Part shown: piece after piece, positions 1-64,000 of the stretch | Layout: the number at the start of each line of letters is the position of its first letter | How positions within the stretch are numbered: position 1 is the first letter of the stretch | Virus record (IMG/VR): IMGVR_UViG_3300047319_000532 | Length of the DNA stretch: 64,000 nucleotides | Origin: a virus | Strand: one strand, 5' to 3' | Notes under the pieces: model-generated | The model's input: the letters and a program-made list of their open reading frames with translations, nothing else | The model's database searches: none | Told to the model about the DNA's origin: nothing | Made by a program: the position numbers and the translations under genes

Positions 1-942
1 AGCGCCATCATCGGCGCAACCCTGCCAAATGTGGACAGCGACGCCTCGAGGGAGGGCACGCGAATCCACGCCCTGATCGAGACCGCGATCTTTGGCGCGC
101 CCATCCCTGACGAGGAAAGCGACGACGTGGCCTATGGCGTCGAGCTGGTGCTGGACTTCATCCGGCAGCTGGGCGGGCCTACGTCGGTGCTGGTCGAGCG
201 TCAGGTGCGCCTCAATGACGACGTCTGGGGCACTGCTGACATCATGCAGCCCAAGCCTGACATCACCACGCTGGTTGATTACAAGAACGGCGCGATGGAC
301 ATCCTCGTCGATCAGAACATGCAGCTTATGACTTATGACGTGGCGATTCTGGAAGAATTTGGCCCGTCGAAATTCTACCGCAATGTGATCATTCAGCCGA
401 ACAGCCGGACAGCTGGCGATCAGCCCGACGTCAAGCAGACGATTGTGCCGCTCGAGGCGGTGGAGTTTCACCGCGAGCTGGTGCTCGATGCGGTCGATCG
501 CGGTCTCGGCGGCGAGGGACCGATCCCGGGCCGCCACTGCCGCTATTGCTCAGCTTTCGGCAACTGCCCGGCGACGCAGGAAATGCTGCCCATGATCATG
601 ACGTCGGTCAAATTCATGCCGACAGAAGTGCCGAGCGAGACGGCGGTGCGCCTGCTGCGCGTATTACGTGGCCTTGATGACTTCAGGAAAAATCTCGAGA
701 AGGATCTGATGCGGCGCTTTGCCGCGGGCCAGAAAGTGCCCGACGCCAGCGTGGGCATCACTTCGACACATCGCAAGTGGCAGGACGATCGGCTGGCGGT
801 CTCGCGGCTCATGACGGCCTTCGGGCTCAGCGGCGTGGATCCGGTCACACCGGCCACCGCAGAGAAAATGGGTGCGCAGGGCAAGGAAATTGTCAGCCAG
901 CTGGCCTTCAAGCCGCCGGGCAACGCCAAACTTGTGTATTGA
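1..942 (+). CDS. PD-(D/E)XK Cas4/RecB-like exonuclease (DUF2800-type), 5'-partial at window edge
   Basis: Frame is open from nt 1 (track ORF 31..942 starts at an internal GTG). Nuclease core GTADIMQPK...LVDYKNG and C-terminal Cys cluster CRYCSAFGNC. First gene of a DUF2800/DUF2815/PolA/primase phage replication module. Confidence 0.65.
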   Translation, partial: SAIIGATLPNVDSDASREGTRIHALIETAIFGAPIPDEESDDVAYGVELVLDFIRQLGGPTSVLVERQVRLNDDVWGTADIMQPKPDITTLVDYKNGAMDILVDQNMQLMTYDVAILEEFGPSKFYRNVIIQPNSRTAGDQPDVKQTIVPLEAVEFHRELVLDAVDRGLGGEGPIPGRHCRYCSAFGNCPATQEMLPMIMTSVKFMPTEVPSETAVRLLRVLRGLDDFRKNLEKDLMRRFAAGQKVPDASVGITSTHRKWQDDRLAVSRLMTAFGLSGVDPVTPATAEKMGAQGKEIVSQLAFKPPGNAKLVY

Positions 943-976
943 CAACCGCATACGCTCGTGAAACTCTGTATTTTCT

Positions 977-1016
977 ACTGTGTGACTGTGTGAATGTGCA
1001 ACAAAAACTGTGCAAC
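977..1016 (+). repeat. short direct repeats upstream of the SSB gene (possible operator)
   Basis: ACTGTGTG at 977-984 and 985-992; (A/C)TGTGCAAC at 994-1002 and 1008-1016. They end 15 nt before the SSB start codon. Confidence 0.4.
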
Positions 1017-1031
1017 GTAAGGATGTTAAAA

Positions 1032-1997
1032 ATGGCTCGTGATCTTGTAAGCATCTATCTTTTCAACGGGCAGGCCGTGTTCTCCAAGCGCCTGTTTGAA
1101 CCCGAAACCAAGGATATGGCGGGCAAGCCGCTCGACAGTCCCTCTTACAGCCTCCTCATCCGCTTCCCCAAGACTATGCCTAACTGGTATGATGAACCGG
1201 CGCTGCAGGGCTTCAAGGAAGCCTGCCAGACCGTCATGCTGCGCGAGCTGCCTAACGTGCCTTTCCCTTACATCGAATTTCCGGTTAAGGATGGCGACCG
1301 CCCGAACAGGAACGGCAAAATCCCTGACTGGGCTAAAGGCCACTGGTTTGTCCGGTCTTCGTCCACTTTCATCCCGACTGTCGAGCAGGTGGTCGGCGGC
1401 GTGAAAACTACGCTGCCCGCGCTCTCGATGGGCGGCAAGCGGCTGTGGGGCGACGGCGACATTGTGGCGGCTGCGCTGTCGCTCGGCAAACGCTTGAACG
1501 ACAATGTCGGCATCCGCTGCTATCTCAATGGCGCGCTGTTCACTGACCATGGACCGGAGCTGCAGACTGGCGGTGCCAACACCAACTGGGACGAGGCTAT
1601 CGCCATGGCCGAGGCGAAGGGCATCAAAATCCAGATGGGCACCAATAATGGTCCGGGTGGCAGCGGCTTCCCGCCGGGCGGCGCTCCGGGCGGCTTTGGT
1701 GGCTTCCCGCCGGGCGGCGGCCAGCAGGGCGGCTTTGGTGGCGGCTTCAACCCGGGCGCGCAGCAGCAGCAGCCGGGCGGCTTCCAGCAGGGCGCGCAGC
1801 CGGGCGGCTTCGGAGGCTTCCAGCAGGGCGCGCAGCAGCAGCCGGGCGGCTTCCCGTCAGGTGGCCAGCAGGGCGCGCAGCAGCCGGGCGGCTTCCCGTC
1901 GGGCGGCCAGCAGCAACAGCCGGGCGGCTTCAACCCGGGCGGCGGCCAGCAGGGCGGCTTCAATCCCGGCTACGACCCCAACAAGCCCCCCTTCTGA
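1032..1997 (+). CDS. ssDNA-binding protein, DUF2815-type, with long Gly/Gln-rich linker
   Basis: ATG 1032 (alternative 1023) inside track ORF 777..1997. N-terminal ~190 aa resemble phage DUF2815 SSBs (LLIRFPK..., FPVKDGDRPN). Then a GGFxxG/QQ low-complexity linker and a C-terminal tip DPNKPPF like the SSB interaction tip. Confidence 0.7.
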   Translation: MARDLVSIYLFNGQAVFSKRLFEPETKDMAGKPLDSPSYSLLIRFPKTMPNWYDEPALQGFKEACQTVMLRELPNVPFPYIEFPVKDGDRPNRNGKIPDWAKGHWFVRSSSTFIPTVEQVVGGVKTTLPALSMGGKRLWGDGDIVAAALSLGKRLNDNVGIRCYLNGALFTDHGPELQTGGANTNWDEAIAMAEAKGIKIQMGTNNGPGGSGFPPGGAPGGFGGFPPGGGQQGGFGGGFNPGAQQQQPGGFQQGAQPGGFGGFQQGAQQQPGGFPSGGQQGAQQPGGFPSGGQQQQPGGFNPGGGQQGGFNPGYDPNKPPF

Positions 1998-2066
1998 TCA
2001 AAACCCGATCAAATGTTGCCCCGGCGTTCGCGCCGGGGTTTCTAAACATGCCTGAAGGAGAACGTC

Positions 2067-2357
2067 ATGGCTGGGATAGGTGGGAAAAGCGGCCCCGGAG
2101 ACTGGGGCCCAGAAGAGAAAGAAGCAGCGAAAAAACAGCGTGTTCGCATCTGGAAGATCATGTGCGACTGGAACTGGCACACGCTCGCGGAGCTGGAGAA
2201 AATTACTAACGACCCCCAGCCTTCTATCTCTGCGCGCATACGTGACTTTAGAAAGAGAAAATTCGGCGGCCATGACGTGCGCCGCGAGCGCCTGCCGTTC
2301 TCGAGGCTCTACCACTATCGTATTGTTCAGCCCGCGGATTCCCATGATCCCGCTTGA
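2067..2357 (+). CDS. small winged-helix-like protein, function unknown
   Basis: 96 aa, RBS gaaggagaacgtcATG. The segment TLAELEKITNDPQPSISARIRDFRKRKFGGHDV looks like a wHTH recognition region. 3' end overlaps the next gene. Confidence 0.6.
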   Translation: MAGIGGKSGPGDWGPEEKEAAKKQRVRIWKIMCDWNWHTLAELEKITNDPQPSISARIRDFRKRKFGGHDVRRERLPFSRLYHYRIVQPADSHDPA

Positions 2358-2949
2358 TCGTTTCCTGAAGCTCGAGAAAAAGAAACAGCGGCGCGCCGAG
2401 CGTGAGATTGAGCTGGCTGGCCGTATCAGGGCTCTGCCAGAGCGAAGGTTTGGCGTGATCTATGCGGATCCGCCGTGGTCTTTCGAGACGTGGTCGGAGA
2501 ACGGCAACGATCGCGGCGCGGGCAATCACTATGCGACCAGCGCGCTCGACGTGATTTGCGATCTGAAGGTGCAGAACATTGCGGCCAAGGACTGCGTGCT
2601 GTTCCTGTGGGCGACCGCGCCCATGCTGATGGAGGCGATATGCGTGATGGAGTGCTGGGGCTTCGCCTACAAGACGCACACGGTCTGGCACAAGGCGCGC
2701 ATCGGCACCGGCTACTGGTTCCGCAGCCAACATGAACTGCTGCTGGTCGGCACGCGCGGCGACATTCCTGCGCCAGCCATGGGCACGCAGCACCCGTCGG
2801 TGCGCTGGCGTCCGGTCGGCGAGCACAGCGAGAAGCCTGAAATCTTTCACGAAATGATCGAAGACTATTTTCCAAACCTGCCCAAAATCGAGCTGTTTGC
2901 GAACACGTGGCGACCCGGCTGGACGACATGGGGCGCAGGCCATGACTGA
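2344..2949 (+). CDS. MT-A70 family DNA N6-adenine methyltransferase
   Basis: ATG 2344 inside track ORF 2080..2949. Catalytic DPPW motif (VIYADPPWSFETWS) and downstream LFLWAT / GYWFRSQHELLLVGTRG blocks typical of MT-A70. Confidence 0.85.
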   Translation: MIPLDRFLKLEKKKQRRAEREIELAGRIRALPERRFGVIYADPPWSFETWSENGNDRGAGNHYATSALDVICDLKVQNIAAKDCVLFLWATAPMLMEAICVMECWGFAYKTHTVWHKARIGTGYWFRSQHELLLVGTRGDIPAPAMGTQHPSVRWRPVGEHSEKPEIFHEMIEDYFPNLPKIELFANTWRPGWTTWGAGHD

Positions 2950-3370
2950 CGACAAGGACGTCTGTAAAAACAGACACGGCGGCAACGCAGAAAGTGTAGC
3001 AGCGAATAAGAAAGCGCCTAAAAAATCGCGTGATAACTCTCGTGATCGCATTTTCGAGCATGCAGCAGGAAAGGGATTCCATGGCGTTACGGCAAATGAA
3101 CTGTATTTTGATATTGGGGGAGGTTGCGAAACTTCAGGCAGTAAAATGAGCATATCTGGCGCTGGGGCAAGACTTAGTGAAATGAGTTTTGGCGACTACG
3201 GTGAACACTTGCGCATGTTCCCTATAGGCGAGAAGCGTTTTACGCGCACTCACGACGGCAAAACTTATTCAGGCCGCGTGCATGTCACTCCTCTTTACCA
3301 TCACTTGATGCTAATTGCCGGTGACAAAAGGGCGTTGTTTGTGAAGCCACCGAGAAAGTCGAAAAAATGA
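2942..3370 (+). CDS. hypothetical protein (possible wHTH), visibly lower-GC ORF
   Basis: ATG 2942 within track ORF 2897..3370; it overlaps the 3' end of the methylase gene (stop 2947-2949) by 8 nt. Composition is noticeably AT-richer than its neighbours. Confidence 0.55.
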   Translation: MTDDKDVCKNRHGGNAESVAANKKAPKKSRDNSRDRIFEHAAGKGFHGVTANELYFDIGGGCETSGSKMSISGAGARLSEMSFGDYGEHLRMFPIGEKRFTRTHDGKTYSGRVHVTPLYHHLMLIAGDKRALFVKPPRKSKK

Positions 3371-3795
3371 AAGAGACATCTCGCAAAATCTACATAAAGC
3401 TCAAATGCAGCGGTCGCATCGCCAGCATACAACGCAAGATTTGTGCGGCTATTCGCGACTATGGCGGAGGAGCTAACAGCCCCGGGCTGACAGCCAGACT
3501 GGCCTCGCTGGCCACCGGCGTCGATCTGCAGTCTGTCACCCAGCGTTTTGTCGAACTGCGGCGCATGGGGCTTATAGAGCCTGCGTATTTCAGCCCCGGC
3601 AAGACGGCGCTCGGCAAGACCAGCAACGAGTGCAGCTGGTACAGGCTGTCAAAAAACCCGCCGCCTAAGCACGCCATCTCGGAAGCTGAATTTTTGGAAT
3701 TGAGCGAAATGAACAACGAAGAGCGCCAGCAGGCCGCCGTTCGCGCTGGCGAAGTGGTGCTGGCCGCAGCGCCAGACTGGGAGCCCCGCCTGTGA
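3367..3795 (+). CDS. hypothetical MarR/winged-helix-like protein
   Basis: ATGA overlap with the previous gene. LTARLASLATGVDLQSVTQRFVELRRMGLIEP resembles a wHTH. Confidence 0.6.
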   Translation: MKETSRKIYIKLKCSGRIASIQRKICAAIRDYGGGANSPGLTARLASLATGVDLQSVTQRFVELRRMGLIEPAYFSPGKTALGKTSNECSWYRLSKNPPPKHAISEAEFLELSEMNNEERQQAAVRAGEVVLAAAPDWEPRL

Positions 3796-5741
3796 GAAAG
3801 CTTTTGATCGACGTCGAAACGCGGTCCCGGGTGGATCTGAAGGCTGCAGGCGCGCGTCGCTACGCCGCGGATCCATCGACCCAGATCACGACCGCGTGTT
3901 GGAAGTGGGCTCCCGAGCCGGTGGTGCACGACTGCTGCAACGTGCGCGGCCTCGAGCATCTGGGCCGCGATCGAATCAGCGACTTCAAGCTGGCGCTCGA
4001 GCAGGCCGATCACATCGTGGCGCATCACATCAATTTCGACGCCAACGTCATCATGTCCACCATGGGCCCCTGTGGGCTGCATTTGAACAAGCTGGACTGC
4101 ACCATGGCCCGGGCCCAGCGCATGAGCCTGCCGGGCGGCCTCGACGAGCTGTGCATGGCTCTGGGCAAGCCCGGCAAGAGCATGGACGGCCACCGCCTTG
4201 TCATGGCCACCTGCAAGCCTAAAAAGGATGGCACCTTTAACGAGGATCCGGCGATCTTCACCCAGCTGCTGGCCTACAACGTGCAGGACGTTTACTGCCT
4301 CCAGAGCGTCGATGAACTGCTGCCGCCGCTGCCAGCAGACGAGCTGGAAATCTGGCGTCGCACATGGCGCAAGAACGCTCATGGCCTGCCGCTTGACCTG
4401 CACCTGCTCGAGGCGGTGGCGGCCCGGCGCGACGACATTGAAAAGCAGCTGGCCAAGGATCTGCGTGACTTGACCAAAGGCGCGGCGGCGACGATCACCC
4501 AGCGCGCCAAGCTTCAGACGTGGTTCAGGGAAAACAACGTCAACATCCCCAACCTGCAGCGGGCGACGATCGAGGAGTGGCTCACCCACGACGGCCTGCC
4601 CTACAACGTCTATGCGGTCCTGCAGCGGCTTTTTGATTCGGGTGGATCCGCGCCAACTAAGGCGCAGGCGCTGCTCGATCGACACGTCTGGGGATTCTTT
4701 CAGGACGCGACCCGCTACTTTGGAGCGCGGTCTGGCCGCGGCACTTCCGAAGGCGTCAACACCTTCAACATCGCCCGGCCTTCTGGTCTTGGAAAGTTTA
4801 CGCCAGCACAACTCATCGAGCTGCTGAAAAACATGCCAGATCATGAGTTTAACAACACCCAACTGTCAGATGTGCTGCGCGGCGGCATTGTGGCCACGCC
4901 CGGCCATGCCGTGATCGACGTCGATCTTTCCAACATCGAGCTGCGCCTGTCGCTATGGTTCGCCGGTGACAAAGAGAAGCTGGACCTGCTGGCGCAGGAT
5001 AAAGACCTGTACGCCAAGACCGCGGGCTCGGCCATGGGCATCCCGAATCTGACCAAGACGAGCCATCCCAAAGAACGTCAAGCCTATAAGAAGGTCGTTT
5101 TGTCGGGAGGTTATCAGATTGGCGTCGATCGCCTGTTTGCGGCATTTAAGGCCGATCGCGATTTGCCTTTTGAATACCGCAACGAGCTGACCTTGGCCAA
5201 CGTGGCTGCAATCCATGCCGGTTACCGCGACGAGAACGTGCCGCTGCAAATGACGTGGAAGGGGCTCGACGAGGCGGCCCGCAATTCGCTCTACTATCCC
5301 GGCGTCAAGGTGCCCGTCTGCGACGGCAAGCTGGTGTTCTATTTCCGCAAGGACATTGACCAGCTCGAGCTGCACCTGCCCTCTGGCCGGGTCATCCCTC
5401 ACTACCGGCCCCGCATCAACGAAGACGGCGAGCTGACCTTCTGGCGGGCCCGCTACGGGCGCATGCTGGAGAGCCGCACCTTCGGCGGCGCGTGGCTCGA
5501 GATTGCCTGCCAGTCATCCGCGCGCGACATCCTGACCCGCGTCGAAGGGGCGATCGAGGCTGAAATGCCTGACGTGCGCCTGCTGCTCGATATTTATGAT
5601 TCGGTGGTGGCGCTGGCTCCAATCCCGGTCGCCGAAAAGCGCATGAACCAGATGCTGGACATCATGCGCCGCCCGGTGCCATGGGCCCCCGGCCTGCCGC
5701 TTAATGGCGAAGGCTACTTTGCAGAGAGGATGAAAAAATGA
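3792..5741 (+). CDS. family A DNA polymerase with N-terminal 3'-5' exonuclease domain
   Basis: GTG start overlapping the previous stop. Exo I motif LLIDVETRS; PolA motif A DVDLSNIELRL; motif B RQAYKKVVLSGGYQIG; motif C-like LLDIYDSVV. Confidence 0.9.
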   Translation: MRKLLIDVETRSRVDLKAAGARRYAADPSTQITTACWKWAPEPVVHDCCNVRGLEHLGRDRISDFKLALEQADHIVAHHINFDANVIMSTMGPCGLHLNKLDCTMARAQRMSLPGGLDELCMALGKPGKSMDGHRLVMATCKPKKDGTFNEDPAIFTQLLAYNVQDVYCLQSVDELLPPLPADELEIWRRTWRKNAHGLPLDLHLLEAVAARRDDIEKQLAKDLRDLTKGAAATITQRAKLQTWFRENNVNIPNLQRATIEEWLTHDGLPYNVYAVLQRLFDSGGSAPTKAQALLDRHVWGFFQDATRYFGARSGRGTSEGVNTFNIARPSGLGKFTPAQLIELLKNMPDHEFNNTQLSDVLRGGIVATPGHAVIDVDLSNIELRLSLWFAGDKEKLDLLAQDKDLYAKTAGSAMGIPNLTKTSHPKERQAYKKVVLSGGYQIGVDRLFAAFKADRDLPFEYRNELTLANVAAIHAGYRDENVPLQMTWKGLDEAARNSLYYPGVKVPVCDGKLVFYFRKDIDQLELHLPSGRVIPHYRPRINEDGELTFWRARYGRMLESRTFGGAWLEIACQSSARDILTRVEGAIEAEMPDVRLLLDIYDSVVALAPIPVAEKRMNQMLDIMRRPVPWAPGLPLNGEGYFAERMKK

Positions 5742-5974
5742 GGATTGTCTTGAGAAACCGCCCGGACGCGCTTGTGATCGAAGGTGTGGAGTTTTCCGAT
5801 CGGGAGGCGTTCGAAAAGTGGCGGAGGCAGGTCAACAAGGCGGCCAGTGTCCTGTGGCCGCCGACGCCGAAGAAAGTGAAAAATGAGCAGGCTCTAAAAG
5901 CCCCTCAAAGAATTTTTGACGCCCCTGTTCAGATGCGTCCCTTGCGCCGGGATCTGCCTCCGCTGCAGGACTGA
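5738..5974 (+). CDS. hypothetical protein
   Basis: 78-aa ORF, ATGA overlap with the polymerase stop. Confidence 0.5.
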   Translation: MRIVLRNRPDALVIEGVEFSDREAFEKWRRQVNKAASVLWPPTPKKVKNEQALKAPQRIFDAPVQMRPLRRDLPPLQD

Positions 5975-6003
5975 TTATTTTTGCAAAAATTACAAATTGG
6001 TGT

Positions 6004-6040
6004 TTGACAACGTAATACGGCTGTCGTAGTGTCTGGACAT
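6004..6040 (+). promoter_or_regulatory. sigma70-like promoter, conserved class I element
   Basis: TTGACA(6004-6009)-17 bp-TAGTGT(6027-6032), with an AT-rich stretch upstream. The 37-nt element TTGACAACGTAATACGGCTGTCGTAGTGTCTGGACAT recurs at 8433 (+) and 58078 (-). Confidence 0.6.
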
Positions 6041-6084
6041 GGCGGAAGGCAAACGGGCCCAACGCACCGAAGGAGAAACCGGAC

Positions 6085-6405
6085 ATGACCATCAACACTC
6101 TCGCCGACCGCTACGCCGCCGCCAAGAAAGTCCTCGACGATCAGGAAGCCATCGTCAAGGGCCTGAAGGCCGAAATCGTCGCTCTCGGCGTCGAAGAGGT
6201 CGAAGGCGCTCGCAACTTCGTCATAGTCGGCCTCCGCGAGCGCAACACGCTCGACACCAAGGCGGTCCTCGCCAAGCTGGGCGCGCTGTGGGTCAAGGCT
6301 AACACCAAGTCCACCGTTTACGAAAACCTCACCATCAAGGCCAAGCCGGTCAAAAAGCTGGTTGGCGAGGCGATCGAGGAGCTGCAGCAGGCCGCCGGGT
6401 TCTAA
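6085..6405 (+). CDS. hypothetical protein
   Basis: 106 aa, RBS gaaggagaaaccggacATG, first gene after the promoter at 6004. Confidence 0.65.
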   Translation: MTINTLADRYAAAKKVLDDQEAIVKGLKAEIVALGVEEVEGARNFVIVGLRERNTLDTKAVLAKLGALWVKANTKSTVYENLTIKAKPVKKLVGEAIEELQQAAGF

Positions 6406-6423
6406 GCTTCTGTCCCTCTGGAC

Positions 6424-6446
6424 CTGCCCCCTTGAGAAAGGGGCAG
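6424..6446 (+). terminator. GC hairpin without T-tract (weak terminator or attenuator)
   Basis: CTGCCCC(6424-6430) / GGGGCAG(6440-6446) with a 9-nt loop, directly after the 6405 stop. Confidence 0.3.
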
Positions 6447-6472
6447 ACCCGGAAGATCCGAAGGAGAAAATC

Positions 6473-6715
6473 ATGACACCCGCAAAATTCTACGCGGACC
6501 TGAACCCGCGCTACGTCGTCACCAACATCAAGGAGCGGCGCTGGCGCGTGTTCATCAGCTTCGACGTCAAGGGCATCACCAAGCGCGAGCGCCTGATCAA
6601 CATCGTCGAGGCCGCTGGCAGCACCTCCAACCGCCGCGTCGCCGAAAACAAGGCCAAGCTGCTGCAGGACGTCTTCGACGAGCTGAACGGCATCTTTGTC
6701 GAGGTGAAGGTATGA
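6473..6715 (+). CDS. hypothetical protein
   Basis: ATG 6473 with RBS gaaggagaaaatcATG inside track ORF 6362..6715. Confidence 0.65.
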   Translation: MTPAKFYADLNPRYVVTNIKERRWRVFISFDVKGITKRERLINIVEAAGSTSNRRVAENKAKLLQDVFDELNGIFVEVKV

Positions 6716-6915
6716 GCGCGCAGCTTGACGTCACCGTCGAAGACCACGGCACGATCTGGCTGTTCCGCCCGCTCACGCAGGCGGCCAAGGAGTGGATCGA
6801 CGACAATGTCACCGGCGGCGAGGATTGGTTCGCCGGGGCGCTCGCAGTCGAAGCCCGCTTTGTGCAGGCGCTGATCGAGGGCATGCAGCTCGACGGTCTG
6901 GAAGTGGGGAAATAG
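6712..6915 (+). CDS. hypothetical protein
   Basis: 67 aa, ATGA overlap with the previous gene. Confidence 0.6.
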   Translation: MSAQLDVTVEDHGTIWLFRPLTQAAKEWIDDNVTGGEDWFAGALAVEARFVQALIEGMQLDGLEVGK

Positions 6916-6917
6916 TC

Positions 6918-7484
6918 ATGGGCTGGCTTTACATGCAATCGCTGGGCGGCTTCAAGAGCCCCAAGGCGTACCTCGACAATCAATTCACCTGCGGCGGCGT
7001 CAACAAGGTGCTGAAGTCGGCCCTGTGCGGCATGCGGACCTATTACGCCGCGGTCCAACACGGCGAAGGCGAGGTCTTCGCGGTGGTCTGCCTTGTGCAA
7101 TACAACAAGCGCGCCAAGGACGGCTACGTCTTCGGCTACAAGGACATGGACGAGACCATGGGCCCTTGCGAGGCCGACTGCCCGGCGGCCATCCTCGATC
7201 TGCTGACGCCAACTGAGTCGGCCTACGCGATCGCGTGGCGCGAGCGGTGCCGCAAGCATCTCGATCGGCCCAAGACGAAGGTCGGCGACATCGTCGTGTT
7301 CGAAGCTCCCATCCGATTCTCCAATGGCGCTCTTCACGCAGCCTTCAAGCTGATTGCGCCGTGGTGGAATCAGAAGCTGGTGCGCTTGCAAGCGATCGAC
7401 GGCGGAGGCGGTCTATACCGAATCCCCAACTGGAAAAAGCGCAGTTTCAGGATTGTTGGAGAGAATGAGCATGCGAAAGTTTGA
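6918..7484 (+). CDS. conserved-looking phage protein, function unknown
   Basis: ATG 6918 inside track ORF 6792..7484. Contains the motif FGYKDMDETMGPCEADCPAAILDLLTP. Confidence 0.65.
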   Translation: MGWLYMQSLGGFKSPKAYLDNQFTCGGVNKVLKSALCGMRTYYAAVQHGEGEVFAVVCLVQYNKRAKDGYVFGYKDMDETMGPCEADCPAAILDLLTPTESAYAIAWRERCRKHLDRPKTKVGDIVVFEAPIRFSNGALHAAFKLIAPWWNQKLVRLQAIDGGGGLYRIPNWKKRSFRIVGENEHAKV

Positions 7485-7650
7485 AGTCACCGTCGAAGTC
7501 ACGCGCGAGGGGGCCCTGCGCCCTTTCCGCGTCTACCACAACGTCAACGCTGAATCGTTCGAACACGCCCGGCAGAAGGTACAGGCGCGCGTCTACAAGC
7601 ACGCCACCCACAAATTCATCCGCTTCATTGATTGGAAGAGAGACGCATGA
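7471..7650 (+). CDS. hypothetical protein
   Basis: ATG 7471 (alternative 7465) after ggagaga, inside track ORF 7354..7650. Confidence 0.55.
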   Translation: MRKFEVTVEVTREGALRPFRVYHNVNAESFEHARQKVQARVYKHATHKFIRFIDWKRDA

Positions 7651-7961
7651 AACGCCGTTATTTGACGAAGACCCAGAAGGCCGTGCTCAAGAGCATGGCC
7701 GATAACGGCGGGCGCGCGGTGATCGCCACCGGCACCCGGTGGAGCAGCTTCAGCCCCGGCGTCTGCCGCATGTTCGGTCAAGGGGTGCACTGCCTGCTTC
7801 ACAATCGTTGGGTCACCAGCCGTGGCCAGAATCAGGTCGGCTACTATGCTTGGACGACCGAAGGCCGTCTGGCGCATGAGCGCGGCTGGTTCATCCCGAA
7901 GGTCTGGGCCGAGCCCTATTGGTCCGATGAAAAACCCCTGCCTGACGAAGGAGTCGTTTGA
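7647..7961 (+). CDS. hypothetical protein
   Basis: ATGA overlap at 7647-7650, inside track ORF 7632..7961. Confidence 0.6.
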   Translation: MKRRYLTKTQKAVLKSMADNGGRAVIATGTRWSSFSPGVCRMFGQGVHCLLHNRWVTSRGQNQVGYYAWTTEGRLAHERGWFIPKVWAEPYWSDEKPLPDEGVV

Positions 7962-8194
7962 TGGCTATCCCGCACAAGACTATCGACATCATCGGCGCGA
8001 CCGCCTGCGCCGCCTCGCTGCGCTTCAAGGCGCATGACGCCTACGCCGTGCTCGGCGAAGACCTGAACGATCTGTGCGCCCTCGTGGTGCGCCTGCGCGC
8101 AGCCGTTGACGCCACCGGCGAGAGTTTCGAATGGTCCGATCGGCTGACCAAGATCCTCGACGAAGCCTTGCAATCCAACCTGTCGGAGAAATGA
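7961..8194 (+). CDS. hypothetical protein
   Basis: ATG 7961 after RBS gaaggag (7947-7953). The track lists 7958 (TTG). Confidence 0.6.
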   Translation: MAIPHKTIDIIGATACAASLRFKAHDAYAVLGEDLNDLCALVVRLRAAVDATGESFEWSDRLTKILDEALQSNLSEK

Positions 8195-8436
8195 ACGTGA
8201 TCAAGAAAAAAGACCGTGACGCCCGGCTGGTCGAGCTGACCGACATCACGACCAGTCGGCTCGATGAGCTGCGCGTGATCAGCAGCAGGCTGATCGACGC
8301 CCTGCGCAAGTCGCGTGACGCCGTCAATTATCTGGCGCTGCAGACGGAGCGCACGCACGAAAGTTCGGCCCACTGGGCGCGCGTGGCCGCCGACATCGAC
8401 GCGCTAATTGCCGAGGCGCTTAAAAATATCGATTGA
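8191..8436 (+). CDS. hypothetical coiled-coil-like protein
   Basis: ATGA overlap at 8191, inside track ORF 8131..8436. Confidence 0.6.
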   Translation: MNVIKKKDRDARLVELTDITTSRLDELRVISSRLIDALRKSRDAVNYLALQTERTHESSAHWARVAADIDALIAEALKNID

Positions 8437-8470
8437 CGGGCGTAATACGCCTGTCGTAGTGTATGGACAT
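8433..8470 (+). promoter_or_regulatory. sigma70-like promoter, conserved class I element (second copy)
   Basis: TTGACG(8433-8438)-18 bp-TAGTGT(8457-8462). TTGACGGGCGTAATACGCCTGTCGTAGTGTATGGACAT is nearly identical to the 6004 element. Confidence 0.6.
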
Positions 8471-8509
8471 CGGGGGCGGCAGTCGCCCCCGTACTGAGGA
8501 GCGCCCACC

Positions 8510-8746
8510 ATGGTCACCGTCTACACCGGCACCTATGAAATCCAGACCAAATTGTTCCGCACGCAGCGGTCTTTCCAATTCAAGACGCTCGAGCATCGCA
8601 TGGAGTTTGAGCGGCTGGCCGCGGCGATCGGCGTCAAGCGCGTCGCCTCCAACATCGATCACACCATGACCGCCGCCGAGGCGTTCGACGAGCTGGTCGA
8701 AGAGAAGCTGCGCTGCGACGACATCGCCCTTGGACGCATCGGCTGA
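8510..8746 (+). CDS. hypothetical protein
   Basis: 78 aa, RBS tgaggagcgcccaccATG. Confidence 0.65.
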   Translation: MVTVYTGTYEIQTKLFRTQRSFQFKTLEHRMEFERLAAAIGVKRVASNIDHTMTAAEAFDELVEEKLRCDDIALGRIG

Positions 8747-8829
8747 TGCGCCCGTTCTGGGTGGACGCCCTTTACGTCTTCGGCGCGACGATCGTCATGC
8801 TCGTCTACATCAATCTGGTTGGACCTTGA
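8746..8829 (+). CDS. tiny hydrophobic peptide (27 aa, one TM)
   Basis: TGATG stop/start coupling with the previous gene. MRPFWVDALYVFGATIVMLVYINLVGP. Below the track's ORF size cut-off; read by hand. Confidence 0.4.
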   Translation: MRPFWVDALYVFGATIVMLVYINLVGP

Positions 8830-8913
8830 GGTCGAAATGGTCCCACGGGGCCATAGTCGGGTATCTTTCCCGGCCTGATGAAAATCAGCCAGAATCAAAA
8901 AAGGAACACACGC

Positions 8914-9051
8914 ATGAACAAGATCATCGTTGGCGTCATTCTGGTCGCCTTGGGCGTCCTTGGCTATGTCGCCATGGCCAAGGCTGGCAGCTGCACCACC
9001 ACCTGCCAGACCTACGGCAACCAGCGCAGCTGCTACACCACCTGCTATTGA
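8914..9051 (+). CDS. secreted Cys-rich mini-protein (45-aa precursor, ~21-aa mature part)
   Basis: Hand-read ORF MNKIIVGVILVALGVLGYVAMAKA|GSCTTTCQTYGNQRSCYTTCY. It has a signal-peptide-like N-terminus with an A-x-A site, twin CxxxC motifs and RBS aaggaacacacgcATG. A terminator hairpin follows directly. Confidence 0.55.
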   Translation: MNKIIVGVILVALGVLGYVAMAKAGSCTTTCQTYGNQRSCYTTCY

Positions 9052-9057
9052 CCGGGC

Positions 9058-9080
9058 CGGGGGCTCGCGCCCCCGTTTCC
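9058..9080 (+). terminator. rho-independent terminator
   Basis: CGGGGGC(9058-9064)/GCCCCCG(9069-9075), 4-nt loop, then TTTCC. Confidence 0.6.
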
Positions 9081-9103
9081 CTCCCAACCGAAGGAGAACG
9101 AGG

Positions 9104-9229
9104 ATGGATCTGGAGGAATACGGCCCACTTTGCTTTATCGCGCTGGTCGCGTTCGGCATGTGGTTTTTCTGGCCTGATCGGGACGCGCCTGCGCCGACGC
9201 CGATCTTCACTTATGGAGCCAGAAAATGA
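9104..9229 (+). CDS. small membrane peptide (41 aa, one TM)
   Basis: RBS gaaggagaacgaggATG. MDLEEYGPLCFIALVAFGMWFFWPDRD.... Tail part of track ORF 8930..9229. Confidence 0.5.
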   Translation: MDLEEYGPLCFIALVAFGMWFFWPDRDAPAPTPIFTYGARK

Positions 9230-9441
9230 GCTGGCGGCCCGAAGTGAAAGTTGGCAACCACTGGGAGAAAAACAGCGTGGTGTTCGCCACCAAAGAGGAG
9301 GCGGCGGAAAACGCCCGCAATCTATTCAATAGCTGGACGACGGCGGATGACTATCGCGCCGTCGAAACTGACGAACCCGTAAATTACCAAATGGTTAACG
9401 GGCGCGCGCGCCTTGTCCCCTATCCTGAAGGAGAAAAGTAA
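9226..9441 (+). CDS. hypothetical protein
   Basis: 71 aa, ATGA overlap. Confidence 0.65.
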   Translation: MSWRPEVKVGNHWEKNSVVFATKEEAAENARNLFNSWTTADDYRAVETDEPVNYQMVNGRARLVPYPEGEK

Positions 9442-9752
9442 TGCATGAAGCCGTCCCCCCGATTTTCTACGGCAAGCTGTCCAAGATCGATCGGATTCGC
9501 TCGCTCACCTTGGGCGTGTTCATCACGCAGGCTTTTGACGGCGAGACGCCAGATTTCATGATTAACACTTCGATGCTGGCGATGGTCGCCGCCATGCACC
9601 ACAAGCTGAGCCCCCAGCACGCTCATGAGCCGATGGCTGTGGATGACGTCCTGAAGGAGTTTTGCGATTGCGTCAGGGCAACGCTTGGCAACCTCGAGGA
9701 GCATTGCGCCCACATGCACGCCATGAAGGAGGATCCGGCCAATGTCAGCTGA
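9441..9752 (+). CDS. hypothetical protein, paralog A of a tandem pair
   Basis: 103 aa. PPIFYGKLSKIDRIR...ETPDFMINTSMLAMVAAM aligns with the next ORF. Confidence 0.65.
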   Translation: MHEAVPPIFYGKLSKIDRIRSLTLGVFITQAFDGETPDFMINTSMLAMVAAMHHKLSPQHAHEPMAVDDVLKEFCDCVRATLGNLEEHCAHMHAMKEDPANVS

Positions 9753-10023
9753 GCTTTTCCCCTTTCCGCCAGTGTTTTACGGCGAGCCTGATGAGCACGA
9801 GAAGACTCGCATCACCATGGACGCGCATGTGTTCGGCTCCAGCATGTTCAACGAGACGCCCGAGCATGTGCTCAACGTCGCGATCATGCTGATGGTCATG
9901 GCCACCAGCGGCCTCGACGAAAAGCAGGACGTCGCCGACGTGATCAGCAAGGCCGCCGAGTGCGTCACCAAGTCTTATGATTCCTTTCTGGCGTGGCAGG
10001 CGGCGGGGGAGCCTGTGTCGTGA
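9742..10023 (+). CDS. hypothetical protein, paralog B of a tandem pair
   Basis: 93 aa. PPVFYGEPDEHEKTR...ETPEHVLNVAIMLMVMAT. Confidence 0.65.
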   Translation: MSAELFPFPPVFYGEPDEHEKTRITMDAHVFGSSMFNETPEHVLNVAIMLMVMATSGLDEKQDVADVISKAAECVTKSYDSFLAWQAAGEPVS

Positions 10024-10313
10024 TAGACCTGCGCAAGCCCCGGGAAGGCGCGCCACAGCTGCCGTTCGAGCTGGTTCGGGACGCCTGCGTGCTGCTCTAC
10101 GGGCCCGGCTGGCAGTCGGCGCTGGCGCGCGAGCTGCAGGTGTCTACGCGCACGGTGCATCGGTGGCTGTGGGGCAAGGGGGTCATGCCGATCGGGCTCG
10201 GCGAGCACCTGCAGCACAAATGCAGGGGACGCCGTCGGCAGCTGGATGTTGTGATCGCCATGCTGGCCCAACACGAGATGCAGTGTCTGGACTTTGACCG
10301 GTCGCGGGTCTAA
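10020..10313 (+). CDS. helix-turn-helix DNA-binding protein
   Basis: GTGA overlap start at 10020 (track alternative ATG 9993). HTH-like ALARELQVSTRTVHRWLWGKG. Last gene before a hairpin terminator. Confidence 0.6.
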   Translation: MIDLRKPREGAPQLPFELVRDACVLLYGPGWQSALARELQVSTRTVHRWLWGKGVMPIGLGEHLQHKCRGRRRQLDVVIAMLAQHEMQCLDFDRSRV

Positions 10314-10335
10314 TCTGGGCCCCCTCAAACGAAGA

Positions 10336-10358
10336 CCCCCCGGCTTTTGACCGGGGGG
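10336..10358 (+). terminator. GC hairpin terminator (no T-tract)
   Basis: CCCCCCGG(10336-10343)/CCGGGGGG(10351-10358), loop CTTTTGA. Confidence 0.45.
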
Positions 10359-10463
10359 CCCACGTACCGGGACACAGACGCACAAGCACACCGAAGGAGA
10401 ACTAAGGAAGCTCGCGAGATAGGATCAACCAGCCCGCGTTGAATCTAACTTGCCTCCCTTACA

Positions 10464-11249
10464 ATGTCAACGATGCTTAACCTGCTCTTTGCAGGCGCAG
10501 CGACCTATTGTCTGCAGGAGGCAGGAGTGGCGGTTTACAAGGCCGAGCTGGTCAAAAAGATATTGCGCATGGCGGAGAGCGAGCACGACGGCGAGGCCGC
10601 CGCGGCAATGCGTAAACTGACAGCCATGGCGAAGGAGCAGGGCCACAACCTTGATGAGATGATGGCGCACGTCTACGGCAATGGTTCGGCCAGCGAAAGC
10701 TCGAGGCCCAGCGGCAGGTATCGGGATCCTTTCGAGGATCTGTTCCGGCAGGCCCGGCGCGCGCAGGCGGCGGCGGCAGAAGCCCGGCGCGAGCGTGAAG
10801 AGGCCGAGGCTCAGGCGCAGCGCGATCGGGAGCAACGGGCTCGAGAGCGCGAGGCGTCCAACCGGGCCGAGCGCCGGGCGGCGGAATCAGACGCGCGCCG
10901 GGCCCGCACCGGCGGCTTCAACCCGGGCGGCTTCAATCCGGGCGGCTTCAAATGGGATTCCAGCCCATGGGCGTTTCAGGGCGAGCCGCCGCCATGGGCC
11001 AACAAGGGCGAGAGCGCGGGCGGCAGGCGGTTTTTCGAGCCGTTGCTGATGTCGGTGCAGGAGATGGTCGATCTGTGGGGCATCGGGCCGCTGACGCCTT
11101 GGGAGCAAAGCTTCGTCACCGACATTTTGTCACGCGGCATGAACTACCGGACGACGCCTGCGCAGGATGACGTGTTGCGCAAGATCCATGAAAAGTACCA
11201 GCGGCACGCCACACGCAACGGCGACGAAAAAGGCTTCTGGGGGAGATAA
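10464..11249 (+). CDS. DUF2786-like protein with Arg/Glu coiled coil and GGFNPGG repeats
   Basis: KKILRMAESEHDGEAAAAMRKLTAMAKEQGHNL resembles the DUF2786 signature. Followed by an RE-rich helix, GGFNPGGFNPGGF and a C-terminal globular part. No SD sequence ahead of the ATG. Confidence 0.7.
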   Translation: MSTMLNLLFAGAATYCLQEAGVAVYKAELVKKILRMAESEHDGEAAAAMRKLTAMAKEQGHNLDEMMAHVYGNGSASESSRPSGRYRDPFEDLFRQARRAQAAAAEARREREEAEAQAQRDREQRAREREASNRAERRAAESDARRARTGGFNPGGFNPGGFKWDSSPWAFQGEPPPWANKGESAGGRRFFEPLLMSVQEMVDLWGIGPLTPWEQSFVTDILSRGMNYRTTPAQDDVLRKIHEKYQRHATRNGDEKGFWGR

Positions 11250-11254
11250 AAGAA

Positions 11255-11288
11255 GGGCCCACGCTCGGGAGAGTGCGGGGCCCTTTTT
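11255..11288 (+). terminator. rho-independent terminator
   Basis: GGGCCC...GGGGCCC imperfect stem followed by TTTTT (11284-11288). Confidence 0.75.
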
Positions 11289-11315
11289 AGTTCACACGCC
11301 TACCAATCGTGAAAG

Positions 11316-14312
11316 ATGAACATGGCCGATACGACAGGAAATTACAAGCCTTTTGACATTCCTCCGCCCGGATCTTCGTTAAACGCCCAGCTGGCGGCGC
11401 TTCAGCTGCTTGACAGGGGCTGGCAGGTCATCCCGCTGGTCGGCAAAGCCCCGAGGGCTCCGGGCTGGCAGGACGCCCCCGATCGGCTGGCCTTCCTCAA
11501 GGAGCACCTGCAGCCTGACGGCAATCTCGGCGTGGTCTGCGGCCATCCTACCGGCGGCTTCGGCGTCGATGGGCCGCTGTTCATGGTCGGGCTCGACATT
11601 GACTTCACCGACCTCGAGGCTGCGGTCGCAGCGCACAAGATGCTGACTGGCATGGCCTACCGCGTTGGCGCTTTCCCGAAATTCATGATCGCGGCGCAGG
11701 TGTCGGGCGGCGATTCCTACAGCATGGACTATGAATGGGTCAAAGACGACAAGTCGATCAAGCTGCAGATCCTTGGCCGTTCCGATCAGCAGGGCCCCAA
11801 GCAATTCGTCAACTGGGGCATGCACCCGGACACGCGCACGGCCTATCGGCACGAGAAGAACGCCGATGGCATGACGCTGTTCGACCTGCGCCCGAGCGAA
11901 TTGCCGATCGTGCATCTGGCCAGTTTCTACGCCGATTTGAACATCATTTTAGGCGCGCTGGGCTGGCGCTGGGTGATTAAGGCGACCAACGAGCCCGGCG
12001 AGGGCGAGTTTGCTGGCGACATTTCGCCGGAGATGATCCAGCGCGCCAAAAACCTGTTCAAGCGCAAGCTGGTCGATCTGGCGGCGCGCGCCGCTGGCAC
12101 CGGGCGCGGCGACGACACCCACAGGCTTGGCCTGCAGATCGGCATGCACATCAAGCGCGGCCTGCTGAGCCTTGACGAGTGCGTGGCGGAGCTGCAGGCG
12201 GCGATGCCCGACAATCCCAACGCATGGACGCGCGAATTTCAGCGCGGCGTGCACGCCTCCACCGGCGAGATGCTGAAGGCTGACGCAGCCCGGGAAGAGG
12301 CGAAGAGCAATATCGACTGGGAAAGCGCAGCCGCGGCGCAGGGCGTGGACTGGGAGGCGATCAAGACGAGGAGCATGGGCAATGGAGCCCCGCCGGGCGG
12401 CGGCGCTGGCGGGGCGTGTACACCGCCGCCCGGGCCGCGCAAGAGCGGCTACGAGCTGGCCCTCGACATGCTGCACGACAAGGTTGAGAAGAAAAACGTG
12501 CTGATGCACGGCGGCGACACCAGCATGGCGGCGATCGTGGCCGAGGCCGCCACTGCGGCGATGTGTCGGCGCGTGTTCCGCGGCGCGGCCAATGATGTGG
12601 TGCGCGTGCTGCCGTCGGCTGGCGCGCATGGTCTGGCGGCGCTGGTTGCGCCCGACGGCGATTTCAACCTTTCAGCTTTGCCCACACCCAATGTGCGCGA
12701 ATCCATCCCGACTGACGCAGGCTGCAAGCTGTTGATCAGCGACGCGGTGCAATGCTGGTCTGCAATTAATTCCCCCGTCCGTGACGGCAACACCAGCGCG
12801 GCGACGGTTTCCGAGGATGGCGACACCATCACGTGGCAGGAAACTAATCAACGCGGCGCGGTGGTGATGCTGGAGGCCAAGACCCACCAGTGGGCGTTGC
12901 GCGAGGGCTATAACATCGGGCGCGCCGCATGGCTCGACAATCGCGATGTGTGGATCCGCTGCGGCCCGCCCAAGGGCGACACCATGAAGGAGGCGATCTG
13001 CAATTTCCGGCTGGGCTCGGGCACGGTCGGCACGCCTCGCCTCAACAGCGTTTCGACGGCCCCATCCTTTGGCAGGGAAGGCCGCCTGCTGCTCGACGAT
13101 GGCGTGCTCGACGTGGGGCCCGGCGAAGTGGTTTTCACGGCGCTGGGGCCGCTGCGTGGCCGCGTGCACGTCAATGGCGACGCCGATGCGGCCAAGGCGC
13201 GGCTGCGGGCGTTCCTGAAGGCTTTCCCCTTCGTCGATGAGGTGTCGGAAGGCGTGGCGTTGTCGCTGCTGTTCACGCTGATGGCGCGCGGCGCTTTCCC
13301 CATCCCGCCGGGCTATGCGATCGACGCGCCGGAATATGGCGCAGGCAAGACCTATCTGGCGCTGGTCATGGCTGCGGTGGCAGGCATGGGCTACAATGTC
13401 ATCCCGTGCGGATCCGATGCAGGAACAGATGAAGAGTTGGTCAAGCGTTTCGAAACGGCGTTGATGACTGGCTCGAGCGGCATGCTGCTGCTTGACGACG
13501 TGCCCGGCGGCAAGATGCCGAACTTCTCCACGCTGCGCACCTACCTGTCGGCGACGACGCCGGAAATAAAGATCCGGCGCTTTGGCAAGAATGATGATCA
13601 GGTCACGGTCCGCATCGATCGCTCGACCTTGGTGGTGACGGGCAACGCGATCGACGTCAGCAAGGACATGATCCGCCGCCTGCTGCGCTGCTACCTGTCG
13701 CAGGGCGTGGCCAACGAGGAGACCGGCTGGACGACTGAAAAAGGGCGCGCAATCATTGAAGACGGCGTGTTCAAGGATCCAAATAAGTGGGCGCAGCTGC
13801 TGTCTGACGCGCTTACCATCCTCAAGCATAACTGGGACCACCGCCCCTGTCAGCTCACGCCTACGCAGAACTATGAGGGCTGGTCTCGCGTGGTGCGCGA
13901 GGCGGTCAAGTTTGCGCTTGGCGTCGATGTTGATGATTCACGTGAGGAAATGGCCGAATTTGATGACGATCGCCAGCAGTGGCAGGAAACCATGGCGCGT
14001 GTGTTTAGCATCAAGGGCGAGGCGGTGTTTACGACGGTTGATATTGCCGAGCTGGCCAAGGGCACAACTAGGTCATCGTCGTTTTCAGTCAGCGCGGCGT
14101 CAGCGCCAAAGCCGATCGACGAGCTGGCGGAGGAATTTGAATTTCACCGTGGTGGGCAGGCGAAGTTCGTAACACGGCTGGGTAATTTTCTCAAAACGCA
14201 CAAGGACAGAGCATTTCCAGTGGGCACTGACGCCATGCGCTTACGTCGCATGCCACACAAAACGAAAAACAGCAATGAGAAGACGCGCTGGCATTTTGTG
14301 AAGGTGCGCTGA
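11316..14312 (+). CDS. bifunctional primase-polymerase (Prim-Pol) / P-loop helicase
   Basis: N-terminal Prim-Pol signature LQLLDRGWQVIPLVGKAPRAPGWQD. Walker A EYGAGKTYLA and Walker B MLLLDDVPG in the C-terminal half. 998 aa. Confidence 0.9.
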   Translation: MNMADTTGNYKPFDIPPPGSSLNAQLAALQLLDRGWQVIPLVGKAPRAPGWQDAPDRLAFLKEHLQPDGNLGVVCGHPTGGFGVDGPLFMVGLDIDFTDLEAAVAAHKMLTGMAYRVGAFPKFMIAAQVSGGDSYSMDYEWVKDDKSIKLQILGRSDQQGPKQFVNWGMHPDTRTAYRHEKNADGMTLFDLRPSELPIVHLASFYADLNIILGALGWRWVIKATNEPGEGEFAGDISPEMIQRAKNLFKRKLVDLAARAAGTGRGDDTHRLGLQIGMHIKRGLLSLDECVAELQAAMPDNPNAWTREFQRGVHASTGEMLKADAAREEAKSNIDWESAAAAQGVDWEAIKTRSMGNGAPPGGGAGGACTPPPGPRKSGYELALDMLHDKVEKKNVLMHGGDTSMAAIVAEAATAAMCRRVFRGAANDVVRVLPSAGAHGLAALVAPDGDFNLSALPTPNVRESIPTDAGCKLLISDAVQCWSAINSPVRDGNTSAATVSEDGDTITWQETNQRGAVVMLEAKTHQWALREGYNIGRAAWLDNRDVWIRCGPPKGDTMKEAICNFRLGSGTVGTPRLNSVSTAPSFGREGRLLLDDGVLDVGPGEVVFTALGPLRGRVHVNGDADAAKARLRAFLKAFPFVDEVSEGVALSLLFTLMARGAFPIPPGYAIDAPEYGAGKTYLALVMAAVAGMGYNVIPCGSDAGTDEELVKRFETALMTGSSGMLLLDDVPGGKMPNFSTLRTYLSATTPEIKIRRFGKNDDQVTVRIDRSTLVVTGNAIDVSKDMIRRLLRCYLSQGVANEETGWTTEKGRAIIEDGVFKDPNKWAQLLSDALTILKHNWDHRPCQLTPTQNYEGWSRVVREAVKFALGVDVDDSREEMAEFDDDRQQWQETMARVFSIKGEAVFTTVDIAELAKGTTRSSSFSVSAASAPKPIDELAEEFEFHRGGQAKFVTRLGNFLKTHKDRAFPVGTDAMRLRRMPHKTKNSNEKTRWHFVKVR

Positions 14313-14592
14313 GTGCCTCTTAGGTGCCTCTTGTATGGTTTTTTGGCTGTGTCACTAGAACTTCTAGGCTTACAGCCTGTTTTACTAAGAGGCGTAAGAG
14401 GCACTAAGAGGCACTTTCTCCCTCAAGGGAAATAATGGTTGTGAATAATACAAAACGAGTACGTTCTCTATATGTACTATTTCACATGCTTTTTTTTACG
14501 GGGTGTAGGTGCCTCTTAATGCCTCTTATGCGCCTCTTCTTTTTCAGGCTGTGTGCTTAGAAGTTCTAAGGACACAGCCATGTAAGAGGCAC
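14313..14592. repeat. iteron/hairpin array, candidate replication origin
   Basis: 10-mer TAAGAGGCAC or its complement at 14313, 14324, 14386, 14395, 14405, 14509, 14519, 14530 and 14583. Two related 33-nt hairpins at 14345-14377 and 14547-14579. An AT-rich ~95-bp core at 14415-14508. Lies immediately downstream of the primase-helicase gene. Confidence 0.6.
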
Positions 14593-14695
14593 TTTCTGGT
14601 CTGCTACGGTTCAGCTGTGTATTCGGTTGGTTATTTTGCAGTTTTAACGCGCGCATGCAAGAAAGTCGTCTAGCGCATACAGAAAGGAGGGTGAA

Positions 14696-14854
14696 ATGGT
14701 GAAAAAGACTAAAAAGTCACGTAAGCTGGTGGTTCAGGACATGACTGTGGATAATATGACGGAGAGTATGAAGAAAGAACAGGCTGCTGGCTGGGATTAC
14801 AGCGTGCTGATCAACAACCCGATTTTGCCCAGTGTTTTTAAGATTGTGAAATGA
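14696..14854 (+). CDS. small low-GC hypothetical protein (52 aa)
   Basis: Hand-read ORF MVKKTKKSRKLVVQDMTVDNMTESMKKEQAAGWDYSVLINNPILPSVFKIVK with strong RBS aaaggagggtgaaATG. AT-rich composition. Confidence 0.5.
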   Translation: MVKKTKKSRKLVVQDMTVDNMTESMKKEQAAGWDYSVLINNPILPSVFKIVK

Positions 14855-14877
14855 CAGTCGCCAGCCGAATACGCAAC

Positions 14878-14909
14878 AAAAAACCCCGGGGCTCTCGCTC
14901 CGGGGTTTT
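14878..14909. terminator. bidirectional rho-independent terminator
   Basis: AAAAAA-CCCCGG(14884-14889)...CCGGGG(14900-14905)-TTTT, between convergent genes. Confidence 0.8.
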
Positions 14910-14941
14910 CACTGTCATCAATTTTGCCGAATCCGTGACAG

Positions 14942-16057
14942 TCAGGCGGCGACCAGATCGAGCAGCTTGCCCGCGGCGCGCTCGATCGAGACGCGATCGT
15001 CCTGCCACTGGACGCCCTTGGCGGCGGCGGTCAGGCCGGTCACCACATCCCACACCGATTCCATCGGGCGGCCCTCTTCAGCCTCGTGGGAAGCCTGCGC
15101 GCGGGCGATCAGGCTCGAGGTGAACTTGCGCGACTTCAGAAACTCCTCGACGTTGTCCACCTTCTTATTCTGCGCGGCGATCAGTTTGGCCTCGACCGGG
15201 CTGGCCGCGCTGTGGCGATAGGTCTCGAGGACCGGCAGCGCCTGCTCGAGCCAACGATCGGGAGCGCCCGAGGTGTGGCGGATGGCGATGCGGCTGACGT
15301 CCTGCGCGCCCCAGACGATGCGGTTGCAGCAGGCGTAATCGAACAAGAAGGCGGTGATTTCGAGGATGCCAGCGCCGACTTCCGAGTTGCGGACGAAGAA
15401 ACCACGAGCCAGCGAGCCCTGACGACCACCGCGGCGGTTCGGCAGCACGATGCGGTTTTCCTCGTCGGCGAGGAACACGAACATATCGCGATCGCCCGCA
15501 TAGAGCGTGGTGTTGGCCTTGGTCACGTCGATGCGCTTGCCAAACTCGCCCGGCACGCGCCAGTCGCCGTCGATGCCATTGCCGAAGTTGGCCTTGAGCG
15601 CATCGGCGATCGTGGTGTTCCACACGCGGCCATAGTTCGGGCCAGTGGCGGCGTCGAGCGAGAAGCCCTCGTCGCCGCGGCGGAGGAGCAGGCCGACGTC
15701 GGCGACGTCGCGGGTGACCTTGAGGCCGAAGTTGACGCAGTCAGCAGCCAAAGACGGGTGTAGGGTGCGAAGGTAGCCAGCAGGCGCGCCAGCGAGGTTG
15801 GCCAGCTGGCCGAAGGCGAAGTGGGTCGGCGCGGCGGCGTTGCCCTTCTCGCCGACGATGTGCAGGCCGTTGTCGCCGTCCGGCTCGCAGGTGATCGAGC
15901 GGCTCGAGACGACCTTGCCCGCCGAGCGGACGCGCTGGTTGTAGCAATGTTCAGCCAGATCGTTGAGGTTGACGAAGCGTTCGTCGTTCGGGCGCGAAGC
16001 CCACTGGCGGGAAGCGGCGGTCAGGGTGGAGGTGTTCGCGAGAGCCATGATTTTCAT
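14942..16057 (-). CDS. DUF932 (phage/plasmid-like protein, TIGR03299-type)
   Basis: 371 aa. Blocks YGRVWNTTIADAL, TLYAGDRDMFVFL, LARGFFVRNSEVG and FLFDYACCNRIVWG match my memory of the DUF932 family. Confidence 0.8.
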   Translation of the reverse strand: MKIMALANTSTLTAASRQWASRPNDERFVNLNDLAEHCYNQRVRSAGKVVSSRSITCEPDGDNGLHIVGEKGNAAAPTHFAFGQLANLAGAPAGYLRTLHPSLAADCVNFGLKVTRDVADVGLLLRRGDEGFSLDAATGPNYGRVWNTTIADALKANFGNGIDGDWRVPGEFGKRIDVTKANTTLYAGDRDMFVFLADEENRIVLPNRRGGRQGSLARGFFVRNSEVGAGILEITAFLFDYACCNRIVWGAQDVSRIAIRHTSGAPDRWLEQALPVLETYRHSAASPVEAKLIAAQNKKVDNVEEFLKSRKFTSSLIARAQASHEAEEGRPMESVWDVVTGLTAAAKGVQWQDDRVSIERAAGKLLDLVAA

Positions 16058-16099
16058 CCTTCGGGTGTTTGCGGCGTCTTGCCGCGTTGAACTGTCTGT

Positions 16100-16128
16100 A
16101 CCTTAGAAGCTGCGTATTCGGCTGTCAA
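16100..16128 (-). promoter_or_regulatory. sigma70-like promoter (class II element) for the DUF932 gene
   Basis: Minus strand TTGACA(16128-16123)-17 bp-TAAGGT(16105-16100). Spacer GCCGAATACGCAGCTTC carries the shared CGnATACGC core. Confidence 0.55.
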
Positions 16129-16135
16129 TCTAATT

Positions 16136-16158
16136 CCACAGGATTTTAGATCCTGTGG
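16136..16158. promoter_or_regulatory. perfect 9-bp inverted repeat overlapping a DnaA box
   Basis: CCACAGGAT(16136-16144) TTTAG ATCCTGTGG(16150-16158), between the 16169 gene stop and the DUF932 promoter. Confidence 0.5.
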
Positions 16159-16162
16159 ATAA
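16154..16162 (-). promoter_or_regulatory. consensus DnaA box TTATCCACA
   Basis: Plus strand TGTGGATAA. It lies 25 bp upstream of the -35 at 16123-16128. Part of a 15-nt block CCTGTGGATAACTTT repeated at 16791-16805. Confidence 0.5.
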
Positions 16163-16168
16163 CTTTTT

Positions 16169-16441
16169 TCAGCGGTAGATGTTCAGCTTGTCGAGAGCGC
16201 GCTCGTCGTGCTTGGAGACGCAGCCTTGCAGGTTCTCGAGGATCCAGTTTGCGCCCTCGCCGGTGACCTGAAAGCCCTCGCGGGTGTTCTTGAGCAGGAT
16301 CGGGCCGACGCCGAAGACGACGCGCTGGTCGATGCTGCTGTCCCAGCCATAACGGATGTTGCCGTGGTCATCGAAGGCAAGGTCGCCCTTGGCCCCGTAG
16401 ATCAGGGCAGTGGCGATGCGATTGTGTTGGGTCTGGTTCAT
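16169..16441 (-). CDS. hypothetical protein
   Basis: 90 aa, RBS aggagaac (minus strand), 24 nt after the upstream gene. Confidence 0.65.
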   Translation of the reverse strand: MNQTQHNRIATALIYGAKGDLAFDDHGNIRYGWDSSIDQRVVFGVGPILLKNTREGFQVTGEGANWILENLQGCVSKHDERALDKLNIYR

Positions 16442-16465
16442 GCGTGTTCTCCTGTCGAGTGTGGT

Positions 16466-16708
16466 TCAGAAGCGGCTGCTGTCGATGCCGTGCTCAGCGG
16501 CGAGCGCCTTGCCTTCGGCGGTGAACTGGATCCAGACGCCATCATCATTGAAGGTCTTGATCAGGCCAGCCTGCTTGAGCTGGGTGAGGTTGCCGCGCTC
16601 TTCCTTGGAGCCGCCGACGTTGCCGCCGACCAGCGGCGTGCCGCTCCAGTTGTCGGCGTCATTGGCGTAGGCGAGGAAGACGCGAAGGGATTCGGTGGTG
16701 ATGGTCAT
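16466..16708 (-). CDS. hypothetical protein
   Basis: 80 aa, first gene of the leftward operon from the promoter at 16739-16767. Confidence 0.65.
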   Translation of the reverse strand: MTITTESLRVFLAYANDADNWSGTPLVGGNVGGSKEERGNLTQLKQAGLIKTFNDDGVWIQFTAEGKALAAEHGIDSSRF

Positions 16709-16738
16709 TTGCTTGCTCCGTTCAAATCAACTGTCCCT

Positions 16739-16767
16739 AACTTATCGACAGGCGCATACGCTGTCAA
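16739..16767 (-). promoter_or_regulatory. sigma70-like promoter (class II element)
   Basis: Minus strand TTGACA(16767-16762)-17 bp-TAAGTT(16744-16739). Spacer GCGTATGCGCCTGTCGA. Confidence 0.55.
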
Positions 16768-16792
16768 TCTAACTTTGTGAAAAATTAGAGCC

Positions 16793-16801
16793 TGTGGATA
16801 A
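16793..16801 (-). promoter_or_regulatory. consensus DnaA box TTATCCACA (second copy)
   Basis: Plus strand TGTGGATAA. Again 25 bp upstream of the leftward -35, and 11 bp from the rightward -35 at 16813. Confidence 0.5.
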
Positions 16802-16812
16802 CTTTCTCGCTG

Positions 16813-16841
16813 TTGACAGGCGCATACGCATGTCATAGGAT
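16813..16841 (+). promoter_or_regulatory. sigma70-like promoter (class II element), divergent from 16767
   Basis: TTGACA(16813-16818)-17 bp-TAGGAT(16836-16841). Spacer GGCGCATACGCATGTCA. Confidence 0.55.
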
Positions 16842-16871
16842 TGGGACAGGTTGAAGCGAAGGAGAACGCAG

Positions 16872-17105
16872 ATGCACAAGACCACCGAAACCCTGAAGGC
16901 CGAAGGCTCCTACCGCAAGGCGGGCGCGCTGGCCGCCCGGCAGGGCAAGCCCTGCTCCTACGGCTGTCACTACGGCATGCGCTCGAGCCGCGCGCTGGCC
17001 ATCGCCGAGTTTCACGAGGGCTACGCTAACGAGCGCGCCCTGCAAGTCATACAGGCTGGCGGCGAGCGTCTGGTCTGCTCCAACCGGATCATCTGGGGGC
17101 AGTGA
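16872..17105 (+). CDS. hypothetical protein
   Basis: ATG 16872 after gaaggagaacgcagATG, inside track ORF 16851..17105. Confidence 0.6.
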   Translation: MHKTTETLKAEGSYRKAGALAARQGKPCSYGCHYGMRSSRALAIAEFHEGYANERALQVIQAGGERLVCSNRIIWGQ

Positions 17106-17290
17106 TGGTCGAGCACATCATCCTCGCCCAGATCAGCGACCGCATCACGGTCGAGGAGTGGCCCGAGCAGACCTTCTGGCGCTGGGTCGTGGCTACTGAG
17201 CTGCCGTCGGGCCACTCGAGCCGCTGCCGCGAGATTCGCGCCTACGCCAGCAAGGCGGGCGCGCTGCGCGCCGGACGGAGGCGCAAATGA
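17102..17290 (+). CDS. hypothetical protein
   Basis: 62 aa, GTG 17102 or ATG 17105, overlapping the previous stop. Confidence 0.55.
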   Translation: MMVEHIILAQISDRITVEEWPEQTFWRWVVATELPSGHSSRCREIRAYASKAGALRAGRRRK

Positions 17291-17463
17291 GCGACAAATA
17301 TCTGGCGTCGCAGGTCAACTACCTGACGGCGGAGCAGGCCGAACGCTACAAGCGGAAGGGCTATGTCGTCGCCCGCGACAGCCGCGACGGCACATGGACT
17401 GCGACCCGGCTGGTCGATCAGCCGGTCCAGCCCGGCCAAGCCCCATGGAGCGGACGCAAATGA
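17287..17463 (+). CDS. hypothetical protein (58 aa)
   Basis: Hand-read ORF MSDKYLASQVNYLTAEQAERYKRKGYVVARDSRDGTWTATRLVDQ.... ATGA overlaps at both ends. Confidence 0.5.
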   Translation: MSDKYLASQVNYLTAEQAERYKRKGYVVARDSRDGTWTATRLVDQPVQPGQAPWSGRK

Positions 17464-17732
17464 GCGCGCGCAAGCCAATCGCCGCCGGGACGAGGTTCGC
17501 CCGGCTGGTGGTCATCACCCGGGCCGAGAACAATGATCGAGGCTCGACCCAGCACCTGTGCCGCTGCGACTGCGGCAAGGAGACCGTCGTCCGCGGCGGC
17601 AGCTTGCGCAACGGCAAGACGCGATCGTGCGGCTGTCTGGCCAGCGACGTGCACCGCACAGTGCTGAAGCGCGCCAAGCGCGTCGGCTTCTATAGTTCGG
17701 CTTGGATCGACGACAACGAATGGGACAGCTGA
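17460..17732 (+). CDS. zinc-ribbon-like phage protein
   Basis: ATG 17460 inside track ORF 17394..17732. GTRFARLVVI...HLCRCDCGKETVVRGGSLRNGKTRSCGC motif. Confidence 0.65.
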   Translation: MSARKPIAAGTRFARLVVITRAENNDRGSTQHLCRCDCGKETVVRGGSLRNGKTRSCGCLASDVHRTVLKRAKRVGFYSSAWIDDNEWDS

Positions 17733-18517
17733 TGCCTTATAAAACCATGACCAAAATCGAAGGCCGCGACGACTTGCTGCCCAGCCAGCTGGTGTTCGCG
17801 TGCCGGGAAGACATCGACGCCGCGGTCGCCTGCATGCGCGATCGCGTGCCGAACATCCAGCAGGTGATCGTCGTCGAGACGGAGGACGAGCCGACCCATC
17901 GCTGGGCGTTCGACGGCGTCTTGGCGGTCGAATCACGGCAGGCGCGCATCGATCGCCTTGTCGCCAACGCCCAGAATGTTGCGGCGCGGCTCAAGGAGGA
18001 GCGGCGGCAACAGGGCCCATGGTTCACCCTCAAACACACTGGCCCGGAGACGGTCGAGCTGCGCGAGCTGGGCGTGACCAATATCAAGGGCAAGCAGATC
18101 GGCGTCAGGATCCGCCGCACGCCCGGCGAATTTATCGAGGATCCTGATGGCGACTGGCGCAACTGGCGCAGCAGTGATGGGCGCAAGGCTGGCCCGGTGA
18201 TCACGCTGCACGCCGACTGGACGCTCGACGGGCGCATATCCAGCTCAGGGGCGATCTTTGAGGTTGAGCCGCCTGAAGCCTGCGAGGCGGCGCTCGAGCG
18301 GGGGATACAGCAGCGGATCGACAAGGCGCAGCGCCTGCACGACAAGGCGGCGGGCATAACTCCGCCAAAGCTTCACCAGCGGCTGACCGAGCTGGCCGAT
18401 CGCTTGGACAAGGGCGAATATGTCACGCTGGCGCAGGATGTAGCATTGATTCGCAAGGCCGCCATGGCGTTGAGCGGCGGCGCTATCAATCTGAAGAAGG
18501 AGAAAAAGCATGTTTGA
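17732..18517 (+). CDS. hypothetical protein
   Basis: ATG 17732 (TGATG coupling) inside track ORF 17702..18517. Confidence 0.65.
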   Translation: MPYKTMTKIEGRDDLLPSQLVFACREDIDAAVACMRDRVPNIQQVIVVETEDEPTHRWAFDGVLAVESRQARIDRLVANAQNVAARLKEERRQQGPWFTLKHTGPETVELRELGVTNIKGKQIGVRIRRTPGEFIEDPDGDWRNWRSSDGRKAGPVITLHADWTLDGRISSSGAIFEVEPPEACEAALERGIQQRIDKAQRLHDKAAGITPPKLHQRLTELADRLDKGEYVTLAQDVALIRKAAMALSGGAINLKKEKKHV

Positions 18518-18800
18518 CTGGCTGCGCAACAAGTTCAAGAAAAGATCGATGGTGATCACCTACGCGCCGCCGCCGCCTGAAGGCGCGCCTGAAGATCCGT
18601 ACACCACTTATCTGAAGCGGGGACAGAACTTCGTCTGCACCTACTGCGGCGGCATCGACTTTTACGACGGCCCGTCTGGCGGCATGAGCACCAACAAGCT
18701 GTGCGCCAACGAGGCGTGCCGCCACAAGTTCAACTATACAGCGTTCATCAACCGGGTTGATGACCTGCGCAGCACATGGGAGCGCCGCCTTGAAGACTGA
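18510..18800 (+). CDS. hypothetical Cys4 zinc-ribbon-like protein
   Basis: 96 aa. CTYCGG...CANEAC pattern. Confidence 0.6.
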   Translation: MFDWLRNKFKKRSMVITYAPPPPEGAPEDPYTTYLKRGQNFVCTYCGGIDFYDGPSGGMSTNKLCANEACRHKFNYTAFINRVDDLRSTWERRLED

Positions 18801-18978
18801 CACCTACACCGTTGAGCTGACCGTCAGCACGTGGTTCAGCATCGACGTCGAGGCGAGGAACCCCGATGAGGCTGAAGCGGCGGCGCTGGCCCGCTACCGG
18901 AGCAGCCCCAGCCCCCGGGCCGACTTCGCCTGCGGCGACGACGAGCCGACCGTCGATGGCGTGACCAAGACAAGCTGA
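18757..18978 (+). CDS. hypothetical protein (start uncertain)
   Basis: Track ORF. The real start is possibly an internal TTG near 18790. Overlaps the previous gene. Confidence 0.4.
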   Translation: MMTCAAHGSAALKTDTYTVELTVSTWFSIDVEARNPDEAEAAALARYRSSPSPRADFACGDDEPTVDGVTKTS

Positions 18979-18980
18979 TC

Positions 18981-19009
18981 TTGCGAAGCGTATGCGCCTG
19001 ATCCATAAT
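18981..19009 (+). promoter_or_regulatory. sigma70-like promoter (class II element) ahead of the packaging genes
   Basis: TTGCGA(18981-18986)-17 bp-CATAAT(19004-19009). Spacer AGCGTATGCGCCTGATC. The TerS ATG lies only 8 nt after the -10. Confidence 0.55.
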
Positions 19010-19016
19010 CGGGCGC

Positions 19017-19547
19017 ATGGGCACACCTCCTCTCGTTTACCGCACGCCGCGCAAGGATCCCTGCGAATACAAACTGCCGTGGCGTGCGGTCTATTCGCCC
19101 TTCGTCGCCGAGCGAATCTGTGACGAAGTGGCCTCGGGCCGCACCCTCGACCGCATCGCCATCGAAGAGCCATGGGCCCCGAGCGCCCGCCAGATGCGCT
19201 ACTGGCTCAACGAGCACCCTGATTTCAAAGTCATCTATTACGACGCCATGCACATGCGGGCCGAAAAGGCGGCGCAGGAGATTCTCGAGGTGGCCGACGA
19301 CCTGACGGTCGATCCCGAAGACCGCAAGATCATGATCGCCGCCCGGCAGTGGCTGGCGGGCAAGCTCAACCCGCGGGACTGGGGCGAGCGCAAGATCCTC
19401 GAGCAGAACATCAACGCCACCGTCAAGGCGGTGCAGCAGCTCGACGTCAGCCATCTGAGCACGCCGGAGCTGCATGCGGCCCGGGCGGCTCTGGCTTCGA
19501 TCGTTGACGTGGTCGAGGGGAGCGACGAGGATGACGACACCGATTAA
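19017..19547 (+). CDS. terS: terminase small subunit
   Basis: ERICDEVASGRTLDRIA...QMRYWLNEHPDFKVIYYDAMHMRAEKAAQEILEVAD...RQWLAGKLNPRDWGE matches the TerS pattern I know from podophages. Sits just upstream of TerL. Confidence 0.7.
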   Translation: MGTPPLVYRTPRKDPCEYKLPWRAVYSPFVAERICDEVASGRTLDRIAIEEPWAPSARQMRYWLNEHPDFKVIYYDAMHMRAEKAAQEILEVADDLTVDPEDRKIMIAARQWLAGKLNPRDWGERKILEQNINATVKAVQQLDVSHLSTPELHAARAALASIVDVVEGSDEDDDTD

Positions 19548-19743
19548 GACCCGCATCACGGTCGATATAGACGGCGAGAAGACCAGCGTGATGCCGCTGG
19601 GCCTTGAGTGGAACGGTGCCTGCTGGATTCTGCGCGGCTGGGAGACCGGCAAGGACGAGCCAGCGCGCGCCTTCGTCATCAAGGAAGTCAGCGTCAACGC
19701 CACGGAGGACAGCCATGGTCGATGTGTTGAACAAGATCCTTGA
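19531..19743 (+). CDS. hypothetical protein
   Basis: ATG 19531 inside track ORF 19474..19743. Confidence 0.55.
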   Translation: MTTPIKTRITVDIDGEKTSVMPLGLEWNGACWILRGWETGKDEPARAFVIKEVSVNATEDSHGRCVEQDP

Positions 19744-19921
19744 CTGGTGGGCTGGCCTCAAGCGCAGCGTTGACACCGACATCACGTGGCCGCTGATCAA
19801 GGTGCGCCATGAGACGCTCGAGGGCGCGCGGCACGAGTTTTGGACGCATGTCTGCGCCGACCCGGCGTGGCTGCGGCTGGGCCTCGACGAGGCGCACAAA
19901 CGCATTGAAGCCCTGAAATGA
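19715..19921 (+). CDS. hypothetical protein
   Basis: ATG 19715 after ggagga, inside track ORF 19604..19921. Confidence 0.55.
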   Translation: MVDVLNKILDWWAGLKRSVDTDITWPLIKVRHETLEGARHEFWTHVCADPAWLRLGLDEAHKRIEALK

Positions 19922-20025
19922 CCATGACTGACGCCCTGTGGCCGGTGCTGGCTGTTATCGTGCTGTTCAGTATCGGCGTTGGGCTCGAGGCGGCATACCA
20001 TGCCATTAAGAAGGCCCTGAAGTGA
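19918..20025 (+). CDS. tiny membrane peptide (35 aa)
   Basis: Hand-read MTMTDALWPVLAVIVLFSIGVGLEAAYHAIKKALK. ATGA overlap upstream and GTGA overlap with the TerL start. Confidence 0.45.
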   Translation: MTMTDALWPVLAVIVLFSIGVGLEAAYHAIKKALK

Positions 20026-21650
20026 CCACAATCAGCCTGCCCAGAACGATCGACGCCCACGCCCTGAAGCGGTCGATCGACAAGGAGCTGTGCGAGCGCA
20101 GTCTGGCTGATTTTGTCAAGATGGCGTGGAAGCACATCGAGCCCGGGCAGGTCTATTTTCACAACTGGCACATTGATTTCATCTGCCAGCATCTCGAGGC
20201 GATCGAGCGCGAGGAGCGCGTCGATGACGAAGTCTACAATCGTTTATTGATCAACGTCCCGCCCGGCATGATGAAGTCGATGCTGGTCGGCGTGTTCTTT
20301 CCGGCATGGCTGTGGGGGCCGCGCAACAAGGCGCACCTGCGCATCCTCGCCGTCAGCCACAACATCGAGCTGGCTGAGCGCGACAACATGCGGATGCGCC
20401 GCCTGATCGAGAGCGAGTGGTATCAGGATCTGTGGGGCGATCGCGTCATCCTGACCAGCGACCAGAACGCCAAGCGGCGCTACGAGAACACCGCCACCGG
20501 CTGGCGCATGGCGGTCGCCGCGGGCGGCGTCACCGGCTGGCGCGCCGACATCGTGATCGTCGATGACCCCCATAGCGTCAAGGGCGGCGACAGCGACGCC
20601 GATCGCCAGACCGTCTGCACGTGGTTCCGCGAATCCCTGCCGACCCGCCTCAACCGGCCCGACTCCAGCGCCATTATCGTGGTCATGCAGCGGGTGCACG
20701 AGAACGACGTCAGCGGCACCATCCTCGACGGCGACATGGGCTACGACCACATCATGCTGCCGATGCGCTTCGACCCCGACCGGGCCTGCGGGACCAGACT
20801 GGGCTACGAGGATCCGCGCCAGATCGACGGCGAGCTGCTGTTCCCGGCCCGCTTTCCGCTGGCGGTGGTCGATCGCGACGAGAAGATCCTCGGGCCCTAC
20901 GCCACCGCCGGGCAGATGCAGCAAGCGCCGACCCCTCGAGGCGGCGGCGTGGTCAAGGACGCCGACTGGCTGCTGTGGGTCCAGCCCGAGTACCCGCCGC
21001 TCGACTTTATTCTCGCCTCGATCGACACCGCCTACACCGAAAAGACCCAGAACGACTATAGCGCCATGACGGTGTGGGGCGTGTTCTCGGGCGAGCACGA
21101 CAAGATGACGACGCGCGGGGCCGATCGCTACGGCAAGCCGTTCCCGATGCCCAAGGGCGGCGGCCCTGAAGGCATGAGCAAGATCGTGCTGATGTTCGCA
21201 TGGCAGGACCGGCTGTCGATCCATGATCTGGTCAAACGGGTGGCCGAAACCTGCAAGTCGATGAAGGTCGATCGTCTGCTGATCGAGAGCAAGGCCAGCG
21301 GCATATCGGTGTCGCAGGAGCTGCGCCGCCTCTACGCGCATGAGCCATGGGCGGTCCACCTCATCAACCCGGGCAATCAGGACAAGCTGTCGCGGCTGCA
21401 CAGCGTCGAGCATTTCTTCGCCGAAGGTATGGTGTATGCGCCCAACAAATCATGGGCCGAGCTGGTGATCCGGCAGGTCGCCAGCTTTCCCAAGGCCAAG
21501 CACGATGATTTGACCGACACCGTCAGTCAGGCCATCCGCCACCTACGCGATTCCGGCCTGCTAATTCGCTCGGAAGAGCATCTGGCTGACCTTGCCAACG
21601 AGATGGATTTCAATAATGTTAAGCAGCCCCCGCCTCTGTATTCGGTTTGA
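20022..21650 (+). CDS. terL: terminase large subunit
   Basis: 542 aa. ATPase Walker A-like VPPGMMKS, Walker B IVIVDDPH and a C-terminal nuclease-type region (ASIDTAYT...KHDDLTDT). Confidence 0.9.
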   Translation: MTTISLPRTIDAHALKRSIDKELCERSLADFVKMAWKHIEPGQVYFHNWHIDFICQHLEAIEREERVDDEVYNRLLINVPPGMMKSMLVGVFFPAWLWGPRNKAHLRILAVSHNIELAERDNMRMRRLIESEWYQDLWGDRVILTSDQNAKRRYENTATGWRMAVAAGGVTGWRADIVIVDDPHSVKGGDSDADRQTVCTWFRESLPTRLNRPDSSAIIVVMQRVHENDVSGTILDGDMGYDHIMLPMRFDPDRACGTRLGYEDPRQIDGELLFPARFPLAVVDRDEKILGPYATAGQMQQAPTPRGGGVVKDADWLLWVQPEYPPLDFILASIDTAYTEKTQNDYSAMTVWGVFSGEHDKMTTRGADRYGKPFPMPKGGGPEGMSKIVLMFAWQDRLSIHDLVKRVAETCKSMKVDRLLIESKASGISVSQELRRLYAHEPWAVHLINPGNQDKLSRLHSVEHFFAEGMVYAPNKSWAELVIRQVASFPKAKHDDLTDTVSQAIRHLRDSGLLIRSEEHLADLANEMDFNNVKQPPPLYSV

Positions 21651-21663
21651 CAGGAGAACACCA

Positions 21664-22173
21664 ATGTCACGCTTCCCTCACAGCGTTGGGAATATCAAGT
21701 CTTCGATTGCTGATGCGCTCGACGAGACGCACCCGGGCGGCTACGGCGTGGGCGGCTTTGGCGCAGGGCCGACGCAGCCGGACGAAGGCCATCCGCTCCA
21801 GACGCCCGAGCAGCGCCAGAATATGGAGGAGCTGGCCCACGTCGCCGAGAATGATCGCATGCCGTCGATCCAAGGCGTCAATATGGACTTCGGCGCGGCC
21901 ATCCTGCTGATGGAGAGCGGTCTCAAGGTGCAGCGCGACGGCTGGAACGGCAAGGATATGTGGATCGCCCTGTCCGGCGTTAATGGAGCGCGCGAGGTGT
22001 ACAGCGAGAAGCTGTGGTCGAAGCCTGCCCGCGATTACGCCCGTCTGCAGCCCGGCGGCACGGTCAAAGTTTTGCCCTGCATCATCATGAAGACCGCCAC
22101 CGGCGAGCTGCTGATGGGTTGGCTCGCAAGCCAGAGCGACATGCTGGCCAAGGACTGGAGGGTTGTGCCGTGA
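21664..22173 (+). CDS. DUF2829 (Tad2-like) domain protein with a 75-aa N-terminal extension
   Basis: ATG 21664 inside track ORF 21592..22173. The C-terminal MDFGAAILLMESGLKVQRDGWNGKDMWIAL...IIMKTATGELLMGWLASQSDMLAKDWRVV is a close match to the DUF2829 signature. Confidence 0.8.
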   Translation: MSRFPHSVGNIKSSIADALDETHPGGYGVGGFGAGPTQPDEGHPLQTPEQRQNMEELAHVAENDRMPSIQGVNMDFGAAILLMESGLKVQRDGWNGKDMWIALSGVNGAREVYSEKLWSKPARDYARLQPGGTVKVLPCIIMKTATGELLMGWLASQSDMLAKDWRVVP

Positions 22174-22355
22174 CTGAAGACCAGCAGATTCAACTGCGCG
22201 TGCAGGCGCTCGCCTTCGCCAACAATCTGGCGAGCACGCTGCCGCCGCAGCAGGTCATCGAGGCGGCAGAAAAGTATTTTGCCTTTATGACAGGCGAAAA
22301 ACCGAAAAACGGAGAGGCGCGCCATGAGCCACGAGAGAGAAACCCCGAAGTTTGA
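22170..22355 (+). CDS. hypothetical protein
   Basis: GTGA overlap start, inside track ORF 22014..22355. Confidence 0.45.
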   Translation: MTEDQQIQLRVQALAFANNLASTLPPQQVIEAAEKYFAFMTGEKPKNGEARHEPRERNPEV

Positions 22356-22476
22356 TCCCAAGCCGCAGCGTCGCGAGCCTGAGCCCAAGCGCGCCGCGGC
22401 CAAGGAAGAGCCGCCGGTCGCCACCACGCGCGAGCGCAAGCCCAGATCGTGGATCGAAGGGCGGTTCAGGCAGTGA
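22324..22476 (+). CDS. hypothetical basic protein (50 aa)
   Basis: Hand-read ORF with RBS ggagagg. Overlaps the previous ORF out of frame, and its stop overlaps the next GTG start. Confidence 0.4.
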   Translation: MSHERETPKFDPKPQRREPEPKRAAAKEEPPVATTRERKPRSWIEGRFRQ

Positions 22477-22685
22477 GCGGCGAGTTTAAGCCGCCGCTGT
22501 TCACGCCGGTGCCGCCATTTGAGCCGGTGAAGCTGTGGATTGGCGTCTGTCGCGACGGGCCTTGGCAGGGCCTTCGCATGACAGCAGGTTCGCGATTTGT
22601 CTCGGCCCCTGAAGGCAATGAATATTGCAACGATGGGGCTGGTTTCTGGAATTGGGTGGAGCTGCATCATGACCGAAATCTCTGA
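22473..22685 (+). CDS. small protein with a GxCxDGPWxG module
   Basis: GTG 22473 inside track ORF 22449..22685. WIGVCRDGPWQGLRM resembles the modules in the ORF at 22953. Confidence 0.55.
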   Translation: MSGEFKPPLFTPVPPFEPVKLWIGVCRDGPWQGLRMTAGSRFVSAPEGNEYCNDGAGFWNWVELHHDRNL

Positions 22686-22956
22686 CAAAGTCGCGCCGAT
22701 CAGTGGCCTTGCTATCGATGTGGCGAAGACGCTGTGGTGCCCTTTTATCACGATCATTGCGGTGCCGCCGGTCAGCGGCACCCCCCATGTCGCCAACTCT
22801 CGCGGCATGCGGCTGGCCTACGGCGCGACTGATGAGGACATCCAGAAAAACATGAACTGCATCGCCACGCGCTGCATGTCGTGGATACCGGACGCCGTCG
22901 CGCCGACCACGCATGGCACTTGTCGGCTGATCACCGGCGTGGGAGTGAAAGCGTGA
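22669..22956 (+). CDS. Cys-motif protein (WCPF...CxxRCMSW...GTCRL), paralog of 63601..63825
   Basis: ATG 22669 inside track ORF 22597..22956. Confidence 0.6.
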   Translation: MTEISDKVAPISGLAIDVAKTLWCPFITIIAVPPVSGTPHVANSRGMRLAYGATDEDIQKNMNCIATRCMSWIPDAVAPTTHGTCRLITGVGVKA

Positions 22957-23657
22957 CTTATGCCGGGAGATGCTACGGCGGCCCATGGGATGGCCTGTGC
23001 TACGCCAACCACCTCCCGACCAAGGAGCTGTTGGCACCGGGCCCGATTTCGCTTGGCCAGTACCGGCATGACGCGACTGAAAAATGGCTGTGGGAGAGCA
23101 ATGACGTGCCGAATGTCTTTGAAAAGAACCTTAATGGCTTCCTGAACGGCGTCTGCCACGGCGGCCCGCTGCACGGCAAGGGCCTGACCCATGACAAGCC
23201 CGTCAAGGCGTTTGTCGCCACCAACACCGGCGGCTGGGATGGCGAATACCGTTACAACGATGAAATGCAGGATTGGCGGTGGAAAACCAGCAGCCAAGTC
23301 GAACTTGACGCCCTTGGCTGGGGCGGCTCCGATGTGAAGGAAAAGCCTATGAGCAGGTTAGCCGAAGAACAGGTTGAGATGCAGATCCGCGAAGGCGGCA
23401 AGACTGCGCCGCGTATTACGCCGGAAATTATCGACCAGCGCATCCGTCAGGTGAAATACTATCGCTTTCCTGACAGCACGCTGATGATCTGCGCCATCGA
23501 GCTGATGAACGGCTATCACGTCGTCGGCGAGGCTGGCTGCTCCTCGCCGATGACTTTCGATGAAACCATCGCCAAGCGCATCGCCTTCGACGACGCCCGG
23601 CGCAAGATTTGGGCGCTCGAGGGCTATGTGCTCCGCAACGTCCTGAAGGGTATGTGA
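22953..23657 (+). CDS. fusion of GxCxGGPxxG modules with an N4 Gp49 / Sf6 gp66-family domain
   Basis: GTG 22953 (track 22881). N-terminal GRCYGGPWDGLCY and GVCHGGPLHGKGL. C-terminal ...LMICAIELMNGYHVVGEAGCSSPMTFDETIAKRIAFDDARRKIWALEGYVL is the Gp49/gp66 signature. An internal ATG at 23349 could make this two genes. Confidence 0.7.
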   Translation: MTYAGRCYGGPWDGLCYANHLPTKELLAPGPISLGQYRHDATEKWLWESNDVPNVFEKNLNGFLNGVCHGGPLHGKGLTHDKPVKAFVATNTGGWDGEYRYNDEMQDWRWKTSSQVELDALGWGGSDVKEKPMSRLAEEQVEMQIREGGKTAPRITPEIIDQRIRQVKYYRFPDSTLMICAIELMNGYHVVGEAGCSSPMTFDETIAKRIAFDDARRKIWALEGYVLRNVLKGM

Positions 23658-23863
23658 TGATGAAAGCGCAGGCCACTGTCGATCGTTTCGTGTTTCCCAG
23701 CGGCATGCCGTCAAAGTCGATGTGGAAGGTCTATGTTTCGGACCCGTCACACGAGCACAGGCGCGACTACACCATCATCGCCGACGACGAAGACGCCGCG
23801 GCCAAGGAGGGATTGCGTCGTTTTCAGGCCGAACTGGACCCGGAGCCCCATCTGGACGTATAG
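23657..23863 (+). CDS. hypothetical protein
   Basis: ATG 23657 overlapping the previous stop, inside track ORF 23609..23863. Confidence 0.55.
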   Translation: MMKAQATVDRFVFPSGMPSKSMWKVYVSDPSHEHRRDYTIIADDEDAAAKEGLRRFQAELDPEPHLDV

Positions 23864-23892
23864 TCGGGCCAAACATCCCTCGAGGACGCGCC

Positions 23893-26400
23893 ATGCCGCT
23901 TGTGCCGGGACTGTCACCCTCTATCCGCGTCACCAACGAGGGAGTGCCCGGCGCGATCGCCCCCGGCCTCTCAATCAGGCACGACAACGAGAATTACGAA
24001 GGCGCGCCAGAAGTCGATAAATCCGGCGCGGTCATCAAGATCGAGCATGCCGATGGATCGGTCACTGTCTCCCTCGACGGCAACCCGCTGATCGGCGCGC
24101 CGGAAGACGAGAACGCAGGCTGGTTCGACAACCTAGCCGACAAGATCGAAGACAACGAGCTGGCGCGCATCGCCGACGACCTGCTGCGCGGCGTCGATGA
24201 CGACCTGCAGAGCCGCAGCGACTGGATCGAGGAGCGCGCCCAAGGCATCAAGCTGCTCGGGTTCAAGATCGAGCTGCCCAACGTGTCCGGCTCGACCGAC
24301 GGCGCTCCGGTCGAAGGCATGTCCAAGGTGCGGCACCCGCTGCTGCAGGAGGCCGTGCTGCGTTTTCAGGCCAACGCCCGCTCGGAAATGCTGCCGACCG
24401 ACGGCCCGGTCAAGATCCGCGACGACGGCAATCAGGGCAATATCCAGCAAGACACGGTGGCCAATGCGCTCCAGAAAGACCTCAACCACTATCTTACGGT
24501 CACCGCCACTGAATATTATCCCGACACGGATAAGATGTTTCTGCTGCTTGGATTCGGCGGCACCTCGTTCAAGAAAGTTTATAATTGTCCGCTACGAAAT
24601 CGGCCCGTGTCTGAATCGGTTGACGCCAACGACCTCATCGTCAACGACGCCGCCACCGACCTAGCCAACGCCAAGCGCGTCACCCATCGCATCCAGATGA
24701 AGCCGTCCACCGTCAAGCGCATGCAGATCATCGGCGCTTACCGCGACATCGATCTGGCGACGCCGCTCGAGCCCAAGACCGACGCGGCCAAGGAGGCGGC
24801 CAACAACCAGCAGGGCATCACGCCCAGCTCGATGCGCCCGGATGACCGCAACCGGGAAATCTACGAGTGCTATTGCGAGCTGGACATCAAGGGCTACGAA
24901 CACAAGCACAAGGGCAAAGTGTCCGGCCTCGAGGTGCCCTATTGCGTCACCATCGACGTGTCGTCGAAGCAAGTGCTGTCGGTCACCCGCAATTTTGACG
25001 AAGAGACGCGAAAATTGCCGGTCGCGCGCGAGAATTTCGTCAAATACACCTATGTGCCCGGGCTGGGCTTCTACGACCTCGGCCTGCTGCACATCCTTGG
25101 CAACACCACCAACGCAACGACGGCTGCATGGAGAGAAATGCTCGATGCTGGCATGTTCGCCAGTTTCCCCGGCTTCCTGATGGCAGACACGGGGGCTCGC
25201 CAGAACACCAATATCTTCCGCGTGCCGCCGGGCGGTGGCGCGTTGGTAAAGACCGGCGGGCTACCCATAAATCAGGCCATCATGCCCTTGCCTTACCAGC
25301 CGCCGAGCCCGGCGCTGATGCAGCTGATCGACAACATGGTGCAGACTGGCCAGCGTGTTGGCGGCACCGCCGAGATGCCGGTCGGCGAGGGCAAGGCCGA
25401 CATCCCGGTCGGCACTATCCTCGCCCTGATCGAGCAGGCGACCAAGGTGCTGAACGCGGTCCACAAGCGCATGCACGCCGCGCAGGCGCAAGAATTTCGC
25501 CTGATGGTCCGCTGTTTCAAGGAAAACCCCAAGGCGTTCTGGCGCGCCAACAAAAAGCCAGCCACGCAATGGGACGAGCAGACTTTCCTCGCCGCGCTCA
25601 ACAACAACGAGCTGACGCCGCAGGCCGACCCCAACACCTCGAGCTACGCCCAGCGCATCATGAAGATCATGGCGCTCAAGCAGCTGCAGCAGCAGAGCCC
25701 CGGGCTCTATGACCCGATCGCGATCGACACCGCGGCGGTGTCGGCGCTCGGCTTCACCAATCCGCAACAGTTCATGGCACCTCCGCAGGCGCAGGCCGCG
25801 CCGCCGCCCGAGCTGCTCAAGCAGCAGGCCGAGACGCAGGCCAAGCAGACGCAGGCGCAGGCCCAGATGATCAAGGCGCAGGCCGACGCCAAGGTGGCCG
25901 ACGCCAAGAGCCAGAGCCTGCTGGCGGAGGCGCAGGGGCAAGGGCTCGCCGGTGGCGGGCAGGTGGACACCGAAGTCGATCGCCACATGGCCGAAACCAA
26001 GCGCATGGAGGCCGAGACCGGCCAGACGGTCGCCGAACACAACATGACGATCGCGCAAGCCAAGGCGCAGGCCGAATTGCAGAACGCTGGGACGCGCGCC
26101 AAGGAGCTGCAGCTGAAGGTGGCGGGCACGCATATGGACGACGCCCACCACCAAGAGGAGCTGCAGGCCAAAGCCAAGGAAAACGCCGTCAATCTGGCCA
26201 AAGAAGTGCTGCAGACCAAGGCGGAAGACCACCGCACCATGGCGATCGAGGGCGCGGCCCACCAGCACGAGCGCGGCATGCAGGCTGAAGCCCACGCCCA
26301 CGAGCACGCGCTGGCCGACAAGGACAAGGAAAAGGCGATCGCGGTCGCCAGAGCCCGGCCAAAGCCTGCCGCCGCCAAGCCGAAAGGCAAAAAGCCATGA
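23893..26400 (+). CDS. portal protein with long Gln/Ala/Lys-rich C-terminal helix
   Basis: ATG 23893 inside track ORF 23722..26400, 835 aa. Assigned by position after TerL, size, and a C-terminal ~200-aa coiled helical region reminiscent of a P22-type portal barrel. Confidence 0.75.
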   Translation: MPLVPGLSPSIRVTNEGVPGAIAPGLSIRHDNENYEGAPEVDKSGAVIKIEHADGSVTVSLDGNPLIGAPEDENAGWFDNLADKIEDNELARIADDLLRGVDDDLQSRSDWIEERAQGIKLLGFKIELPNVSGSTDGAPVEGMSKVRHPLLQEAVLRFQANARSEMLPTDGPVKIRDDGNQGNIQQDTVANALQKDLNHYLTVTATEYYPDTDKMFLLLGFGGTSFKKVYNCPLRNRPVSESVDANDLIVNDAATDLANAKRVTHRIQMKPSTVKRMQIIGAYRDIDLATPLEPKTDAAKEAANNQQGITPSSMRPDDRNREIYECYCELDIKGYEHKHKGKVSGLEVPYCVTIDVSSKQVLSVTRNFDEETRKLPVARENFVKYTYVPGLGFYDLGLLHILGNTTNATTAAWREMLDAGMFASFPGFLMADTGARQNTNIFRVPPGGGALVKTGGLPINQAIMPLPYQPPSPALMQLIDNMVQTGQRVGGTAEMPVGEGKADIPVGTILALIEQATKVLNAVHKRMHAAQAQEFRLMVRCFKENPKAFWRANKKPATQWDEQTFLAALNNNELTPQADPNTSSYAQRIMKIMALKQLQQQSPGLYDPIAIDTAAVSALGFTNPQQFMAPPQAQAAPPPELLKQQAETQAKQTQAQAQMIKAQADAKVADAKSQSLLAEAQGQGLAGGGQVDTEVDRHMAETKRMEAETGQTVAEHNMTIAQAKAQAELQNAGTRAKELQLKVAGTHMDDAHHQEELQAKAKENAVNLAKEVLQTKAEDHRTMAIEGAAHQHERGMQAEAHAHEHALADKDKEKAIAVARARPKPAAAKPKGKKP

Positions 26401-29400
26401 ACAGGGCCATCCGCTCGGCGCTGCTGACGGCGCACAACCTCTACAAGCACATCCCGCATGTCGTCGGCGGCGGCGCGCCGATGCACAATGGCGGCATACC
26501 GGAAGGCTACGCCGACGGCGGCGCGGTCGATCCGACCATGCCGGAGCCGGAGAAGACGGTCAAAGCCTACAAGCTGTTCCGGCACAAGAACGGCAAGCTG
26601 TTCCCGCTCTACGTCAACGCCAACCAAGAGGTACCGATCGGCAAGTGGCTGAGCGCCGAAGCCGGTCCCCCGGGCAAGGACAAAGGCAAGGTTAAAAGCA
26701 AGCTCGGCGATCTGGCCTACCGGCCCGGCTGGCACTCTGGCGACATGCCGGTGGCCACGCACATCGGATCCAAAAGCCAGAAGGGGCTCACAGCGCCCGA
26801 CACGCGCCCGCCCGAGCATGTCTGGGCGGAAGTCGAGCACCCGGCAGACGTCGATTGGCAGAGCGTCGCCCACAATCGGGCTCAGATTATGAAAAGCGGC
26901 CTGCCCAATCTGGCCACCGCGCACATTACTGATCAGGTGCCGCACGGCGGCCACTATCGCTACAAGACCAACCCCAACATGACCGGCAACTGGATTATCA
27001 GCGGCGGCATGAAGGTCAATCGCGTGCTGCCGCACGAGGAAGTGCAGGCGCTTAACCAGCAGCATGGCGTCTATGACCTGCCGCGGCGCGAGCCTCAAAG
27101 CTTTGAACCCGATGAACGCCCCGGGCGTGACGTCGGCGGCCAGCTGACTGCGCCGCCGCCAGCTCCCGCTAAGCCGCCGATCGATCTATCCCGCTATCAG
27201 GATGCGCCGACCCAGAAGCTGCAGGATATGCCATGGCGGCCACTGGCCGACGTCCACGCCGATCTGGGCCACATGAGCGAAATTCCGTCGCATGTGCAGC
27301 ATTTTGGCCGCTTCATGGACGAGTCTGCCGAGAAGGCCGCCACCAAGGGCCTGACGCCGCGCGACCTGCTCAAGGCTTACGCCATCACACGCGCCTCGAT
27401 CGGTCGCGGCGCGCTGCCGCGCAAGACGCTCGAGGCCAATGGCTGGCAAGTGCCCGAAGGCGTGGACTCGCTCCGCCCCGAAGGAGCCATGGGCGAGTGG
27501 CTGCATACGCCAATGGGGCAGGAATACTTGCACCACGCCGAGCGTGGGCGCGTGCACGAGGGCGCGATCGCCGACGCCGTGCGCAAATTCAGGCCATTCG
27601 GCAAGCAAAACGACACCGAAGGCAAGGCGCTGGCGTGGGCCGCGCATAACCTGCCCGGCATGGAAGGCCACGTCTCCAAGATGGTGCAGGCGTCGCGCCA
27701 CAAAGACGCCAACCCTACCCTGTGGCGGCACTTCATCAAGACGGTCCCGGGCGTCAACATCGCCAAGGCGGGCTTTCTGGGCTCGATGCTGGGTATGGGC
27801 AACCAGCCGACGCTCGATGCGCGCCAGCTCATCCTCAACACCGGCAGGCCAACCAGCGAGGCGGCCAAGCCGATGTCGCGCGTAGGCGGCGCAGAGGAGG
27901 CGGTCGATCGTCTGGCTGCACGCCAGAAGGCGCTGCAGCTCGGCATACCGGAAGATTTGGAGCCTTATTACCAGCACCTTGCCCATCATGCGATCTGGGA
28001 CAAGTCGGCAGGCGAACAAACGACGCACGCCGACCTGATGCACGCCATGCGCTACGCAGCCAAGGGCGGCAGCATCATCAAAACCTCGGGCGGGACGTGG
28101 CCTGATCTAGGCAGTCATGAACTTGCACGCTCCATGCACGCAGTTTTTGGAGGCGCAGGCGGTCTGGGAGGCTTGTGGAAGGGCGCGAGCGACCAAAATG
28201 TGCGCGAACAGCTGCTAAACACGCCGGATTACGCCAATCCAAACCCAGAATTGGTTAAAAAGGCGCTGGCGCTGGCTCAAAAGACCCATGGCGTCAACCA
28301 AACCTTCGATTCGAAGTCGGGAATGTCGTATTCCAACTTCAAAGGCGGCACCAGACCGATCAGTGATGTCACTTCGACAGTAGAACCGATCCCGGGCGTC
28401 ACGCCGAAGCCTGTAAAACAGCTGGATTGGCAGGATTTCATCCGAAAAAACAAGGGCGCGAGCCTAATTAACGTCGGCGGCGACCGTTCGCGGCTGGGAC
28501 GACTGACTCACATCAACGACAAGGCGTTAGGCTGGCCTGTGGACCTGCATGCGGGCCCGGATTACATGCGCGAGCCAAATAAAGGCGCGGTTTGGGCCAA
28601 TGCCCAGAGCAACGCCAGCGGTTTTGCCAACACGGTCAAGAAACTTGGCGAACACGGCAAAGTTTTTGGCGTTTACAAGCCAATGGGCCCGCAGAGCGTC
28701 GATTCATCCCGCCAGATGAGCGACGCCCTGATGTCGCAGATCGCCGCGCAGCCGCTGGATCCCAAAGTGGCGCAGGAATTGGACGCCGAACTGAAAAAAG
28801 GCGCGCATGAGCCAGACGCAGCGGCGCGTGCCAAGGCGGTGGCGTCGATGGAAAACTGGCCCGGCTTCAGCAACCCGCGCGAGGCGCGCGATCACCTGCT
28901 CAAATTGCCCGGGACCGCGCGCAGCTTGGTCGTCAAGCACCTAGACAAGGCCGGGTGGCATGCAAAAGGCGTCCCGCATATCGGGCACACGCGCGTTGCG
29001 CTGACGGATCCGGCGGCGCTGACGACCCCCGGCCACATGCTCGGGCACCGCATCGTCGAATTGACGGGCGGGCACCCGGAAGCCTCCGCGTTCGAGCACA
29101 ATACATATCCCGTGCCCACCGGCGGTAGGTATGTCGGCGACGTGCCCAACGTGCTGGCGCACTACGCCATGCCGGAAGTGCAGCGTGGCTTCGCGCTCAA
29201 GCATCATGCTGCAGGCATGACGCATCCGCTGTCTGAAGCAGCTGGAGCGCGGTCGAGTTTTATCAAAATGATGGGCGAGCAGAAGAATGTTCAGCCGATC
29301 AATGAGGAAATGGCGCAGGGCGTTGGGCACGCGCAGGAAGTGCAGCAGGGCTTGAAACAAGCTGGCGTGCCCGGCTACGCCGAAGGCGGCGTGGTCGATA

Positions 29401-30917
29401 AGGCGCTGGCCATGACTGCTCCCCGCGCCCTCACGCCATCCGGCCTCTACAGTCAGGCGGGCGACGCCGCGGCTGCGCTGCCGCAGGCCAAGGGCTCGCC
29501 GCAGCAGATGATCGCCAGCATGAAGGGCGTCAAGCCGGAGGAGCTGGCGCACGCCAACCCCATGGGCAAGTTCGGCGATCAAAAAAGCGTGACGCGCGAC
29601 CAGCTTGCCGGGCACATGCGCTTCAACCTGCCGCGGATCAACGAGACCACGCACAGCGACGACGACATCGACGAGGATGACGAGGGCGAGCGCGCAGGCG
29701 GCCCGAAATATGAGGAATACTCAATCCCCGGCGGCCAGAATTATCGCGAGTTGGTGATGCACACGCCCAAGACGCCGACGCCACCGGCGACGCCGGAGAT
29801 GCAGGCGGCGCTCAAGCACCAGAACGACACTTACTGGGCGGCTAATGGCTGGCACATGCGCAACCAGTATGCGCTCGACAAAGATAATCCCGAGAAGATG
29901 GCCGAATACAAGACCCTGCATGACGCCCAGACTGCGGCGCAGCGCCATTACAGCCAGCTGCAGCAGGAGCATGTCGCCAAGGCCAAAGCGAAAGACTATC
30001 ATTCCAGCCATTGGGATGAGCCCAATGTGCTGGCCCACCTGCGCATGTCCGATCGCAAGCTGCCCAATGGCGAGAAGGCGCTCCACCTCGAGGAGCTGCA
30101 GAGCGACTGGGGGCAGGGTGCGCGTGAGCATGGCGTGCGCGGCGCAGAGCCGGAGCCCGACTGGCAGAAGAACCTCGAGGAAATGCGCAGCCGCCGTGGC
30201 AAAGAGGGCTTTGCCGACCCGGCGGAAGAGGCGCGCTTTCAGAAGCTACACAAACATGAGTGGGCGGTGCCTGCCGGTCCACATATTGGCTCGACCAACG
30301 GCTGGACCGATCTGGGGCTCAAGAGGGCTTTGATCGAGGCGGCTCGAGGCGGTCACGATCGGCTGGCGTGGACGCCGGGCGAAGAGCATGCCGATCGCTA
30401 CGGGATGCAGAAGCACTTCAGCGAAATACGCTATGAGCCTAGCCGGAAGCATCTTTATGCTTTCCAGCATGCTGGCGCTGGCGCGTCGCCGCAGGAAGTC
30501 GAACCAGACCAGCTGCACCAGTATGTCGGTCGCGATCTGGCCAACCGGCTGCTGTCCACCGAACCGAAGAGCGGCGCGCATGTGCTCACCGGCGACGATC
30601 TGCGCGGCGGCGGCGAAGGCATGAAGGCGTATTACGACAAGCTGGTGCCGACCCGGCTCAAGGAGATTCTCAAAAAGTTGGGGCATGAGGCTGATTTTGA
30701 ACCAGTAACCATCAAACACCCTTCCAAACACGGCAAGCGCGGCGACGACGCCCAGACCACGCTGCACTCAGTCAAGCTGCCGAAAGAGTTGCGTGAGAAG
30801 ATCAAAAAGGGCCTGCCTGCGTTCAGCACCGGCGGCGATGTCGATATGGTGAACCGTGCTTTGCGTGTCACGGCCAAACCTGCCAAACTACACGCCCAAC
30901 GCGCTTTGGGGAGTTAG
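26397..30917 (+). CDS. giant (1506 aa) virion-module protein, function unknown
   Basis: ATGA overlap with the portal stop. Continuous ORF with no family I can name. See findings. Confidence 0.85.
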   Translation: MNRAIRSALLTAHNLYKHIPHVVGGGAPMHNGGIPEGYADGGAVDPTMPEPEKTVKAYKLFRHKNGKLFPLYVNANQEVPIGKWLSAEAGPPGKDKGKVKSKLGDLAYRPGWHSGDMPVATHIGSKSQKGLTAPDTRPPEHVWAEVEHPADVDWQSVAHNRAQIMKSGLPNLATAHITDQVPHGGHYRYKTNPNMTGNWIISGGMKVNRVLPHEEVQALNQQHGVYDLPRREPQSFEPDERPGRDVGGQLTAPPPAPAKPPIDLSRYQDAPTQKLQDMPWRPLADVHADLGHMSEIPSHVQHFGRFMDESAEKAATKGLTPRDLLKAYAITRASIGRGALPRKTLEANGWQVPEGVDSLRPEGAMGEWLHTPMGQEYLHHAERGRVHEGAIADAVRKFRPFGKQNDTEGKALAWAAHNLPGMEGHVSKMVQASRHKDANPTLWRHFIKTVPGVNIAKAGFLGSMLGMGNQPTLDARQLILNTGRPTSEAAKPMSRVGGAEEAVDRLAARQKALQLGIPEDLEPYYQHLAHHAIWDKSAGEQTTHADLMHAMRYAAKGGSIIKTSGGTWPDLGSHELARSMHAVFGGAGGLGGLWKGASDQNVREQLLNTPDYANPNPELVKKALALAQKTHGVNQTFDSKSGMSYSNFKGGTRPISDVTSTVEPIPGVTPKPVKQLDWQDFIRKNKGASLINVGGDRSRLGRLTHINDKALGWPVDLHAGPDYMREPNKGAVWANAQSNASGFANTVKKLGEHGKVFGVYKPMGPQSVDSSRQMSDALMSQIAAQPLDPKVAQELDAELKKGAHEPDAAARAKAVASMENWPGFSNPREARDHLLKLPGTARSLVVKHLDKAGWHAKGVPHIGHTRVALTDPAALTTPGHMLGHRIVELTGGHPEASAFEHNTYPVPTGGRYVGDVPNVLAHYAMPEVQRGFALKHHAAGMTHPLSEAAGARSSFIKMMGEQKNVQPINEEMAQGVGHAQEVQQGLKQAGVPGYAEGGVVDKALAMTAPRALTPSGLYSQAGDAAAALPQAKGSPQQMIASMKGVKPEELAHANPMGKFGDQKSVTRDQLAGHMRFNLPRINETTHSDDDIDEDDEGERAGGPKYEEYSIPGGQNYRELVMHTPKTPTPPATPEMQAALKHQNDTYWAANGWHMRNQYALDKDNPEKMAEYKTLHDAQTAAQRHYSQLQQEHVAKAKAKDYHSSHWDEPNVLAHLRMSDRKLPNGEKALHLEELQSDWGQGAREHGVRGAEPEPDWQKNLEEMRSRRGKEGFADPAEEARFQKLHKHEWAVPAGPHIGSTNGWTDLGLKRALIEAARGGHDRLAWTPGEEHADRYGMQKHFSEIRYEPSRKHLYAFQHAGAGASPQEVEPDQLHQYVGRDLANRLLSTEPKSGAHVLTGDDLRGGGEGMKAYYDKLVPTRLKEILKKLGHEADFEPVTIKHPSKHGKRGDDAQTTLHSVKLPKELREKIKKGLPAFSTGGDVDMVNRALRVTAKPAKLHAQRALGS

Positions 30918-30921
30918 GATC

Positions 30922-31176
30922 ATGTGCTTTTCACTCGCTTGGCTGCAACAGCTGCTGATCTGGATCGTGATCGTCGGCGCAATCGTCGCCATCCTGCAGC
31001 TGTTCGTGCCGTGGGTGGTGGCCAATGCTGGCATTTTTGGTGATGCGGTGAACATCATCCTGCAGATCATCAAGATCGTCGTATGGGCGATCGTGGTCAT
31101 TTTTGTCATTTACGTCGCGTTCGATCTGATCAGCTGCCTGCTGTCGTCAGGCTCTCTCAAGTTGCCGCGGTCGTAA
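30922..31176 (+). CDS. polytopic small membrane protein (84 aa)
   Basis: ATG 30922 inside track ORF 30856..31176. Almost entirely hydrophobic (LLIWIVIVGAIVAIL..., IIKIVVWAIVVIFVIYVAF). Confidence 0.65.
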   Translation: MCFSLAWLQQLLIWIVIVGAIVAILQLFVPWVVANAGIFGDAVNIILQIIKIVVWAIVVIFVIYVAFDLISCLLSSGSLKLPRS

Positions 31177-31219
31177 CTTCCCGGCCCCCGGGGGCCAAAC
31201 ACCCGAGAGGACTAAAACC

Positions 31220-32377
31220 ATGTCCGCACAAGCAAAACAATACCGCGCAGCGATGAAGGCTAAAGCCCAAAGGCTGGGAGGCAATATGTCAGCTGGCAAG
31301 GTTGACGCCAGCTCATTCGGGCCTGTCGAGGGCTCGGATCCGCTCAACGCCGACATCAAGGCTGGCCTGCGCCCGGTCGCCCCACGCGCCTATCAGCGCG
31401 GCGGCGCGGTGACCGGCGAGGAGCACCATGCCCACGGTGGCCGCGTTGGCCGCAAGAGCGGCGGAGGCATGCCGAGAAAGATCGCCGATGAAATCGCCAT
31501 GAACGATGTGGTGGACGCCAACAAGTCGATCTATGGCAGCAAGCACGTCGGCGGCCTGAAGCGCGGCGGAAAGGCTGGCGGCGGCCCGCTGGGCGGCTTC
31601 AACGCCATCACCAGCCCGCAACAGGCTGCGGCGGCTGGGCAGGCCACGCAGAACGTCGCAGGCGTCGCTCCGCAGCGCATGCAGTTCGGTCAGGGCGCAC
31701 CCGGTTTGCTGCACGTCAAGAAGGGCGGCGCGGTAAAACGTGATGCGGGCGGATCCACCAAAGACAACGCTGATGTTGTGTTGCCGAAGAAGGGCGACGA
31801 TGGCTCGAGCGGCCCCGGACGTCTGCATGGGTACGCCGAAGACAACAGCGGCGGCGAGACCCCGAAAAAGCGCGGCGGCAAGGTCGAGCATCCATACAAG
31901 GCGGAAGACAAAGCTTGCGCCAAGAAACTGGCGCGGCACCACCGCGCTGCAGGCGGGGGAGAAGATCCCGACGAGGCGGAAGACAAGGCCGATCAGGCTG
32001 AGCAGGCTGAAAAGAAGTGCAGCGGCGGCTCGATGCGCGCCGCGCGCGCCCATGGCGGCAAGACTGGCAAGGGCAGGACCAATATCAACATCATCATCGG
32101 GGCGCACGCGCCCGGCGGTGAACAGCAGCAGCCTCCGGGCGGGCCTCCGGCTCCGCCGCCGCCGCGTCCGATTCCGGTGCCGCCTCCGGCAATGCCGGGC
32201 GGGCCGCCTCCGGGCGCAGGCGGGCCGCCTCCGATGGGCGGGCCGCCTCCGATGCCCATGCCTCCGCCGGGTGGCATGCCGCGCGCTTCCGGCGGGCGGG
32301 CTTATCCGATCCAGCATGCTGCAGGCGGCGGCAAGGGCCGCCTCGAGAAGATCAAAGCCTATGGAGAGAAACCATGA
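31220..32377 (+). CDS. very basic Gly-rich protein with repeated x-G-G-[K/R] motifs and a C-terminal poly-proline tract
   Basis: 385 aa, RBS gagaggactaaaaccATG. Motifs QRGGAV, AHGGRV, KRGGKA, KKGGAV, KRGGKV, AHGGKT, ASGGRA. PPGGPPAPPPPRPIPVPPPAMPGGPPPGAGGPPPMGGPPPMPMPPPGGMP. Confidence 0.7.
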   Translation: MSAQAKQYRAAMKAKAQRLGGNMSAGKVDASSFGPVEGSDPLNADIKAGLRPVAPRAYQRGGAVTGEEHHAHGGRVGRKSGGGMPRKIADEIAMNDVVDANKSIYGSKHVGGLKRGGKAGGGPLGGFNAITSPQQAAAAGQATQNVAGVAPQRMQFGQGAPGLLHVKKGGAVKRDAGGSTKDNADVVLPKKGDDGSSGPGRLHGYAEDNSGGETPKKRGGKVEHPYKAEDKACAKKLARHHRAAGGGEDPDEAEDKADQAEQAEKKCSGGSMRAARAHGGKTGKGRTNINIIIGAHAPGGEQQQPPGGPPAPPPPRPIPVPPPAMPGGPPPGAGGPPPMGGPPPMPMPPPGGMPRASGGRAYPIQHAAGGGKGRLEKIKAYGEKP

Positions 32378-32649
32378 GCTTCGAAAAAAGTGCAGCCAAC
32401 CATGCAATGGCCGTTGCTCTGGGGCTTCTGATCCTGCTGTTCGCTTTTGCAGGCTTCATCATTTCCGCCCGTTCCCAGCAGATCGAAATCGGACCGGGCG
32501 GCGTCCACGTGAATCCGCTGCCGGACTATGGTCGTCATCGCAGCTGGGGCCGCACATGCGAGGAGCTTCGTCTCGCATGCGAATACAAGTCGGAGCGCGG
32601 TGAGGAGGGCATGGGAAATTGCCGTCGCTACCGTGAAACATGCCAGTAA
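32374..32649 (+). CDS. signal-anchored small Cys-containing protein
   Basis: 91 aa, ATGA overlap. TM segment AVALGLLILLFAFAGFII, then a C-terminal CEELRLACEY...GNCRRYRETC. Confidence 0.6.
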   Translation: MSFEKSAANHAMAVALGLLILLFAFAGFIISARSQQIEIGPGGVHVNPLPDYGRHRSWGRTCEELRLACEYKSERGEEGMGNCRRYRETCQ

Positions 32650-32665
32650 TGAAACAGGGAGATGA

Positions 32666-33379
32666 ATGATGGTTTTGCGTCATGTTGTAATTCGCGGAGT
32701 GGCTGATATTGGCGACGTAGTCGGTCCCGGCTGGAGTCCAGTTGACCCCGGTTTCGGCCAGCCCGGCTGGCGTCCGGTTGATCCGGGCTTTGGCGCTGGC
32801 GCGCCGCCGGTGGATCCGGGCTTTGATCGCCCCACACATCCGCATCCCGATCAGGGCTTGCCCGGTTACGGCCATCCCGATCATGACCTGCCCGGCAGGC
32901 CGCCTCATCCTTCGCATGGCCTCCCCGGTTACGGCCATCCCGATCAGGGCTTGCCCGGCTACGGCCATCCCGACAACAGCCTGCCCGGCCTTCCGGTCTA
33001 CCCTTCGCAGGGTCCGATCCTTCCGGCACCTCCCGGCCATCCGATCCCCACGCCGCGCGTGCCGGTGGTGCAGGTCATCCAGCTGCCGATCGACGAGACG
33101 CTTCCGACTGAGCCCCCGCACCGGCCCGGCAGGATCTGCATCGTGGTCGATGGCGAAACCAAGGCGGTTGGCTGGCTGCAGGGTTCAGACGACCTTCCGG
33201 TCGCCGCGCCCAAGAGTGAAGCGCCGGTTGTCGGCGGCCACTGGGTTCCGGTCGAAGTCTATCCGCAGGCGGCACCCAAAAAGTGCAGCGACGGCAGCGA
33301 GGGCGTAGGCAAGACCGGCTTTGCGTGGGTGTTCGAAATCGACAAGGACTGGGGCGCGAAGCCGACGCCGACGGCGTAA
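32666..33379 (+). CDS. Pro/Gly/His-rich repeat protein
   Basis: 237 aa. PVDPGFG x3 and GLPGYGHPD x3 repeats, then a globular C-terminal half. Confidence 0.65.
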   Translation: MMVLRHVVIRGVADIGDVVGPGWSPVDPGFGQPGWRPVDPGFGAGAPPVDPGFDRPTHPHPDQGLPGYGHPDHDLPGRPPHPSHGLPGYGHPDQGLPGYGHPDNSLPGLPVYPSQGPILPAPPGHPIPTPRVPVVQVIQLPIDETLPTEPPHRPGRICIVVDGETKAVGWLQGSDDLPVAAPKSEAPVVGGHWVPVEVYPQAAPKKCSDGSEGVGKTGFAWVFEIDKDWGAKPTPTA

Positions 33380-33390
33380 AGACAAAATAA

Positions 33391-33430
33391 GGCCCCGCTC
33401 GCGTACATCCGGCGTAGCGGGGCCCTTTTT
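33391..33430 (+). terminator. strong rho-independent terminator
   Basis: GGCCCCGCT(33391-33399)/AGCGGGGCC(33416-33424), then C + TTTTT. Confidence 0.8.
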
Positions 33431-33489
33431 GTCACGGTTCCGGGGCAGGAACAAGGCGTCATACAGCAAGAACGTAGCAGGATCAAGCG

Positions 33490-33705
33490 ATGGCATTGAC
33501 AAGTCGGGCCGCGTTCGCACAAAGTATGCGGGAGCAGGTCCGCATACGGGTCGATGCTTTGAAAGACAATATGGCGTTTGGCGGCGGCGTGCCCACCTTT
33601 GAGGCGTACCGCGAGCTGGTCGGTCAAGTGAGGGGCCTGTATGAGGCCATCGAAATACTCGACGAGGCCGAACGCATTATCGAAGAACGTGAAAGAGGCC
33701 GCTGA
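33490..33705 (+). CDS. hypothetical protein
   Basis: 71 aa, first ORF after the terminator. Confidence 0.55.
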   Translation: MALTSRAAFAQSMREQVRIRVDALKDNMAFGGGVPTFEAYRELVGQVRGLYEAIEILDEAERIIEERERGR

Positions 33706-34091
33706 TGGCTTATGCCCAGATGGAGCATGAATTGGAGCCTCGTTTGAAGCTCCTGAAAGAATTGGGCGACATTTCGGGCATCGAGCTGTTCACCAACCAC
33801 GTGCTGGTTGCGGTCTACCAGCGTCCTGAAAAGACCAAGTCCGGCATCTTCCTGCCCGGCCAGACGCGAGATGAAGATCAATACCAATCCAAAGTCGGCC
33901 TCGTGATCAAGAAAGGGGCGCAGGCTTTTGTCAGCACCGGCGGCTGGAATTTCGAAGACGTCAATGTAGAGGACTGGGTCATCTTTCGCCCCTCCGACGG
34001 CTGGGCCACCGGCATCAATGGCGTCTACTGCCGCTTTCTCGTCGATACCTCCATCAAAGGGCGCGTCAGCTCGCCTGACCTGATCTGGTGA
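33705..34091 (+). CDS. GroES/Cpn10-like co-chaperonin
   Basis: NHVLVAVYQRPEKTKSGIFLPG...SKVGLVIKKG...VEDWVIFRP follows the Cpn10 pattern (mobile-loop-like KTKSGIxLP). Upstream of scaffold and capsid. Confidence 0.55.
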   Translation: MAYAQMEHELEPRLKLLKELGDISGIELFTNHVLVAVYQRPEKTKSGIFLPGQTRDEDQYQSKVGLVIKKGAQAFVSTGGWNFEDVNVEDWVIFRPSDGWATGINGVYCRFLVDTSIKGRVSSPDLIW

Positions 34092-34969
34092 ATCCCATGG
34101 CCAAAGACCCCAACATCGACCCAGACTGGACACCGCCGGTTGACAGGGCTGAACAGCAAACGCCGGATCCGATCGCCGAACTGAAGGCGCAGCTCGCCCG
34201 CGAGCAGGCGGCGCGCGCCGACGCCGAGAAGCGCGCCAACGAGCTGGCGCAGGCTGCGCACAGCTCGCAGAACGAAGTGGCCGACAGCCAGCTGCAGCTG
34301 GTCACCTCGGCGATCGAGCGCGTCAAGGAACAGCGCACGCTGATCCGCAACGCCAAGGCGCAGGCCGCGGCGGCAGGCGACTGGGACGCCGTCGCCGTGC
34401 TGGATGACCAGCTGGCTGACGAAGCCGCCAGACAACTGCAGCTGGAGAACGGCAAGGCCGCCATGGAGGCGCAGCCGAAGCCGCAAGCGCCGCAACCGAT
34501 CCGCACCATGTCGCAGGATCCGGTGGAGGCGCTGGCCAGCCAGCTGACGCCGCGCTCCGCCGCATGGGTTCGAGCCCATCCCGAATGTGCTCGAGACCAG
34601 AAACTCTATGCCAAGATGATCGCCGCCCACAATCTGGCGGTCGCCAATGACATCGAGCCGGATTCCGACGAATATTTTCACACGGTCGAGCAGACGATCT
34701 ACAACAAGAAGCCTGTCACGAACGTCGAAGAAAATGACGATGATGACGATGATGATCCGATGGCTGCCGCCGCCAAAGCGGTTCCGGCGCGCGCCGCGGC
34801 TCCGCCAGCAGCTCCAGTCAGCCGCGGCAGCGTCAACACTCGCAGTATGCGCCTGACGCCTGCCGAGCGCGAAGCTGCTGAAATTTCCGGCCAGACTGAG
34901 CAGGAATACGCGCAGGCGAAGGAAGACATGATCAAAGCGGGCCGCATTGGCCAAGGAAGGATTCACTGA
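34088..34969 (+). CDS. scaffolding-like protein
   Basis: Track start GTG 34088 (alternative ATG 34097). Coiled-coil Ala/Gln/Glu-rich with an acidic DDDDDDD patch. Position just before the capsid genes. Confidence 0.6.
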   Translation: MNPMAKDPNIDPDWTPPVDRAEQQTPDPIAELKAQLAREQAARADAEKRANELAQAAHSSQNEVADSQLQLVTSAIERVKEQRTLIRNAKAQAAAAGDWDAVAVLDDQLADEAARQLQLENGKAAMEAQPKPQAPQPIRTMSQDPVEALASQLTPRSAAWVRAHPECARDQKLYAKMIAAHNLAVANDIEPDSDEYFHTVEQTIYNKKPVTNVEENDDDDDDDPMAAAAKAVPARAAAPPAAPVSRGSVNTRSMRLTPAEREAAEISGQTEQEYAQAKEDMIKAGRIGQGRIH

Positions 34970-35511
34970 TGGCCGCCTCCAAGATCCCCGGGCTGGGCGC
35001 TCCTGAATTTGAGCGCGAGCCGATGCGCGAAAGCTTTGAGGACCACCTCAAGCGCGCTGCAGACCGTATGGCCGTATTACGCGGTCACTTTGGCGATGAA
35101 ATTCTTGACGCAGGCACCGACGAATTTTACATCGCGCCGTCCGACATTCCGCCGGGCTGGGATTACCAGTGGAAGCGTCACGTGTTGCTTGGCAAGGAAG
35201 ACCCGGCCTATCAGGTGCAGCTGGCGCGCGCTGGCTGGGAGCCGGTGAAAACCCGTCGCCATCCGCATTTCATGCCCGATGGCTCCAAAGACACCTTCAT
35301 CACCCGCAAGGGCATGATCCTGATGGAGCGTCCGCTGGAGCTGACCCGGCAGGCCGAGCGTGCCGAGCGCGACAAGGCCCGCAAGCAGGTTCGCAACAAG
35401 GAAGAGCAGATCACTGCTGCGCCTCCCGGGCAGTTCGACCGCAGCAACAAGGGCGATTCAATGACCAGCGTCAAGAAGGGCTACGTGCCCATGCCGGTCC
35501 CTGAAGGATAG
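34969..35511 (+). CDS. hypothetical head-module protein
   Basis: 180 aa. DIPPGWDYQWKRHVLLGKEDPAYQVQLARAGWEPV motif. Confidence 0.65.
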   Translation: MAASKIPGLGAPEFEREPMRESFEDHLKRAADRMAVLRGHFGDEILDAGTDEFYIAPSDIPPGWDYQWKRHVLLGKEDPAYQVQLARAGWEPVKTRRHPHFMPDGSKDTFITRKGMILMERPLELTRQAERAERDKARKQVRNKEEQITAAPPGQFDRSNKGDSMTSVKKGYVPMPVPEG

Positions 35512-35520
35512 TTTTTACAA

Positions 35521-35545
35521 ACCCCGCTTGACGGCGGGGTTCATT
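35521..35545 (+). terminator. hairpin terminator/attenuator before the capsid genes
   Basis: ACCCCGC(35521-35527)/GCGGGGT(35534-35540), then TCATT. The loop contains TTGACG, which could double as a -35 (TTGACG-17-GTAAAT, 35528-35556). Confidence 0.45.
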
Positions 35546-35653
35546 CGGCAGTAAATACGCGAATACGCCGCCCTCGGGGGTGGTTCAACAACTCCCGGTC
35601 TCCTATTCGCCCCGGTGCGCGATGACGAGCCTCCTAGCAGAGGTTTGCGCGCT

Positions 35654-36259
35654 ATGCCGAACATCAACGCTCCCTTCGGATTCCGCCACTTCAGGGGTAA
35701 CGGCTCGGCCCCGACCTATGAGCAGGTCGAGTACGCGATCACCGTTACCGCGCCTGCGATCTATTTCGGCGACCCCGTCGTCGCGCAGGCCGACGGTTCG
35801 ATCGCCGCTCCGACCGCATCTTCGGGCAACACGCCCGCCGTCCTCGGCATCGCTGGCATCTTTCAGGGCTGCAAATATCTCTCCATCGCGCAGAAACGTG
35901 TCGTCTGGTCGAACTACTGGCCGGGCAGCGATGCTGTGGCCGGTTCCGCCAGAGGCTATGTCGTCAACGATCCGAACGCCCAGTTCGTCGCCCAGTCCGA
36001 CGCCACCGGCGCGGCGCTGGTCGATGTCAACGCCACGGTCGGCTTCATTTTCGCCGCGGGCAACGCCTTCAACGGCATTTCCGCTTACACTCTCGACATG
36101 ACCGCAGGCAACCTGAACGTGGCCAACAACCCCTTCAGGATCGTGGCGATCATCAACGATCCGCCCGGCGCGCAGGGCACGCTCAGCAATGGTCAGCCCT
36201 ACGACTGGGCCGTGGTGGCGTTCAACACCGTCAACACTCGCAACTTCACCGGCGTGTAA
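35654..36259 (+). CDS. capsid-associated protein (decoration/cement candidate)
   Basis: ATG 35654 inside track ORF 35615..36259. 201 aa, immediately upstream of the major capsid gene. Functional call is by position only. Confidence 0.6.
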   Translation: MPNINAPFGFRHFRGNGSAPTYEQVEYAITVTAPAIYFGDPVVAQADGSIAAPTASSGNTPAVLGIAGIFQGCKYLSIAQKRVVWSNYWPGSDAVAGSARGYVVNDPNAQFVAQSDATGAALVDVNATVGFIFAAGNAFNGISAYTLDMTAGNLNVANNPFRIVAIINDPPGAQGTLSNGQPYDWAVVAFNTVNTRNFTGV

Positions 36260-36319
36260 TCAACGGCCAAACCGCCTCGCAAGGGGCGGTTTTTGGCGCT
36301 TTAATTGGAGTGAACCAAA

Positions 36320-37234
36320 ATGGCCGTCAATCTCAGCGCCATCAAAGACCTTCTGCTTCCGGGCTTGCGCGGTGTTGAGGGCAAATACGAGATGATCCCG
36401 TCGCAATACGACAAGGTCTTCACGAAACACACCTCCAAGCTGGCGCTCGAGCGCACCGCTGAAATGCGGTATCTCGGCCTCGCCCAGCTGAAGACTGAAG
36501 GCGGCCAGACCTCCTTCGACAACGGCGCTGGCGAACGCTACGTCTACAATCAGGAGCACACCGAAATCGGTCTCGGCTATGCGATGACCCGCAAGGCCAT
36601 CGACGACAACCTCTACAAGACCCAGTTCCATCCGTCGAACCTCGGCCTGATCGAGTCATTTCAGCAAACCAAGGAAATCTACGGCGCGAACATCCTGAAC
36701 ACGGCGACGACCTACAACGCCAACATCGGCGGAGACGGTCAGGCGCTCTGTGCCGTGGCGCATCCGATCGACGGCGCGACGGTTGGCAACATGCCAGCGG
36801 TGCAAGTCGATCTGAGTGAATCCACCCTGCTCAACAGCATGATCGCAACTCGCACGAACTTCAAGGATCAGGCGGGCTTGAAGGTGTTTGCGCGCGCTCG
36901 CAAACTGATCGTGCCGCCCCAGCTGGAGCCGGTGGCCATCCGCCTGACCAAAACCGAGCTGCGGCCCGGAACAGCAGACAACGACGTCAACGCAATATTG
37001 ACCACTTCGGGGGGACTGCCCGAAGGCTATATCGTCAACGACTTCTTGACGTCTGCTTTCGCTTGGTTCCTTCTCACCAATATTGACGGTCTGTCATTCA
37101 TGGAGAGAATTAAGTTCGAAACCGATATGCAAGTCGATTTCGTGACCGATAACTTGCTGGTGAAAGGATACGAGCGTTATTCGTTCGGCTACTACAACTG
37201 GCGGGCGATCTACGGCAACTTCCCGACCTCGTAA
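36320..37234 (+). CDS. major capsid protein
   Basis: 304 aa. Assigned by position after scaffold and by size and composition typical of HK97-fold coat proteins (…AERTAEMRYLGLAQLKTEGG…). Confidence 0.8.
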   Translation: MAVNLSAIKDLLLPGLRGVEGKYEMIPSQYDKVFTKHTSKLALERTAEMRYLGLAQLKTEGGQTSFDNGAGERYVYNQEHTEIGLGYAMTRKAIDDNLYKTQFHPSNLGLIESFQQTKEIYGANILNTATTYNANIGGDGQALCAVAHPIDGATVGNMPAVQVDLSESTLLNSMIATRTNFKDQAGLKVFARARKLIVPPQLEPVAIRLTKTELRPGTADNDVNAILTTSGGLPEGYIVNDFLTSAFAWFLLTNIDGLSFMERIKFETDMQVDFVTDNLLVKGYERYSFGYYNWRAIYGNFPTS

Positions 37235-37258
37235 TACTGGCACAGAAGGAAAAAGCAC

Positions 37259-37726
37259 ATGGGTGCGACACACTTCACTGGGCCGGTCATCACAGGCGAC
37301 CTCGATCAAGGTCAGGTCGGCGGCCCAAATAAAGGGTTCATCGAGTCCTATCAGGACACTGTGATCCTTAATACTGGCGCTGGCACTACCGACACTGTGC
37401 TCAATATTCCGGCGGGCTCCGTGATCATGGGGTTCGAAGTCGCCACGTTCACGGCGTGGAATAGCGCCACCTCCTCGACGCTCACCATTGGCAACGTGGC
37501 TGGCGGCGCGCAATATGTCGGCGCGACCGATCTGAAGGCGGCGGCTCCGTTCCCGGCCATGACGCAGAGCGCCGCCAACGTCGCCGCCCAGCGCGGCTAC
37601 ACGGCGGCGGGCGTTCCTGCGCCGGTCACTGGGCCGATTTTCATTCGCGTCGTCAATGTCGGCGCGGGCAACGCGGGCGCGGCGCTGGTCTCCGTCCACT
37701 ATGTCCAGACCACGTCATCGAGCTAA
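37259..37726 (+). CDS. virion structural protein, unknown role
   Basis: 155 aa, Gly/Thr/Ala/Val-rich beta-type composition. Confidence 0.65.
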   Translation: MGATHFTGPVITGDLDQGQVGGPNKGFIESYQDTVILNTGAGTTDTVLNIPAGSVIMGFEVATFTAWNSATSSTLTIGNVAGGAQYVGATDLKAAAPFPAMTQSAANVAAQRGYTAAGVPAPVTGPIFIRVVNVGAGNAGAALVSVHYVQTTSSS

Positions 37727-37739
37727 GGGGTGCCCTGTC

Positions 37740-38051
37740 ATGAAAGCAACTGCGCGCAAGTTCGGCGGCCCCACCAAGGGCGACAAAGTCGAAGCTAAAG
37801 ACGTCAAAAACAAAGAGATGAAGCACTCCGAGAAGGAAGACGAAGTGCACGAGGAAGCCGATGAATTTCACGCCAAGAAGGGCGGGAAGGTCAAGAAGCA
37901 GGTCGGCGGTCCGGTCGGGGCTTCAGCGCGCGCCCACGGCGGTCGCGCCGCGCGCAAGAGCGGCGGCTCCTGTGAAGACAGCCCGTTCTCTTCGGCTCGA
38001 GCTGGCACCGCAGCGCCGGGCAGGAAGCTGCAAAAGACCACGATGGATTGA
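37740..38051 (+). CDS. small basic protein with KKGGKV / AHGGRA motifs
   Basis: ATG 37740 inside track ORF 37656..38051. Confidence 0.6.
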   Translation: MKATARKFGGPTKGDKVEAKDVKNKEMKHSEKEDEVHEEADEFHAKKGGKVKKQVGGPVGASARAHGGRAARKSGGSCEDSPFSSARAGTAAPGRKLQKTTMD

Positions 38052-38069
38052 CCAGATCCGGTCTAAAAA

Positions 38070-38089
38070 CAGGGGCCGAAAGGCCCCTG
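38070..38089 (+). terminator. hairpin terminator with GAAA loop
   Basis: CAGGGGCC(38070-38077) GAAA GGCCCCTG(38082-38089), then AACTTCTTT. Confidence 0.55.
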
Positions 38090-38109
38090 AACTTCTTTAG
38101 GAGCGCATC

Positions 38110-38772
38110 ATGGGTCGTCCGATTGTAGTTACCGCCGCGCCCCTCGCCGCGCTTGTCACGAACGGCATTTGCCTGTCGCAGACGCCACCGGCGGGCCCGC
38201 TGCTGTTGAACGGCTCCAAAGTCGTCAATGGCGTCGCCGTCCTCGATCAGGCGCGCCAGATCGCTTTTGCCTCCACCGGCAACAACTCCAACACCACTTT
38301 CACGATCACCGGCACCGATTTCTTCGGAGCCGTGCAAAGCGAAGCCATCGTTGGCGGCAACATCGCCACGGTGGTCAGCACCAAAAACTACAAGACGGTC
38401 ACCTCGATCACCAGCTCGGCGGCGAGTGTGGCGGGCCTGACGGTCGGCACCAACGCCAGCCCGGCGATCACTTCATCGACATGGGTGCGCTTTGATGACT
38501 GGAACGCCAATGGCGTCGCGATTCAGGTGACCGCCAATGGCACGGTCAACTGGACAATTCAGCAGACGCTCGATGATCCGAACAGTCCGACGGATCCGGT
38601 TCTCCCAGCCAATGTGACGTGGCTTCCGCATCCTGACGCCACGCTGGTCGGCGCGACGACGTCGTTGCAGGGAAACTATGCATTTCCGCCGATGTTCGCT
38701 CGCGTGTTGCTGAACAGCGGCACCGGTTCGGTCACCGCCACCTTCAAGCAACCTGACAGCGGAAATTACTGA
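38110..38772 (+). CDS. virion structural protein, unknown role
   Basis: 220 aa, RBS taggagcgcatcATG. Confidence 0.65.
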   Translation: MGRPIVVTAAPLAALVTNGICLSQTPPAGPLLLNGSKVVNGVAVLDQARQIAFASTGNNSNTTFTITGTDFFGAVQSEAIVGGNIATVVSTKNYKTVTSITSSAASVAGLTVGTNASPAITSSTWVRFDDWNANGVAIQVTANGTVNWTIQQTLDDPNSPTDPVLPANVTWLPHPDATLVGATTSLQGNYAFPPMFARVLLNSGTGSVTATFKQPDSGNY

Positions 38773-38969
38773 TGGCCAACCAAGGGCTCTCGAACGGTCA
38801 CCACAAGCTGGCTTCGTCGCCCGGTCTGGCAAGTTTGAAAGGGCTGGGCGGCACTGCTGGGTTCGGAAGTTTGATGGCTGGAGACGCCGCGAGTATGATC
38901 GAGGCGACGCAATCGATCAAAGGAGCGCGTAATGCCAACAGCACTCGGCGGGACAAGCGGAACCTATAG
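38772..38969 (+). CDS. possible small protein (65 aa)
   Basis: TGATG coupling to the previous gene, but it overlaps the next well-supported start by 38 nt. Confidence 0.35.
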   Translation: MANQGLSNGHHKLASSPGLASLKGLGGTAGFGSLMAGDAASMIEATQSIKGARNANSTRRDKRNL

Positions 38970-39633
38970 CTACGCGCCGAGTGTCGGCGAGCTGGTTCTC
39001 TATTCCTACGGCCTGTGCGGCGTGCGCCGCACCGCCATCCTTCAAGAGCACATGGCTGACGCCAGCATCGCCGCCAACCTGTTGCTGGGCGACTGGAGCC
39101 TGAAGGGCGTCAATCTCTGGCAGGTGGACAAGATCACGATCCCGCTGCTCGAGGGCCAAGCCACTTATGACCTCGATCCCGACATCGTCGTCATGCTGGA
39201 CACCTACATCACGCATGGGCCGCCGTGGGCGCTGCTCGATCGCATCATCCTGCCGGTCGGCAGGACCGAATATGCGAGCTACCCCAACAAGGTGCAGGAA
39301 GGCTTCCCGACTGTTTTCTGGATGGACCGCCAGCTCGCGCCGACAGTGAGCATATGGCCGGTCCCGCCCGATGACACTTACGATCTGACGGCCTATGTGC
39401 TGCGGCAGGCGCAAGACGCCAATCTTGACAACGCCCAGATCCCGGCGATACCGGTGGTCTGGCTCAATGCTTTTGCGGTTGGCCTCGCAGCCAAACTGGC
39501 GATGAGCTGGGCACCCGATCGGCTGGCCATGCTGGGGCCTGCCGCCGATGCGGCCTACGCCGCCGCCGCCGCTAATAACGTCGAAACCGCGCAGCAATAT
39601 ATTGCGCCCCAGCTGCAGGGGTATTTCAGATGA
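38932..39633 (+). CDS. virion protein (head-tail adaptor/completion candidate)
   Basis: 233 aa, RBS aaaggagcgcgtaATG. Functional call is by position only. Confidence 0.6.
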   Translation: MPTALGGTSGTYSYAPSVGELVLYSYGLCGVRRTAILQEHMADASIAANLLLGDWSLKGVNLWQVDKITIPLLEGQATYDLDPDIVVMLDTYITHGPPWALLDRIILPVGRTEYASYPNKVQEGFPTVFWMDRQLAPTVSIWPVPPDDTYDLTAYVLRQAQDANLDNAQIPAIPVVWLNAFAVGLAAKLAMSWAPDRLAMLGPAADAAYAAAAANNVETAQQYIAPQLQGYFR

Positions 39634-40097
39634 GCTACGCCAGCAAGTTTGGCAGGGCGAGGGTCAATTCACGTGATCCGCAGGCGTTTGCGATCTGCGA
39701 TCGCTGTGGCTTTGGCTACAATCATGTCGATCTGCGCTGGCAGATGGACTATGCGGGCGCGGCGCTGATCAACAAGCGGATCCTCGTCTGCAGCCATTGC
39801 TATGACACGCCGAACGAGCAGCTGCGCGCGATCGTGCTGCCCGCGGATCCGATGCCGATCATGAATCCGCGCGTGTCGGATTTCAAGAAACTCGAGTCAA
39901 GCGTCCGGGCCACCAGCGCACCGCCGACGTCTGACGCGCGCACTGGCATCCCGGTCCCCGGCGGAGAGCCGCGCGCCACTCAGGATGGCGCTCGCCGCAC
40001 TGCGCAGCAGACCGGAGAGCCTCCTGCTGGCCTCAATGAGACGCCCGGCGTGCCTTACGACAATGTTGACGTGCCCCGGACAGGAAACCTGACATGA
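39630..40097 (+). CDS. Cys4 zinc-binding virion-module protein
   Basis: 155 aa. CDRCG...CSHCYD pattern, ATGA overlaps on both sides. Confidence 0.65.
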   Translation: MSYASKFGRARVNSRDPQAFAICDRCGFGYNHVDLRWQMDYAGAALINKRILVCSHCYDTPNEQLRAIVLPADPMPIMNPRVSDFKKLESSVRATSAPPTSDARTGIPVPGGEPRATQDGARRTAQQTGEPPAGLNETPGVPYDNVDVPRTGNLT

Positions 40098-43000
40098 CTA
40101 CTGTCGTCCAGATTCCAAACCTGCCTGCGGCGATCAGTCTGTCCGGTTCGGAGATGATGGAGGTTGTGCAGGCTGGCGTTTCGTCACGCGCCACAGTGCA
40201 GCAAGTGGCCGATGTCGCCGTAGCAGAAGGTGCTGGCGTCTATGTGAAGAAAACCGGCGACACCATGACCGGCAATCTGACGATCAACGACGCCATCCCG
40301 ACTTTGTTTTTGAACAGCACCAACGCAGCCAATGCATGCAGCATCGTTGGCCAGAAGCTGGGCGGCTTCCGCTGGAAAGTGAATATTGTTGACAGCGCAG
40401 CAGAAACTGGCGGAAACGTCGGATCCGATCTGAATTTTTACCGCTATGACGACAGCGGCAATGTTATCGGGCAGGTGCTCAATCTAAGACGCTCCGATGG
40501 CGCGGTCCGCGTCAATAATGACTTCTATGTGATGCAGACAAGCACTTTTGAGAGTGCTGTTCTATTTAACGGACCGGCTGTATTTGGCGACACTTTAACA
40601 GCTTACTCTGGCGCTGACGTATCTGGTGGCCTCACTGCCGACAGCATCACCACTGGAGCTTTGACTGCGACCGGCACGGTCTCCGGCGCTGGTTTTACCG
40701 CGCTGCTCGCGCCTTACGCCAAGATCAACTCTCAGGTCTTCACCGGCACGCCTTCGCTGCCGACCGGCACGATCGGCGTGACGCAAGCACCCGGCGACAG
40801 CTCGACCAAGTTGGCCACCACGGCTTTTGTCGGCGCGGCGACCACGGCGCTCGGCCTCGGCACTATGGCGACGCAAAACGCCAACAATGTCACGATCACC
40901 GGGGGAACGATAAATGGAACGTCCGTTGGCGCGACGACGCCTAGCACAGGAAAGTTCACCACGCTGGCGGCGTCAGGCGTGGTGTCTGGTGTTGGCTTCA
41001 CCAACTTACTCGCACCTTATGCCTTGGTGGATTCTCAGGTTTTCACCGGAACCCCCTCACTGCCCACCGGCACGATCGGCGTAACGCAGCTGACGGCTGA
41101 CAGCACGACCAAGCTGGCCACCACGGCCTTCGTCAAGGCGCAGGGCTATGCGACCACAGCGTCGCTCGGCACCATGTCAACGCAGAACGCCAACAGTGTC
41201 GCAATCACCGGAGGCGCGATCGATGGCGTCGCCATTGGCGCTACGACGCGCAGCAGCGGCGCTTTCACCACGCTGGCGGCAAATGGCGCGGCGACCTTCA
41301 CAGGCTCGCTGACGGCCTCGCCAGCCAACGCCAACGTCACGTTTTCGCCGACCGGCACCGGCACGGTCACCATCAACCCGGCGACGCTCGGCCATGTGGA
41401 CAACACGGCGATCGGCGCGACGACGGCGAGTACGGGCGCGTTCACCACTTTGAGCGCCACCACCAGCGCCAATTTCACCACGTCCGGCACGGTCACGATC
41501 AATCCGACTACGCTCGGCAACATCAACAATACGACGATCGGCGGCACCACGGCGGCGGCTGGCACTTTCACCAATCTGACCGCGACCGGCACGGTAAGCG
41601 GCGCGGGTTTCACCACGCTGCTGAATCCCTACGCGCTGGTCAATTCGCAAGTTTTCACCGGGACGCCTTCGCTGCCGACTGGCACCATTGGCGTGACGCA
41701 GGCAGCGGCCACTAACAACACGACGCTGGCCACCACGGCTTATGTGAAGTCGCAGAACTATCTGACCGCCAACCAGAGCATTGCGCTTACCGGCGACGTC
41801 ACCGGGTCTGGGACCACGTCGATCGCCTCGACAGTCGTTCAGCTTCAGGGCCGACCGCTGTCGGCCTCCCTGCCCGCCAGCGGCAACCTGATGGGCTGGA
41901 ATGGCACGACGTGGGGGCCGGTCGCGGCTGGCGCGGCTGCGGCTGGCGGCACCGCCAATCAGATCCAGTATAACAACGGCGGCGTCCTCGGCGGCCTCCC
42001 CACCACCGGCACTTTTGCTGGCAGCAATGTGGTGATGAGCATCGCGCCGACGCTCACCAATTCGCTCAATATCACGGGCGCGGCGTCGAACGATTCCACG
42101 CTCGTGATGAACAAGTCGGCGTCCTTGCAGCAATGCCGGATTAATGCGCAGATGGGCGGCGTCTCTCGCTGGCAGATGATGCTTGGCGATACGACGGCGG
42201 AAGGCGGCAGCAACGCCGGTTCCGATTTTACCCTGTCCCGCTTTACTGATGCAGGCGGCGCGCTCGACAGCCCGCTCAAAATCATTCGCTCGACCGGCGT
42301 TGCGACTTTCACGCAGGCGTTGTTTTCAGCCAACCACACAATCACAGGCGCAGCGGGCAACAACGCCGCTGTGATCGTAAACAAGGCTGCGGCTGGGTTT
42401 TACAGCGGCATCGACGGACAGACTGCTGGGTCGAGGCGCTGGCTGATGATGCTCGGCAACGCCACGGCGGAAGGCGGTAGCAACGCCGGTTCAGATTTTA
42501 TGATCAACCGGTACACTGATGCGGCGGGATTTATTGACACGCCTTTGACGATCACGCGCTCATCCGGCGACGCCACGTTTTCTGCCGGTCTTTACGTTCT
42601 CAATTCAGCAGTCACCGCCAAACAGATTGTGATCAATGGCGCGGCGCTCGGCAGTGTCGCGGGCAACATTCAAACTGTTTTTGCGGCAGGATCGACCACC
42701 ACCAATGGCGAGCAACTGCGCTCTGAGGTGCAGCGCAAGTCGGCTGGTTCTGACTGGACGACTGCTGCTTGGCAGACTTACCGCGTCGTCGATGGCACCA
42801 AGATGGGCTATGTCGAGTATGGCAGTCAGGCTGTCAAGCCGATTGCTTTTGGCGTCGCCACTACTGAGCTTGCGTCAATCAGCAGCACAGGCGTTTTCAC
42901 AGCCGCATCGACGCTTGTAGGCACAGGCGCTGTGTTAAATGCTCCAGCCGCCACCGATTCCGTGCTGTGGCTGAACAAACCGGCGTCTGGTCGAGCCAAC

Positions 43001-44404
43001 GCAGTCTACGGGCAGATGGCCGCGAGCAATCGCTGGGCGTTGACGCTTGGCGACACAACGGCTGAAAGCGGCAGCAATCTCGGCTCCAATTACGTCCTGT
43101 CCACCTTCACTGATGCGGGCGCTTTTCTGGGCAACCCGCTCGTTGTCTCGCGCGCGAGCGGCTATGCGTATTTTAATGCAAACGGCGCAACGTCTGCCCT
43201 TTCTTATGACGCCGCTCCGTATGGTCATTCTGCAATCAGAGTGAATAAAGCTGGGTCCGGTAAAACGTCTCAGATAGCTGGGCTGAATAATGGCTTGGTT
43301 CGCTGGGTCGTTGATATGGGTAACGGAAATACAGAAACCGGCACTGGAAATACCGGATCTGATTTCGTCATATCTCGTTGCAATGACGCTGGCGCTGGCC
43401 TTGATTCACCATTACAAATTCTTCGTTCGACTGGAGTTGTAACTTTTGTCAGACCTATAACCATACAGAATTTTGACAACTTAGGTCATCTTCGCCTCGT
43501 TGGTGGAAATTATGGCGCTACCATTCGCAACGATGGCTCGGCTTGTTACCTTTTGCAAACTGCGTCAGGCGACCAGTATGGAGCATTTAACTCCGCCCGC
43601 CCGTTCTCGTGGAACTTGTCCAGCGGTGCTGTGAACATAGACGGCGGCGCTGCTGGAACTACGTTTGGTGGCCCTATAACTACAACAGGTCAAATATTTA
43701 CTAGCGGAAATGTAATTGGCGGCAGTCTTTATGCTTCTAATGGTCAGATTACCACTTATGCCGCTGCGGCAAATGGATTTTATAACCTGTGCGACGGAGC
43801 CGGAAACAACGGCCAAGTGTGTACTATGACCTTTCGCGGCCTTGGGTCGGGGTTCAGCGCGCAAGTCAACTTAGCTCAGATAACATTTGCTGCGGTTGCT
43901 GCTACAGCCAACGGGACGCTAGACGTTCTCGGCGGCGAGAATGGCCGCCAAGGTCCGTATGGAACCCAAGGCCAAGTCAACACCGCTTTCTGGAACGGCG
44001 CTAACCTAGAGTGGCGCATTGGCGGCACCTTCGTTGGTTACGTTCAATTCATCTCCGATTATCGCGTCAAGCAGAATGTGGCGGCGCTGCCGTCGATGTG
44101 GGACCGCATCAAGGCGCTGAATCCGATCAGCTATGAATTGCAAGACTACACGCCGCCGGAAGGCGCGCGCAATATAGCTGGCGGCAGAGACAATCCAAAA
44201 CAGTTGATCGTTGCAGACGGCAAGGAGCGTTGGGGCTTCGTCGCGCATGAGCTTCAAGAGGCGTTGACTGAAGACGCGGCGACCGGCGTCAAGGATGCGC
44301 CGGATATGTTGCAGGCACCTAACCCGTGGACGGTGATCGCGGCGCTGACCAAGGCGCTGCAAGAGGCGATGGCGCGCATCGAGGCGCTGGAGGCAAGAGC
44401 ATGA
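40094..44404 (+). CDS. tail fibre with C-terminal S74 intramolecular chaperone
   Basis: 1436 aa. Three copies of ...SQVFTGTPSLPTGTIGVTQ...TKLATTAFV. Five ~75-aa repeats of the type ...NK.A......G...RW...LG..TAE.G.N.GSDF...R..DAG....PL.I.R..G. C-terminal ISDYRVKQNV...GFVAHELQEA...EAMARIEALE is an S74-type domain. Confidence 0.85.
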   Translation: MTTVVQIPNLPAAISLSGSEMMEVVQAGVSSRATVQQVADVAVAEGAGVYVKKTGDTMTGNLTINDAIPTLFLNSTNAANACSIVGQKLGGFRWKVNIVDSAAETGGNVGSDLNFYRYDDSGNVIGQVLNLRRSDGAVRVNNDFYVMQTSTFESAVLFNGPAVFGDTLTAYSGADVSGGLTADSITTGALTATGTVSGAGFTALLAPYAKINSQVFTGTPSLPTGTIGVTQAPGDSSTKLATTAFVGAATTALGLGTMATQNANNVTITGGTINGTSVGATTPSTGKFTTLAASGVVSGVGFTNLLAPYALVDSQVFTGTPSLPTGTIGVTQLTADSTTKLATTAFVKAQGYATTASLGTMSTQNANSVAITGGAIDGVAIGATTRSSGAFTTLAANGAATFTGSLTASPANANVTFSPTGTGTVTINPATLGHVDNTAIGATTASTGAFTTLSATTSANFTTSGTVTINPTTLGNINNTTIGGTTAAAGTFTNLTATGTVSGAGFTTLLNPYALVNSQVFTGTPSLPTGTIGVTQAAATNNTTLATTAYVKSQNYLTANQSIALTGDVTGSGTTSIASTVVQLQGRPLSASLPASGNLMGWNGTTWGPVAAGAAAAGGTANQIQYNNGGVLGGLPTTGTFAGSNVVMSIAPTLTNSLNITGAASNDSTLVMNKSASLQQCRINAQMGGVSRWQMMLGDTTAEGGSNAGSDFTLSRFTDAGGALDSPLKIIRSTGVATFTQALFSANHTITGAAGNNAAVIVNKAAAGFYSGIDGQTAGSRRWLMMLGNATAEGGSNAGSDFMINRYTDAAGFIDTPLTITRSSGDATFSAGLYVLNSAVTAKQIVINGAALGSVAGNIQTVFAAGSTTTNGEQLRSEVQRKSAGSDWTTAAWQTYRVVDGTKMGYVEYGSQAVKPIAFGVATTELASISSTGVFTAASTLVGTGAVLNAPAATDSVLWLNKPASGRANAVYGQMAASNRWALTLGDTTAESGSNLGSNYVLSTFTDAGAFLGNPLVVSRASGYAYFNANGATSALSYDAAPYGHSAIRVNKAGSGKTSQIAGLNNGLVRWVVDMGNGNTETGTGNTGSDFVISRCNDAGAGLDSPLQILRSTGVVTFVRPITIQNFDNLGHLRLVGGNYGATIRNDGSACYLLQTASGDQYGAFNSARPFSWNLSSGAVNIDGGAAGTTFGGPITTTGQIFTSGNVIGGSLYASNGQITTYAAAANGFYNLCDGAGNNGQVCTMTFRGLGSGFSAQVNLAQITFAAVAATANGTLDVLGGENGRQGPYGTQGQVNTAFWNGANLEWRIGGTFVGYVQFISDYRVKQNVAALPSMWDRIKALNPISYELQDYTPPEGARNIAGGRDNPKQLIVADGKERWGFVAHELQEALTEDAATGVKDAPDMLQAPNPWTVIAALTKALQEAMARIEALEARA

Positions 44405-45006
44405 CGATCGACCGCGAATATTTTTTCGACACCGTCCGCGACGAGCTGTTCAGCGGCGGGATGGCGCAGTCTCAAGTGGACGGCATGAACAATCTGCTGA
44501 ACATCTGGGAGGCCGACTATGCCGCCGCCAATCCGCGTGACGGCAAGATGTGGCTGTCCTACGGGCTGGCGACCGTGTACCACGAGAGCGCGCAGACCAT
44601 GCAGCCCATCGAGGAATACGGCAAGGGTGAGGGCCACAGCTACGCTGACCCGACCGGCCCTTATGGCCAGTCCTATTATGGGCGCGGCCATGTCCAGCTG
44701 ACGTGGTATGACAATTATGTCAAAGGCGAGGAAGTCTTCAAAACCAAGTTCGATCGCATTGTGCCGATGGTCAAATATCCGCATCGCATGCTCGAGGAAG
44801 AGACGTCGGCGGTGATCCTGTTCGAAGGCATGATCGATGGCTGGTTCACCGGCGTCGGCCTGCCTGATTATTTCAGCGATGCGAACGAGGAGGAAGACCC
44901 CTACAACGCTCGCAAGATCATCAACGGGCTCGACAGGGCTGAGACCATCGAGGGCTATTACTGGCAGTTCAAAGGGGCGATTCGAAATGCGGAGAGCGGT
45001 GTTTAA
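44401..45006 (+). CDS. GH19 (chitinase-like) endolysin
   Basis: ATG 44401 (ATGA overlap). LATVYHESAQTMQPIEEYG and YYGRGHVQLTWYDNY are the GH19 catalytic blocks. Confidence 0.8.
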   Translation: MTIDREYFFDTVRDELFSGGMAQSQVDGMNNLLNIWEADYAAANPRDGKMWLSYGLATVYHESAQTMQPIEEYGKGEGHSYADPTGPYGQSYYGRGHVQLTWYDNYVKGEEVFKTKFDRIVPMVKYPHRMLEEETSAVILFEGMIDGWFTGVGLPDYFSDANEEEDPYNARKIINGLDRAETIEGYYWQFKGAIRNAESGV

Positions 45007-45211
45007 TGGATCGGTCATTGTCGCCGTCCTGACTGCCGCCGCCAACGGCTCCATCGAGTGGCCGGGGGTTCTCGTCACGCCTGAACATATCGTGCAGATC
45101 CAGAAAGTGCTGGTCGCCGCTCTAAGCATTTGGGCAGTCGCATTGCCCTTTATCTTAAAGGCGAGCAATAATATTGACGATGCTGCCGCTAAGAGGAAGC
45201 TGCCGCCATGA
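44987..45211 (+). CDS. holin-like two-TM protein
   Basis: ATG 44987 inside track ORF 44837..45211. 74 aa, two hydrophobic segments and a charged C-terminus. Overlaps the endolysin 3' end. Confidence 0.45.
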   Translation: MRRAVFNGSVIVAVLTAAANGSIEWPGVLVTPEHIVQIQKVLVAALSIWAVALPFILKASNNIDDAAAKRKLPP

Positions 45212-45990
45212 CCACGACGCCCGGCGTAACGCCGCTCTCCTATGACAGCTACATCCAGAACTTGGCTGTCCTCGCCGTGATCAACATTGACACGTCGAGC
45301 GGCTCAACACGTTCGGTCGATCCAAACTTCAACGCCCTCATCCCGCAGATGCTCAATTACGCCGAGCTGCGGATCCAGCGCGACCTCGACCTGATGCCGC
45401 TGCAGACCACCAATGACAGCTATCTCATGCAAGCGGGCAATAACATCCTGCCGATTTCAGTGAATGATTTCGTCGCGGTGCAGAATATTCTGGTGGTCAG
45501 CGGGACGCGCAAAAAGCGCCTGCTGCCGGTCTCTAAGGAGTTTATTCAAGAGGTTTACCCGGACAGCGACGCCAAGGGCATGCCGAAATTCTTTGCTCCT
45601 TATGGCGGCGACCCGGTGACCAGCGGCAACACGTGGATGAATTTCCTCATCGGTCCCAACCCGGACATCAACTACTCACTGTCGATCGTGGGCTCGACGC
45701 GCATGAACAGTCTGGCTTGGTACGCCAATACGTCGCAATCGGCGACCGGCACCACATTCATTTCGACCTTCCTGCCTGACCTGCTGCTGATGGCCAGCAT
45801 GGTTTATATTTCGGGATACCAGCGCAATTTCAGCGCCGCCAGTGACGACCCCAATATGGCGGTCAATTACGAGAAGCAATACCAGACGCTGCTGAAAGGC
45901 GCGATGGTCGAGGAGGCGCGCAAACGCTTCCGGGCGTCGGCATGGTCTTCCGAGCCGCCTGCGCCAGTCGCCTCGCCGGTGAGGGCCTAA
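45208..45990 (+). CDS. tail adaptor / tubular protein A-like (by position)
   Basis: 260 aa, ATGA overlap. Immediately precedes a ~700-aa nozzle-sized protein, as in T7-type tails. Confidence 0.55.
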   Translation: MTTTPGVTPLSYDSYIQNLAVLAVINIDTSSGSTRSVDPNFNALIPQMLNYAELRIQRDLDLMPLQTTNDSYLMQAGNNILPISVNDFVAVQNILVVSGTRKKRLLPVSKEFIQEVYPDSDAKGMPKFFAPYGGDPVTSGNTWMNFLIGPNPDINYSLSIVGSTRMNSLAWYANTSQSATGTTFISTFLPDLLLMASMVYISGYQRNFSAASDDPNMAVNYEKQYQTLLKGAMVEEARKRFRASAWSSEPPAPVASPVRA

Positions 45991-45992
45991 AC

Positions 45993-48119
45993 ATGCCGCA
46001 CCAGACTTTCAAGATCAAACCCGGCGTCGAAGTCAATGAAACGCCTGTCCTCAATCAGTCAGGCATTTCCGACTGCCAGCTGATCCGGTTCAAATTTGAT
46101 TCTCAGGGTGGCGGGCTGGTCGAGAAACTCGGCGGCTGGACACGTTACGCCCCGCCGATCCAGATCCCGTCCCCACCACGCGCCATGTGGGCGTGGGAGG
46201 ATCTTGACGCCGATTCATGGTTTGTGGTGGGCATGGAATCCTATTCGCCGCCGCTCACCGGCCCGTCTGGCCTCGTCACTTATTCTGCAACTGAGGAGGC
46301 GGGCGAGGGTGGCCCCTTCGACATCACGCCGCTCTATCTGGGCGACGACAGCACGGTCAATTTTGCGACCACGGCTGGCAGTCCCATTGTCACGATCATC
46401 GACTCCAACACGCCAGCTTTAACCATCTATGACACGGTCTACATTACGGAGCAGGTCGCGATCGGCGGCATTGTCCTGTTTGGCCAATATCCGATCTACG
46501 CTTTTATCACTGCTGGCAAATTTCAGATCATAGCCAAGAACCTGCTCGGCGCGCCGAATCCGGCGATCACGACGGTGGCCGCGCCGGGCGGCGCTGTTCC
46601 TTCCATCACCACGACAGCGGCCACGGCCTATGCCGCCGTGCATCTGGCGGCGCATGGCTATGCGGTTGGAAACACGTTTACGGTCCTCGTCGCCACCACG
46701 GTCGGCGGCGTGGTTCTGTTTGGCGACTACACCATCTATTCGGTGCAAGGCGTCAATGACTTCACGATCGCCATCCCGACGACAGCGGCCACCACGCAGA
46801 CGGCGTCGATCAATGGCGGCAATATCAGGTTGATTTACAACATTGGCGGCACTCCAGCCACTAGCGCGACCGGCTACGGCGTTGGCCCCTTTGGCGGCGG
46901 CGGCTACGGCACTGGCGTGACCGTTCCGGTCAATCCCGGCAGCAAGGTCAACGCGACAGACTGGGCGCTCGACAACTGGGGGCAGACGCTGTTGGTTTGC
47001 CCGGAAAATTCGGCGGTGCTGGGCATCCCGGTGTCCGGCATTTATGAGTGGACGCCGGACGGCGGTCAGGCGTTGGCGACGCTTATTCCGCAAGCACCGC
47101 CGGTCAACGATGGTTTTTTTCTCGCCATGCCGCAGCGTCAGGTTGTCGCATGGGGCTCGACCTTCACTGGCATCCAAGATCCGCTGCTGATCCGTTGGTG
47201 CGACGTGAATGACTACAACGACTGGACCGCCACCATCACCAATCAGGCCGGATCCTATCGCATCCCCAAGGGCTCCAAGATCGTCGCCTGCCTGCAAAGC
47301 TCGCAACAGGCGCTCATCTGGACCGACATCGCCGTGTGGTCGATGCAGTATATTTCGCAGCCATACATCTACGGCTTCAACGAGATTTCGACCGGCTGCG
47401 GGCTGATCGCTCAGAAGGCTTGCGGCACGCTGTTTGGCGTCACTTACTGGATGAGTCAATCGCAGTTTTTCAAGCTGGGCGCTGGGGGCGTCGAGCCTAT
47501 GCCCTGTCCGATCTGGGACGTGATTTTTCAGAACCTGAACAAGGCGCAGACCGACAAGATCCGCTTTGCGCCCAATTCACAGTTCAATGAGGTGGCGTGG
47601 TATTACCCGTCAAAAAACAGCGCCGAGAATGACTCCTATGTCAAATACAACACGCTGCTCAATGCGTGGGATTTTGGCTCGCTGCCGCGCTCGGCGTGGA
47701 TCAACCAGAGCGTGCTCGGGCCGCCGATCGGCGCAGATCCGAAGGCGCTGGTCCTCTATCAGCATGAGACCTCGCCGGACGCCGCCGGTCAGCCGTTGGT
47801 GTCATGGTTCAAGACCGGCTTCTTTGCGCTCTCCGACGCCGATCTGAAGACCTTTATCGACGAAGTCTGGCCCGACATGAAGTGGGGCTATTATGGCTCC
47901 CAGCCCAGCGCCACGGTCAAACTCAGCTTTGGCGTCAAGGATTTCCCGAGCCAGCAGCCTTACATCATCGGGCCTTTCAACCTGACGCAAAGCACAGATT
48001 TCATCTCGCCGCGCGTTCGCGGTCGGCTGGTTCAAATAACTCTCCTCAGTAATGATCTTGGCACTTTTTGGCGAACAGGCGGCTTGCGTTACAGAGGAGC
48101 GCCAGATGGCCGGTATTAG
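45993..48119 (+). CDS. tail nozzle / tubular protein B-like (by position and size)
   Basis: ATG 45993 inside track ORF 45942..48119, 708 aa. Confidence 0.6.
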   Translation: MPHQTFKIKPGVEVNETPVLNQSGISDCQLIRFKFDSQGGGLVEKLGGWTRYAPPIQIPSPPRAMWAWEDLDADSWFVVGMESYSPPLTGPSGLVTYSATEEAGEGGPFDITPLYLGDDSTVNFATTAGSPIVTIIDSNTPALTIYDTVYITEQVAIGGIVLFGQYPIYAFITAGKFQIIAKNLLGAPNPAITTVAAPGGAVPSITTTAATAYAAVHLAAHGYAVGNTFTVLVATTVGGVVLFGDYTIYSVQGVNDFTIAIPTTAATTQTASINGGNIRLIYNIGGTPATSATGYGVGPFGGGGYGTGVTVPVNPGSKVNATDWALDNWGQTLLVCPENSAVLGIPVSGIYEWTPDGGQALATLIPQAPPVNDGFFLAMPQRQVVAWGSTFTGIQDPLLIRWCDVNDYNDWTATITNQAGSYRIPKGSKIVACLQSSQQALIWTDIAVWSMQYISQPYIYGFNEISTGCGLIAQKACGTLFGVTYWMSQSQFFKLGAGGVEPMPCPIWDVIFQNLNKAQTDKIRFAPNSQFNEVAWYYPSKNSAENDSYVKYNTLLNAWDFGSLPRSAWINQSVLGPPIGADPKALVLYQHETSPDAAGQPLVSWFKTGFFALSDADLKTFIDEVWPDMKWGYYGSQPSATVKLSFGVKDFPSQQPYIIGPFNLTQSTDFISPRVRGRLVQITLLSNDLGTFWRTGGLRYRGAPDGRY

Positions 48120-48204
48120 CGCAAAAATCTGGTTCGACCTTGTTCTGCTCACAGTGATTTGCGTCCTGCTTTTGGTCCTGATCAATCGCGGCATGAGAGG
48201 CTGA
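48106..48204 (+). CDS. tiny membrane peptide (32 aa)
   Basis: Hand-read MAGISAKIWFDLVLLTVICVLLLVLINRGMRG, RBS agaggag. Confidence 0.4.
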   Translation: MAGISAKIWFDLVLLTVICVLLLVLINRGMRG

Positions 48205-48207
48205 TCG

Positions 48208-48585
48208 ATGACGTCGTCAATGAATGATCTGCTCACGGTCGCCAAGAATATCGTCACGGCGATCAACGACCAATCGCGCCAGACCCTGCTGATCGCCGGT
48301 TCGCAGGTAGCAGAAGCTTTGGCTGGTCCTGCGCTCATAGCATCCGGGTCTGGCCGCCTGTGCGTCGTAAGCGTGATCAACGCGGGAAGCACTCCCGGCT
48401 ACTTTTATGATCGCGCCGACGCCCTAACTTTTCCAAATTCTCAGCTGCTCTACACAATTCCAGCAACGGTTGGCGTGTATCGGGTGGACCTTCCATTTAA
48501 TCTTGGTCTAGCCGTCAACCCCGGCACTGGCTGCATCGTGACTACCAGCTACTCTATCGGCAACGTCGCAAGGGGAGGCCAGTGA
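48208..48585 (+). CDS. hypothetical virion-module protein
   Basis: 125 aa. Confidence 0.6.
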   Translation: MTSSMNDLLTVAKNIVTAINDQSRQTLLIAGSQVAEALAGPALIASGSGRLCVVSVINAGSTPGYFYDRADALTFPNSQLLYTIPATVGVYRVDLPFNLGLAVNPGTGCIVTTSYSIGNVARGGQ

Positions 48586-49274
48586 TGCCCCTCATCAAAT
48601 CAGCCAGCAAAGCGGCGATTTCGAACAATATCTCTGAAATGATCAAGGCCGGGCATCCGCGCAATCAGGCGATCGCCGCGGCCATGGACACTGCGCGCCG
48701 GGCGCATCGAGCGCCGGGCGGAGGCTTTCCAGCGTCAATCCCTCCGCCGAAGGATCTGCCAGCTCCGCCCAGCGGGCTGCTCGGCGGCCAAGCGAAGATC
48801 CACACTGGCCCGATCCACAGCGCGGTCGCTGGCCGCACCGATCACCTGCCGGTCCATGTGCCATCGGGCAGCTACGTCATCCCGGCAGACATCGTCTCCG
48901 GCATCGGCGAGGGCAACACCATGGCCGGGTTCAAGAACCTGAAGCAGGTTTTCGCCGGGCTTCCTCGAGGCGCTGGCGCGGCCCCTTATGATCACAAGGG
49001 AGGCCCCTATGGGGCGGGAAGCAGTCCTTACAACCGCGACGTGGGAAAGCCTTATGGCGCGACAATGCCCGGCCACGCCGCCGGAGGCAAAACCGGCTCC
49101 GATGTCAAAGTTGTGGTGGCGGGCGGCGAATACACGCTCACGCCTGAAGAGGTGCAAGCGGTAGGCGATGGCGATATGGAGCGCGGCCACCGCGTGCTTG
49201 ACGACTTTGTGAAACAATATCGCGCCCATACTATCAAGACTTTGAGCAAGCTCCCGGGGCCTCGCCATGACTGA
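48582..49274 (+). CDS. internal virion protein candidate
   Basis: 230 aa. N-terminal SASKAAISNNISEMIKAGHPRNQAIAAAM motif, also HAAGGKT. Confidence 0.6.
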   Translation: MMPLIKSASKAAISNNISEMIKAGHPRNQAIAAAMDTARRAHRAPGGGFPASIPPPKDLPAPPSGLLGGQAKIHTGPIHSAVAGRTDHLPVHVPSGSYVIPADIVSGIGEGNTMAGFKNLKQVFAGLPRGAGAAPYDHKGGPYGAGSSPYNRDVGKPYGATMPGHAAGGKTGSDVKVVVAGGEYTLTPEEVQAVGDGDMERGHRVLDDFVKQYRAHTIKTLSKLPGPRHD

Positions 49275-49758
49275 GGATGTGAAAGTTCGTTTCGGCGTGC
49301 CAGATGACGTCCACAACTTCATGGACCTCACCTTCATGTGCGCGGAAGAAAACGGCCTGCTGTCGATGAGCACTCCGAAGGTGCTCAAGGAGGTGTGGGC
49401 CAGCCTCAACAATGATCACGGTCTCATAGGCGTGATCGAGAGCAGCGAAGGCGTGCTCGAGGCGGGCATCCTGTTGCGCGTTGACACCATGCCATACAGC
49501 GAAGACCCAGTCATATGCGAGCGTGCGATCTTCGTCAGACCGGAGTTTCGCGCCGCCAAGGGCGGGCGCGCCAGTCGGCTGTGTGAATTTGCCAAAGTCG
49601 TCTCGGACAAGCTGGAGATGCCGCTGCTAATCGGTGTTTTGTCAACGCATCGCGCTGCTGGTAAGGTGCGTCTATACGAGCGTCATTTTGGAAAGCCAGC
49701 CGGAGCCTACTGGCTATACGGGGCCAACACTGGCCCAGAACAAGAAGCGGCGGAGTAG
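49267..49758 (+). CDS. GNAT-like N-acetyltransferase
   Basis: 163 aa. ERAIFVRPEFRAAKGGRASRLCEFAKV resembles the acetyl-CoA binding motif A. Confidence 0.55.
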   Translation: MTEDVKVRFGVPDDVHNFMDLTFMCAEENGLLSMSTPKVLKEVWASLNNDHGLIGVIESSEGVLEAGILLRVDTMPYSEDPVICERAIFVRPEFRAAKGGRASRLCEFAKVVSDKLEMPLLIGVLSTHRAAGKVRLYERHFGKPAGAYWLYGANTGPEQEAAE

Positions 49759-49762
49759 GGCG

Positions 49763-52700
49763 ATGGGAGGCAAGTCACAGACTTCGTCGCAGCAAGTCAC
49801 GATACCGCCAGAGGTGCTGGCCCGCTACAATGCGGTCAACGCCAACGCGCAGCAGGTCTCGCAGACGCCGTTCCAGCAATATTCGAGCGACCCCAACGCC
49901 TTTGTCGCGCCGCTGACGGCGGCGCAAAATCAAGGATTGCAGGCGACTTCAGATTACGCCAACGCGGCCCAGCCGGGCGTACAATCGGCCATGGGCATGA
50001 CGCAGGGCGCGATGGGCGCGGCCAACCCGAGCGATCTGAACGCCGACGCCATCAACAAATATATGAATCCCTACACTCAGAACGTCACCAACCAGATGAC
50101 GCAGCTGATGAATCAGCAGAATCAGGTGGCGCAATCCGGCCAGATGGGCAACGCCATCAAGAGCGGCGCGTTCGGCGGCGATCGTTCCGGGCTGGCGGCG
50201 ATGAACCTCGCCGGGCAGCAGTCGCTGGCCTACGGCAACGCTATGGCTCCAGTCCTCCAGCAGGGCTACAACACCGCGCTTTCAACCGCCCAGCAGCAGC
50301 AGGGCGTCGATCTGCAGGCCCAGCAGGCCAACCTACAGCGTCAGATGGCTGGCGCGAGCCAGTACGGCCAGCTGGCTGGCATGGGGCAGCAATATGGCCT
50401 CGCAGGCGCGCAGGCTTTGATGGGGGCCGGGCAGGTCCAGCAGCAGACGCAGCAGGCGGGCAACACCGCGCTCTACAACCAATTCCTGCAGCAGCAGTCC
50501 TATCCGTTCCAGACCGCGCAATTCCTCGCCAACATCGCCGAAGGCACCGGCGCGCTGTCCGGCCAGACCACGACATCGACCCAGCCCTCGAGCTTTTTCT
50601 CCGATCGTCGCCTCAAGGAAAACGTCAAGCGCATCGGCACCGCCAAGAACGGTCTGCCGATCCATAGCTTCAACTACAAGGATGATCCCGACAAACTCAC
50701 CCGGCTCGGCTTCATGGCTGACGAGGTGGAGAAGAAACACCCGGAGGCGGTCGGCCTCGCAGGCGGCTACAAGACGGTCGATTATGGCCGGGCGGCGCGC
50801 GCCAGCGGCGGCGGCACGGTGACCGATTTCGATCATGGCCGCGGCTTCGACCTCGGCGGCGGCATCGGCTCCATGTATGACCCGAGCTGGTCTGGCATCG
50901 ACACAAAAGAAGCAAACGTCCTTGGTCATGCAGGATCTGCCGCTGCGCCGGGGCTCGATCCTTACACTGCCGCCAATCGTCACGTCCCCAAGCAATCGAC
51001 TGCAGCTCCGACACATCGCATGCTGACGCCCGGCACGATGCCGCAGCAACAGAAGAGCGGATTGCAGCAGGCCGCCGGTCTCGTGCAGAGCGGCCTTGGC
51101 ATGTACAAAGATGTCAAGGGCATGGCGGGCGACGCCAAGAGCGCATACCACGATGCGACTGGAGGCGGCGGAGAAGCTCCTGCAGCTGGTCATGCGGCCC
51201 CTGCAGCGGGCGGCAGCGGTGACAATCCTTTTAGCGTCAAGTCTGCTGAACCGGCTGCGCCTGCTGCTCCGGCAGCTGCGGCTCCGGCAGCTCCAGTGCA
51301 TGAGGGCGCGCTCGAGACTGCTGCGCCAGAAACGAAAGTTACGGAGCTGCTCCCTCAAGACGTTCCTGACGTCAGCGGGTTGGCAGGCGCAATTCCCGAT
51401 GTTGGCTTTGGCGCGCGCGGCGGTCGCATCGGGCGTGACATGGGTGGCGGTCTGGCCGCATCCATGCCTCCGCCCATGATGCCCGAGACCAGTCAAGCGA
51501 GCATGATGCAGAACGAGGCCAAGATGCGGCAGAGCACGCCGCCGACATGGAACGGTCCCTTTGCGCATGGCGGTCTGGCCGATGGCGGCCAGCCTGCGCC
51601 TGTCGTCACTGGCGCGCCGACCCACGGGCCGGACGTCGTGTCGCCCACCGCTGACTACCTGAAGGGGCTCGGCGAGGCGCAGGAGGCCCAGCAGCGCGCC
51701 AACGATGTGCAGGAGAAACAGCACGCCGTCCAGCAGGCCAATCCGTTCATGTACTCGCCCGATCTGTCGCCGTTCGGCCAGATGATGAACGCGCGCGGCT
51801 TGATGCAGGCTTCGCAGGCGCAGGGCCAAGAGGGCATGTACAGCCCGTCTTACAACGGGAAGCCGCTTGGCTTTGTGCGCGGCGGTCTGGCTGGAGGAGG
51901 AGAAGGAGGAGGCGATGTGCCGTACCAAGACACTGGCGGCCTCGACATTCCCGACGACAAAAGCTGGCAGCAGGACAAATCCGAACAGAAGTCAATGGAG
52001 CCCGCGCCACAGAAGAGCGGTGACAGTGGCGGCGGCGGCGGCGCGATGGGTGCGCTGGGCTCGATCGCCGGTGTGATAGGCAAGATCGCGCCGCTGTTCA
52101 TGCTGGCCAAAGGCGGCGGCGTGCAGGATGGCGACGAAATTCCGATGGGCGCGGTTCAGCGCGAAGACGATGACGATCTTCCGCTGCTCGAGCGCGAAGG
52201 CGGCCTGCTGCCGAAAGAAAATGCGCCGCTGCCTCCCGAGCGCCCGGCTGGTCTTGGCCACGCGCTGCCCGATCACTTCGCAGAGCCCGATCGCTTTGCG
52301 CCTGCGGGCGAACATAGCAGGAGCATGGCCCCGGAAGGCTTCACGCCGAACGGACCAGACAATCCGCTGCCCGAGCCTTTCGATCGTGCGAAACGGTTCA
52401 CGCTTGAAGACACGCACTCGAGGGACATGGCCCCGGAAGGCTTCACGCCGAACAAGCCAGATAATCCGTTGCCCGAGCCCTTTGCAGCTGGTCTTGCAGG
52501 AGACCGCACGGCCATGGCTGACGCCTTGCGTGGCGATAATTCTGTTGCAGCCATGGCTCCTGACAATTTCACGCCCGGCAGGCCGCCGTCGCCACTTGAT
52601 CGGAGCGAACTTGAGGGTAGCCCGTTTGCGGGCTACGAGAAGGGGTTGGGAGCCGATCCGCTGAAGGCAGACCTTCAACAGAACCCGCCGCGCGTCATGC

Positions 52701-53551
52701 CCGGGCTGGATCCTCGAGTCGCCAATAGGGCGCTCAATCAGGAAGACATTGGCGGCAACCCCGATCAGCCCGGCGCAAAGCTTCCCAATCGCGTGCCGAC
52801 CCCAATGCCTCCGGGGCCAGTGCGCGCTGATGTCAATGAGCCCCCGCGGCCACTGCCGCCGCCCGACGCCGGGCTTGTGAAGAAAGCTGCGCCTGCGCCT
52901 GTGACGCCGCCGGTGCGTCCGGCAGCGGCTGGGCTCAACCCTTCTGCGCCGCTGCAGCCGCATATCGTGCACACGGTCCCGGTGGCTCCGCAGCCCGCAA
53001 GGCAGATCCCCGGAGCGATGCAGCCTTCGTATGGGGCCAACGCCTACGCGCCGACGCCTCGGATTGCGCCCGCGCAGCAGGCGATCGAGCAGGGAATCCC
53101 CGGCGCGCGTGGCCGCAACGTCAGCCCCAGCTCACCGGCGACGATCCACGACTATGGCGGTTGGCAGGCTCCGTCTGTCGGGCAGGTGTTCAACCGTGCG
53201 GCTGAAATTGCCCGTCAATACGGCATCGACCCGCATCTTTTCCAGCGCATGATTCAGCAGGAAAGCGGCGGTCTGATCGACAACATCGGCGACGGCAGGT
53301 CTTCATTTGGGGTGATCCAAGCGCACTTTGGCGGCATCAATCCGAAGATGCCTCATGCGGGCATGGGTGATGACATGCGGCGCGCTGGCATCGATGTCTT
53401 CGATCCGAGCACATGGGAGAAGCAGCTGGCCTTTGCGGCCAATCACATCCGCAACAGCGGCTGGTCGGCGTGGACGACCACCATGCGCAAACTGGGATAT
53501 AATTATGCTTCAGGCGGTCTCGTGCCGCCGCGCAGAGATGAAGAGGCTTGA
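49763..53551 (+). CDS. internal/ejection protein with Gln-rich N-terminus, internal S74 chaperone domain and C-terminal lytic transglycosylase
   Basis: ATG 49763 inside track ORF 49634..53551, 1262 aa. FFSDRRLKENVKRIG...RLGFMADEVEKKHPEAVG...TVDY (about nt 50594-50800). SLT-type AEIARQYGIDPHLFQRMIQQESGG near the C-terminus. Confidence 0.8.
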   Translation: MGGKSQTSSQQVTIPPEVLARYNAVNANAQQVSQTPFQQYSSDPNAFVAPLTAAQNQGLQATSDYANAAQPGVQSAMGMTQGAMGAANPSDLNADAINKYMNPYTQNVTNQMTQLMNQQNQVAQSGQMGNAIKSGAFGGDRSGLAAMNLAGQQSLAYGNAMAPVLQQGYNTALSTAQQQQGVDLQAQQANLQRQMAGASQYGQLAGMGQQYGLAGAQALMGAGQVQQQTQQAGNTALYNQFLQQQSYPFQTAQFLANIAEGTGALSGQTTTSTQPSSFFSDRRLKENVKRIGTAKNGLPIHSFNYKDDPDKLTRLGFMADEVEKKHPEAVGLAGGYKTVDYGRAARASGGGTVTDFDHGRGFDLGGGIGSMYDPSWSGIDTKEANVLGHAGSAAAPGLDPYTAANRHVPKQSTAAPTHRMLTPGTMPQQQKSGLQQAAGLVQSGLGMYKDVKGMAGDAKSAYHDATGGGGEAPAAGHAAPAAGGSGDNPFSVKSAEPAAPAAPAAAAPAAPVHEGALETAAPETKVTELLPQDVPDVSGLAGAIPDVGFGARGGRIGRDMGGGLAASMPPPMMPETSQASMMQNEAKMRQSTPPTWNGPFAHGGLADGGQPAPVVTGAPTHGPDVVSPTADYLKGLGEAQEAQQRANDVQEKQHAVQQANPFMYSPDLSPFGQMMNARGLMQASQAQGQEGMYSPSYNGKPLGFVRGGLAGGGEGGGDVPYQDTGGLDIPDDKSWQQDKSEQKSMEPAPQKSGDSGGGGGAMGALGSIAGVIGKIAPLFMLAKGGGVQDGDEIPMGAVQREDDDDLPLLEREGGLLPKENAPLPPERPAGLGHALPDHFAEPDRFAPAGEHSRSMAPEGFTPNGPDNPLPEPFDRAKRFTLEDTHSRDMAPEGFTPNKPDNPLPEPFAAGLAGDRTAMADALRGDNSVAAMAPDNFTPGRPPSPLDRSELEGSPFAGYEKGLGADPLKADLQQNPPRVMPGLDPRVANRALNQEDIGGNPDQPGAKLPNRVPTPMPPGPVRADVNEPPRPLPPPDAGLVKKAAPAPVTPPVRPAAAGLNPSAPLQPHIVHTVPVAPQPARQIPGAMQPSYGANAYAPTPRIAPAQQAIEQGIPGARGRNVSPSSPATIHDYGGWQAPSVGQVFNRAAEIARQYGIDPHLFQRMIQQESGGLIDNIGDGRSSFGVIQAHFGGINPKMPHAGMGDDMRRAGIDVFDPSTWEKQLAFAANHIRNSGWSAWTTTMRKLGYNYASGGLVPPRRDEEA

Positions 53552-53553
53552 CG

Positions 53554-55188
53554 ATGGCCGATCTACCTAGCGACGTTGCCTTTGCGCAGCCGGATCCTGC
53601 GGTGCTTGCGGCGAACAAGCTTACGGAGCCGCCGCCTGATGCAGCTATCCCTAACGCCCGTCGCACGGCGCAGGAAGTTCTTGCACCTACGCCTGCTTCT
53701 GTTCCAAGGGGCGGCGGGGCGGCTTCTGCTCGCTACAGCGACAATTATGGCGGCGGCAAAGGGCCTGATGCTGCGGTCAATCAAAGCTTGAAAATTGCCA
53801 ATGCTGCAACTGAAGAAGGCCCCAACTGGATGGACAAGCATCGGAGCATGGTCATTCCGATCTTGACCGGGCTTGGCGCAATGGCCTCGTCCGACAGTCG
53901 CTATCTAGGCTCGGCGATGCTGCAGGGGCTGGGCGCTGGCGCGCAGGCTTATGGCAAGGAGCGTGACGAGGAAATTGCGCAGGCGCACGGCGCTACCAAC
54001 ATCGGAAAGACGGGTGCGGAAATCGGAAGAGAGCAGCAGGGCACTAAAGAAAGCGCAGCCCGCACGGCAGGTGAGGTTGCGGCCAACTGGCAGCGCGGCA
54101 CCATCACGCAGAACTGGGCTGGCACGCCGTTCAGCAGCCACATCTGGGACACGCCGCAAGGGCCGCGTGTTGTGAAAGACGTGGAGGCGGATGAATTTCA
54201 AAAAGCGTATCCCGGGGCTGCTTGGCGTGACCCTAATACGCTTGGCGGCGTCACTCCAGTTCCTTGGGAATCGCCAACCAAAAGAGGCGCAGTAACTCCT
54301 GTTGCTAAACCGGATGAGGGTGGAGGCGGCGCTCCGGTCACTGGCGGTGGCGCGCATGTCGTTGATACTGGGGAACGCAAGGTGTCAGATTTGATGCCGG
54401 GCGTGGTGTACCCGGACAAGGCGCTGGACACAGATAAGTCGGAGCGTGCGCTGGCTTTGGAAAACAAAAGCACGGCTGGGGCCGCCATGGCCAAGAAAAA
54501 TGAAGTGGCTGCTCTTGCCAATACAGCCAGAGAGACAGACAGCCGTCTTCATTCGTATGCTTCGCATGTTGCTGACGCCAATGCTCAAGGCGTGGGTGGT
54601 CCGCAGGCCGGTAATATCGCAAATGCTTATGCGCTATACATGCAGCTGTTGAAGCAGGCTGGCTATAAAGACCCTATACCAGCATTTACTGACGCCAATG
54701 CTGCGCAGCAATTCATGGCCAAGAACCAAGATTTTTTGGCCGCTCAGACTTCAGATGCTTTTGGGCAGCACTCAAACGCTGCACGGCAAGCTTTGGCCAT
54801 GAGCCTGCCCAATATCGACATGCAGCCTGAAGTGCGCTCTGCTATGATGGCGCAGCTGCTGGTCGATCAGCAGCGCGTCAAGGAGCTGGATTCGGCTTAC
54901 AAATATTCGTCCACCAAAGCAGGAGGGCCGCAGCGTTCATTTGAAAATGTTCCCACCAATTATGACAACGCCAATAAAGGTCGCCTTAATGCTGCTAAGC
55001 AGCAGCTAACTTCTTTGATGATGCATCCGAGTGACTTCATGAAGCGGGCGTTCAATGGCGAGTTTACGGAAGCAGAAATTGAGCGTCGCCTAGCCGGTAA
55101 TGGCGACCCGAGAAAGGCCATGCCGGGTTATGATCCCAGCATGCACATCAGCAGTTTCTTCCCGCATAAAGCGCCGCCCAGACAGTGA
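53554..55188 (+). CDS. internal virion protein candidate
   Basis: ATG 53554 (track TTG 53548), 544 aa. Confidence 0.65.
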   Translation: MADLPSDVAFAQPDPAVLAANKLTEPPPDAAIPNARRTAQEVLAPTPASVPRGGGAASARYSDNYGGGKGPDAAVNQSLKIANAATEEGPNWMDKHRSMVIPILTGLGAMASSDSRYLGSAMLQGLGAGAQAYGKERDEEIAQAHGATNIGKTGAEIGREQQGTKESAARTAGEVAANWQRGTITQNWAGTPFSSHIWDTPQGPRVVKDVEADEFQKAYPGAAWRDPNTLGGVTPVPWESPTKRGAVTPVAKPDEGGGGAPVTGGGAHVVDTGERKVSDLMPGVVYPDKALDTDKSERALALENKSTAGAAMAKKNEVAALANTARETDSRLHSYASHVADANAQGVGGPQAGNIANAYALYMQLLKQAGYKDPIPAFTDANAAQQFMAKNQDFLAAQTSDAFGQHSNAARQALAMSLPNIDMQPEVRSAMMAQLLVDQQRVKELDSAYKYSSTKAGGPQRSFENVPTNYDNANKGRLNAAKQQLTSLMMHPSDFMKRAFNGEFTEAEIERRLAGNGDPRKAMPGYDPSMHISSFFPHKAPPRQ

Positions 55189-55206
55189 AAGCCGGAGTGA
55201 ACAGCC

Positions 55207-57414
55207 ATGGCTGAAGACTATGATTTTTCTGGCGTGGGGGCGAAGCCGCCAGCAGCACGAGAAGCTCCGGTTCAGTCTGACCAAGGCGGAGACGCAGGCT
55301 ATGATTTTTCTTCTCTTGGCTTGCCCGGGAAAAGCGAGCCCAGAGACGATCGACCAGTCACGAGTGACTCTTTTCAACCAGTTTTTCCAGTGCGTCCCAA
55401 CGAGCCGTGGAGCGAGGTGTTGGCCAAAGCACCGGCTAACATTCCCGGCGCTGCTGCAAGGACGGCGGTTGGCGCTTATCGTGGCGCTGAGAATACGCTC
55501 AATTCGCTGAATCCGGTTGGCAATATGATTTCCATGGCCTCCGGCGACAAAGAAGCGGCAAAAGAGGGGGCAAAGCATCTCACCGACAACCCTTTGGTGT
55601 CCGGCGCGCTTGCTGCAACTCGCGCATATCAGAACCCCGGCAGTGTCGTCGAGAGCGCGAAAGAGGCAGGTAAAAACTTTTACAACAAATGGCTGACCAG
55701 CGAGGGCTGGAAAAAGAACATCGGCGAGGACATTCCGGGGACCGCGTTGGACATTGCGTCTGTTGCAGATCCAGCTTTGCGCGGCACGCGCATGCTCACA
55801 GCAGTGCGTGGGGCTGACCTAGCCAATGACGCACGGCTGGCCTCTACGCTGTCTCGCACCGGCCTTGGCATCTCACCAGCGGATCTTACGCCAGCTCAAC
55901 TTACGGCCCTTGCTGAAAACATCAACACCAAAGGCATGACGCCTGCAACCGTGCGTGAATCGATAATGCAGTCGTCTACTGGAGTGGCCCCGCCGCGTGG
56001 CGCGGCTACGGGATATGCGCCAGTGGCTGGCGCAGAGTCTGCAGCGAGCGCCCGGTCAGGAGCTGGAGCTGCTGCAGCGACTGAGCGGATCCAAGGCATG
56101 GGCGGCACGCCGTCGGCACCTGTCGATCTTGGGCAGGCGTGGCATGATGCGCGACAAGCCCATAAAGGAGACACCAAGGCAGCTTATGACGCTTGGAGGC
56201 AGAATCCGGGTGAATTTTCTCCCGAAGCTGCTCCTTACCTCAGTCAATGGGTGCAGAGTAGCGCAGCTGGAGCTGATCGAGCTTTCTTCAATCCAGACTA
56301 TGCACGTGGCGCAGACAAGTGGGGCCCGACGCAAGCGGCGCTAGACAGGTTTCATGCAGGGCTGACCAATACGCCAACTGGTGTTCTTGATCTGTCACAC
56401 ATCGATGAGCTACGTCAAAACCTTCGTGCGGCGACTAAGAGCGGGATGGGTGTGCCCGGCGCTGATTCACGTGTCATTGAAAAAGCTATCAATGGGCTGG
56501 ATCAAGGTGTTTCGCATGCTGTTGCTCACCCTCCTTTTTTCAGCAACAGCGCCAATGGTCCGGCGATCAACAAGCAATTACTAGACGCCCGGGCGGCTCA
56601 CGCCAAAGAGCGAACTTTGTTTGGCGATGACGCTCCGACAGCAGTCACGGGGGCTCATGGGGCTCTTGACGCCAGCAATGGTCCTGATTTGCATCTGGCT
56701 GGGGCAAAACTGGAAGACGCCCTGCTCAACAAAAAGACAGGCCCGGGACTATACAGTCATATGTCATCTGCTGGTCTCGGCAGCACGGTGGACGACTACC
56801 TGCGCAATCGGCTTTTGAGCGGCGACTCAGCTAAAATCGATCAAGTCATGTCTTCGCCTGTCGGCAAACAGGTTTTCTCCAACCCTGCGGACCGTGCGCA
56901 GATCAACACACTGAACGCCAGCCGAAAAGCGTTTGAGGCGCAACACGGGACGCCTGAACCTGTTTCAGTGGGCTCGAGGGTCGCAAGCGTCGCCAAACCT
57001 CTTGCAGCTGCAGGAGCTATGGGAGCGGCGTCACATTTTCTTGGCCACAATCCGATAACTGCGCTTGGCATTGGCGCAGCCAGCGGCATCGGCGAAAAGC
57101 TTGGCGAGCATTTCTTTGGCAATCCGGCGAGAAAAGAGTTGGCTGGCGCGCCTGCCTCTTTTGGCAATCGCGCGGCAAACGTCGCACAGCCTACGCTTGA
57201 CATGATGACCGGAGCCAACGCGGCCCGGCTCAACGAACCAGACTTGCCCGGACACGCTCGAGGCGGCAGAGTAGGCCATCAGCATCTGGTCGATCGCCTG
57301 TTCACGCACATCGAGAAAGCAAAAAAGGCGGAGAAGAGCCGCACGTCGGTCCTCCTCCACCAGCCTGATGAACACATCGCCAAGGCGCTCAACGTCGCGC
57401 AGGCGGCGATCTAA
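55207..57414 (+). CDS. internal virion protein candidate
   Basis: 735 aa. HARGGRVGH motif near the C-terminus. Last rightward gene of the virion operon. Confidence 0.65.
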   Translation: MAEDYDFSGVGAKPPAAREAPVQSDQGGDAGYDFSSLGLPGKSEPRDDRPVTSDSFQPVFPVRPNEPWSEVLAKAPANIPGAAARTAVGAYRGAENTLNSLNPVGNMISMASGDKEAAKEGAKHLTDNPLVSGALAATRAYQNPGSVVESAKEAGKNFYNKWLTSEGWKKNIGEDIPGTALDIASVADPALRGTRMLTAVRGADLANDARLASTLSRTGLGISPADLTPAQLTALAENINTKGMTPATVRESIMQSSTGVAPPRGAATGYAPVAGAESAASARSGAGAAAATERIQGMGGTPSAPVDLGQAWHDARQAHKGDTKAAYDAWRQNPGEFSPEAAPYLSQWVQSSAAGADRAFFNPDYARGADKWGPTQAALDRFHAGLTNTPTGVLDLSHIDELRQNLRAATKSGMGVPGADSRVIEKAINGLDQGVSHAVAHPPFFSNSANGPAINKQLLDARAAHAKERTLFGDDAPTAVTGAHGALDASNGPDLHLAGAKLEDALLNKKTGPGLYSHMSSAGLGSTVDDYLRNRLLSGDSAKIDQVMSSPVGKQVFSNPADRAQINTLNASRKAFEAQHGTPEPVSVGSRVASVAKPLAAAGAMGAASHFLGHNPITALGIGAASGIGEKLGEHFFGNPARKELAGAPASFGNRAANVAQPTLDMMTGANAARLNEPDLPGHARGGRVGHQHLVDRLFTHIEKAKKAEKSRTSVLLHQPDEHIAKALNVAQAAI

Positions 57415-57496
57415 AAATAAGGAGCAGGGTGGCCCCGATCAGGAGCCAAGGGGCTGCAGTGAACATGAGCCACAGCAGGCTGAAGAGCAGCTCCAT
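57389..57496 (-). CDS. tiny membrane peptide (35 aa), tentative
   Basis: Hand-read MELLFSLLWLMFTAAPWLLIGATLLLIFRSPPARR. TAAgATG coupling to the upstream tiny ORF. Its 3' end overlaps the convergent 55207 gene. Confidence 0.3.
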   Translation of the reverse strand: MELLFSLLWLMFTAAPWLLIGATLLLIFRSPPARR

Positions 57497-57497
57497 C

Positions 57498-57569
57498 TTA
57501 GCCACACCTGCTGAATAGAAAGCCCATAAAAAGGCCGAAGAGGATACTTCCGATAAGCATGCCACACAT
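57498..57569 (-). CDS. tiny hydrophobic peptide (23 aa)
   Basis: Hand-read MCGMLIGSILFGLFMGFLFSRCG with RBS gaaggagaacaaaATG. Confidence 0.4.
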   Translation of the reverse strand: MCGMLIGSILFGLFMGFLFSRCG

Positions 57570-57580
57570 TTTGTTCTCCT

Positions 57581-57769
57581 TCAGACCATAACGAGGCCGA
57601 TGTGCTCGCCAGTCTCACGTTTCATGATTTCGATGCGCCAGCAGCCGTTGATCCGCTTGCTGGACCGGATCGGCTTGTGAGCGCGGTCCGGGTGTCTGCC
57701 GTCGAGAATTTCAGCAATGCGCTTGGCGTCCTCGAGGCGGATGATCTTGTAGGGGACCGGGCCCGGCAT
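57581..57769 (-). CDS. hypothetical protein
   Basis: 62 aa, TGATG coupling to the upstream gene. Confidence 0.55.
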   Translation of the reverse strand: MPGPVPYKIIRLEDAKRIAEILDGRHPDRAHKPIRSSKRINGCWRIEIMKRETGEHIGLVMV

Positions 57770-58026
57770 CAGCGGATCTTGGTCTGCAGATTGAAAGCCC
57801 GGTCATTGGCCTTGATGTATTTGCGCAGCTTGCGGTCTGCTTTTTCTTGGGCGATGCGCCAGTTGATGCGAGCCTCGTCCAGCTCAGTGAACCGAATTTC
57901 GGTAGGCGGAACGCCACTCTCTATACATTTCGCGATGACGTCTTTTGCAAGCTGTTCAGTTGGTTCGGTCGCCGCCACGACCCAGTATTTTTTGCCCTTG
58001 GGCTTCACATCAATCAAAAACGGCAT
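57769..58026 (-). CDS. hypothetical protein
   Basis: 85 aa, RBS ggaaggagaacgatATG, directly downstream of the class I promoter. Confidence 0.6.
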   Translation of the reverse strand: MPFLIDVKPKGKKYWVVAATEPTEQLAKDVIAKCIESGVPPTEIRFTELDEARINWRIAQEKADRKLRKYIKANDRAFNLQTKIR

Positions 58027-58041
58027 ATCGTTCTCCTTCCG

Positions 58042-58078
58042 ATGTCCATAAGCTACGACAGCCGTATTCGCCTGTCAA
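58042..58078 (-). promoter_or_regulatory. sigma70-like promoter, conserved class I element (third copy, leftward)
   Basis: Minus strand TTGACAGGCGAATACGGCTGTCGTAGCTTATGGACAT: TTGACA(58078-58073)-17 bp-TAGCTT(58055-58050). Confidence 0.6.
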
Positions 58079-58113
58079 CTATCTTCTAAGGGGGCGCTGC
58101 GGAGGGCCCGGCC

Positions 58114-59121
58114 ATGGTCAACAGCTTCACCTACACCACGAACAAAAACATCATAAAGCCAGCGTTCAACAACACTGGCTGGGATGTGCCCCTCAATCAG
58201 AATTTTGACATGATCGATGCTGCGCTTGGTGCGACGCAGGCTATGAATCTCCAAGGAAACCTTCTTACCGATATTCTTCTCACAAAGACGTGGCCACTAG
58301 ATCCGGGCGGGGTTCTTGCTAACGCGAGTTGCATCCCCATGAGATTGGCGCTGACTGGCGCAGTGACTCAGAACACGTACATCCACGTCCCAGCAGCGAC
58401 CAATGGCCTTTGGGTTGTGTCAAATAACACTACATCAGCAAGTGGCTTTAACGTATTTTTTGGCGGATCTGCGACCCAGATATTGGTTTCGAGAAACCAG
58501 TCTACGCTAATATGGTGTGACGGCGGCGGGGCGCTTCTGCTTGGCTCTTCTGGCATCACTTCCGCAACTTTTGCAGTCGGAGACTACAAGCACTCCGCGG
58601 CTCCAGCTGCACAAAGTGGGTGGCTTCTGTGCAACGGTCAGGCAGTTCCTCGCACAACGTACAGCGCATTGTTTGCGGCCATCGGCGGCTATTACGGCGT
58701 TGGCGACGGCTCGACCACTTTCAACGTCCCGAATCTGATTGGTCGCGTGCTGTCTCATGCTGACCAGAATCAAGGCGTCACGCCGGGCGTTAATTTCGCT
58801 CAAGCTGGCGGTGTTTCAGCTGTCACTTTGGACATCAGCCAGATCCCTTACCATGACCATGGCGGCGGCAACCATCTTCATGGCGCATATCAAGCCGCCC
58901 ACCAGCATGGCATCGGAGGAATCCTCTCCAACCAAAACCAAGCGCCGGGGGCTCAGTACGGTCCCAGCTGGCAGTTCCAGACTGTTTACTCTGACTGGCA
59001 GCAGCCAGCTGTCACTATCGGCTACAGCGGCAACACCATAGGCGGTCAAGGCAGCAACGGCGGCCACACCAACGTGCAGCCGTCGCTTGGCTGTTACATT
59101 TTCATCTACGCAGGCGTGTGA
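58114..59121 (+). CDS. tail fibre/receptor-binding protein with phage Tail Collar domain
   Basis: 335 aa. SGWLLCNGQAVPRTTYSALFAAIGGYYGVGDGSTTFNVPNLIGR is the Tail Collar signature. His/Gly-rich C-terminus. Confidence 0.8.
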   Translation: MVNSFTYTTNKNIIKPAFNNTGWDVPLNQNFDMIDAALGATQAMNLQGNLLTDILLTKTWPLDPGGVLANASCIPMRLALTGAVTQNTYIHVPAATNGLWVVSNNTTSASGFNVFFGGSATQILVSRNQSTLIWCDGGGALLLGSSGITSATFAVGDYKHSAAPAAQSGWLLCNGQAVPRTTYSALFAAIGGYYGVGDGSTTFNVPNLIGRVLSHADQNQGVTPGVNFAQAGGVSAVTLDISQIPYHDHGGGNHLHGAYQAAHQHGIGGILSNQNQAPGAQYGPSWQFQTVYSDWQQPAVTIGYSGNTIGGQGSNGGHTNVQPSLGCYIFIYAGV

Positions 59122-59542
59122 ACGGGGCGGCGTAGGCGATCGAGCTGTGATGCTCGCAGTAGGGCGGATCATATGTGGTCACGCCGCAATAGCGCATACT
59201 GAGCTTGACGCCCTCGATCGGCCACCGGCATGACGTGTTTTTCAGCTCATAGATCCCCAAGCCTTCCGGCGGCGGCGGAGGCGGCTCTGGCGCTTTTGGC
59301 ACCTTCGGCGGTCTCGGCGGCCTCGGCGGCGGGCGCTTGAACGTCAGGGGCCGGTGGCCGCGAGTGATCGCCACCCTGCCCCGCAGACGATGGACAACCC
59401 CCGAGACTGCGCTGCGCGTCATGCCAAGCTCGCCAGCAATGATGCCAGTGCTTTTGCCCTCGTTCCACAGCTCGATGACTTTCAGGCTTCTCTCGGGGAT
59501 TGGCTCGGGTTCGAGCGTCAATAGGACAGCGTACCGGCCCAA
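59102..59542 (-). CDS. gcrA: GcrA-family cell-cycle regulator homologue
   Basis: N-terminal VIELWNEGKSTGIIAGELGMTRSAVSGVVHRL, Pro-rich linker, C-terminal CRWPIEG...YCGVTTYDPPYCEHHSSIAY. This is the same architecture as alphaproteobacterial GcrA. Confidence 0.8.
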   Translation of the reverse strand: MGRYAVLLTLEPEPIPERSLKVIELWNEGKSTGIIAGELGMTRSAVSGVVHRLRGRVAITRGHRPLTFKRPPPRPPRPPKVPKAPEPPPPPPEGLGIYELKNTSCRWPIEGVKLSMRYCGVTTYDPPYCEHHSSIAYAAPFTRLRR

Positions 59543-59904
59543 GGAGCCGCCTTCGAAAAGTGGTCGGTAGGCATCCGCGGCGCAGGATCGAACAGCAGCG
59601 AGTGATCAAACACCAGCGGCGCGACTACCTTGACCTTGGCCAGCTTGTATTCGGCAGGCTTCTGCGCAGTGATGGCGGGCTCGACGGGCTCGGGCATGGG
59701 CGCAGGCTCGACATAGCGCCGGTGGTGGCGACGGTGCCATACCTGCAGCCCGGGGGCCGCTGCATGGAACACAGGGGCCGCGTGGCGCACGTGGACGCCG
59801 CGGCTCATGCCATAGAGGCTGAGCTGCCCATGGTTGTGGTGCCGGGCCTGCGCCCCGCTCGAAATGAGGACTGTGGCGAAAACGACTAGAGTGATGCGGC
59901 GCAT
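59518..59904 (-). CDS. secreted His-rich protein
   Basis: 128 aa. Signal peptide MRRITLVVFATVLISSGAQA, then RHHNHG...HRRHHRR. RBS gaaggagaaatcATG. Confidence 0.6.
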   Translation of the reverse strand: MRRITLVVFATVLISSGAQARHHNHGQLSLYGMSRGVHVRHAAPVFHAAAPGLQVWHRRHHRRYVEPAPMPEPVEPAITAQKPAEYKLAKVKVVAPLVFDHSLLFDPAPRMPTDHFSKAAPWAGTLSY

Positions 59905-59914
59905 GATTTCTCCT

Positions 59915-59998
59915 TCATTGCGTGACTAGGATGATGATGGCGATCAGGATTACGATGGGGGCGACGATGAAGCCGCAGATGAAGCCGATCCAGAACAT
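59915..59998 (-). CDS. tiny membrane peptide (27 aa), tentative
   Basis: Hand-read MFWIGFICGFIVAPIVILIAIIILVTQ, RBS gagagg. It is the tail of track ORF 59915..60130 and overlaps the 3' end of 59950..60225. Confidence 0.35.
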   Translation of the reverse strand: MFWIGFICGFIVAPIVILIAIIILVTQ

Positions 59999-60225
59999 TT
60001 CAGGGCCTCTCGGACGTCGTGGGCAAACTGGTTGTTGATCTTGGCCAGTTCGATCATGGCGTGCCGACGGTTGTAGCAGAAACAATCGTTGCCGTGGTGT
60101 CGTCCGGCGTTGGTCGGGATTAGCATGCAATCGGAGCTGGCGCAGGGTGTGAGCTTACTGATGGCGGCGTCTCGAGCCCACAAGGCTACGGTGATCCAGT
60201 CAGTATGGTCAGGGGCCTGCGCCAT
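59950..60225 (-). CDS. hypothetical Cys-containing protein
   Basis: 91-aa track ORF. Confidence 0.5.
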   Translation of the reverse strand: MAQAPDHTDWITVALWARDAAISKLTPCASSDCMLIPTNAGRHHGNDCFCYNRRHAMIELAKINNQFAHDVREALKCSGSASSAASSSPPS

Positions 60226-60234
60226 CTTTGCCTC

Positions 60235-60741
60235 CTACGCACGGCGATCGGGGCGCACAAAGGCCACGACGCGGTTCATGGTATAGACGCGCCGGTTGAC
60301 GTTATGATTCTGGTTGCCGCCGAGCCCCACGATGCGGCCCATCTTGTCGAAGCCCGCAAAGATCGTGACGTGGTGCCTCATGACGACCAGATCACCCGGG
60401 ACCGGGTTGGTCACACGTTGCCCATCATAAAGCTTATCGATCGCCGCGAGCGAATCATTATGCTTATATCCGGCCTCCGACATAATCTTATTGGTGAAGG
60501 CGGCGCACCACTTTCCGTTGAAGCCGGTGACATTGCCGCGGCCTACGTAGTGTTCTGCGACCTCGAGGAGGCCGGTGCGGCCCATGACCATGCGTGGCGC
60601 GAACAGGGCTGCAAAAGCCTCGAAGGGATTTGAGAACGCAGACGCTGCTGGAGGGGCTGCGTGATGGCGATGAAGGTGGGGCCGGGCATACGCCTGCGAT
60701 GCCGCCATGATGATGGCGACAGCCAACAAAATTTTCTTCAC
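60235..60741 (-). CDS. secreted TIGR02594/CHAP-like peptidoglycan hydrolase
   Basis: GTG 60741 six nt after GGAG (track TTG 60753). Signal peptide VKKILLAVAIIMAASQAYA, then His-rich RPHLHRHH. NGKWCAAFTNKIM...PGDLVVMRHHVTIFAG...GLGGNQNHNV matches the TIGR02594 pattern. Confidence 0.75.
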   Translation of the reverse strand: MKKILLAVAIIMAASQAYARPHLHRHHAAPPAASAFSNPFEAFAALFAPRMVMGRTGLLEVAEHYVGRGNVTGFNGKWCAAFTNKIMSEAGYKHNDSLAAIDKLYDGQRVTNPVPGDLVVMRHHVTIFAGFDKMGRIVGLGGNQNHNVNRRVYTMNRVVAFVRPDRRA

Positions 60742-60811
60742 GATGCACTCCAAGGGATTTTATAGGGGAGGGGAAGGCCGCTGGGGAAGGCTCCCAGCGG
60801 CCCCGGTCAGG

Positions 60812-61180
60812 TTAGTGACCCGCGACGCCGCCACCGACAGCGATCACGCTCGAGCCGCCCGACGTGGTCGAACCGGCGATGCCATTGCCCGAAGACGCGG
60901 CAAGGGTGCTGGAGGTGGACGAAGCCGTGCCAGCTCCGCCACCGCCCGCGATGGACGGACCGAAGAAGCCGCCAACGGCGACGCCGCCACCACCGGCAAC
61001 GCCGGTCGCGCCAGCGGTCGTGCCGCCGATCGCGGAGGCATGACCCAGCGAGCCCGTCACGGTCGTGGAGTGCGAGTTGGTGATGACGGCCCCGCCGCCA
61101 ACGCCGAACGCAGTGACCTGCGCGAAAGCCGGAGCCGCGAACAGAGCCAGCGCGCTGGCGAGAACAAGGATCTTTTTCAT
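60812..61180 (-). CDS. secreted Gly/Ser/Thr/Ala-rich protein
   Basis: ATG 61180 inside track ORF 60812..61249. Signal peptide MKKILVLASALALFAAPAFA, the remainder is low-complexity Gly-rich. Confidence 0.6.
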   Translation of the reverse strand: MKKILVLASALALFAAPAFAQVTAFGVGGGAVITNSHSTTVTGSLGHASAIGGTTAGATGVAGGGGVAVGGFFGPSIAGGGGAGTASSTSSTLAASSGNGIAGSTTSGGSSVIAVGGGVAGH

Positions 61181-61245
61181 GCGTATTTTCCTTAACTTCA
61201 CGTGAATTACCGGGGAGACCGCCCCGGCGCGGATTCCTTTCAAGA

Positions 61246-61490
61246 CCACTGGCCAACCTGAAACCGCGTAGGAAGGGTCGGCCAGTGGCTTGCTTGCTTT
61301 CGTGCTAGACCCGTTCAGTAAAATCCAACACGCCTCGGCTCTCCACAGAGGGACGCAAGTTCGAAACTCATGGCCGCCGATCTGGGAGGGGTCAAGCCCT
61401 TCTCCCTACGCGATCGGCGGCCAGCTTGCTTTCGTGGCAGCTGATGAGCTAACCCGCCACGCCCGCCAGTTGCAAAAGCGGGGACGCAAG
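61246..61490. repeat. tandem pair of ~130-nt structured non-coding units
   Basis: Each unit has a long GC hairpin (61246-61288; 61372-61422), then CTTGCTTTCGTG (61293-61304; 61425-61436), ~45 variable nt and GGGACGCAAG (61350-61359; 61481-61490). ACGCAAG can pair with CTTG..CGT. Confidence 0.5.
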
Positions 61491-61491
61491 A

Positions 61492-62286
61492 TTAGTTGGA
61501 GGCCATCTTCACGCAGACGCCCGCGTCAGCGGACTTGCGCGCCCCCTTTTCGCCGCAAGAGGCGACGACATACTGGTGCCCTTTCTTGTCGAAGTAAGCG
61601 GCGGCCTTCAGATCGGTCGCCTTCAGCTCACGAGACTTTTCGCCGGGGACCGGGCCATGGTACTCGCCCTTGAAGACCGGGTGGCCATAGGGCTCGGCGA
61701 CGGCGACCGTGGCATAGCGACCGACGCGGCAGCGGACGCCGCCAGCGGTCATCGAGACGGCCAGCTCATCGTCCATACAGAGCGTCTGCAACGCGGCTTC
61801 GCGCTGTCCAAAAGCCCACAAGGTACGGGCATTGAGCCTTTTGTTGCAGGGGCCATCCTGCCAAGGAAAACCCAGCGCGCCGCCGCCTCCCACAGCGGCA
61901 CCGCCCAGCGAGACGGAGCCGTTGCAGGACTCGATGCCCGCGGCGCTCATGCCGGGCGCAAACACCGCCGGGGACTGGCCGGTGGTGGTCGAGTTGAAAG
62001 TGTTGGTGTTGGCCGCGCCAGACTGGTTGGCGTTGACCGAACGGACGCCGACATTCTGGCTCGAATTGATCCGCGAATTGACGTTGGAGCGCGAGGCCGA
62101 ATTGGAGTTGGAGTTTGCCCCGGAGAACGCGGTGTTGCGATTGTTCTGGACGGGGTCGGCGACAGCAGCGGAGCTGGAGCGCGAGTTGGAGATACCGGTT
62201 CCGACGCCGATGGCGTTCTGCGCCAGCGAAGGGGTGACGCCGATCGCGATCATCGCGAAAGCGGTAGCAATGCTCTTAACTTTCAT
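61492..62286 (-). CDS. secreted Asn/Ser-rich protein with Cys-containing C-terminal domain
   Basis: 264 aa. Signal peptide MKVKSIATAFAMIAIGVTPSLA, an N/S-rich ~100-aa region, then a globular part with 6 Cys. Confidence 0.65.
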   Translation of the reverse strand: MKVKSIATAFAMIAIGVTPSLAQNAIGVGTGISNSRSSSAAVADPVQNNRNTAFSGANSNSNSASRSNVNSRINSSQNVGVRSVNANQSGAANTNTFNSTTTGQSPAVFAPGMSAAGIESCNGSVSLGGAAVGGGGALGFPWQDGPCNKRLNARTLWAFGQREAALQTLCMDDELAVSMTAGGVRCRVGRYATVAVAEPYGHPVFKGEYHGPVPGEKSRELKATDLKAAAYFDKKGHQYVVASCGEKGARKSADAGVCVKMASN

Positions 62287-62326
62287 ACTTTCTTCCTCCG
62301 GTGTCCATGGCGATGGCCATGTTTCT

Positions 62327-62566
62327 TCATGATTCGGCTATAGTCAAGTCAGGTTCTGTTTCCCCAATGTCATACTTCACGCCACAAAAGGGGCAGAACG
62401 TCGGAACTACGAGTGGCAGTTTTTGCGGCCCGTAGCGATTAATTTTTTCAGTCGATAGCAGCGTAGGAATCGCCACCAAATGACCTCTGACGATGCGGAA
62501 AGCGCAAGCCAGCCTAGTGTTCTTTTCAACCAGCATCTCGTTCATGTTGCTGGCGCAGTCACACAT
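62327..62566 (-). CDS. small Cys-motif (zinc-ribbon-like) protein
   Basis: ATG 62566 (MCDCASNMNEML...FCPFCGVKYD) inside track ORF 62327..62596. TAGaATG coupling to the upstream gene. Confidence 0.55.
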   Translation of the reverse strand: MCDCASNMNEMLVEKNTRLACAFRIVRGHLVAIPTLLSTEKINRYGPQKLPLVVPTFCPFCGVKYDIGETEPDLTIAES

Positions 62567-62567
62567 T

Positions 62568-62723
62568 CTAGTGCTTCCCCAAGATCCAGCCGCCAAAGAC
62601 CCATCCGGCTGCGCCGAACGCGATGATGTCGATGGCGATCAGCAGGATCAGCGCGGTCCCGATCATGCGATCGTTCCGGCTCATGTGCCGTTCCAACTGT
62701 TCTAGTTGCTCGGCGTCGATCAT
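62568..62723 (-). CDS. small membrane protein (51 aa)
   Basis: Hand-read MIDAEQLEQLERHMSRNDRMIGTALILLIAIDIIAFGAAGWVFGGWILGKH. ATGA overlap with the MazG stop. Confidence 0.5.
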   Translation of the reverse strand: MIDAEQLEQLERHMSRNDRMIGTALILLIAIDIIAFGAAGWVFGGWILGKH

Positions 62724-63184
62724 CCGTGCAGCCTCGTCCTGAAGCCCAGCTTTTCGCTGGTCGCATTGAATTTTTCGAAGATGGCCCGGTCAAGGTCGAT
62801 GCCAGACTTGATGGCCAGCAGCGAGACGTAGATCACCACATCGGCCAGTTCAGTGGCCAGATCGGCGATGGTGGCGCGCGAGCCCTCGAGGCCAAGGCGT
62901 TCACGCTCGAGCTTTTTGACGACGTTGCAGGCTTCGCCCATCTCACCGGCGGCGGCGTTGCCGAAGTAGGACAGGTCGAGCTTGTCGCTGTTTTTCCATT
63001 CGAGCTGGCGGGCGATGTTGGCCTGCTCCAGCGTGTCATAGAAAATGGGCGGATTCTGCTCGGGCTCGAGCTTCCCCTTCGTCTCTTCGATGGCGTCAGC
63101 GATCATGCGGTAGGCAACGCCATGAGCCAATCCCGCCTGCTGGGAAAGGACGGTGGCGGCGGCTACGATTTCCACGTGCTTCAT
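62720..63184 (-). CDS. mazG: MazG-like nucleoside triphosphate pyrophosphohydrolase
   Basis: AAGEMGEACNVVKKLERERLGL...LATELADVVIYVSLLAIKSGIDLDRAIFEKFN is the all-alpha NTP-PPase (MazG) signature. Confidence 0.75.
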   Translation of the reverse strand: MKHVEIVAAATVLSQQAGLAHGVAYRMIADAIEETKGKLEPEQNPPIFYDTLEQANIARQLEWKNSDKLDLSYFGNAAAGEMGEACNVVKKLERERLGLEGSRATIADLATELADVVIYVSLLAIKSGIDLDRAIFEKFNATSEKLGFRTRLHG

Positions 63185-63387
63185 TTCGCGTTTTCCTTGT
63201 TGACGATGACCAAGTCGCGGCGGATTTTCTGACGCCGGGCGGCCTCAATGTCAGCGGCCCAGTTGTCAATGTTGTGTTTCATGTAGCAGCGGGCGCGGGC
63301 CAGCACGGATTCAAGGTCGGGACAGTCATCGAGCGCCTTGCACATGGCCACGATGTTGGCTTCTCTTTCGACGTAAGGCGATGCCAT
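63181..63387 (-). CDS. hypothetical protein
   Basis: ATG 63387 (TAAcATG coupling), inside track ORF 63181..63408. Confidence 0.5.
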   Translation of the reverse strand: MASPYVEREANIVAMCKALDDCPDLESVLARARCYMKHNIDNWAADIEAARRQKIRRDLVIVNKENAK

Positions 63388-63388
63388 G

Positions 63389-63598
63389 TTAAGCGGTCTC
63401 TCTTGCATTTCGGATGAATCGCCGCGTCAGGGCGATGGTGTTGGCGAGGCCGCGGTAATCCGACGACGTTTTGGGGCAGACGATCATTGGGATGCCGGGG
63501 GCTCTGATCTTGAAGTTTTTCCCGAACGTCACCTCTGGTTGGTGGCCAGCTTGCACGAGCAGCTCCACCGCGGCTTTGGCTTCCTTGGATAGCCTCAT
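63389..63598 (-). CDS. hypothetical protein, weak HicA-like pattern
   Basis: Internal ATG 63598 of track ORF 63389..63679. ELLVQAGHQPEVTFGKNFKIRAPGIPMIVCPKTSSDYRGLANTIALTRRFI loosely follows the HicA layout. Not verified. Confidence 0.45.
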   Translation of the reverse strand: MRLSKEAKAAVELLVQAGHQPEVTFGKNFKIRAPGIPMIVCPKTSSDYRGLANTIALTRRFIRNARETA

Positions 63599-63600
63599 GG

Positions 63601-63825
63601 TCAGCGCACCAAGCCGCAGGAGCCGCTGCGCTCGGAACTGACGAGCCAAGCCATGCAGTCTTTGCCGACGCACCGGCACAGCTCCCTGTCCTGTGCAAAA
63701 GAAGTCTGGGATGTCATGCGGTCGCCGCGGTTGGTGATGGTTAGAGAATCAATGTTTGGGGCTGCACTGACGCTGGTGAAAGGGCACCATTTTTCTTTGG
63801 CCTCTTTTTCTAAAATCACTGCCAC
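63601..63825 (-). CDS. Cys-motif protein (WCPF...CRCVGKDCMAW...GSCGL), paralog of 22669..22956
   Basis: 74 aa, GTG start after gaaggagaacggc. Confidence 0.6.
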   Translation of the reverse strand: MAVILEKEAKEKWCPFTSVSAAPNIDSLTITNRGDRMTSQTSFAQDRELCRCVGKDCMAWLVSSERSGSCGLVR

Positions 63826-63850
63826 GCCGTTCTCCTTCGGTGTCGTAGCG

Positions 63851-63874
63851 CCGGGAGGACGAGACGCCTCCCGG
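63851..63874 (-). terminator. GC hairpin after the partial upstream gene
   Basis: CCGGGAGG(63851-63858)/CCTCCCGG(63867-63874). An alternative 11-bp stem is GACGAGACGCC/GGCGTCTCGTC (63858-63868 / 63891-63901). Confidence 0.4.
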
Positions 63875-63886
63875 GCATTGCATATT

Positions 63887-64000
63887 TCAGGGCGTCTCGT
63901 CAGTGGCCTCCATGTCGGCGACCACGCCCAAATCCAAGTTCAACTTGAGGCTGATCCTGAAAGTCTTGAAGAAAGTCTTGAGGAAGGCGAGAATTTCGAA
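63887..64000 (-). CDS. 3' end of a leftward gene continuing beyond the window
   Basis: Open frame from nt 64000 down to the stop at 63889-63887: ...FEILAFLKTFFKTFRISLKLNLDLGVVADMEATDETP*. Confidence 0.5.
   Translation of the reverse strand, partial: FEILAFLKTFFKTFRISLKLNLDLGVVADMEATDETP

Follow-up and report, generated by a model that had tools for sequence, protein, structure and literature searches.

A Tad2-like protein with a conserved N-terminal extension, encoded near an Acb4-like gene between the terminase and portal genes of a high-GC phage

The window, i.e., the whole 64,000-nucleotide stretch of DNA analysed in this work, belongs to a phage with a GC content of 61%. An open reading frame (ORF) had originally been predicted at 21664–22173, after the large terminase gene, and a 169-aa ORF was found there, starting with ATG at 21664 and ending with a TGA stop at 22171–22173. 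It lies 13 nt past the gene of the large terminase subunit (TerL), whose stop is at 21648–21650. The features of this region are listed below by their coordinates in the window.

20022–21650, plus strand: large terminase subunit (TerL), 542 aa (phrog_38, E=2.1e-83)
21652–21656, plus strand: AGGAG, a Shine-Dalgarno-like site read from the sequence, 7 nt 5' of the ATG
21664–22173, plus strand: Tad2-like (DUF2829) protein gene, 169 aa (ORF, PF11195 match)
21664–21882, plus strand: N-terminal extension, aa 1–73; acidic, predicted to be mostly disordered, a mosaic of motifs
21883–22170, plus strand: Tad2-like domain, aa 74–169 (PF11195 over aa 74–168; AlphaFold2; Foldseek)
22170–22355, plus strand: 61-aa ORF with a GTG start, overlapping the Tad2-like stop (GTGA); called on contig L129
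22473–22685, plus strand: 70-aa ORF with a 'GVCxDGPWxG...W.W' module; called on L129
22669–22956, plus strand: 95-aa Cys-rich ORF; called on L129, with a homologous ORF at 6208–6528 of contig L028
22953–23657, plus strand: Acb4-like protein, 234 aa, with two N-terminal 'GxCxGGPW' modules and a C-terminal PF13876 domain
23893–26400, plus strand: portal protein, 835 aa by the L129 gene call (PF23899 SU10_portal, E=4.7e-15; phrog_1216)

An identical 169-aa gene is called on contigs L129 (67,074 bp) and L130, among the matches listed, with 20 further similar places. The TerL of the window is 82% identical to those of contigs L017 and L028, its nearest relatives, and a megablast search with 12 kb for close cultured relatives matched a single phage record, the match lying within TerL at 72.6% identity.

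The product of this gene had been predicted to be a DUF2829/Tad2-like protein, and the assignment is upheld by the profile search, the predicted fold, and the conservation of residues in the gcADPR pocket. In the profile search, PF11195 (Tad2-like/DUF2829) was matched at aa 74–168 over the whole of its length (profile positions 1–73 of 73; E=4.8e-21), with 75.5 bits (gathering cut-off, 25 bits); moreover, the motifs MDFGAAILLMESGLKVQRDGWNGKDMWIAL and MKTATGELLMGWLASQSDMLAKDW, quoted in the original prediction, both occur verbatim in the translation. Solved Tad2 proteins are also matched by sequence, namely SptTad2 (E=4.6e-12), HgmTad2 (E=2.1e-10), SPO1 Tad2 (E=6.9e-9), and ModTad2 (E=1.2e-8). 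In the AlphaFold2 monomer model, the domain reaches block-mean pLDDT values of 82–98, with helices at residues 76–84 (alpha1) and 157–161 (a short C-terminal helix) and strands at 89–91, 100–104, 139–143, 149–151, and 165–167; all 24 Foldseek matches in the PDB at E<=0.001 are Tad2/AcrIIA7 entries (target-normalised TM 0.66–0.86). The modelled domain has the elements of the Tad2 fold, i.e., alpha1, an antiparallel beta-sheet, an insertion, and the short C-terminal helix.

The ligand pocket was mapped by alignment onto the residues named in two earlier studies (bioRxiv 10.1101/2023.05.01.538930; PMC10680739). In SPO1 Tad2, gcADPR is contacted by W25, N26, W73, S76, T78, and D79 (bioRxiv 10.1101/2023.05.01.538930), which correspond to W94, N95, W153, S156, S158, and D159 of the window protein; likewise, the gcADPR-pocket residues W21/N22/G23, M76, S90, T92, and D93 of HgmTad2 (PMC10680739) correspond to W94/N95/G96, M142, S156, S158, and D159. 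The pocket of the window protein is made up of W94, N95, G96, M142, W153, S156, S158, and D159, so that all of the canonical residues are kept with a single conservative T-to-S change (S158), and these positions are invariant or nearly so in an alignment of 120 homologues.

The second recognisable gene of the interval, which the original prediction did not mention, begins about 780 nt downstream of the Tad2-like gene, is encoded by the same strand, and is separated from it by four small ORFs; its start at 22953 was chosen after the P0121 and L129 gene calls. Its product matches PF13876 (Phage_gp49_66) with 72.7 bits (E=3.7e-20; gathering cut-off, 27 bits), and PF13876 is the family of the Acb4 anti-CBASS sponge (bioRxiv 10.1101/2024.12.30.630793). 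The AlphaFold2 model has the C-terminal order H-E-E-E-H (alpha-beta-beta-beta-alpha) and finds chains of entry 9e4w as all of its top 13 Foldseek matches (target-normalised TM 0.67–0.76), a fold match that is supportive only, because the model is of low confidence (mean pLDDT 48). By sequence, the SPO1 Acb4 structure is not reached from this protein (E=0.61 even with a profile), the two being linked by the fold search alone. Entry 9e4w is the structure of SPO1 Acb4 with 3'3'-cGAMP, and the Acb4 fold is dsRBD-like. Among the small ORFs, the 61-aa ORF, which is 91–93% identical in L017 and L028 and has no Pfam or NCBIfam match, begins within the GTGA overlap, and this stop/start arrangement suggests its translational coupling to the Tad2-like gene. 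Homologues of the 70-aa ORF are found at the matching position in L001, L002, L005, and L028; neither this ORF nor the 95-aa ORF has a Pfam match.

Family membership by profile, the predicted fold, and the conserved gcADPR pocket together make a nucleotide-sponge role the best reading of the Tad2-like protein from its sequence and model. The protein probably acts as a Tad2-family signal sponge for a TIR-derived alarm molecule, with 3'cADPR as the leading candidate, beside an Acb4-like sponge. If it behaves like the solved homologues, the C-terminal domain of 96 residues would form a homotetramer. The pockets between its protomers would capture an alarm molecule that is derived from ADP-ribose and produced by TIR (Thoeris-type) enzymes of the host, most likely 3'cADPR (1''-3' gcADPR); with the signal sequestered, the defence effector would never be switched on. 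The Acb4-like partner is predicted to bind a CBASS cyclic dinucleotide, and the two proteins would constitute a small anti-signalling island between the terminase and portal genes. The N-terminal tail, at a best guess, serves to modulate the basic core of the sponge or to tether the sponge to a partner. Sponges have been suggested by the authors of an earlier study to be made in quantity early in infection (bioRxiv 10.1101/2023.05.01.538930); given this early need and the tight packing of the gene with packaging genes, late co-expression with those genes would be awkward for the sponge reading.

Tad2 homologues that have been tested act against Thoeris of types I, II, and IV, CBASS, or Pycsar in varied combinations (PMC12393519), some of them binding two classes of ligand in separate pockets, and ligand specificity is not readable from sequence in the family. 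The protein might be a sponge of the same fold for a different signal, with 3'cADPR as at most one of its ligands; the signal would be His-ADPR (of type II Thoeris), N7-cADPR (of type IV Thoeris), or a cyclic mononucleotide or dinucleotide held in a second pocket formed by the insertion. This is judged unlikely. In proteins of the HgmTad2 type, a 35–41-residue insertion between beta2 and beta5 forms the cyclic dinucleotide pocket (PMC10680739). At 34 residues, the insertion of the window protein (aa 105–138) comes close to this long type (41 residues in HgmTad2, 24 in SPO1 Tad2), and it is strongly conserved within its own clade: S104, W118, A126, G132, A134, V136, L137, P138, and C139 vary little or not at all among the 120 homologues, which suggests that the insertion has a function. 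Furthermore, the phosphate-contacting S47 of HgmTad2 is retained as S119. However, cGG is contacted in HgmTad2 by R31, N85, and F70 as well as S47, and mutation of these residues abolishes binding (PMC10680739). The base-specific contacts of HgmTad2/SptTad2 are lost in the window protein (guanine-reading R31 to S104 and N85 to M151, stacking F70 to V136); with three of the four contacts changed, binding of cGG/cGAMP in the HgmTad2 manner is not expected and was rejected. The full retention of the gcADPR pocket described above also argues against another signal and for the preferred ligand, 3'cADPR.

A start at 21664 for the whole 169-aa protein is supported by several features of the DNA. The AGGAG site stands at a 7-nt spacing from the ATG, and the GGAGA and ATG block is shared with L028, L020, and L005 in aligned DNA; within the N-terminal region, GC3 is 0.77 in frame, motifs are conserved in the protein, the DNA differences between phages being synonymous, and the full-length gene call recurs on other contigs. 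It is very improbable that the first 73 residues are untranslated, with a start at M66 or M74 giving a standard short Tad2. Such a start is hinted at by the in-frame ATGs at codons 66 and 74, the latter with a weak AAGG 7 nt upstream, by a 104-aa gene call in the database (P0001, from M66), and by the natural occurrence of headless AcrIIA7 in other genomes. Yet P0001 comes from a contig of 3,014 bp that starts within the gene and was for this reason rejected as a truncation artefact, complete contigs giving 169 aa, and the strong ribosome-binding site lies ahead of the ATG at 21664. An additional internal start giving a second, short isoform is possible.

The extension is, by these comparisons, translated and conserved. 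It had been described as a Gly/Pro/Glu-rich stretch of 75 aa; the composition agrees (G 14%, P 10%, E 8%), with a measured length of 73 aa, a pI of 4.85, and a net charge of about -6, compared with +1.5 for the domain. In the AlphaFold2 model it is mostly coil, with block-mean pLDDT values of 51–72 and short helices at residues 13–19 and 48–60. Alignments with homologues define four motifs, NIK(S/P)SIxxALDExHP (aa 10–24), GGYGVGxFGAxP (aa 25–36), GHPLQTPEQRxNMExL (aa 42–57), and (E/N)DRMP (aa 63–67), and the differences between phages at synonymous sites in these blocks point to purifying selection. The extension is found again in the homologue P0005 (blastp E=3e-10, for a database size of 1e8). 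When 1.84 billion proteins were searched with a profile of the extension, only four cluster representatives were matched, all of them Tad2-like and already in the query alignment, and the extension was seen on no other protein family among these representatives. No Pfam family was found in it or in the homologous P0005 extension, even at E<=10, nor any NCBIfam family in it, and its motifs do not recur in the six-frame ORFs of the window, which were searched for hints of shared protease sites or targeting signals. A literature search on disordered extensions of phage Tad2 returned nothing relevant, all matches concerning the p53 'TAD2'. The Sequestin domain (PF21825), a helical sponge domain of 60–80 aa that is often fused to Tad2 (bioRxiv 10.1101/2025.07.12.664507), was considered and rejected in view of the absent Pfam match and the mostly coiled model; similarly, a tblastn similarity extending upstream of P0002 in L002 was rejected, as it is of weak identity and passes a stop codon.

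The original prediction regarded the extension as not typical of the family. This holds only in comparison with the short characterised members, such as SPO1 Tad2 (89 aa) and HgmTad2 (~103 aa). In the set of 120 closest homologues, the domain is preceded by more than 40 residues in 89 and by 15 or fewer in only 28, and the two top-scoring PHROG profiles likewise take in about 90 residues ahead of it. From the sequences compared, what is rare is the disordered, motif-mosaic type of extension and not extension as such. The tail is a lineage-specific addition bearing conserved short motifs. The same type of tail occurs on two Tad2 domains of related phages that are very unlike each other, those of gene 1 of L002 and of the window gene, and a paralogue in L028 bears a different tail that is repeat-rich and disordered. 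Together with the apparent purifying selection, these observations would fit a portable module for targeting or regulation; that the acidic tail is a functional module of its own and not a passive linker is nonetheless doubtful. Possibly, it acts in cis as a mask or selectivity filter over the basic pockets or core groove, as a disordered analogue of the head of pdAcrIIA7; by the same analogy, it could hinder function, as that head does for sgRNA binding. Another possibility is that its short linear motifs dock the sponge onto a partner, e.g., a capsid or portal component. If so, ready-made sponge could enter the cell along with the DNA, in keeping with the position of the gene in the packaging block.

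The resemblance to pdAcrIIA7 also raises the question of an AcrIIA7-like anti-CRISPR, in which tracrRNA would be held in the core groove of the tetramer, Cas9 loading would be blocked, and the tail would act as the pdAcrIIA7 head. HgmTad2/AcrIIA7 and pdAcrIIA7 are significant in both the sequence and the fold matches, and an acidic N-terminal addition on a basic core is common to pdAcrIIA7 and the window protein; even so, this role is highly improbable. Mutation of AcrIIA7 K58, K66, or K71 (HgmTad2 K11, K19, and K24) abolishes RNA binding (PMC13133391), and here K58 is replaced by E84 and K66 by D92, with only K71 retained as K97; with two of the three essential lysines acidic, RNA binding of the AcrIIA7 type was rejected. 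Moreover, AcrIIA7 recognises type II-A tracrRNA and does not bind type II-C tracrRNA (PMC13133391), whereas there is no sign of a type II-A host for this phage, the nearest named homologues belonging to Alphaproteobacteria and Planctomycetes. The N-terminal regions also lack sequence similarity, the match to 9kzr covering aa 75–168 only.

The order TerL, Tad2-like, Acb4-like, portal is kept across the phage lineage, with the Tad2-like gene directly after TerL in all lineage members examined; at every lineage locus that reaches far enough downstream, the Tad2-like and Acb4-like genes are close together on the same strand, with a few small ORFs between them at most. This fixed place, the tight coupling to neighbouring genes, and the failure to find a promoter-like site directly upstream would suit a packaging or head-assembly accessory kept for its position between terminase and portal, a role that can hardly be credited given that the related phage MW202675 (TerL 58% identical in protein) has other cargo in the interval (including a 'dctp deaminase dutpase') and no DUF2829, that the domain occurs in many unrelated contexts and prophages, with no TerL or portal match nearby in 76 of 80 genome loci, that the ligand-pocket residues are strongly conserved, and that the other recognisable gene of the interval is of a second known sponge family. 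Because of the different cargo in MW202675, the interval between TerL and portal is considered a cargo slot and not a fixed structural module. In bacterial genomes, where the scan with the Tad2-like protein gave matches in several phyla at no more than 62% identity and over the domain only, the Tad2-like and Acb4-like genes are adjacent in 12 of the 80 loci. In P0102, from a relative, the two are fused. Close relatives within the lineage differ in how many Tad2-like genes they have and in how long the tails are; the proteins span 169–274 aa, and L002 and L028 have two Tad2-like genes each, whose paralogues differ at pocket residues. This variation in copy number, tail length, and pocket may be read from the sequences as the signature of an arms race.

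As a signal sponge, the Tad2-like protein would be a further member of a known family and, judged from its sequence and model, a fairly ordinary anti-defence gene. It adds a well-supported Tad2-family member from a high-GC phage lineage that has been poorly sampled and is represented only in metagenomes, and the conserved cargo slot between TerL and portal offers a practical landmark for finding more anti-defence genes, the four small unannotated ORFs included. The disordered tail and the many unannotated folded N-terminal domains on the nearest Tad2 homologues are inexpensive candidates for the 'fusion partner' strategy, which recently revealed the Sequestin sponge family (bioRxiv 10.1101/2025.07.12.664507). 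The picture of sponge action is unchanged unless the tail proves to regulate or target the protein.

Among known systems, SPO1 Tad2 (gp34.65; PDB 8SME/8SMF/8SMG), the founding member of PF11195, has the same domain and predicted fold at about 31–34% identity. It differs from the window protein in T78, which is Ser here, in the shorter beta2–beta5 insertion, in the absence of the 73-aa acidic disordered tail, and in genomic setting, since the window gene lies within the packaging module of a 61% GC phage. The best matches in both sequence and structure (target-normalised TM 0.69–0.76) are HgmTad2 and SptTad2 (PDB 8KBI–8KBM, 8WJC, 8WJD), which bind gcADPR and cGG/cGAMP in separate pockets; these proteins and the window protein have in common the residues of the gcADPR pocket and the Ser that contacts phosphate, and the insertion of the window protein is near the long type in length. 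Neither HgmTad2 nor SptTad2 has an N-terminal tail. The only solved precedent for an N-terminal extension among DUF2829 proteins is pdAcrIIA7 (PDB 9KZR), in which, as in the window protein, an acidic addition precedes the DUF2829 core. Its 48-aa 'head domain', the structure of which has been solved (PMC13133391), is dispensable for tetramer formation and modulates what the basic core groove binds; it consists of two long helices, whereas the window tail is mostly disordered with two short predicted helices. Lastly, Pasteurella phage Pm86 encodes an experimentally validated Acb4-Tad2 fusion that blocks type I Thoeris and type I CBASS (bioRxiv 10.1101/2025.07.12.664507); its homology to the window protein is detectable, at 33.6% identity (E=6e-10). 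The window locus resembles the pattern of Tad2/Acb4/Sequestin fusions described in the same work, in that Tad2 and Acb4 modules are deployed together; in contrast to Pm86, they are encoded here by separate genes with four small ORFs between, each gene bearing its own unannotated N-terminal addition, the disordered tail on the Tad2-like protein and the two 'GxCxGGPW' modules on the Acb4-like protein.

The 169-aa product of the Tad2-like gene is most plausibly a sponge of the Tad2 family, Tad2 being a phage protein that sequesters the Thoeris signalling nucleotide. Its ATG lies 13 nt beyond the terminase stop codon, and its TGA shares bases with the GTG start of the next small ORF (GTGA), within the following arrangement:

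20022-21650, + strand: large terminase (TerL; phrog_38, E = 2e-83)
21652-21656, + strand: AGGAG ribosome-binding site (RBS), 7 nt before the Tad2-like ATG
21664-22173, + strand: Tad2-like ORF, 169 codons, ATG start, TGA stop
22170-22355, + strand: small ORF, 61 aa, 91-93% identical in the closest relatives
22324-22476, + strand: small ORF, 50 aa, between the two sponge genes
22473-22685, + strand: 70-aa ORF with one copy of a 'G.C.GGPW.G ... W.W' module
22669-22956, + strand: small ORF, 95 aa, Cys-rich, conserved in the related contig L028
22953-23290, + strand: two copies of the 'G.C.GGPW.G ... W.W' module
22953-23657, + strand: Acb4-like gene with a C-terminal PF13876 domain (72.7 bits; cut-off 27), about 780 nt downstream of the Tad2-like gene
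26397-30917, + strand: protein of 1,506 aa immediately following the portal; phrog_30118 matches its N-terminus only

The original prediction of a DUF2829/Tad2-like gene directly after the large terminase holds on both counts: the ORF and its phrog_38 neighbour confirm the position, and the profile, phmmer, AlphaFold2 and Foldseek results confirm the family. Residues 74-168 match the whole PF11195 profile (Tad2-like, formerly DUF2829) with 75.5 bits (gathering score 25), and phmmer against PDB sequences retrieves SptTad2 (E = 4.6e-12), HgmTad2/AcrIIA7 (2.1e-10), SPO1 Tad2 (6.9e-9), ModTad2 (1.2e-8) and pdAcrIIA7 (1.5e-8). The AlphaFold2 model, built from 120 homologues, is confident over this basic domain (pI 8.85; block-mean pLDDT 82-98); in Foldseek against the PDB, all 24 matches with E ≤ 0.001 are Tad2/AcrIIA7 structures (target-normalised TM 0.66-0.86), and the first match beyond them has an E of about 1.

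The remainder of the window (GC about 61%) is a phage genome encoding an exonuclease, DNA polymerase, Prim-Pol/helicase, small terminase, SU10-type portal, virion proteins and a tail fibre with an S74 chaperone; no tRNAs were found in it. No close cultured relative was found, the sole megablast match being 72.6% identical and confined to TerL; the same phage was also recovered in metagenomic contig L129 (67,074 bp) and in 20 or more similar contigs, and the gene calls of L129 give a 169-aa product with the same start. A start at Met66, as in the 104-aa database entry P0001, was rejected, as that entry derives from a 3-kb contig beginning inside the gene. The 1,506-aa protein, with no Pfam or NCBIfam match, could be a virion protein of the internal or ejected kind; at the same position, the related contig L002 carries a 738-aa gene product with weak ART-PolyVal and DUF7178 matches.

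Residues named in structural papers were placed on the window protein via sequence alignments. The 1''-3' gcADPR contacts of SPO1 Tad2, W25, N26, W73, S76, T78 and D79 (bioRxiv 10.1101/2023.05.01.538930), correspond to W94, N95, W153, S156, S158 and D159, and the gcADPR pocket of HgmTad2, W21/N22/G23, M76, S90, T92 and D93 (PMC10680739), to W94/N95/G96, M142, S156, S158 and D159; since these positions are also invariant or nearly so across the 120 homologues, the canonical ADPR-signal pocket is intact. An HgmTad2-type cyclic-dinucleotide pocket was rejected: R31, N85 and F70 of HgmTad2, whose mutation abolishes cGG/cGAMP binding (PMC10680739), are replaced by S104, M151 and V136, so that the base-reading positions are not conserved; the phosphate-contacting S47 (PMC10680739) is kept as S119. 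A second pocket of other specificity may nevertheless exist, given that a 34-residue insertion (aa 105-138) is highly conserved within the clade. AcrIIA7-type RNA binding is unlikely from the alignment, because two of the three lysines whose mutation abolishes it in pdAcrIIA7, K58 and K66 (PMC13133391), are acidic here (E84 and D92), and K71 alone is kept, as K97. In a published screen (PMC12393519), the defence inhibited differed from one Tad2 homologue to another and included Thoeris of types I, II and IV, CBASS and Pycsar; the exact ligand of the Tad2-like protein is therefore not callable from sequence. The results establish family membership, predicted fold and pocket conservation; from these we infer that the protein would form a tetramer, bind up an ADPR signal derived from TIR enzymes (3'cADPR being the most probable) and so inhibit defence.

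Preceding the domain, residues 1-73 make up an acidic stretch (net charge about -6, pI 4.85) that is Gly-, Pro- and Glu-rich and is modelled at block-mean pLDDT 51-72 with only two short helices (13-19 and 48-60). This extension is coding and translated. The RBS and ATG are kept in related phages, and GC3 in frame is 0.77; the motifs NIK(P/S)SIxxALDExHP(TGP), GGYGVGxFGAxP, GHPLQTPEQRxNMExL and (E/N)DRMP recur in homologues on other contigs; the extension alone matches the homologue P0005 by blastp at E = 3e-10 (database size 1e8); and in the DNA the motif blocks are kept with synonymous differences, separated by indel-rich segments. A profile of the extension returned only four matches among 1.84 billion representative proteins, all Tad2-like and already in the alignment, and neither another copy of the motifs in the window nor a Pfam match was found; the tail type is thus rare and limited to one small lineage. 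The original prediction called the extension atypical, which is true against the short characterised proteins only, since having some N-terminal addition is normal for the nearest relatives: more than 40 residues precede the domain in 89 of the 120 best homologues (15 or fewer in 28), and the best two PHROG profiles also have about 90 N-terminal positions. The most economical guess is that the tail modulates the domain, as it is acidic opposite a basic core and as the solved 48-residue N-terminal 'head domain' of pdAcrIIA7 blocks sgRNA binding by its core (PMC13133391); a role in docking or virion delivery is less likely, and more interesting. The literature searched contained no account of a disordered extension in a phage Tad2.

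Roughly three quarters of the closest homologues carry additions of more than 40 aa (e.g., P0012, P0018, P0053, P0020, P0035 and P0066), most of which look folded and fall into several recurrent types without Pfam annotation, including '...YRGW...GYISWSP..F..AY' (about 49 of 120) and 'KKPVVIEAEQ...GEFYPCKPDIF'. Following the fusion-partner reasoning by which Sequestin was discovered, such additions could represent sponge or accessory domains not yet described.

Tad2-like proteins vary in length within the lineage: 169 aa (window), 232, about 250, 254 and, at the longest, 274 aa. In L002 two Tad2-like genes lie in tandem (7417-8339), the first (195 aa) joining the window's tail type to a short divergent domain ('AWSGR') and the second (112 aa) orthologous to the window's domain; L028, the closest relative, also has two (5274-6038 and 6532-7263), its extra copy having altered pocket residues ('GWTGRN', 'SPDDV') and a 130-residue tail with a Pro-rich tandem repeat ('PDQGLPGRPAR' three times). 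The changed pocket residues of the extra copies, AWSGR of L002 among them, suggest paralogues with different ligand specificities. This variation in length, copy number, tail and pocket fits an arms-race gene and shows the tail to be a portable module. Two variants of the TerL-Tad2-Acb4-portal block (L005 and L012) lie about 69.5 kb apart, roughly one genome length, on IMGVR_UViG_3300046559_000446 (138,254 bp), a contig in which two related phage genomes have thus probably been assembled head to tail or as a chimera.

The neighbouring PF13876 domain is that of the Acb4 anti-CBASS sponges, whose founder, SPO1 Acb4, binds 3'3'-cGAMP (bioRxiv 10.1101/2024.12.30.630793). In a low-confidence model of the protein (mean pLDDT 48), the elements of this domain follow the published Acb4 order, alpha-beta-beta-beta-alpha, and chains of 9e4w (SPO1 Acb4) fill all of the first 13 Foldseek places. 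Two of the window's 'G.C.GGPW.G ... W.W' copies lie in the N-terminal half of this protein, relatives have one copy ahead of the Acb4 domain, and the module has no Pfam match. The comparison covered 48 related loci, drawn from metagenomic contigs, IMG/VR viral contigs and a single GenBank phage record. The Tad2-like gene lies directly 3' of TerL (61-82% identical) in every lineage locus covering the TerL end, followed by the Acb4-like gene and the portal wherever the contig reaches far enough. Together the two genes make up an island of two sponges, placed between terminase and portal and shared throughout the phage lineage, in which the Acb4-like sponge would act against CBASS signals, paired with the Tad2-like protein. 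The more distant relative MW202675 carries other cargo there, without DUF2829, which argues that the interval serves as a slot for cargo and is not structurally required. The 61-, 50- and 95-aa ORFs, with no family match, are candidate anti-defence genes because of their location between the sponge genes.

Expression is a point of friction for the sponge reading: sponges are suggested to be made in quantity early in infection (bioRxiv 10.1101/2023.05.01.538930), whereas the Tad2-like gene is packed tightly among packaging genes. No promoter-like site was found immediately upstream; the best sigma-70-like match in 14-32 kb (16813-16841, + strand; TTGACA, 17 nt, TAGGAT; 10/12) lies immediately beyond the divergent boundary with the leftward genes at 14942-16708 and heads a long rightward block of terminase, sponge and structural genes.

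The protein adds one member to a known family and, unless its tail is functional, is of modest significance. The pairing of Tad2 with Acb4 is likewise of a known kind. In 12 of 80 bacterial-genome loci the two domains sit side by side in the same orientation, P0102 is a fusion of them, and another such fusion, a homologue of the window protein from Pasteurella phage Pm86, blocks type I Thoeris and type I CBASS (bioRxiv 10.1101/2025.07.12.664507). The N-terminal tail of the window protein is rare and lineage-specific.

Follow-up and report, generated by a model that had tools for sequence, protein, structure and literature searches.

The block of genes, about 7 kb long, that follows the portal gene in the IMG/VR record IMGVR_UViG_3300047319_000532 is rather likely to be a portal-proximal internal-protein locus, in which a packaged and injected polyvalent protein, gpA, is encoded together with its partners, in a large uncultured phage lineage with an SU10-type portal. 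The sequence studied is a stretch of 64,000 nt from this record, referred to here as the window. Polyvalent proteins are thought to deliver a first strike against host defences, and hardly any of them has so far been the subject of experimental work. The locus described here presents a natural experiment, with interchangeable effector sets, sharply mapped boundaries and a recognisable linker, all in phages with near-identical capsid proteins. It could be used to test the host dependence of the modules, targeting to the capsid interior and the action of an injected DNA-glycosylase-like enzyme.

Gene content of the block

All five ORFs proposed in a first-pass annotation were confirmed at their coordinates, which extend from 26397 to 33379. 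The portal gene (23722..26400, + strand) matches PF23899 (SU10_portal, E 4.7e-15) and phrog_1216 (portal, E 4.3e-27). As the annotation had read it, the portal stop and the start of the 1506-aa ORF overlap in the tetranucleotide ATGA at 26397-26400, with the portal TGA lying inside ...GCCATGAAC..., and a 4-nt or similar overlap or abutment of the portal stop with the polyvalent gene is retained in relatives. The block then comprises, all on the + strand, gpA (1506 aa, a leader and about six shuffled modules, 26397..30917), gpB (84 aa, a hydrophobic membrane protein, 30922..31176), gpC (385 aa, basic and Gly-rich, 31220..32377), gpD (91 aa, 32374..32649) and gpE (237 aa, 32666..33379). A purine-rich ribosome-binding site lies immediately 5' of each ORF, and their GC3 (0.63-0.78, compared with 0.74-0.86 in the terminase, portal and capsid genes) shows the bias typical of the real genes of this genome. 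The annotation had placed GroES-like, scaffold and capsid genes after the block; profile matches support the GroES-like gene (E 1.5e-7 to Cpn10) and the capsid gene (E 5e-10 to PHROG major head protein), and the scaffold gene (34088-34969) is assigned from position and composition only.

The five products had also been called unassignable. When they and their neighbours were searched against Pfam, PHROGs and NCBIfam, the sole match among the five was that of a gpA segment to phrog_30118, a family without an assigned function. The description is thus accurate for direct searches of Pfam, NCBIfam, PHROGs and PDB sequences; it fails for gpA once the homologues of this protein are taken into account, as described below.

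Conservation and cassette replacement in the post-portal slot

The lineage to which the window belongs comprises at least 593 IMG/VR contigs, and synteny was surveyed in 20 IMG/VR loci, in addition to loci that were examined individually. In every relative examined the slot between the SU10-type portal and the GroES, scaffold and capsid genes is occupied, and in loci L001, L003, L005, L009, L011, L012 and L013 the gene order is portal, polyvalent gene, gpC-like gene, an ORF of about 70 aa, GroES, scaffold and capsid. The first-pass annotation had regarded the block as an oddity wedged into a T7- or P22-style operon, a view that has to be abandoned because the same layout is normal and conserved in this phage lineage. 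The likeness to SU10 and Kuravirus lies in the PF23899 portal and, in relatives, in the adaptor PF24175. Placement of a polyvalent gene beside the portal also recurs in unrelated phages, with gp38 of CRP-212 following the portal and C72C1 lying next to its portal. In MW202675.1, the closest phage in GenBank, the first protein after the portal combines GNAT, peptidase M15 and ART-PolyVal domains.

The slot is always filled, yet its first gene is not constant. Across the 20 surveyed loci the module content of the polyvalent gene varies from locus to locus, and relatives with a capsid protein 89-94% identical to that of the window nevertheless carry a wholly different polyvalent gene. The comparison with L009 and L011 maps the boundaries of this replacement: the portal proteins are 68-70%, the gpE proteins 72% and the capsid proteins 90% identical, the match to gpA is limited to residues 3-50, and homology at the DNA level breaks off with the portal stop codon and is regained at 30919-30922, where gpB begins. 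The other four genes of the block belong to the conserved core shared with the closest relatives, at 60-83% identity. These alignments mark the post-portal position as a site of frequent cassette exchange, a hot spot in which the effector gene is replaced wholesale or by module while the flanking genes retain 60-90% identity.

In view of these comparisons it is very improbable that this phage alone acquired the block, as a moron or cargo island, by a recent horizontal insertion. Such an origin might account for five products that lack a direct database match and for a portal-to-GroES interval of 7.3 kb, the longest among the surveyed loci (1.9-6.6 kb in the others). However, an insertion of this kind is hard to reconcile with a slot that is filled in every relative, with the conservation of gpB to gpE, which resembles that of the neighbouring structural genes, and with the GC content and GC3 of the block, which are in line with the remaining genome; the turnover is confined to the content of the polyvalent gene.

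Modular architecture of gpA

We found 902 homologues of gpA. Segment-wise BLAST with 120 of these revealed six segments of gpA that align independently and that vary in order and copy number; for example, the first module, D1, is duplicated in homologue P0002. AF2 models likewise present gpA as a series of well-folded modules separated by low-confidence linkers. Among the homologues, Pfam identifies ART-PolyVal, InPase, PBECR5, PcfJ and DUF7178 domains. That the modules of gpA recur beside ART-PolyVal, InPase, PBECR5, PcfJ and peptidase M15 identifies gpA as a polyvalent protein. The suggestion that the block is a cargo or effector module is therefore upheld for gpA, which has modules in common with such proteins, and not for the other four genes, which form a conserved core in the closest relatives rather than variable cargo.

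D1 (residues 38-235, 26508..27101, + strand) is a beta-rich module that matches phrog_30118 with E 4e-60. It is found at 57-70% identity in 20 proteins of otherwise different architecture, and also in gp38 of Roseobacter phage CRP-212, which adjoins the portal of that phage. An assignment of D1 as an ADP-ribosyltransferase, on the strength of R...S...ExE-like strings (KLFR, KVKSKLG, WAEVE), was dropped when hhalign gave a probability of 0.4% against an ART-PolyVal alignment made from gpA homologues. D3 (residues 616-1007, 28242..29417, + strand) is an alpha/beta module with pLDDT mostly >90; it is common to about 110 homologues, in which InPase often comes next, and it has no Pfam or PDB match. 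The C-terminal modules D4 (residues 994-1125), D5 (1200-1393) and D6 (1390-1483) together occupy 29376..30845 on the + strand and were modelled with pLDDT 86 and pTM 0.81. In other proteins they sit upstream of D2-D3. Invariant residues in this region include H1205, H1230, E1233, Q1235, S1236, D1237 and W1238 (H216, H241, E244, Q246, S247, D248 and W249 in the numbering of alignment A1, where the gpA residue equals the A1 position + 989). A fold search with D4-D6 against the PDB returned no match below E 0.05, and scattered matches to GNAT/FemX-type transferases, with probabilities of 0.72-0.85, were too weak for use. Matches of the N-terminal model of gpA in BFVD are nearly all to "uncharacterized" proteins, with one to a "structural protein" of a Flavobacterium phage. 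Four of the six modules carry no functional hint in the searches that were run.

In Pfam searches with gpA cut into four pieces, at E values up to 5, no family was matched. Hallmark polyvalent-protein domains, a MuF domain and a zincin peptidase were thus all missing from gpA, and the MuF family was absent among the Pfam matches of gpA and of the homologues scanned. Sequence and profile searches of the PDB gave no match for gpA itself; a single profile match, to the portal 9b41_L, was due to InPase columns contributed by the homologues, and this solved portal has an InPase domain at its C-terminus.

Probable packaging and injection of gpA

For polyvalent proteins encoded among virion genes, packaging in the capsid and injection along with the DNA have been predicted (Iyer et al. 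2017, J Bacteriol, PMC5512222). gpA resembles this class in being a giant multi-domain polypeptide with variable domain order, encoded by a gene that lies among virion genes of the portal and terminase type, and differs from it in that its modules match no Pfam polyvalent domain (LPD, MPTase, MuF-C and others). A close parallel is gp47 of phi24B, a polyvalent protein of 2811 aa that was found in virions by mass spectrometry (bioRxiv 10.64898/2026.04.10.717836). Like gpA, it is large and comes from a short-tailed phage; it is invisible in the capsid reconstruction and was proposed to be ejected. Neither the LPD5, LPD1 and LPD38 domains of gp47 nor its MuF-C metallopeptidase are found in gpA. 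Whereas packaging of gp47 is supported by experiment, that of gpA is argued by analogy, to which the solved portal 9b41_L with its InPase domain also contributes, and from which we conclude that gpA is probably packed in the head and injected with the DNA. T4 Alt, P1 DarB/Ddr and the N4 virion RNA polymerase are packaged host-modifying proteins (summarised in PMC5512222), and the likeness to them is one of concept, namely that enzymes carried in the head act before phage gene expression; no sequence relationship between these three and the block was found.

gpA is a chain of modules, each of which folds on its own, with a recurring linker peptide between them, and the ATGA overlap puts its translation in step with that of the portal. 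In the mechanism that we propose, gpA would probably be taken up by the procapsid and pass with the DNA into the host, where its modules may be directed against host or defence targets at the very onset of infection.

A different possibility is that the products are not packaged at all, and that they are made late and act in the producing cell, with gpB, gpD and gpE serving as membrane proteins in superinfection exclusion or in the timing of lysis and gpA as an intracellular anti-defence or host-takeover enzyme. We consider this unlikely. gpB, with 84 aa and two hydrophobic stretches, and gpD, a small signal-anchored protein, would suit it, and in outline we take them to resemble holins or the exclusion proteins Imm and Sp of T4. 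On the other hand, the genes lie within a head-assembly operon and are coupled translationally to the portal, and this placement recurs in unrelated phages. Furthermore, anti-defence enzymes that are made late would come too late unless they were carried into the next cell. As for lysis, we rejected gpB and gpD as a cassette because there is no adjacent endolysin; the sole endolysin-like ORF, with a weak, sub-threshold CHAP match, is far away at 60235-60753 on the - strand.

A DNA glycosylase-like fold in gpA

Among the modules of gpA, D2 (residues 263-561, 27183..28079, + strand) is modelled with pLDDT mostly of 86-96 and, in this model, folds like a two-lobed helical HhH-GPD (OGG-like) DNA glycosylase with a helix-hairpin-helix. 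Foldseek against the PDB matched it to the archaeal Ogg structures 3knt, 3fhf and 3fhg (MjOgg and SsOgg among them) at a probability of 1.00, with target TM of 0.58-0.73 and rmsd of about 5 A, and also to many OGG1 entries. The Foldseek E values, at about 1e-2, are weak, an effect of querying with a model of 1008 residues that spans several domains. In BFVD, D2 matches the 3-methyladenine glycosylase 2 family. DNA-glycosylase-like modules are not mentioned among the polyvalent proteins of PMC5512222 (Iyer et al. 2017), in which the word "glycosylase" occurs 0 times.

Conservation within D2 centres on the hairpin, which contains the motif G452-x-x and is accompanied by K457 in 46/47 sequences and D474 in 45/47. 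D474 is placed 22 residues from the first Gly of the hairpin, which we take to be the spacing of the corresponding Asp in E. coli Nth, and K457 presumably lies one residue away from the site that the catalytic Lys occupies in Nth and OGG1. D2 resembles archaeal Ogg, OGG1, Nth and AlkA in fold and apparently in a Gly-rich HhH turn that is followed by a nearly invariant Asp. Unlike the HhH-GPD glycosylases, it is without sequence-profile similarity to the family, its conserved Lys is shifted by one and it is set in a phage effector polyprotein. Profiles of PF00730 or its relatives gave no match in gpA or in 57 homologues at E up to 0.05, and an hhalign comparison of D2 with E. coli Nth aligned the hairpin alone, with a non-significant probability of 0.04%. 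The fold suggests that D2 may act as an enzyme on DNA.

A recurring leader and linker peptide

The boundaries between the modules of gpA are marked by a short motif, GG-x-V...(K/R)-A-L. gpA begins with a leader of this type (residues 1-37, MNRAIRSALLTAHNLYKHIPHVVGGG..., 26397..26507, + strand) and ends with another copy (GGDVDMVNRALRVTAK..., 30831..30914, + strand), and residues 41, 557 and 997 mark internal copies, each of which lies in a low-pLDDT segment between modules. An N-terminal helix of the form (K/R)-A-(L/I/M)-x-hydrophobic-(A/S/T) is present in 80 of 117 complete homologues, regardless of the domain that comes after, compared with 0.9 in shuffled sequences. Of 120 homologues, 38 have the GG-x-V...(K/R)AL form within 45 residues of the C-terminal end (0.11 in shuffles), and overall the linker motif was counted 61 times, as against 4.6 in shuffles. 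The leader is also the only stretch of gpA that matches the DNA of L009 and L011 (77-79%), where it lies inside their own polyvalent genes.

We tentatively raise a further reading, which we hold to be somewhat doubtful, in which the linker is a portable signal for capsid loading or for excision by cleavage, gpC is its constant carrier or partner and the same sequence provides a joint for recombination at the level of DNA, by which effector cassettes could be plugged into the slot at will. gpC is essentially an array of GG motifs like those of the linkers. In T4, a short N-terminal capsid-targeting sequence is cut by the prohead protease. A comparison by hhalign of the gpC N-terminus with the leader of the polyvalent proteins gave P 0.03 over 8 columns and is suggestive only. 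If this reading were true, a very abundant lineage of uncultured phages would possess a new system for capsid targeting or for processing, together with a new class of injected DNA-glycosylase effector. Neither the recurring leader/linker peptide nor a constant GG-repeat partner protein is described in PMC5512222.

gpC and the subgroup-specific proteins

The characterization of gpC as a very basic, Gly-rich protein is borne out (pI 10.0, 19% Gly, 12% Pro), whereas the statement that it ends in poly-proline is not strictly correct, since the proline tract occupies about residues 300-352 and is followed by a conserved tail of 30 residues. Much of gpC is of low complexity, and it has GG motifs in common with the linkers. 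In alignment A3 the family displays the N-terminus MSExAKxARxAMKAKAxRL..KVDAS, invariant GG pairs and the C-terminus GAGGGxGRLEKIxAYG, and gpC also has a TNINIIIGA segment. None of its 673 homologues carries a Pfam domain. This widespread GG-repeat family and several of the well-folded domain families are absent from Pfam and NCBIfam, and the GG-repeat family has no counterpart in PHROGs either. Of the 20 surveyed loci, 19 have a gpC gene after the polyvalent gene and before GroES. gpC is thus the constant partner in the block, and most likely it is another internal head or ejected protein.

The remaining three proteins agree with their earlier descriptions and are conserved only in the closest subgroup. 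gpB, described as almost purely hydrophobic, has a GRAVY of 1.76 and is hydrophobic over residues 1-79; it is 73-83% identical, in the same position, in L009, L011, L012 and L013, and the survey of 20 IMG/VR loci found it in two, L018 and L090. gpD, described as a signal-anchored Cys protein, has 4 Cys and a single hydrophobic segment that is N-terminal (residues 6-35), and gpE, the Pro/Gly/His repeat protein (19% Pro, 15% Gly, 5% His), follows its repeats with a C-terminal region of about 100 residues and has 72 homologues. Both occupy the same position in L009, L011, L012 and L013, with identities of 60-71% for gpD and 68-72% for gpE. We suppose that gpB, gpD and gpE are subgroup-specific accessory proteins that may be directed to the membrane or the envelope.

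The presence of membrane and proline-rich proteins in the block, namely gpB, gpD and gpE together with gpC and its poly-Pro tract, raises the question of whether the five proteins form a structural ejection or trans-envelope channel, like gp14-16 of T7, gp7/gp16/gp20 of P22 and gp20-24 of SU10. Short-tailed phages keep their ejection proteins inside the head, and SU10 has five of them, gp20-24 (PMC9509320). In addition, the polyvalent protein of the phi24B virion was proposed by its authors to be a conduit (bioRxiv 10.64898/2026.04.10.717836), and the post-portal protein of a relative bears the cell-wall domain peptidase M15. For the block as a whole we nevertheless judge a channel to be improbable. 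A conduit should be conserved, and gpA is exchanged for unrelated architectures among phages with capsid proteins that are 89-94% identical. Moreover, the glycosylase fold of D2 and the ADP-ribosyltransferase, pyrophosphatase and RNase domains of the homologues are activities for the cytoplasm, and there is a separate candidate ejection protein downstream of the tail genes, at 49634-53551, for which PHROGs gives matches labelled "DNA ejection protein" and "virion structural protein" and which has a homologue in MW202675.1 that is annotated as "internal virion protein D". The conservation expected of ejection proteins is lacking in gpA, is found in gpC and extends through the subgroup for gpB, gpD and gpE, and a channel role is possible for these four. 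It had been proposed that the idea of a cargo module would fall if the products were ordinary conserved head or ejection proteins, present here in all relatives and with known roles. The first half of this holds, as a block occupies this position in all relatives; the roles are predicted only. Our preference remains for a packaged polyvalent gpA with partner proteins.

The hairpin that closes the block

A GC-rich hairpin with a T-run, which resembles a bidirectional terminator, lies at 33391..33430. It is composed of a 9-bp outer stem, in which GGCCCCGCT (33391-33399) pairs with AGCGGGGCC (33416-33424), and an inner stem, and it is followed by CTTTTT to 33430. A scan for consensus terminators passed over this hairpin because its loop exceeds the 8-nt limit of that scan, so that we used our own scan of all T-runs on both strands. 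In that scan it was the most stable hairpin with a T-run, in agreement with the claim that it is the strongest terminator in the window. Its energy is -25.9 kcal/mol on the + strand; on the - strand, for which the T-run comes from an upstream A-tract, it is -27.8 kcal/mol. Rfam contained no family that matched the hairpin or a leader element in the 22-38 kb portion of the window or in seven related loci. With a GC-rich hairpin that precedes a T-run, 33391-33430 fits an intrinsic (Rho-independent) terminator and would be expected to terminate transcription. In relatives of the subgroup the T-run after the hairpin is absent, and termination may therefore not be the conserved function of the hairpin. 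In the window, the hairpin might serve to separate the genes of the block, the products of which are presumably needed in low copy, from the GroES, scaffold and capsid genes, which are needed abundantly. The structure itself is maintained in the subgroup relatives, where a hairpin stands in the same place with an identical 9-nt loop, GTACATCCG, and with compensatory changes in the stem.

Layout of the five-gene block

The portal gene (23722-26400, + strand, 892 aa) matches PF23899 SU10_portal (E 4.7e-15) and phrog_1216 (E 4.3e-27), and its TGA shares bases with the ATG of the gpA gene, within ...GCCATGAAC..., as the first-pass annotation had noted. The five ORFs that it listed behind the portal were all recovered on the + strand with the sizes it gave: gpA (26397-30917, 1506 aa), gpB (30922-31176, 84 aa), gpC (31220-32377, 385 aa), gpD (32374-32649, 91 aa) and gpE (32666-33379, 237 aa). 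The compositions it ascribed to their products agree with those computed. Each has a purine-rich ribosome-binding site, and third-position GC is 0.63-0.78, the bias of genuine genes in this genome. The genes on the 3' side are a 71-aa ORF, a Cpn10/GroES-like gene (E 1.5e-7), a gene for an acidic protein of 293 aa, two further ORFs (180 and 214 aa) and the gene of the major capsid protein. The expected GroES-like and capsid genes are present, and the acidic protein is a putative scaffold by its position. The whole window comes close to a full phage genome, with genes for DNA polymerase, primase, methyltransferase, large terminase, tail fibre and virion proteins. Between gpB and gpC, a gap of 43 nt (31177-31219) contains a short GC-rich palindrome (CCCGGCCCCCGGGGGCC) without a T-run.

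A fixed locus with exchanged content

The block had been described as wedged into a head operon, and a comparison of synteny with relatives had been proposed. When this was done, the same slot was found to be filled in every relative examined. In contigs that carry gpA homologues the order is terminase, small ORFs, SU10-type portal, polyvalent gene or genes, a gpC-like gene, an ORF of ~70 aa, GroES, a scaffold-like gene, two ORFs, capsid (PF25209) and SU10-type adaptor, with the portal stop overlapped or abutted by the polyvalent start. The related contigs are numerous; a scan of IMG/VR with the capsid protein returned at least 593, the best 80 of which are 88-94% identical. In 20 IMG/VR loci reaching from portal to GroES, this interval measures 1.9-6.6 kb, compared with 7.3 kb in the window. 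Nineteen of the 20 contain gpC, and their modules (D1-D6, the units of gpA defined below) occur as D1-D2-D3, D4-D5-D6, D2-D3, D3-D6, ART only, InPase only, or none.

The closest subgroup (contigs L009, L011, L012 and L013) has the full five-gene pattern. Identity to the window is 67-70% for the portal, 73-83% for gpB, about 40-50% for gpC, 60-71% for gpD, 68-72% for gpE and 89-94% for the capsid. Unlike these flanking genes, the polyvalent gene is wholly different: it encodes 738 aa with ART-PolyVal and DUF7178 in L009, 681 aa with ART-PolyVal and GP88 in L011 and L012, and 1071 aa with a leader, D2 and a divergent D3 in L013. DNA homology between the window and L009 or L011 reaches as far as the stop codon of the portal and begins again at 30919-30922, where gpB starts; between these limits the sole match is ~90 nt (26405-26495, 77-79%) inside the L009 and L011 polyvalent genes. 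Since the slot is shared and its modules differ from locus to locus, the block is no foreign insert; the locus is fixed and its effector gene hypervariable, as one would expect of a component in an arms race.

gpA as a polyvalent protein

That the products belong to no known family held for direct searches. gpA has no match in Pfam, even when searched as pieces at E up to 5, nor in NCBIfam or PDB sequences, and its only PHROGs match (residues 55-233) is a family of unknown function. For gpA the statement fails by way of its homologues, 902 of which were found at E <= 1e-5. Segment-wise BLAST against the best 120 revealed a mosaic of modules, D1 (residues 38-232), D2 (263-561), D3 (616-1007), D4 (994-1125), D5 (1200-1393) and D6 (1390-1483), each of which aligns on its own in an order that varies among these homologues. 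In many, D4-D6 are upstream of D2-D3, while D1 may be first, in the middle or last, and can also be duplicated. Homologues also bear ART-PolyVal, InPase, PBECR5, PcfJ or DUF7178 domains, the signature domains of polyvalent proteins, giant multi-domain polypeptides (Iyer et al. 2017, PMC5512222). The nearest GenBank phage, MW202675.1 (capsid 85% identical), has three polyvalent-type proteins behind its portal, the first combining GNAT, peptidase M15 and ART-PolyVal. We regard gpA as very probably a polyvalent protein. Compared with those known, it brings new modules, one of them glycosylase-like in fold, together with a defined leader/linker and a constant GG-repeat partner, in an exchangeable cassette with sharp bounds in an abundant uncultured lineage.

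The ~90-nt match encodes gpA residues 3-33, AIRSALLTAHNLYKHIPHVVGGGAP. An N-terminal helix of the form (K/R)-A-(L/I/M)-x-hydrophobic-(A/S/T) occurs in 80 of 117 complete homologues (0.9 in shuffles), irrespective of the domain that follows, and GG-x-V...(K/R)AL... lies within the last 45 residues of 38 of 120 (0.11 in shuffles); the combined motif has 61 occurrences against 4.6 in shuffles. In gpA the GG motif is at residues 41, 557, 997 and 1479, all in low-confidence inter-module segments. The motif could serve as a site of cleavage, as a helix that docks to the capsid interior or portal, or as a conserved joint for module recombination.

Directly behind the 681-aa gene, L011 (7704-7925) and L012 (3722-3943) have a 73-aa ORF whose C-terminus is the linker motif ...FAKGGIVEQALKATKPK; this looks like the C-terminal end of a polyvalent protein, split off as a separate ORF. 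In the cultured marine Roseobacter phage CRP-212 a D1-containing protein of 1203 aa (4981-8592) is encoded directly after the portal gene and a 72-aa ORF, ahead of the coat gene, and this phage could give an experimental handle on D1. A Tad2-like domain (Thoeris anti-defence 2, PF11195, E 6.7e-21) is present in a 193-aa ORF (21592-22173, +) just upstream of the portal region, and similar ORFs lie between terminase and portal in L003, L009 and L011; this would place anti-defence genes on either side of the portal gene.

Predicted folds of the modules

Two AlphaFold2 models of gpA were built with homologue alignments. Residues 990-1506 gave pLDDT 86 and pTM 0.81, and residues 1-1008 gave pLDDT 80, with modules mostly >85 and inter-module segments <50. 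The structure-based search that had been suggested bore fruit for D2. Its model matched the archaeal 8-oxoguanine glycosylases 3knt, 3fhf and 3fhg in the PDB (Foldseek probability 1.00, target TM 0.58-0.73, rmsd ~5 A), as well as dozens of OGG1 entries and one AlkA-type enzyme, and in BFVD a giant-virus protein of the 3-methyladenine glycosylase 2 family. Conserved residues among 47 aligned homologues include the hairpin G452, K457 (46/47) and D474 (45/47). The Gly-to-Asp spacing is that of E. coli Nth, and the Lys is one residue past the canonical catalytic position. Because of this shift, and because profile methods gave no link to HhH-GPD families, we call D2 glycosylase-like by fold, its chemistry being putative. 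D1, D3 and D4-D6 have confident folds, yet returned no usable match in fold searches. D1 is beta-rich and 57-70% identical across very different proteins; its assignment as an ADP-ribosyltransferase was tested and discarded.

The partner proteins and packaging

The gpC family comprises 673 proteins and has no Pfam domain or PHROG. In its alignment the N-terminus (MSExAKxARxAMKAKAxRL...KVDAS) and the C-terminus (GAGGGxGRLEKIxAYG) are both conserved. Basic GG motifs similar in kind to the linkers recur, several of the GG pairs being invariant, and there are also a TNINIIIGA segment and a tract of prolines. The N-terminus weakly resembles the polyvalent leader (P 0.03). Constancy beside the polyvalent gene, a pI of 10 and low complexity suggest that gpC is an internal head or ejected protein. 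Some family members (e.g. P0127, P0139, P0149, P0156) have an additional conserved insert, GNWIKGAIKHPGALHKELHVPEGKKIPEKKLEKAEHS, at about columns 600-700 of the family alignment A3, which is absent from the window's gpC.

gpB is hydrophobic throughout, gpD has a single N-terminal hydrophobic segment and four Cys, and gpE combines Pro/Gly/His repeats with a C-terminal region some 100 residues long. All three are conserved in the window's subgroup only. Exclusion or lysis-related roles are possible for such proteins; we favour envelope-directed accessory functions at entry.

The canonical ejection proteins, of which SU10 has five, gp20-24 (PMC9509320), are probably encoded 3' of the tail genes. 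They would include a 1305-aa ORF (49634-53551, +) that matches the PHROGs 'DNA ejection protein' and 'virion structural protein' and whose MW202675.1 homologue is annotated 'internal virion protein D | putative acetyltransferase'. On balance we lean toward gpA and gpC being packaged and delivered, by analogy with phi24B gp47, which is present in virions, and with an InPase-bearing portal, and from the prediction that phage polyvalent proteins encoded among portal/terminase-type virion genes are carried inside the capsid and injected (Iyer et al. 2017, PMC5512222). That portal, PDB 9b41 chain L (solved as 'gp19 portal', 765 residues), matches a polyvalent-type InPase profile at C-terminal residues 635-763 (E 3.8e-20) and gives a structural precedent for an effector domain of this kind joined to a portal.

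The hairpin closing the block

The block ends at a hairpin (33391-33424) followed by CTTTTT. As the first-pass annotation proposed, it ranks first in stability among T-run-linked hairpins in the whole window. Since it is stable on both strands (-25.9 kcal/mol on +, -27.8 on -), bidirectional action is possible. At the same position subgroup relatives carry a hairpin whose 9-nt loop, GTACATCCG, is identical and whose stem differs by compensatory changes; they lack the T-run, which within the subgroup is restricted to the window (sites: window 33400-33415; L009 10684-10735; L011 10749-10792; L013 about 6740-6790; L018 7038-7089). The window element looks like a terminator; the part kept across the subgroup is the stem-loop itself. 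The GTACATCCG loop has no complement downstream, and no Rfam family matches the element.

In more distant relatives (L003, L021, L035, L044, L046, L048, L055, L062, L065, L067, L070, L074, L075, L079, L082, L088, L094, L096) the corresponding hairpin lies about 250-315 nt before the start of GroES, and its loop is rich in C (CCCCTC, CCCTCT, CTCCTC, CCCCCT, TCCCTTCT and others). A purine-rich stretch 7-28 nt downstream, often Shine-Dalgarno-like, is a perfect complement of this loop over 6-10 nt. The two covary, with a mean best complementarity of 5.03 compared with 3.36 +/- 0.22 in permutations. Judged from these pairings, the hairpin looks like part of a pseudoknot-type leader element before the ~70-aa ORF, GroES, scaffold and capsid genes; Rfam has no family that matches it.

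Elsewhere in the window are a DNA methyltransferase (2080-2949, +, phrog_359, E 2e-61), a MazG-like pyrophosphohydrolase (62720-63184, -) and a CHAP-domain match (60235-60753, -), weak and below the cut-off at E 0.0023, which is possibly the endolysin.

Follow-up and report, generated by a model that had tools for sequence, protein, structure and literature searches.

The giant gene that follows the portal gene in the 64,000-nucleotide window, by which we mean the whole stretch of DNA analyzed from this uncultured, metagenomically recovered phage, probably encodes a phage polyvalent protein: modular cargo made of four end-tagged cassettes, predicted to be packaged near the portal and injected into the cell. 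The gene (26397..30917, + strand) is a single uninterrupted open reading frame of 1,506 aa. Its ATG at 26397-26399 overlaps the TGA of the portal gene at 26398-26400, and direct reading of the sequence places the resulting ATGA at 26397..26400 on the + strand. The portal gene itself (23893..26400, + strand) is of the SU10 type (Pfam SU10_portal, 4.7e-15; phrog_1216, 4e-27). Its longest open reading frame begins at 23722, but the Met at 23893 is the likelier start, in agreement with where the portal begins in MW202675. The portal coupling reported for the giant gene by the initial annotation is borne out by this overlap: the gene is expressed with the head genes and is translationally coupled to the SU10-type portal gene.

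The suspected identity as a polyvalent protein is supported by the shuffling of the modules, by the effector-type domains with which they are combined, and by a conserved position next to the portal. A polyvalent protein carries at least two unrelated globular effector-type domains in one polypeptide; four folded modules were found here. Across relatives, these modules recombine with other conflict-type domains, and the gene belongs to a late, virion-related neighborhood beside the portal-terminase system, given the ATGA overlap, TerL (20022-21650), and the major capsid protein (36320-37234). Among related loci, a portal of the same type lies on the same strand beside the modules in 88 of 135. 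Searches recovered 292 homologues, and BLAST mapping of 119 homologues placed sharp borders at aa ~38, 235, 263, 560, 616, 1000, and 1483. Each module occurs alone or in other combinations among relatives, the order changing, for example, to D-B-C or B-C-ART-D-D, and in IMG/VR loci the modules can be separate consecutive open reading frames, typically in the order A, D, B-C. Partner domains in homologues include ART-PolyVal, InPase, PcfJ, DUF7178, GNAT, ASCH, and M15. The B-C-D fusion is also seen in an independent assembly: over aa 293-1506, a fragment from a separate database entry (P0003) shows 100% identity.

Homologue mapping and AlphaFold models divide the giant protein into four modules (A, B, C, and D). 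As modeled, the protein is a series of four autonomous cassettes in the order A, B-C, D, and all four modules have predicted folds that are enzyme-like or base-reader-like. Mean pLDDT was 78 for aa 1-1010 and 70 for aa 1002-1474, and it fell below 50 in the linkers. Independently folding modules, low-pLDDT linkers, and shuffling among relatives together confirm the multidomain architecture that had been anticipated. In domain-wise searches, HMMs returned no match, and comparison of the AlphaFold models gave the four module folds. Specifically, the giant protein had no Pfam, NCBIfam, or PDB sequence match, with the LPD and ART-PolyVal models included in Pfam, and PDB sequence and profile searches with the giant protein and alignments A5, A1, and A4 yielded nothing. 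Over its full length, Pfam gave 0 matches at E <= 0.1, so that the MuF domain (Phage_Mu_F) is absent, as is any Pfam peptidase or metallopeptidase domain of the kind that marks many polyvalent proteins. PHROG matches were confined to families of unknown function, apart from an "endolysin" match that we rejected as a spurious profile label agreeing with no fold found in the protein. Similarly, the labels "Type I restriction enzyme," "yenB," and "Clp" in MW202675 were set aside as spurious products of giant multidomain or coiled-coil profiles. Every fold assignment comes from predicted structures, and family members likewise have no Pfam, NCBIfam, or PDB sequence match; when each sequence in the module B and module D alignments was searched against Pfam (E <= 10), only scattered chance matches appeared. 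Alignments A2 and A3, both built from combined fragments, were left out because MAFFT had placed B fragments over A and D fragments over C. Alignment A4 was reconstructed using bridging rows and then verified.

The protein begins with a leader (aa 1-36; 26397..26504, + strand) that is modeled as a helix over residues 2-17, with pLDDT below 50 from residue 15. The helix bears the sequence RAIRxALLT, resembling the tail motif described below, and is followed by a Gly-rich stretch. Close relatives retain the leader, their alignments beginning at query residues 1-3. Module A (aa 46-235; 26532..27101, + strand) is a beta-rich domain whose model matches ADP-ribosyltransferase (ART)-type folds weakly; among named Atlas clusters, it lies nearest to Arr, PARP, and Tox-ART-HYD1. 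The cultured roseophage CRP-212, the closest cultivated phage to carry any of the modules, encodes a 1,203-aa protein with module A in the same position beside the portal. A Pro-rich disordered linker (aa 236-262; 27102..27182, + strand), with pLDDT below 50 over residues 233-260, separates module A from module B, and few homologue alignments span it.

Module B (aa 263-551; 27183..28049, + strand) is predicted to adopt the two-lobed, all-helical fold of Ogg2-type HhH-GPD DNA glycosylases. Its signature, at aa 455-477, reads K457...G-x-x-G...P-T-L-D474. It conforms to the superfamily pattern of a helix-hairpin-helix, a Gly/Pro-rich loop, and an invariant Asp, accompanied by a Lys in bifunctional enzymes. 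Across 29 sequences, K457, G459, F460, and D474-A-R are invariant, and S463, G466, G468, and P471-T-L are at least 90% conserved. The Lys-Asp spacing of 17 residues is near that of the bifunctional HhH-GPD enzymes Nth and OGG1. K457 and D474 are a putative catalytic pair, an equivalence drawn from their spacing. PF00730 (HhH-GPD) matched neither the giant protein nor the 29 family members (E <= 10), nor the six-frame translation of the genome. Identity to the Ogg2-type glycosylase/lyases Tm1821, MjOgg, and SsOgg (PDB 3n0u, 3knt, and 3fhg) is only 11 to 15%, and module B differs from these enzymes in being fused to a reader-like domain within a virion-module protein. That domain is module C, whose core (aa 650-992; 28344..29372, + strand) is modeled as a PUA-like beta-barrel of the YTH/ASCH type. 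Similarity to relatives starts near aa 616. The model matches YTH and ASCH domains weakly, and compared with YTH, ASCH, and EVE readers, module C has no sequence similarity and carries a large helical insert at aa 767-866. An Atlas search with module C yielded polyvalent-protein clusters alone, at low scores (0.81), and these are uninformative on fold. B and C are usually inherited together. We found no report of a glycosylase-like and base-reader-like pair for polyvalent proteins. Literature searches on DNA glycosylases in polyvalent proteins, on ART-PolyVal, and on the elemoC phage gave nothing relevant.

Module D opens with a small N-terminal subdomain (aa 1013-1085; 29433..29651, + strand), defined by alignment A1 and the model and present in part of the family only. 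It is followed by the acidic patch DDDIDEDDEGE (aa 1088-1098; 29658..29690, + strand), which belongs to a variable, unconserved disordered loop with pLDDT below 50 over model residues 88-112 and insertions of variable length in homologues. The core (aa 1104-1474; 29706..30818, + strand) is predicted to fold like a GNAT-type acyltransferase into which a long helical hairpin has been inserted. Its most conserved part is the HWDEPNV...QSDW segment (aa 1205-1240; nt 30009-30116), which the initial annotation had tentatively likened to a module of polyvalent proteins. That resemblance holds at the family level, because the segment sits in module D, which is common to many polyvalent proteins. The Pfam GNAT family did not match any of 14 module D family members, and the acetyl-CoA pyrophosphate-binding motif (Q/R-x-x-G-x-G/A) could not be confidently placed in the module D alignment. 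Relative to GNAT acyltransferases such as the AtaT/KacT/TacT toxins, NatD, and the C-terminal domain of ICL2, module D adds a 75-residue helical hairpin and extra subdomains.

The boundaries between these modules share a short peptide. GYADGGAVD (aa 37-45; 26505..26531, + strand) lies in a linker with pLDDT below 50, and GYAEGGVVD (aa 993-1001; 29373-29399) forms, with the tail KALAMT, a third copy (aa 993-1010; 29373..29426, + strand; pLDDT below 50) in which G993, G997, and G998 are at least 95% conserved. Both of these copies were correctly located by the initial annotation, which also noticed the acidic patch, but its description of the motif as duplicated falls short, since it is a four-fold boundary tag with degenerate second and fourth copies. 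Copy 2, RYAAKGGSII (aa 552-561; 28050..28079, + strand), is at the edge of a low-pLDDT segment that begins at residue 557, and its GG is at least 95% conserved in the alignment. Copy 4, AFSTGGDVD (aa 1475-1483), runs into a tail that contains NRALRVT (aa 1484-1506; motif and tail together 30819..30914, + strand), and this tail type also terminates many homologues. A candidate fifth copy, GLAGGGQVD in the portal, was dropped, as just 11 of 48 distinct portal tails have a GG-type motif.

The consensus end peptide is G-[YF]-A-[DE]-G-G-x-V, often with (D/E)(K/R)ALx(L/V)T after it, and it is disordered and found at each cassette end. The pattern [YFW][AST]xGGx[VILM] occurs 182 times in 119 homologues, an enrichment of ~44-fold over shuffled sequences (mean, 4.1; maximum, 10). 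It lies within 10 aa of an alignment or protein end in 45% of cases, compared with 8% of random positions. Likewise, GGx[VILM] falls within the last 50 aa of 35% of module-bearing open reading frames versus 14.7% of internal windows (p = 7e-7), and of the 34 open reading frames with one of three tail types among 1,547 open frames, 32 are module bearing. Where related phages encode cassettes as separate genes, the end peptide is kept at their C termini; for example, the separate B-C protein of MW202675 ends in the same tail type. The DNA similarity between sites 1 and 3 is limited to the 27 nt of the motif, and the differing flanks indicate that the motif is not a DNA repeat. Given its location at module and protein ends and its frequent (K/R)ALx(L/V)T tail, the motif looks like a cassette-end tag, as judged from sequence. 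The tag is not obligatory, because gp38 of CRP-212 contains module A with no GG motif. We found no published description of the motif in the literature searched.

What the peptide does bears on the first alternative, namely that the giant protein is a polyprotein whose GG peptides are cleavage sites, so that the product would be cut into four enzymes in the procapsid or after injection. We consider this possible, though only tentatively so. The motif occupies disordered linkers between modules, lies 5 to 44 residues before C termini, and sometimes occurs in tandem copies in homologues, all of which would suit a cleavage site. Gly-Gly-X processing of virion polyproteins operates in adenovirus and African swine fever virus. 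Furthermore, T4 Alt sheds propeptides at both of its ends (PMC9026906), and processing of polyvalent proteins was suggested by Iyer et al. (PMC5512222). Yet the residues after the GG are also conserved as a tail, which fits a docking peptide at least equally well. Moreover, a search of the late region and head module turned up no protease candidate, Peptidase_S74 being the only Pfam peptidase family matched and no PHROG protease family scoring above threshold, which leaves the processing version of the tag with no candidate enzyme. Cleavage is not exclusive of delivery as cargo: with the stretch after the GG as a removable propeptide, it is a subvariant of the polyvalent-protein reading.

As an injected polyvalent protein, the product would enter the procapsid near the portal, ride in the head, and be extruded into the cell with the DNA. 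Once inside, its modules may target nucleic acid and proteins, whether of the host or incoming: B-C could remove, or nick at, one particular base that is perhaps modified, module A could use NAD+, and module D could transfer an acyl group. The end peptide would most likely serve as an address, docking, or processing tag for each cassette. Alternatively, the product could go unpackaged, as a late cytoplasmic multienzyme that modifies or proofreads phage DNA before it is packaged, for example, by reader-guided base exchange or excision in concert with the MT-A70 N6-adenine methylase encoded at 2080-2949. The YTH-like module C would suit such a partnership, and the Ogg2-like fold of module B is also close to queuine-salvage DUF2419 enzymes. 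We nevertheless consider an unpackaged enzyme unlikely, as DNA modification genes normally lie among replication genes, whereas the modules follow the portal in most of the related loci and occur in fusions with ART-PolyVal, M15, and further domains of the effector type. Quite improbable is a mainly structural role in the internal core or ejectosome, comparable to that of T7 gp16 or crAss001 C1, in which the protein would help form the DNA conduit and its enzyme-like folds would be vestigial or scaffolding. Such a role would accord with the head-module position, the large size, and BFVD Foldseek matches that include a Flavobacterium phage protein annotated "structural protein," but not with the absence of a transmembrane or cell wall hydrolase part, the separate ejection-type proteins at 49634-57414, the freedom with which relatives permute, lose, and split the modules, which is unexpected for a fixed structural component, or the catalytic appearance of the invariant polar residues of A, B, and D.

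Of all phage proteins, the polyvalent ones are predicted to be the first that the host encounters, and almost none have been tested. Our analysis offers fold-level assignments for four widespread, unannotated modules that are present in hundreds of proteins from uncultured phages. In addition, the end peptide provides a mutable handle on the loading of cargo enzymes into phage heads or their release from them. Should it prove to be an address tag, particles could also be filled with foreign proteins by means of it. A bolder and doubtful proposal is that G-[YF]-A-x-G-G-x-V with (K/R)ALx(L/V)T is a widely used, undescribed cassette-end tag, whether an address for the portal or capsid interior or a cut mark, and also that B-C is a virion-delivered glycosylase/lyase for modified bases. 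If both were true, an Ogg2-like catalytic domain would be joined to a YTH/ASCH-like reader in a phage with an MT-A70 adenine methylase, and at entry B-C would either damage the DNA of the host or reverse a DNA mark that the host had imposed.

The closest known system is that of the phage polyvalent proteins described by Iyer, Burroughs, Anand, de Souza, and Aravind in 2017 (PMC5512222), which likewise combine several unrelated effector-type domains per polypeptide, undergo rampant domain shuffling, and are encoded beside portal and terminase genes. The present protein differs from them in that its four modules are unrecognized by Pfam and in that MuF and metallopeptidase domains are absent; the word "glycosylase" does not appear in that study, nor is a linker or junction motif described. 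The giant protein can also be likened to Alt and the internal proteins of T4, in which short terminal peptides guide incorporation and an ART-type enzyme travels in the head. Alt is a packaged and injected ADP-ribosyltransferase with terminal propeptides, and T4 has a capsid-targeting sequence (PMC9026906). Alt, however, comprises one enzyme, whose propeptides at the N and C termini are cut by the gp21 protease at L/I-x-E, whereas the giant protein has four modules, a Gly-Gly-type peptide, no recognizable protease, and a podovirus-like portal of the SU10 type. Finally, cargo protein C1 of crAss001 attaches to the portal and is believed to be partly unfolded when it is extruded (Bayfield et al. 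2023, PMC10172136). The crAss001 cargo consists of RNA polymerase and channel-forming proteins, unlike the enzyme set of the giant protein, and the likeness is one of storage and route: large proteins stored in a podovirus-like particle, one of them bound to the portal, and presumably extruded ahead of or together with the DNA.

Our analysis shows that the 1,506-aa product of ORF 26397-30917 (+) consists of four cassettes and that its gene is translationally coupled to the portal gene; the cassettes are widely shuffled enzyme-like modules, each with a conserved disordered end peptide. The source of the window is a phage, represented by an IMG/VR virus record of 67,094 bp that is rated complete and of which the window is the minus strand. 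It encodes a DNA polymerase (3792-5741), a primase-like gene (11316-14312), the small (19017-19547) and large (20022-21650) terminase, the major capsid protein (36320-37234), an SU10-type portal, and tail and ejection-type genes. The giant ORF has no interruption, and its ATG overlaps the TGA of the portal gene as ATGA, which bears out the coupling proposed in the initial annotation; the sequence features described there were likewise each found where it had placed them. Moreover, since an independent database fragment matches the giant protein at 100% over aa 293-1506, the later modules are fused outside this assembly as well. The longest portal ORF opens with an Arg-rich, Gly-rich stretch (23722-23892, +). 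Judging from sequence, the true start is probably the Met at 23893, because the portal of MW202675, the nearest GenBank phage, begins at the matching residue. Downstream, 5 nt past the giant gene's stop, lies a small ORF (30922-31176, +) of about 84 aa that is very hydrophobic, with two or three likely membrane spans. A Cpn10/GroES-like co-chaperonin gene (33705-34091, +; Pfam 1.5e-07) sits between the giant gene and a scaffold-like gene.

The giant protein had no match in Pfam or NCBIfam, and one PHROG of unknown function spans aa 55-233. Searching 5.8 billion proteins brought up 292 relatives, and many of these bear ART-PolyVal, InPase, PcfJ, GNAT, ASCH, M15 or DUF7178 domains. Mapped onto the giant protein, these relatives delimit four sharply bounded blocks: A (aa ~38-235), whose predicted fold is weakly ADP-ribosyltransferase-like; B (aa 263-560), with a predicted Ogg2-type HhH-GPD glycosylase fold; C (aa 616-1006), a putative reader whose predicted fold weakly matches PUA-like (YTH/ASCH) domains; and D (aa ~995-1483), with a predicted GNAT-type fold. 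Block order is permuted among relatives, D-B-C being common and B-C-ART-D-D occurring in one. IMG/VR loci often encode the blocks as individual consecutive genes, usually in the order A, D, B-C; B and C are mostly kept together, and each is also found alone. After its portal, MW202675 has three genes (M15-containing, D, and B-C) where the window phage has one. Among 135 related loci, 88 have a portal of the same type next to the modules and on their strand, and cultured roseophage CRP-212 carries module A in a 1,203-aa protein at the equivalent place.

AlphaFold modeled aa 1-1010 with a mean pLDDT of 78 and three confident domains, values falling below 50 at 15-46, 233-260, 557-599, and 991-1010; aa 1002-1474 had a mean of 70. 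Pfam and PDB searches, including family members, found no sequence-level support for the fold assignments. Family alignments were made by translating the loci. Two combined ones were dropped as badly misaligned, and a third, with bridging rows, was inspected row by row. In the family alignment, an invariant signature spans aa 455-477 and includes K457, a G-x-x-G hairpin, a Gly/Pro run, and P-T-L-D474-A-R-Q. The 17-residue spacing from K457 to D474, a putative catalytic pair, resembles that of the catalytic residues in bifunctional glycosylase/lyases (Nth, OGG1).

The motif described initially as duplicated is indeed repeated, in four copies rather than two (aa 37, 552, 993, and 1475), each placed at the end of a module, within a low-confidence linker or on its border. 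Across 119 homologues, [YFW][AST]xGGx[VILM] occurred 182 times versus 4.1 in shuffles, and 45% of copies lay within 10 residues of an alignment or protein end, compared with 8% of random positions. The consensus is G-[YF]-A-[ED]-G-G-[ED]-V, sometimes in tandem, and residues past it are conserved too: the C-to-D junction and the C-terminus of the giant protein both read GG-x-V-D...(K/R)AL-x-(M/V)-T, and the N-terminus bears an element similar to the (K/R)AL-x-(M/V)-T tail. When modules are encoded as individual genes, their products end in the same peptide; GGx[VILM] falls within the final 50 residues of 35% of module-bearing genes versus 14.7% of internal windows (p = 7e-7). Given this C-terminal position on stand-alone genes together with the placement at module ends, we conclude that every cassette finishes in this peptide, which turns into a "linker" upon fusion. 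Three tail types were distinguished, (D/E)(K/R)ALx(L/V)T, ...HHLEIEERPL, and ...DTMRxAL(S/T)..KKAK; of the 1,547 open frames in the loci, 34 have one of them, and 32 of these are module-bearing genes. In a lineage with modules upstream of the portal (IMG/VR loci L054, L079, L082, L089, L091, and L094), a single phage has two different conserved C-terminal tails: its A or B-C proteins end in ...HHLEIEERPL and its D-containing proteins in ...DTMRxALS..KKAK, which hints at two docking classes.

Other late proteins of the window, including that of ORF 37740-38051, have similar xGGx[VI]-like peptides. ORF 31220-32377 (+), a basic protein of 385 aa without a family match, has seven xGGx[VA]/xGGx[VI]-type peptides and a C-terminal poly-proline/glycine tract, and may be another tagged internal protein; the label "yenB" on its MW202675 counterpart is a mislabel. 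The C-terminus of a 1,305-aa ejection-type protein (49634-53551, +; YASGGLV) and that of a 735-aa protein (55207-57414, +; an RGGRV motif, then a KALNV tail) resemble the cassette-end tag of the giant protein. The portal's own copy was set aside as not conserved. The 1,305-aa protein has a Peptidase_S74 (endosialidase intramolecular chaperone) domain at aa 323-373, its remaining matches being virion and DNA-ejection PHROGs; the ORF is long and may comprise two or more genes or include an autoprocessing site.

We propose that the giant protein would be taken up into the procapsid and leave it together with the DNA on ejection. The end peptide could act in docking or addressing, mark a site of cleavage, or do both; we rank docking above cleavage because no protease was found in the late region of the window. 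In the host, B-C would likely perform base excision or nicking directed by the reader domain, A a NAD+-dependent modification, and D an acyl transfer. The window also encodes an MT-A70-family N6-adenine methyltransferase (2080-2949, +; Pfam 5.4e-24), and the phage probably methylates adenines. This could be relevant to the YTH-like module C, but a link of the giant protein to adenine methylation is speculation.

In the literature searched, we found no report of the glycosylase-plus-reader pair, and the 2017 survey of polyvalent proteins (PMC5512222) makes no mention of a junction motif. The specific modules were previously unannotated, and the protein class, phage polyvalent proteins, is already known. 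Precedents for the proposed loading and ejection, and for the suggested roles of the end peptide, are T4 Alt together with the capsid-targeting sequence (PMC9026906), the crAss001 cargo (PMC10172136), and what Iyer et al. predicted (PMC5512222).
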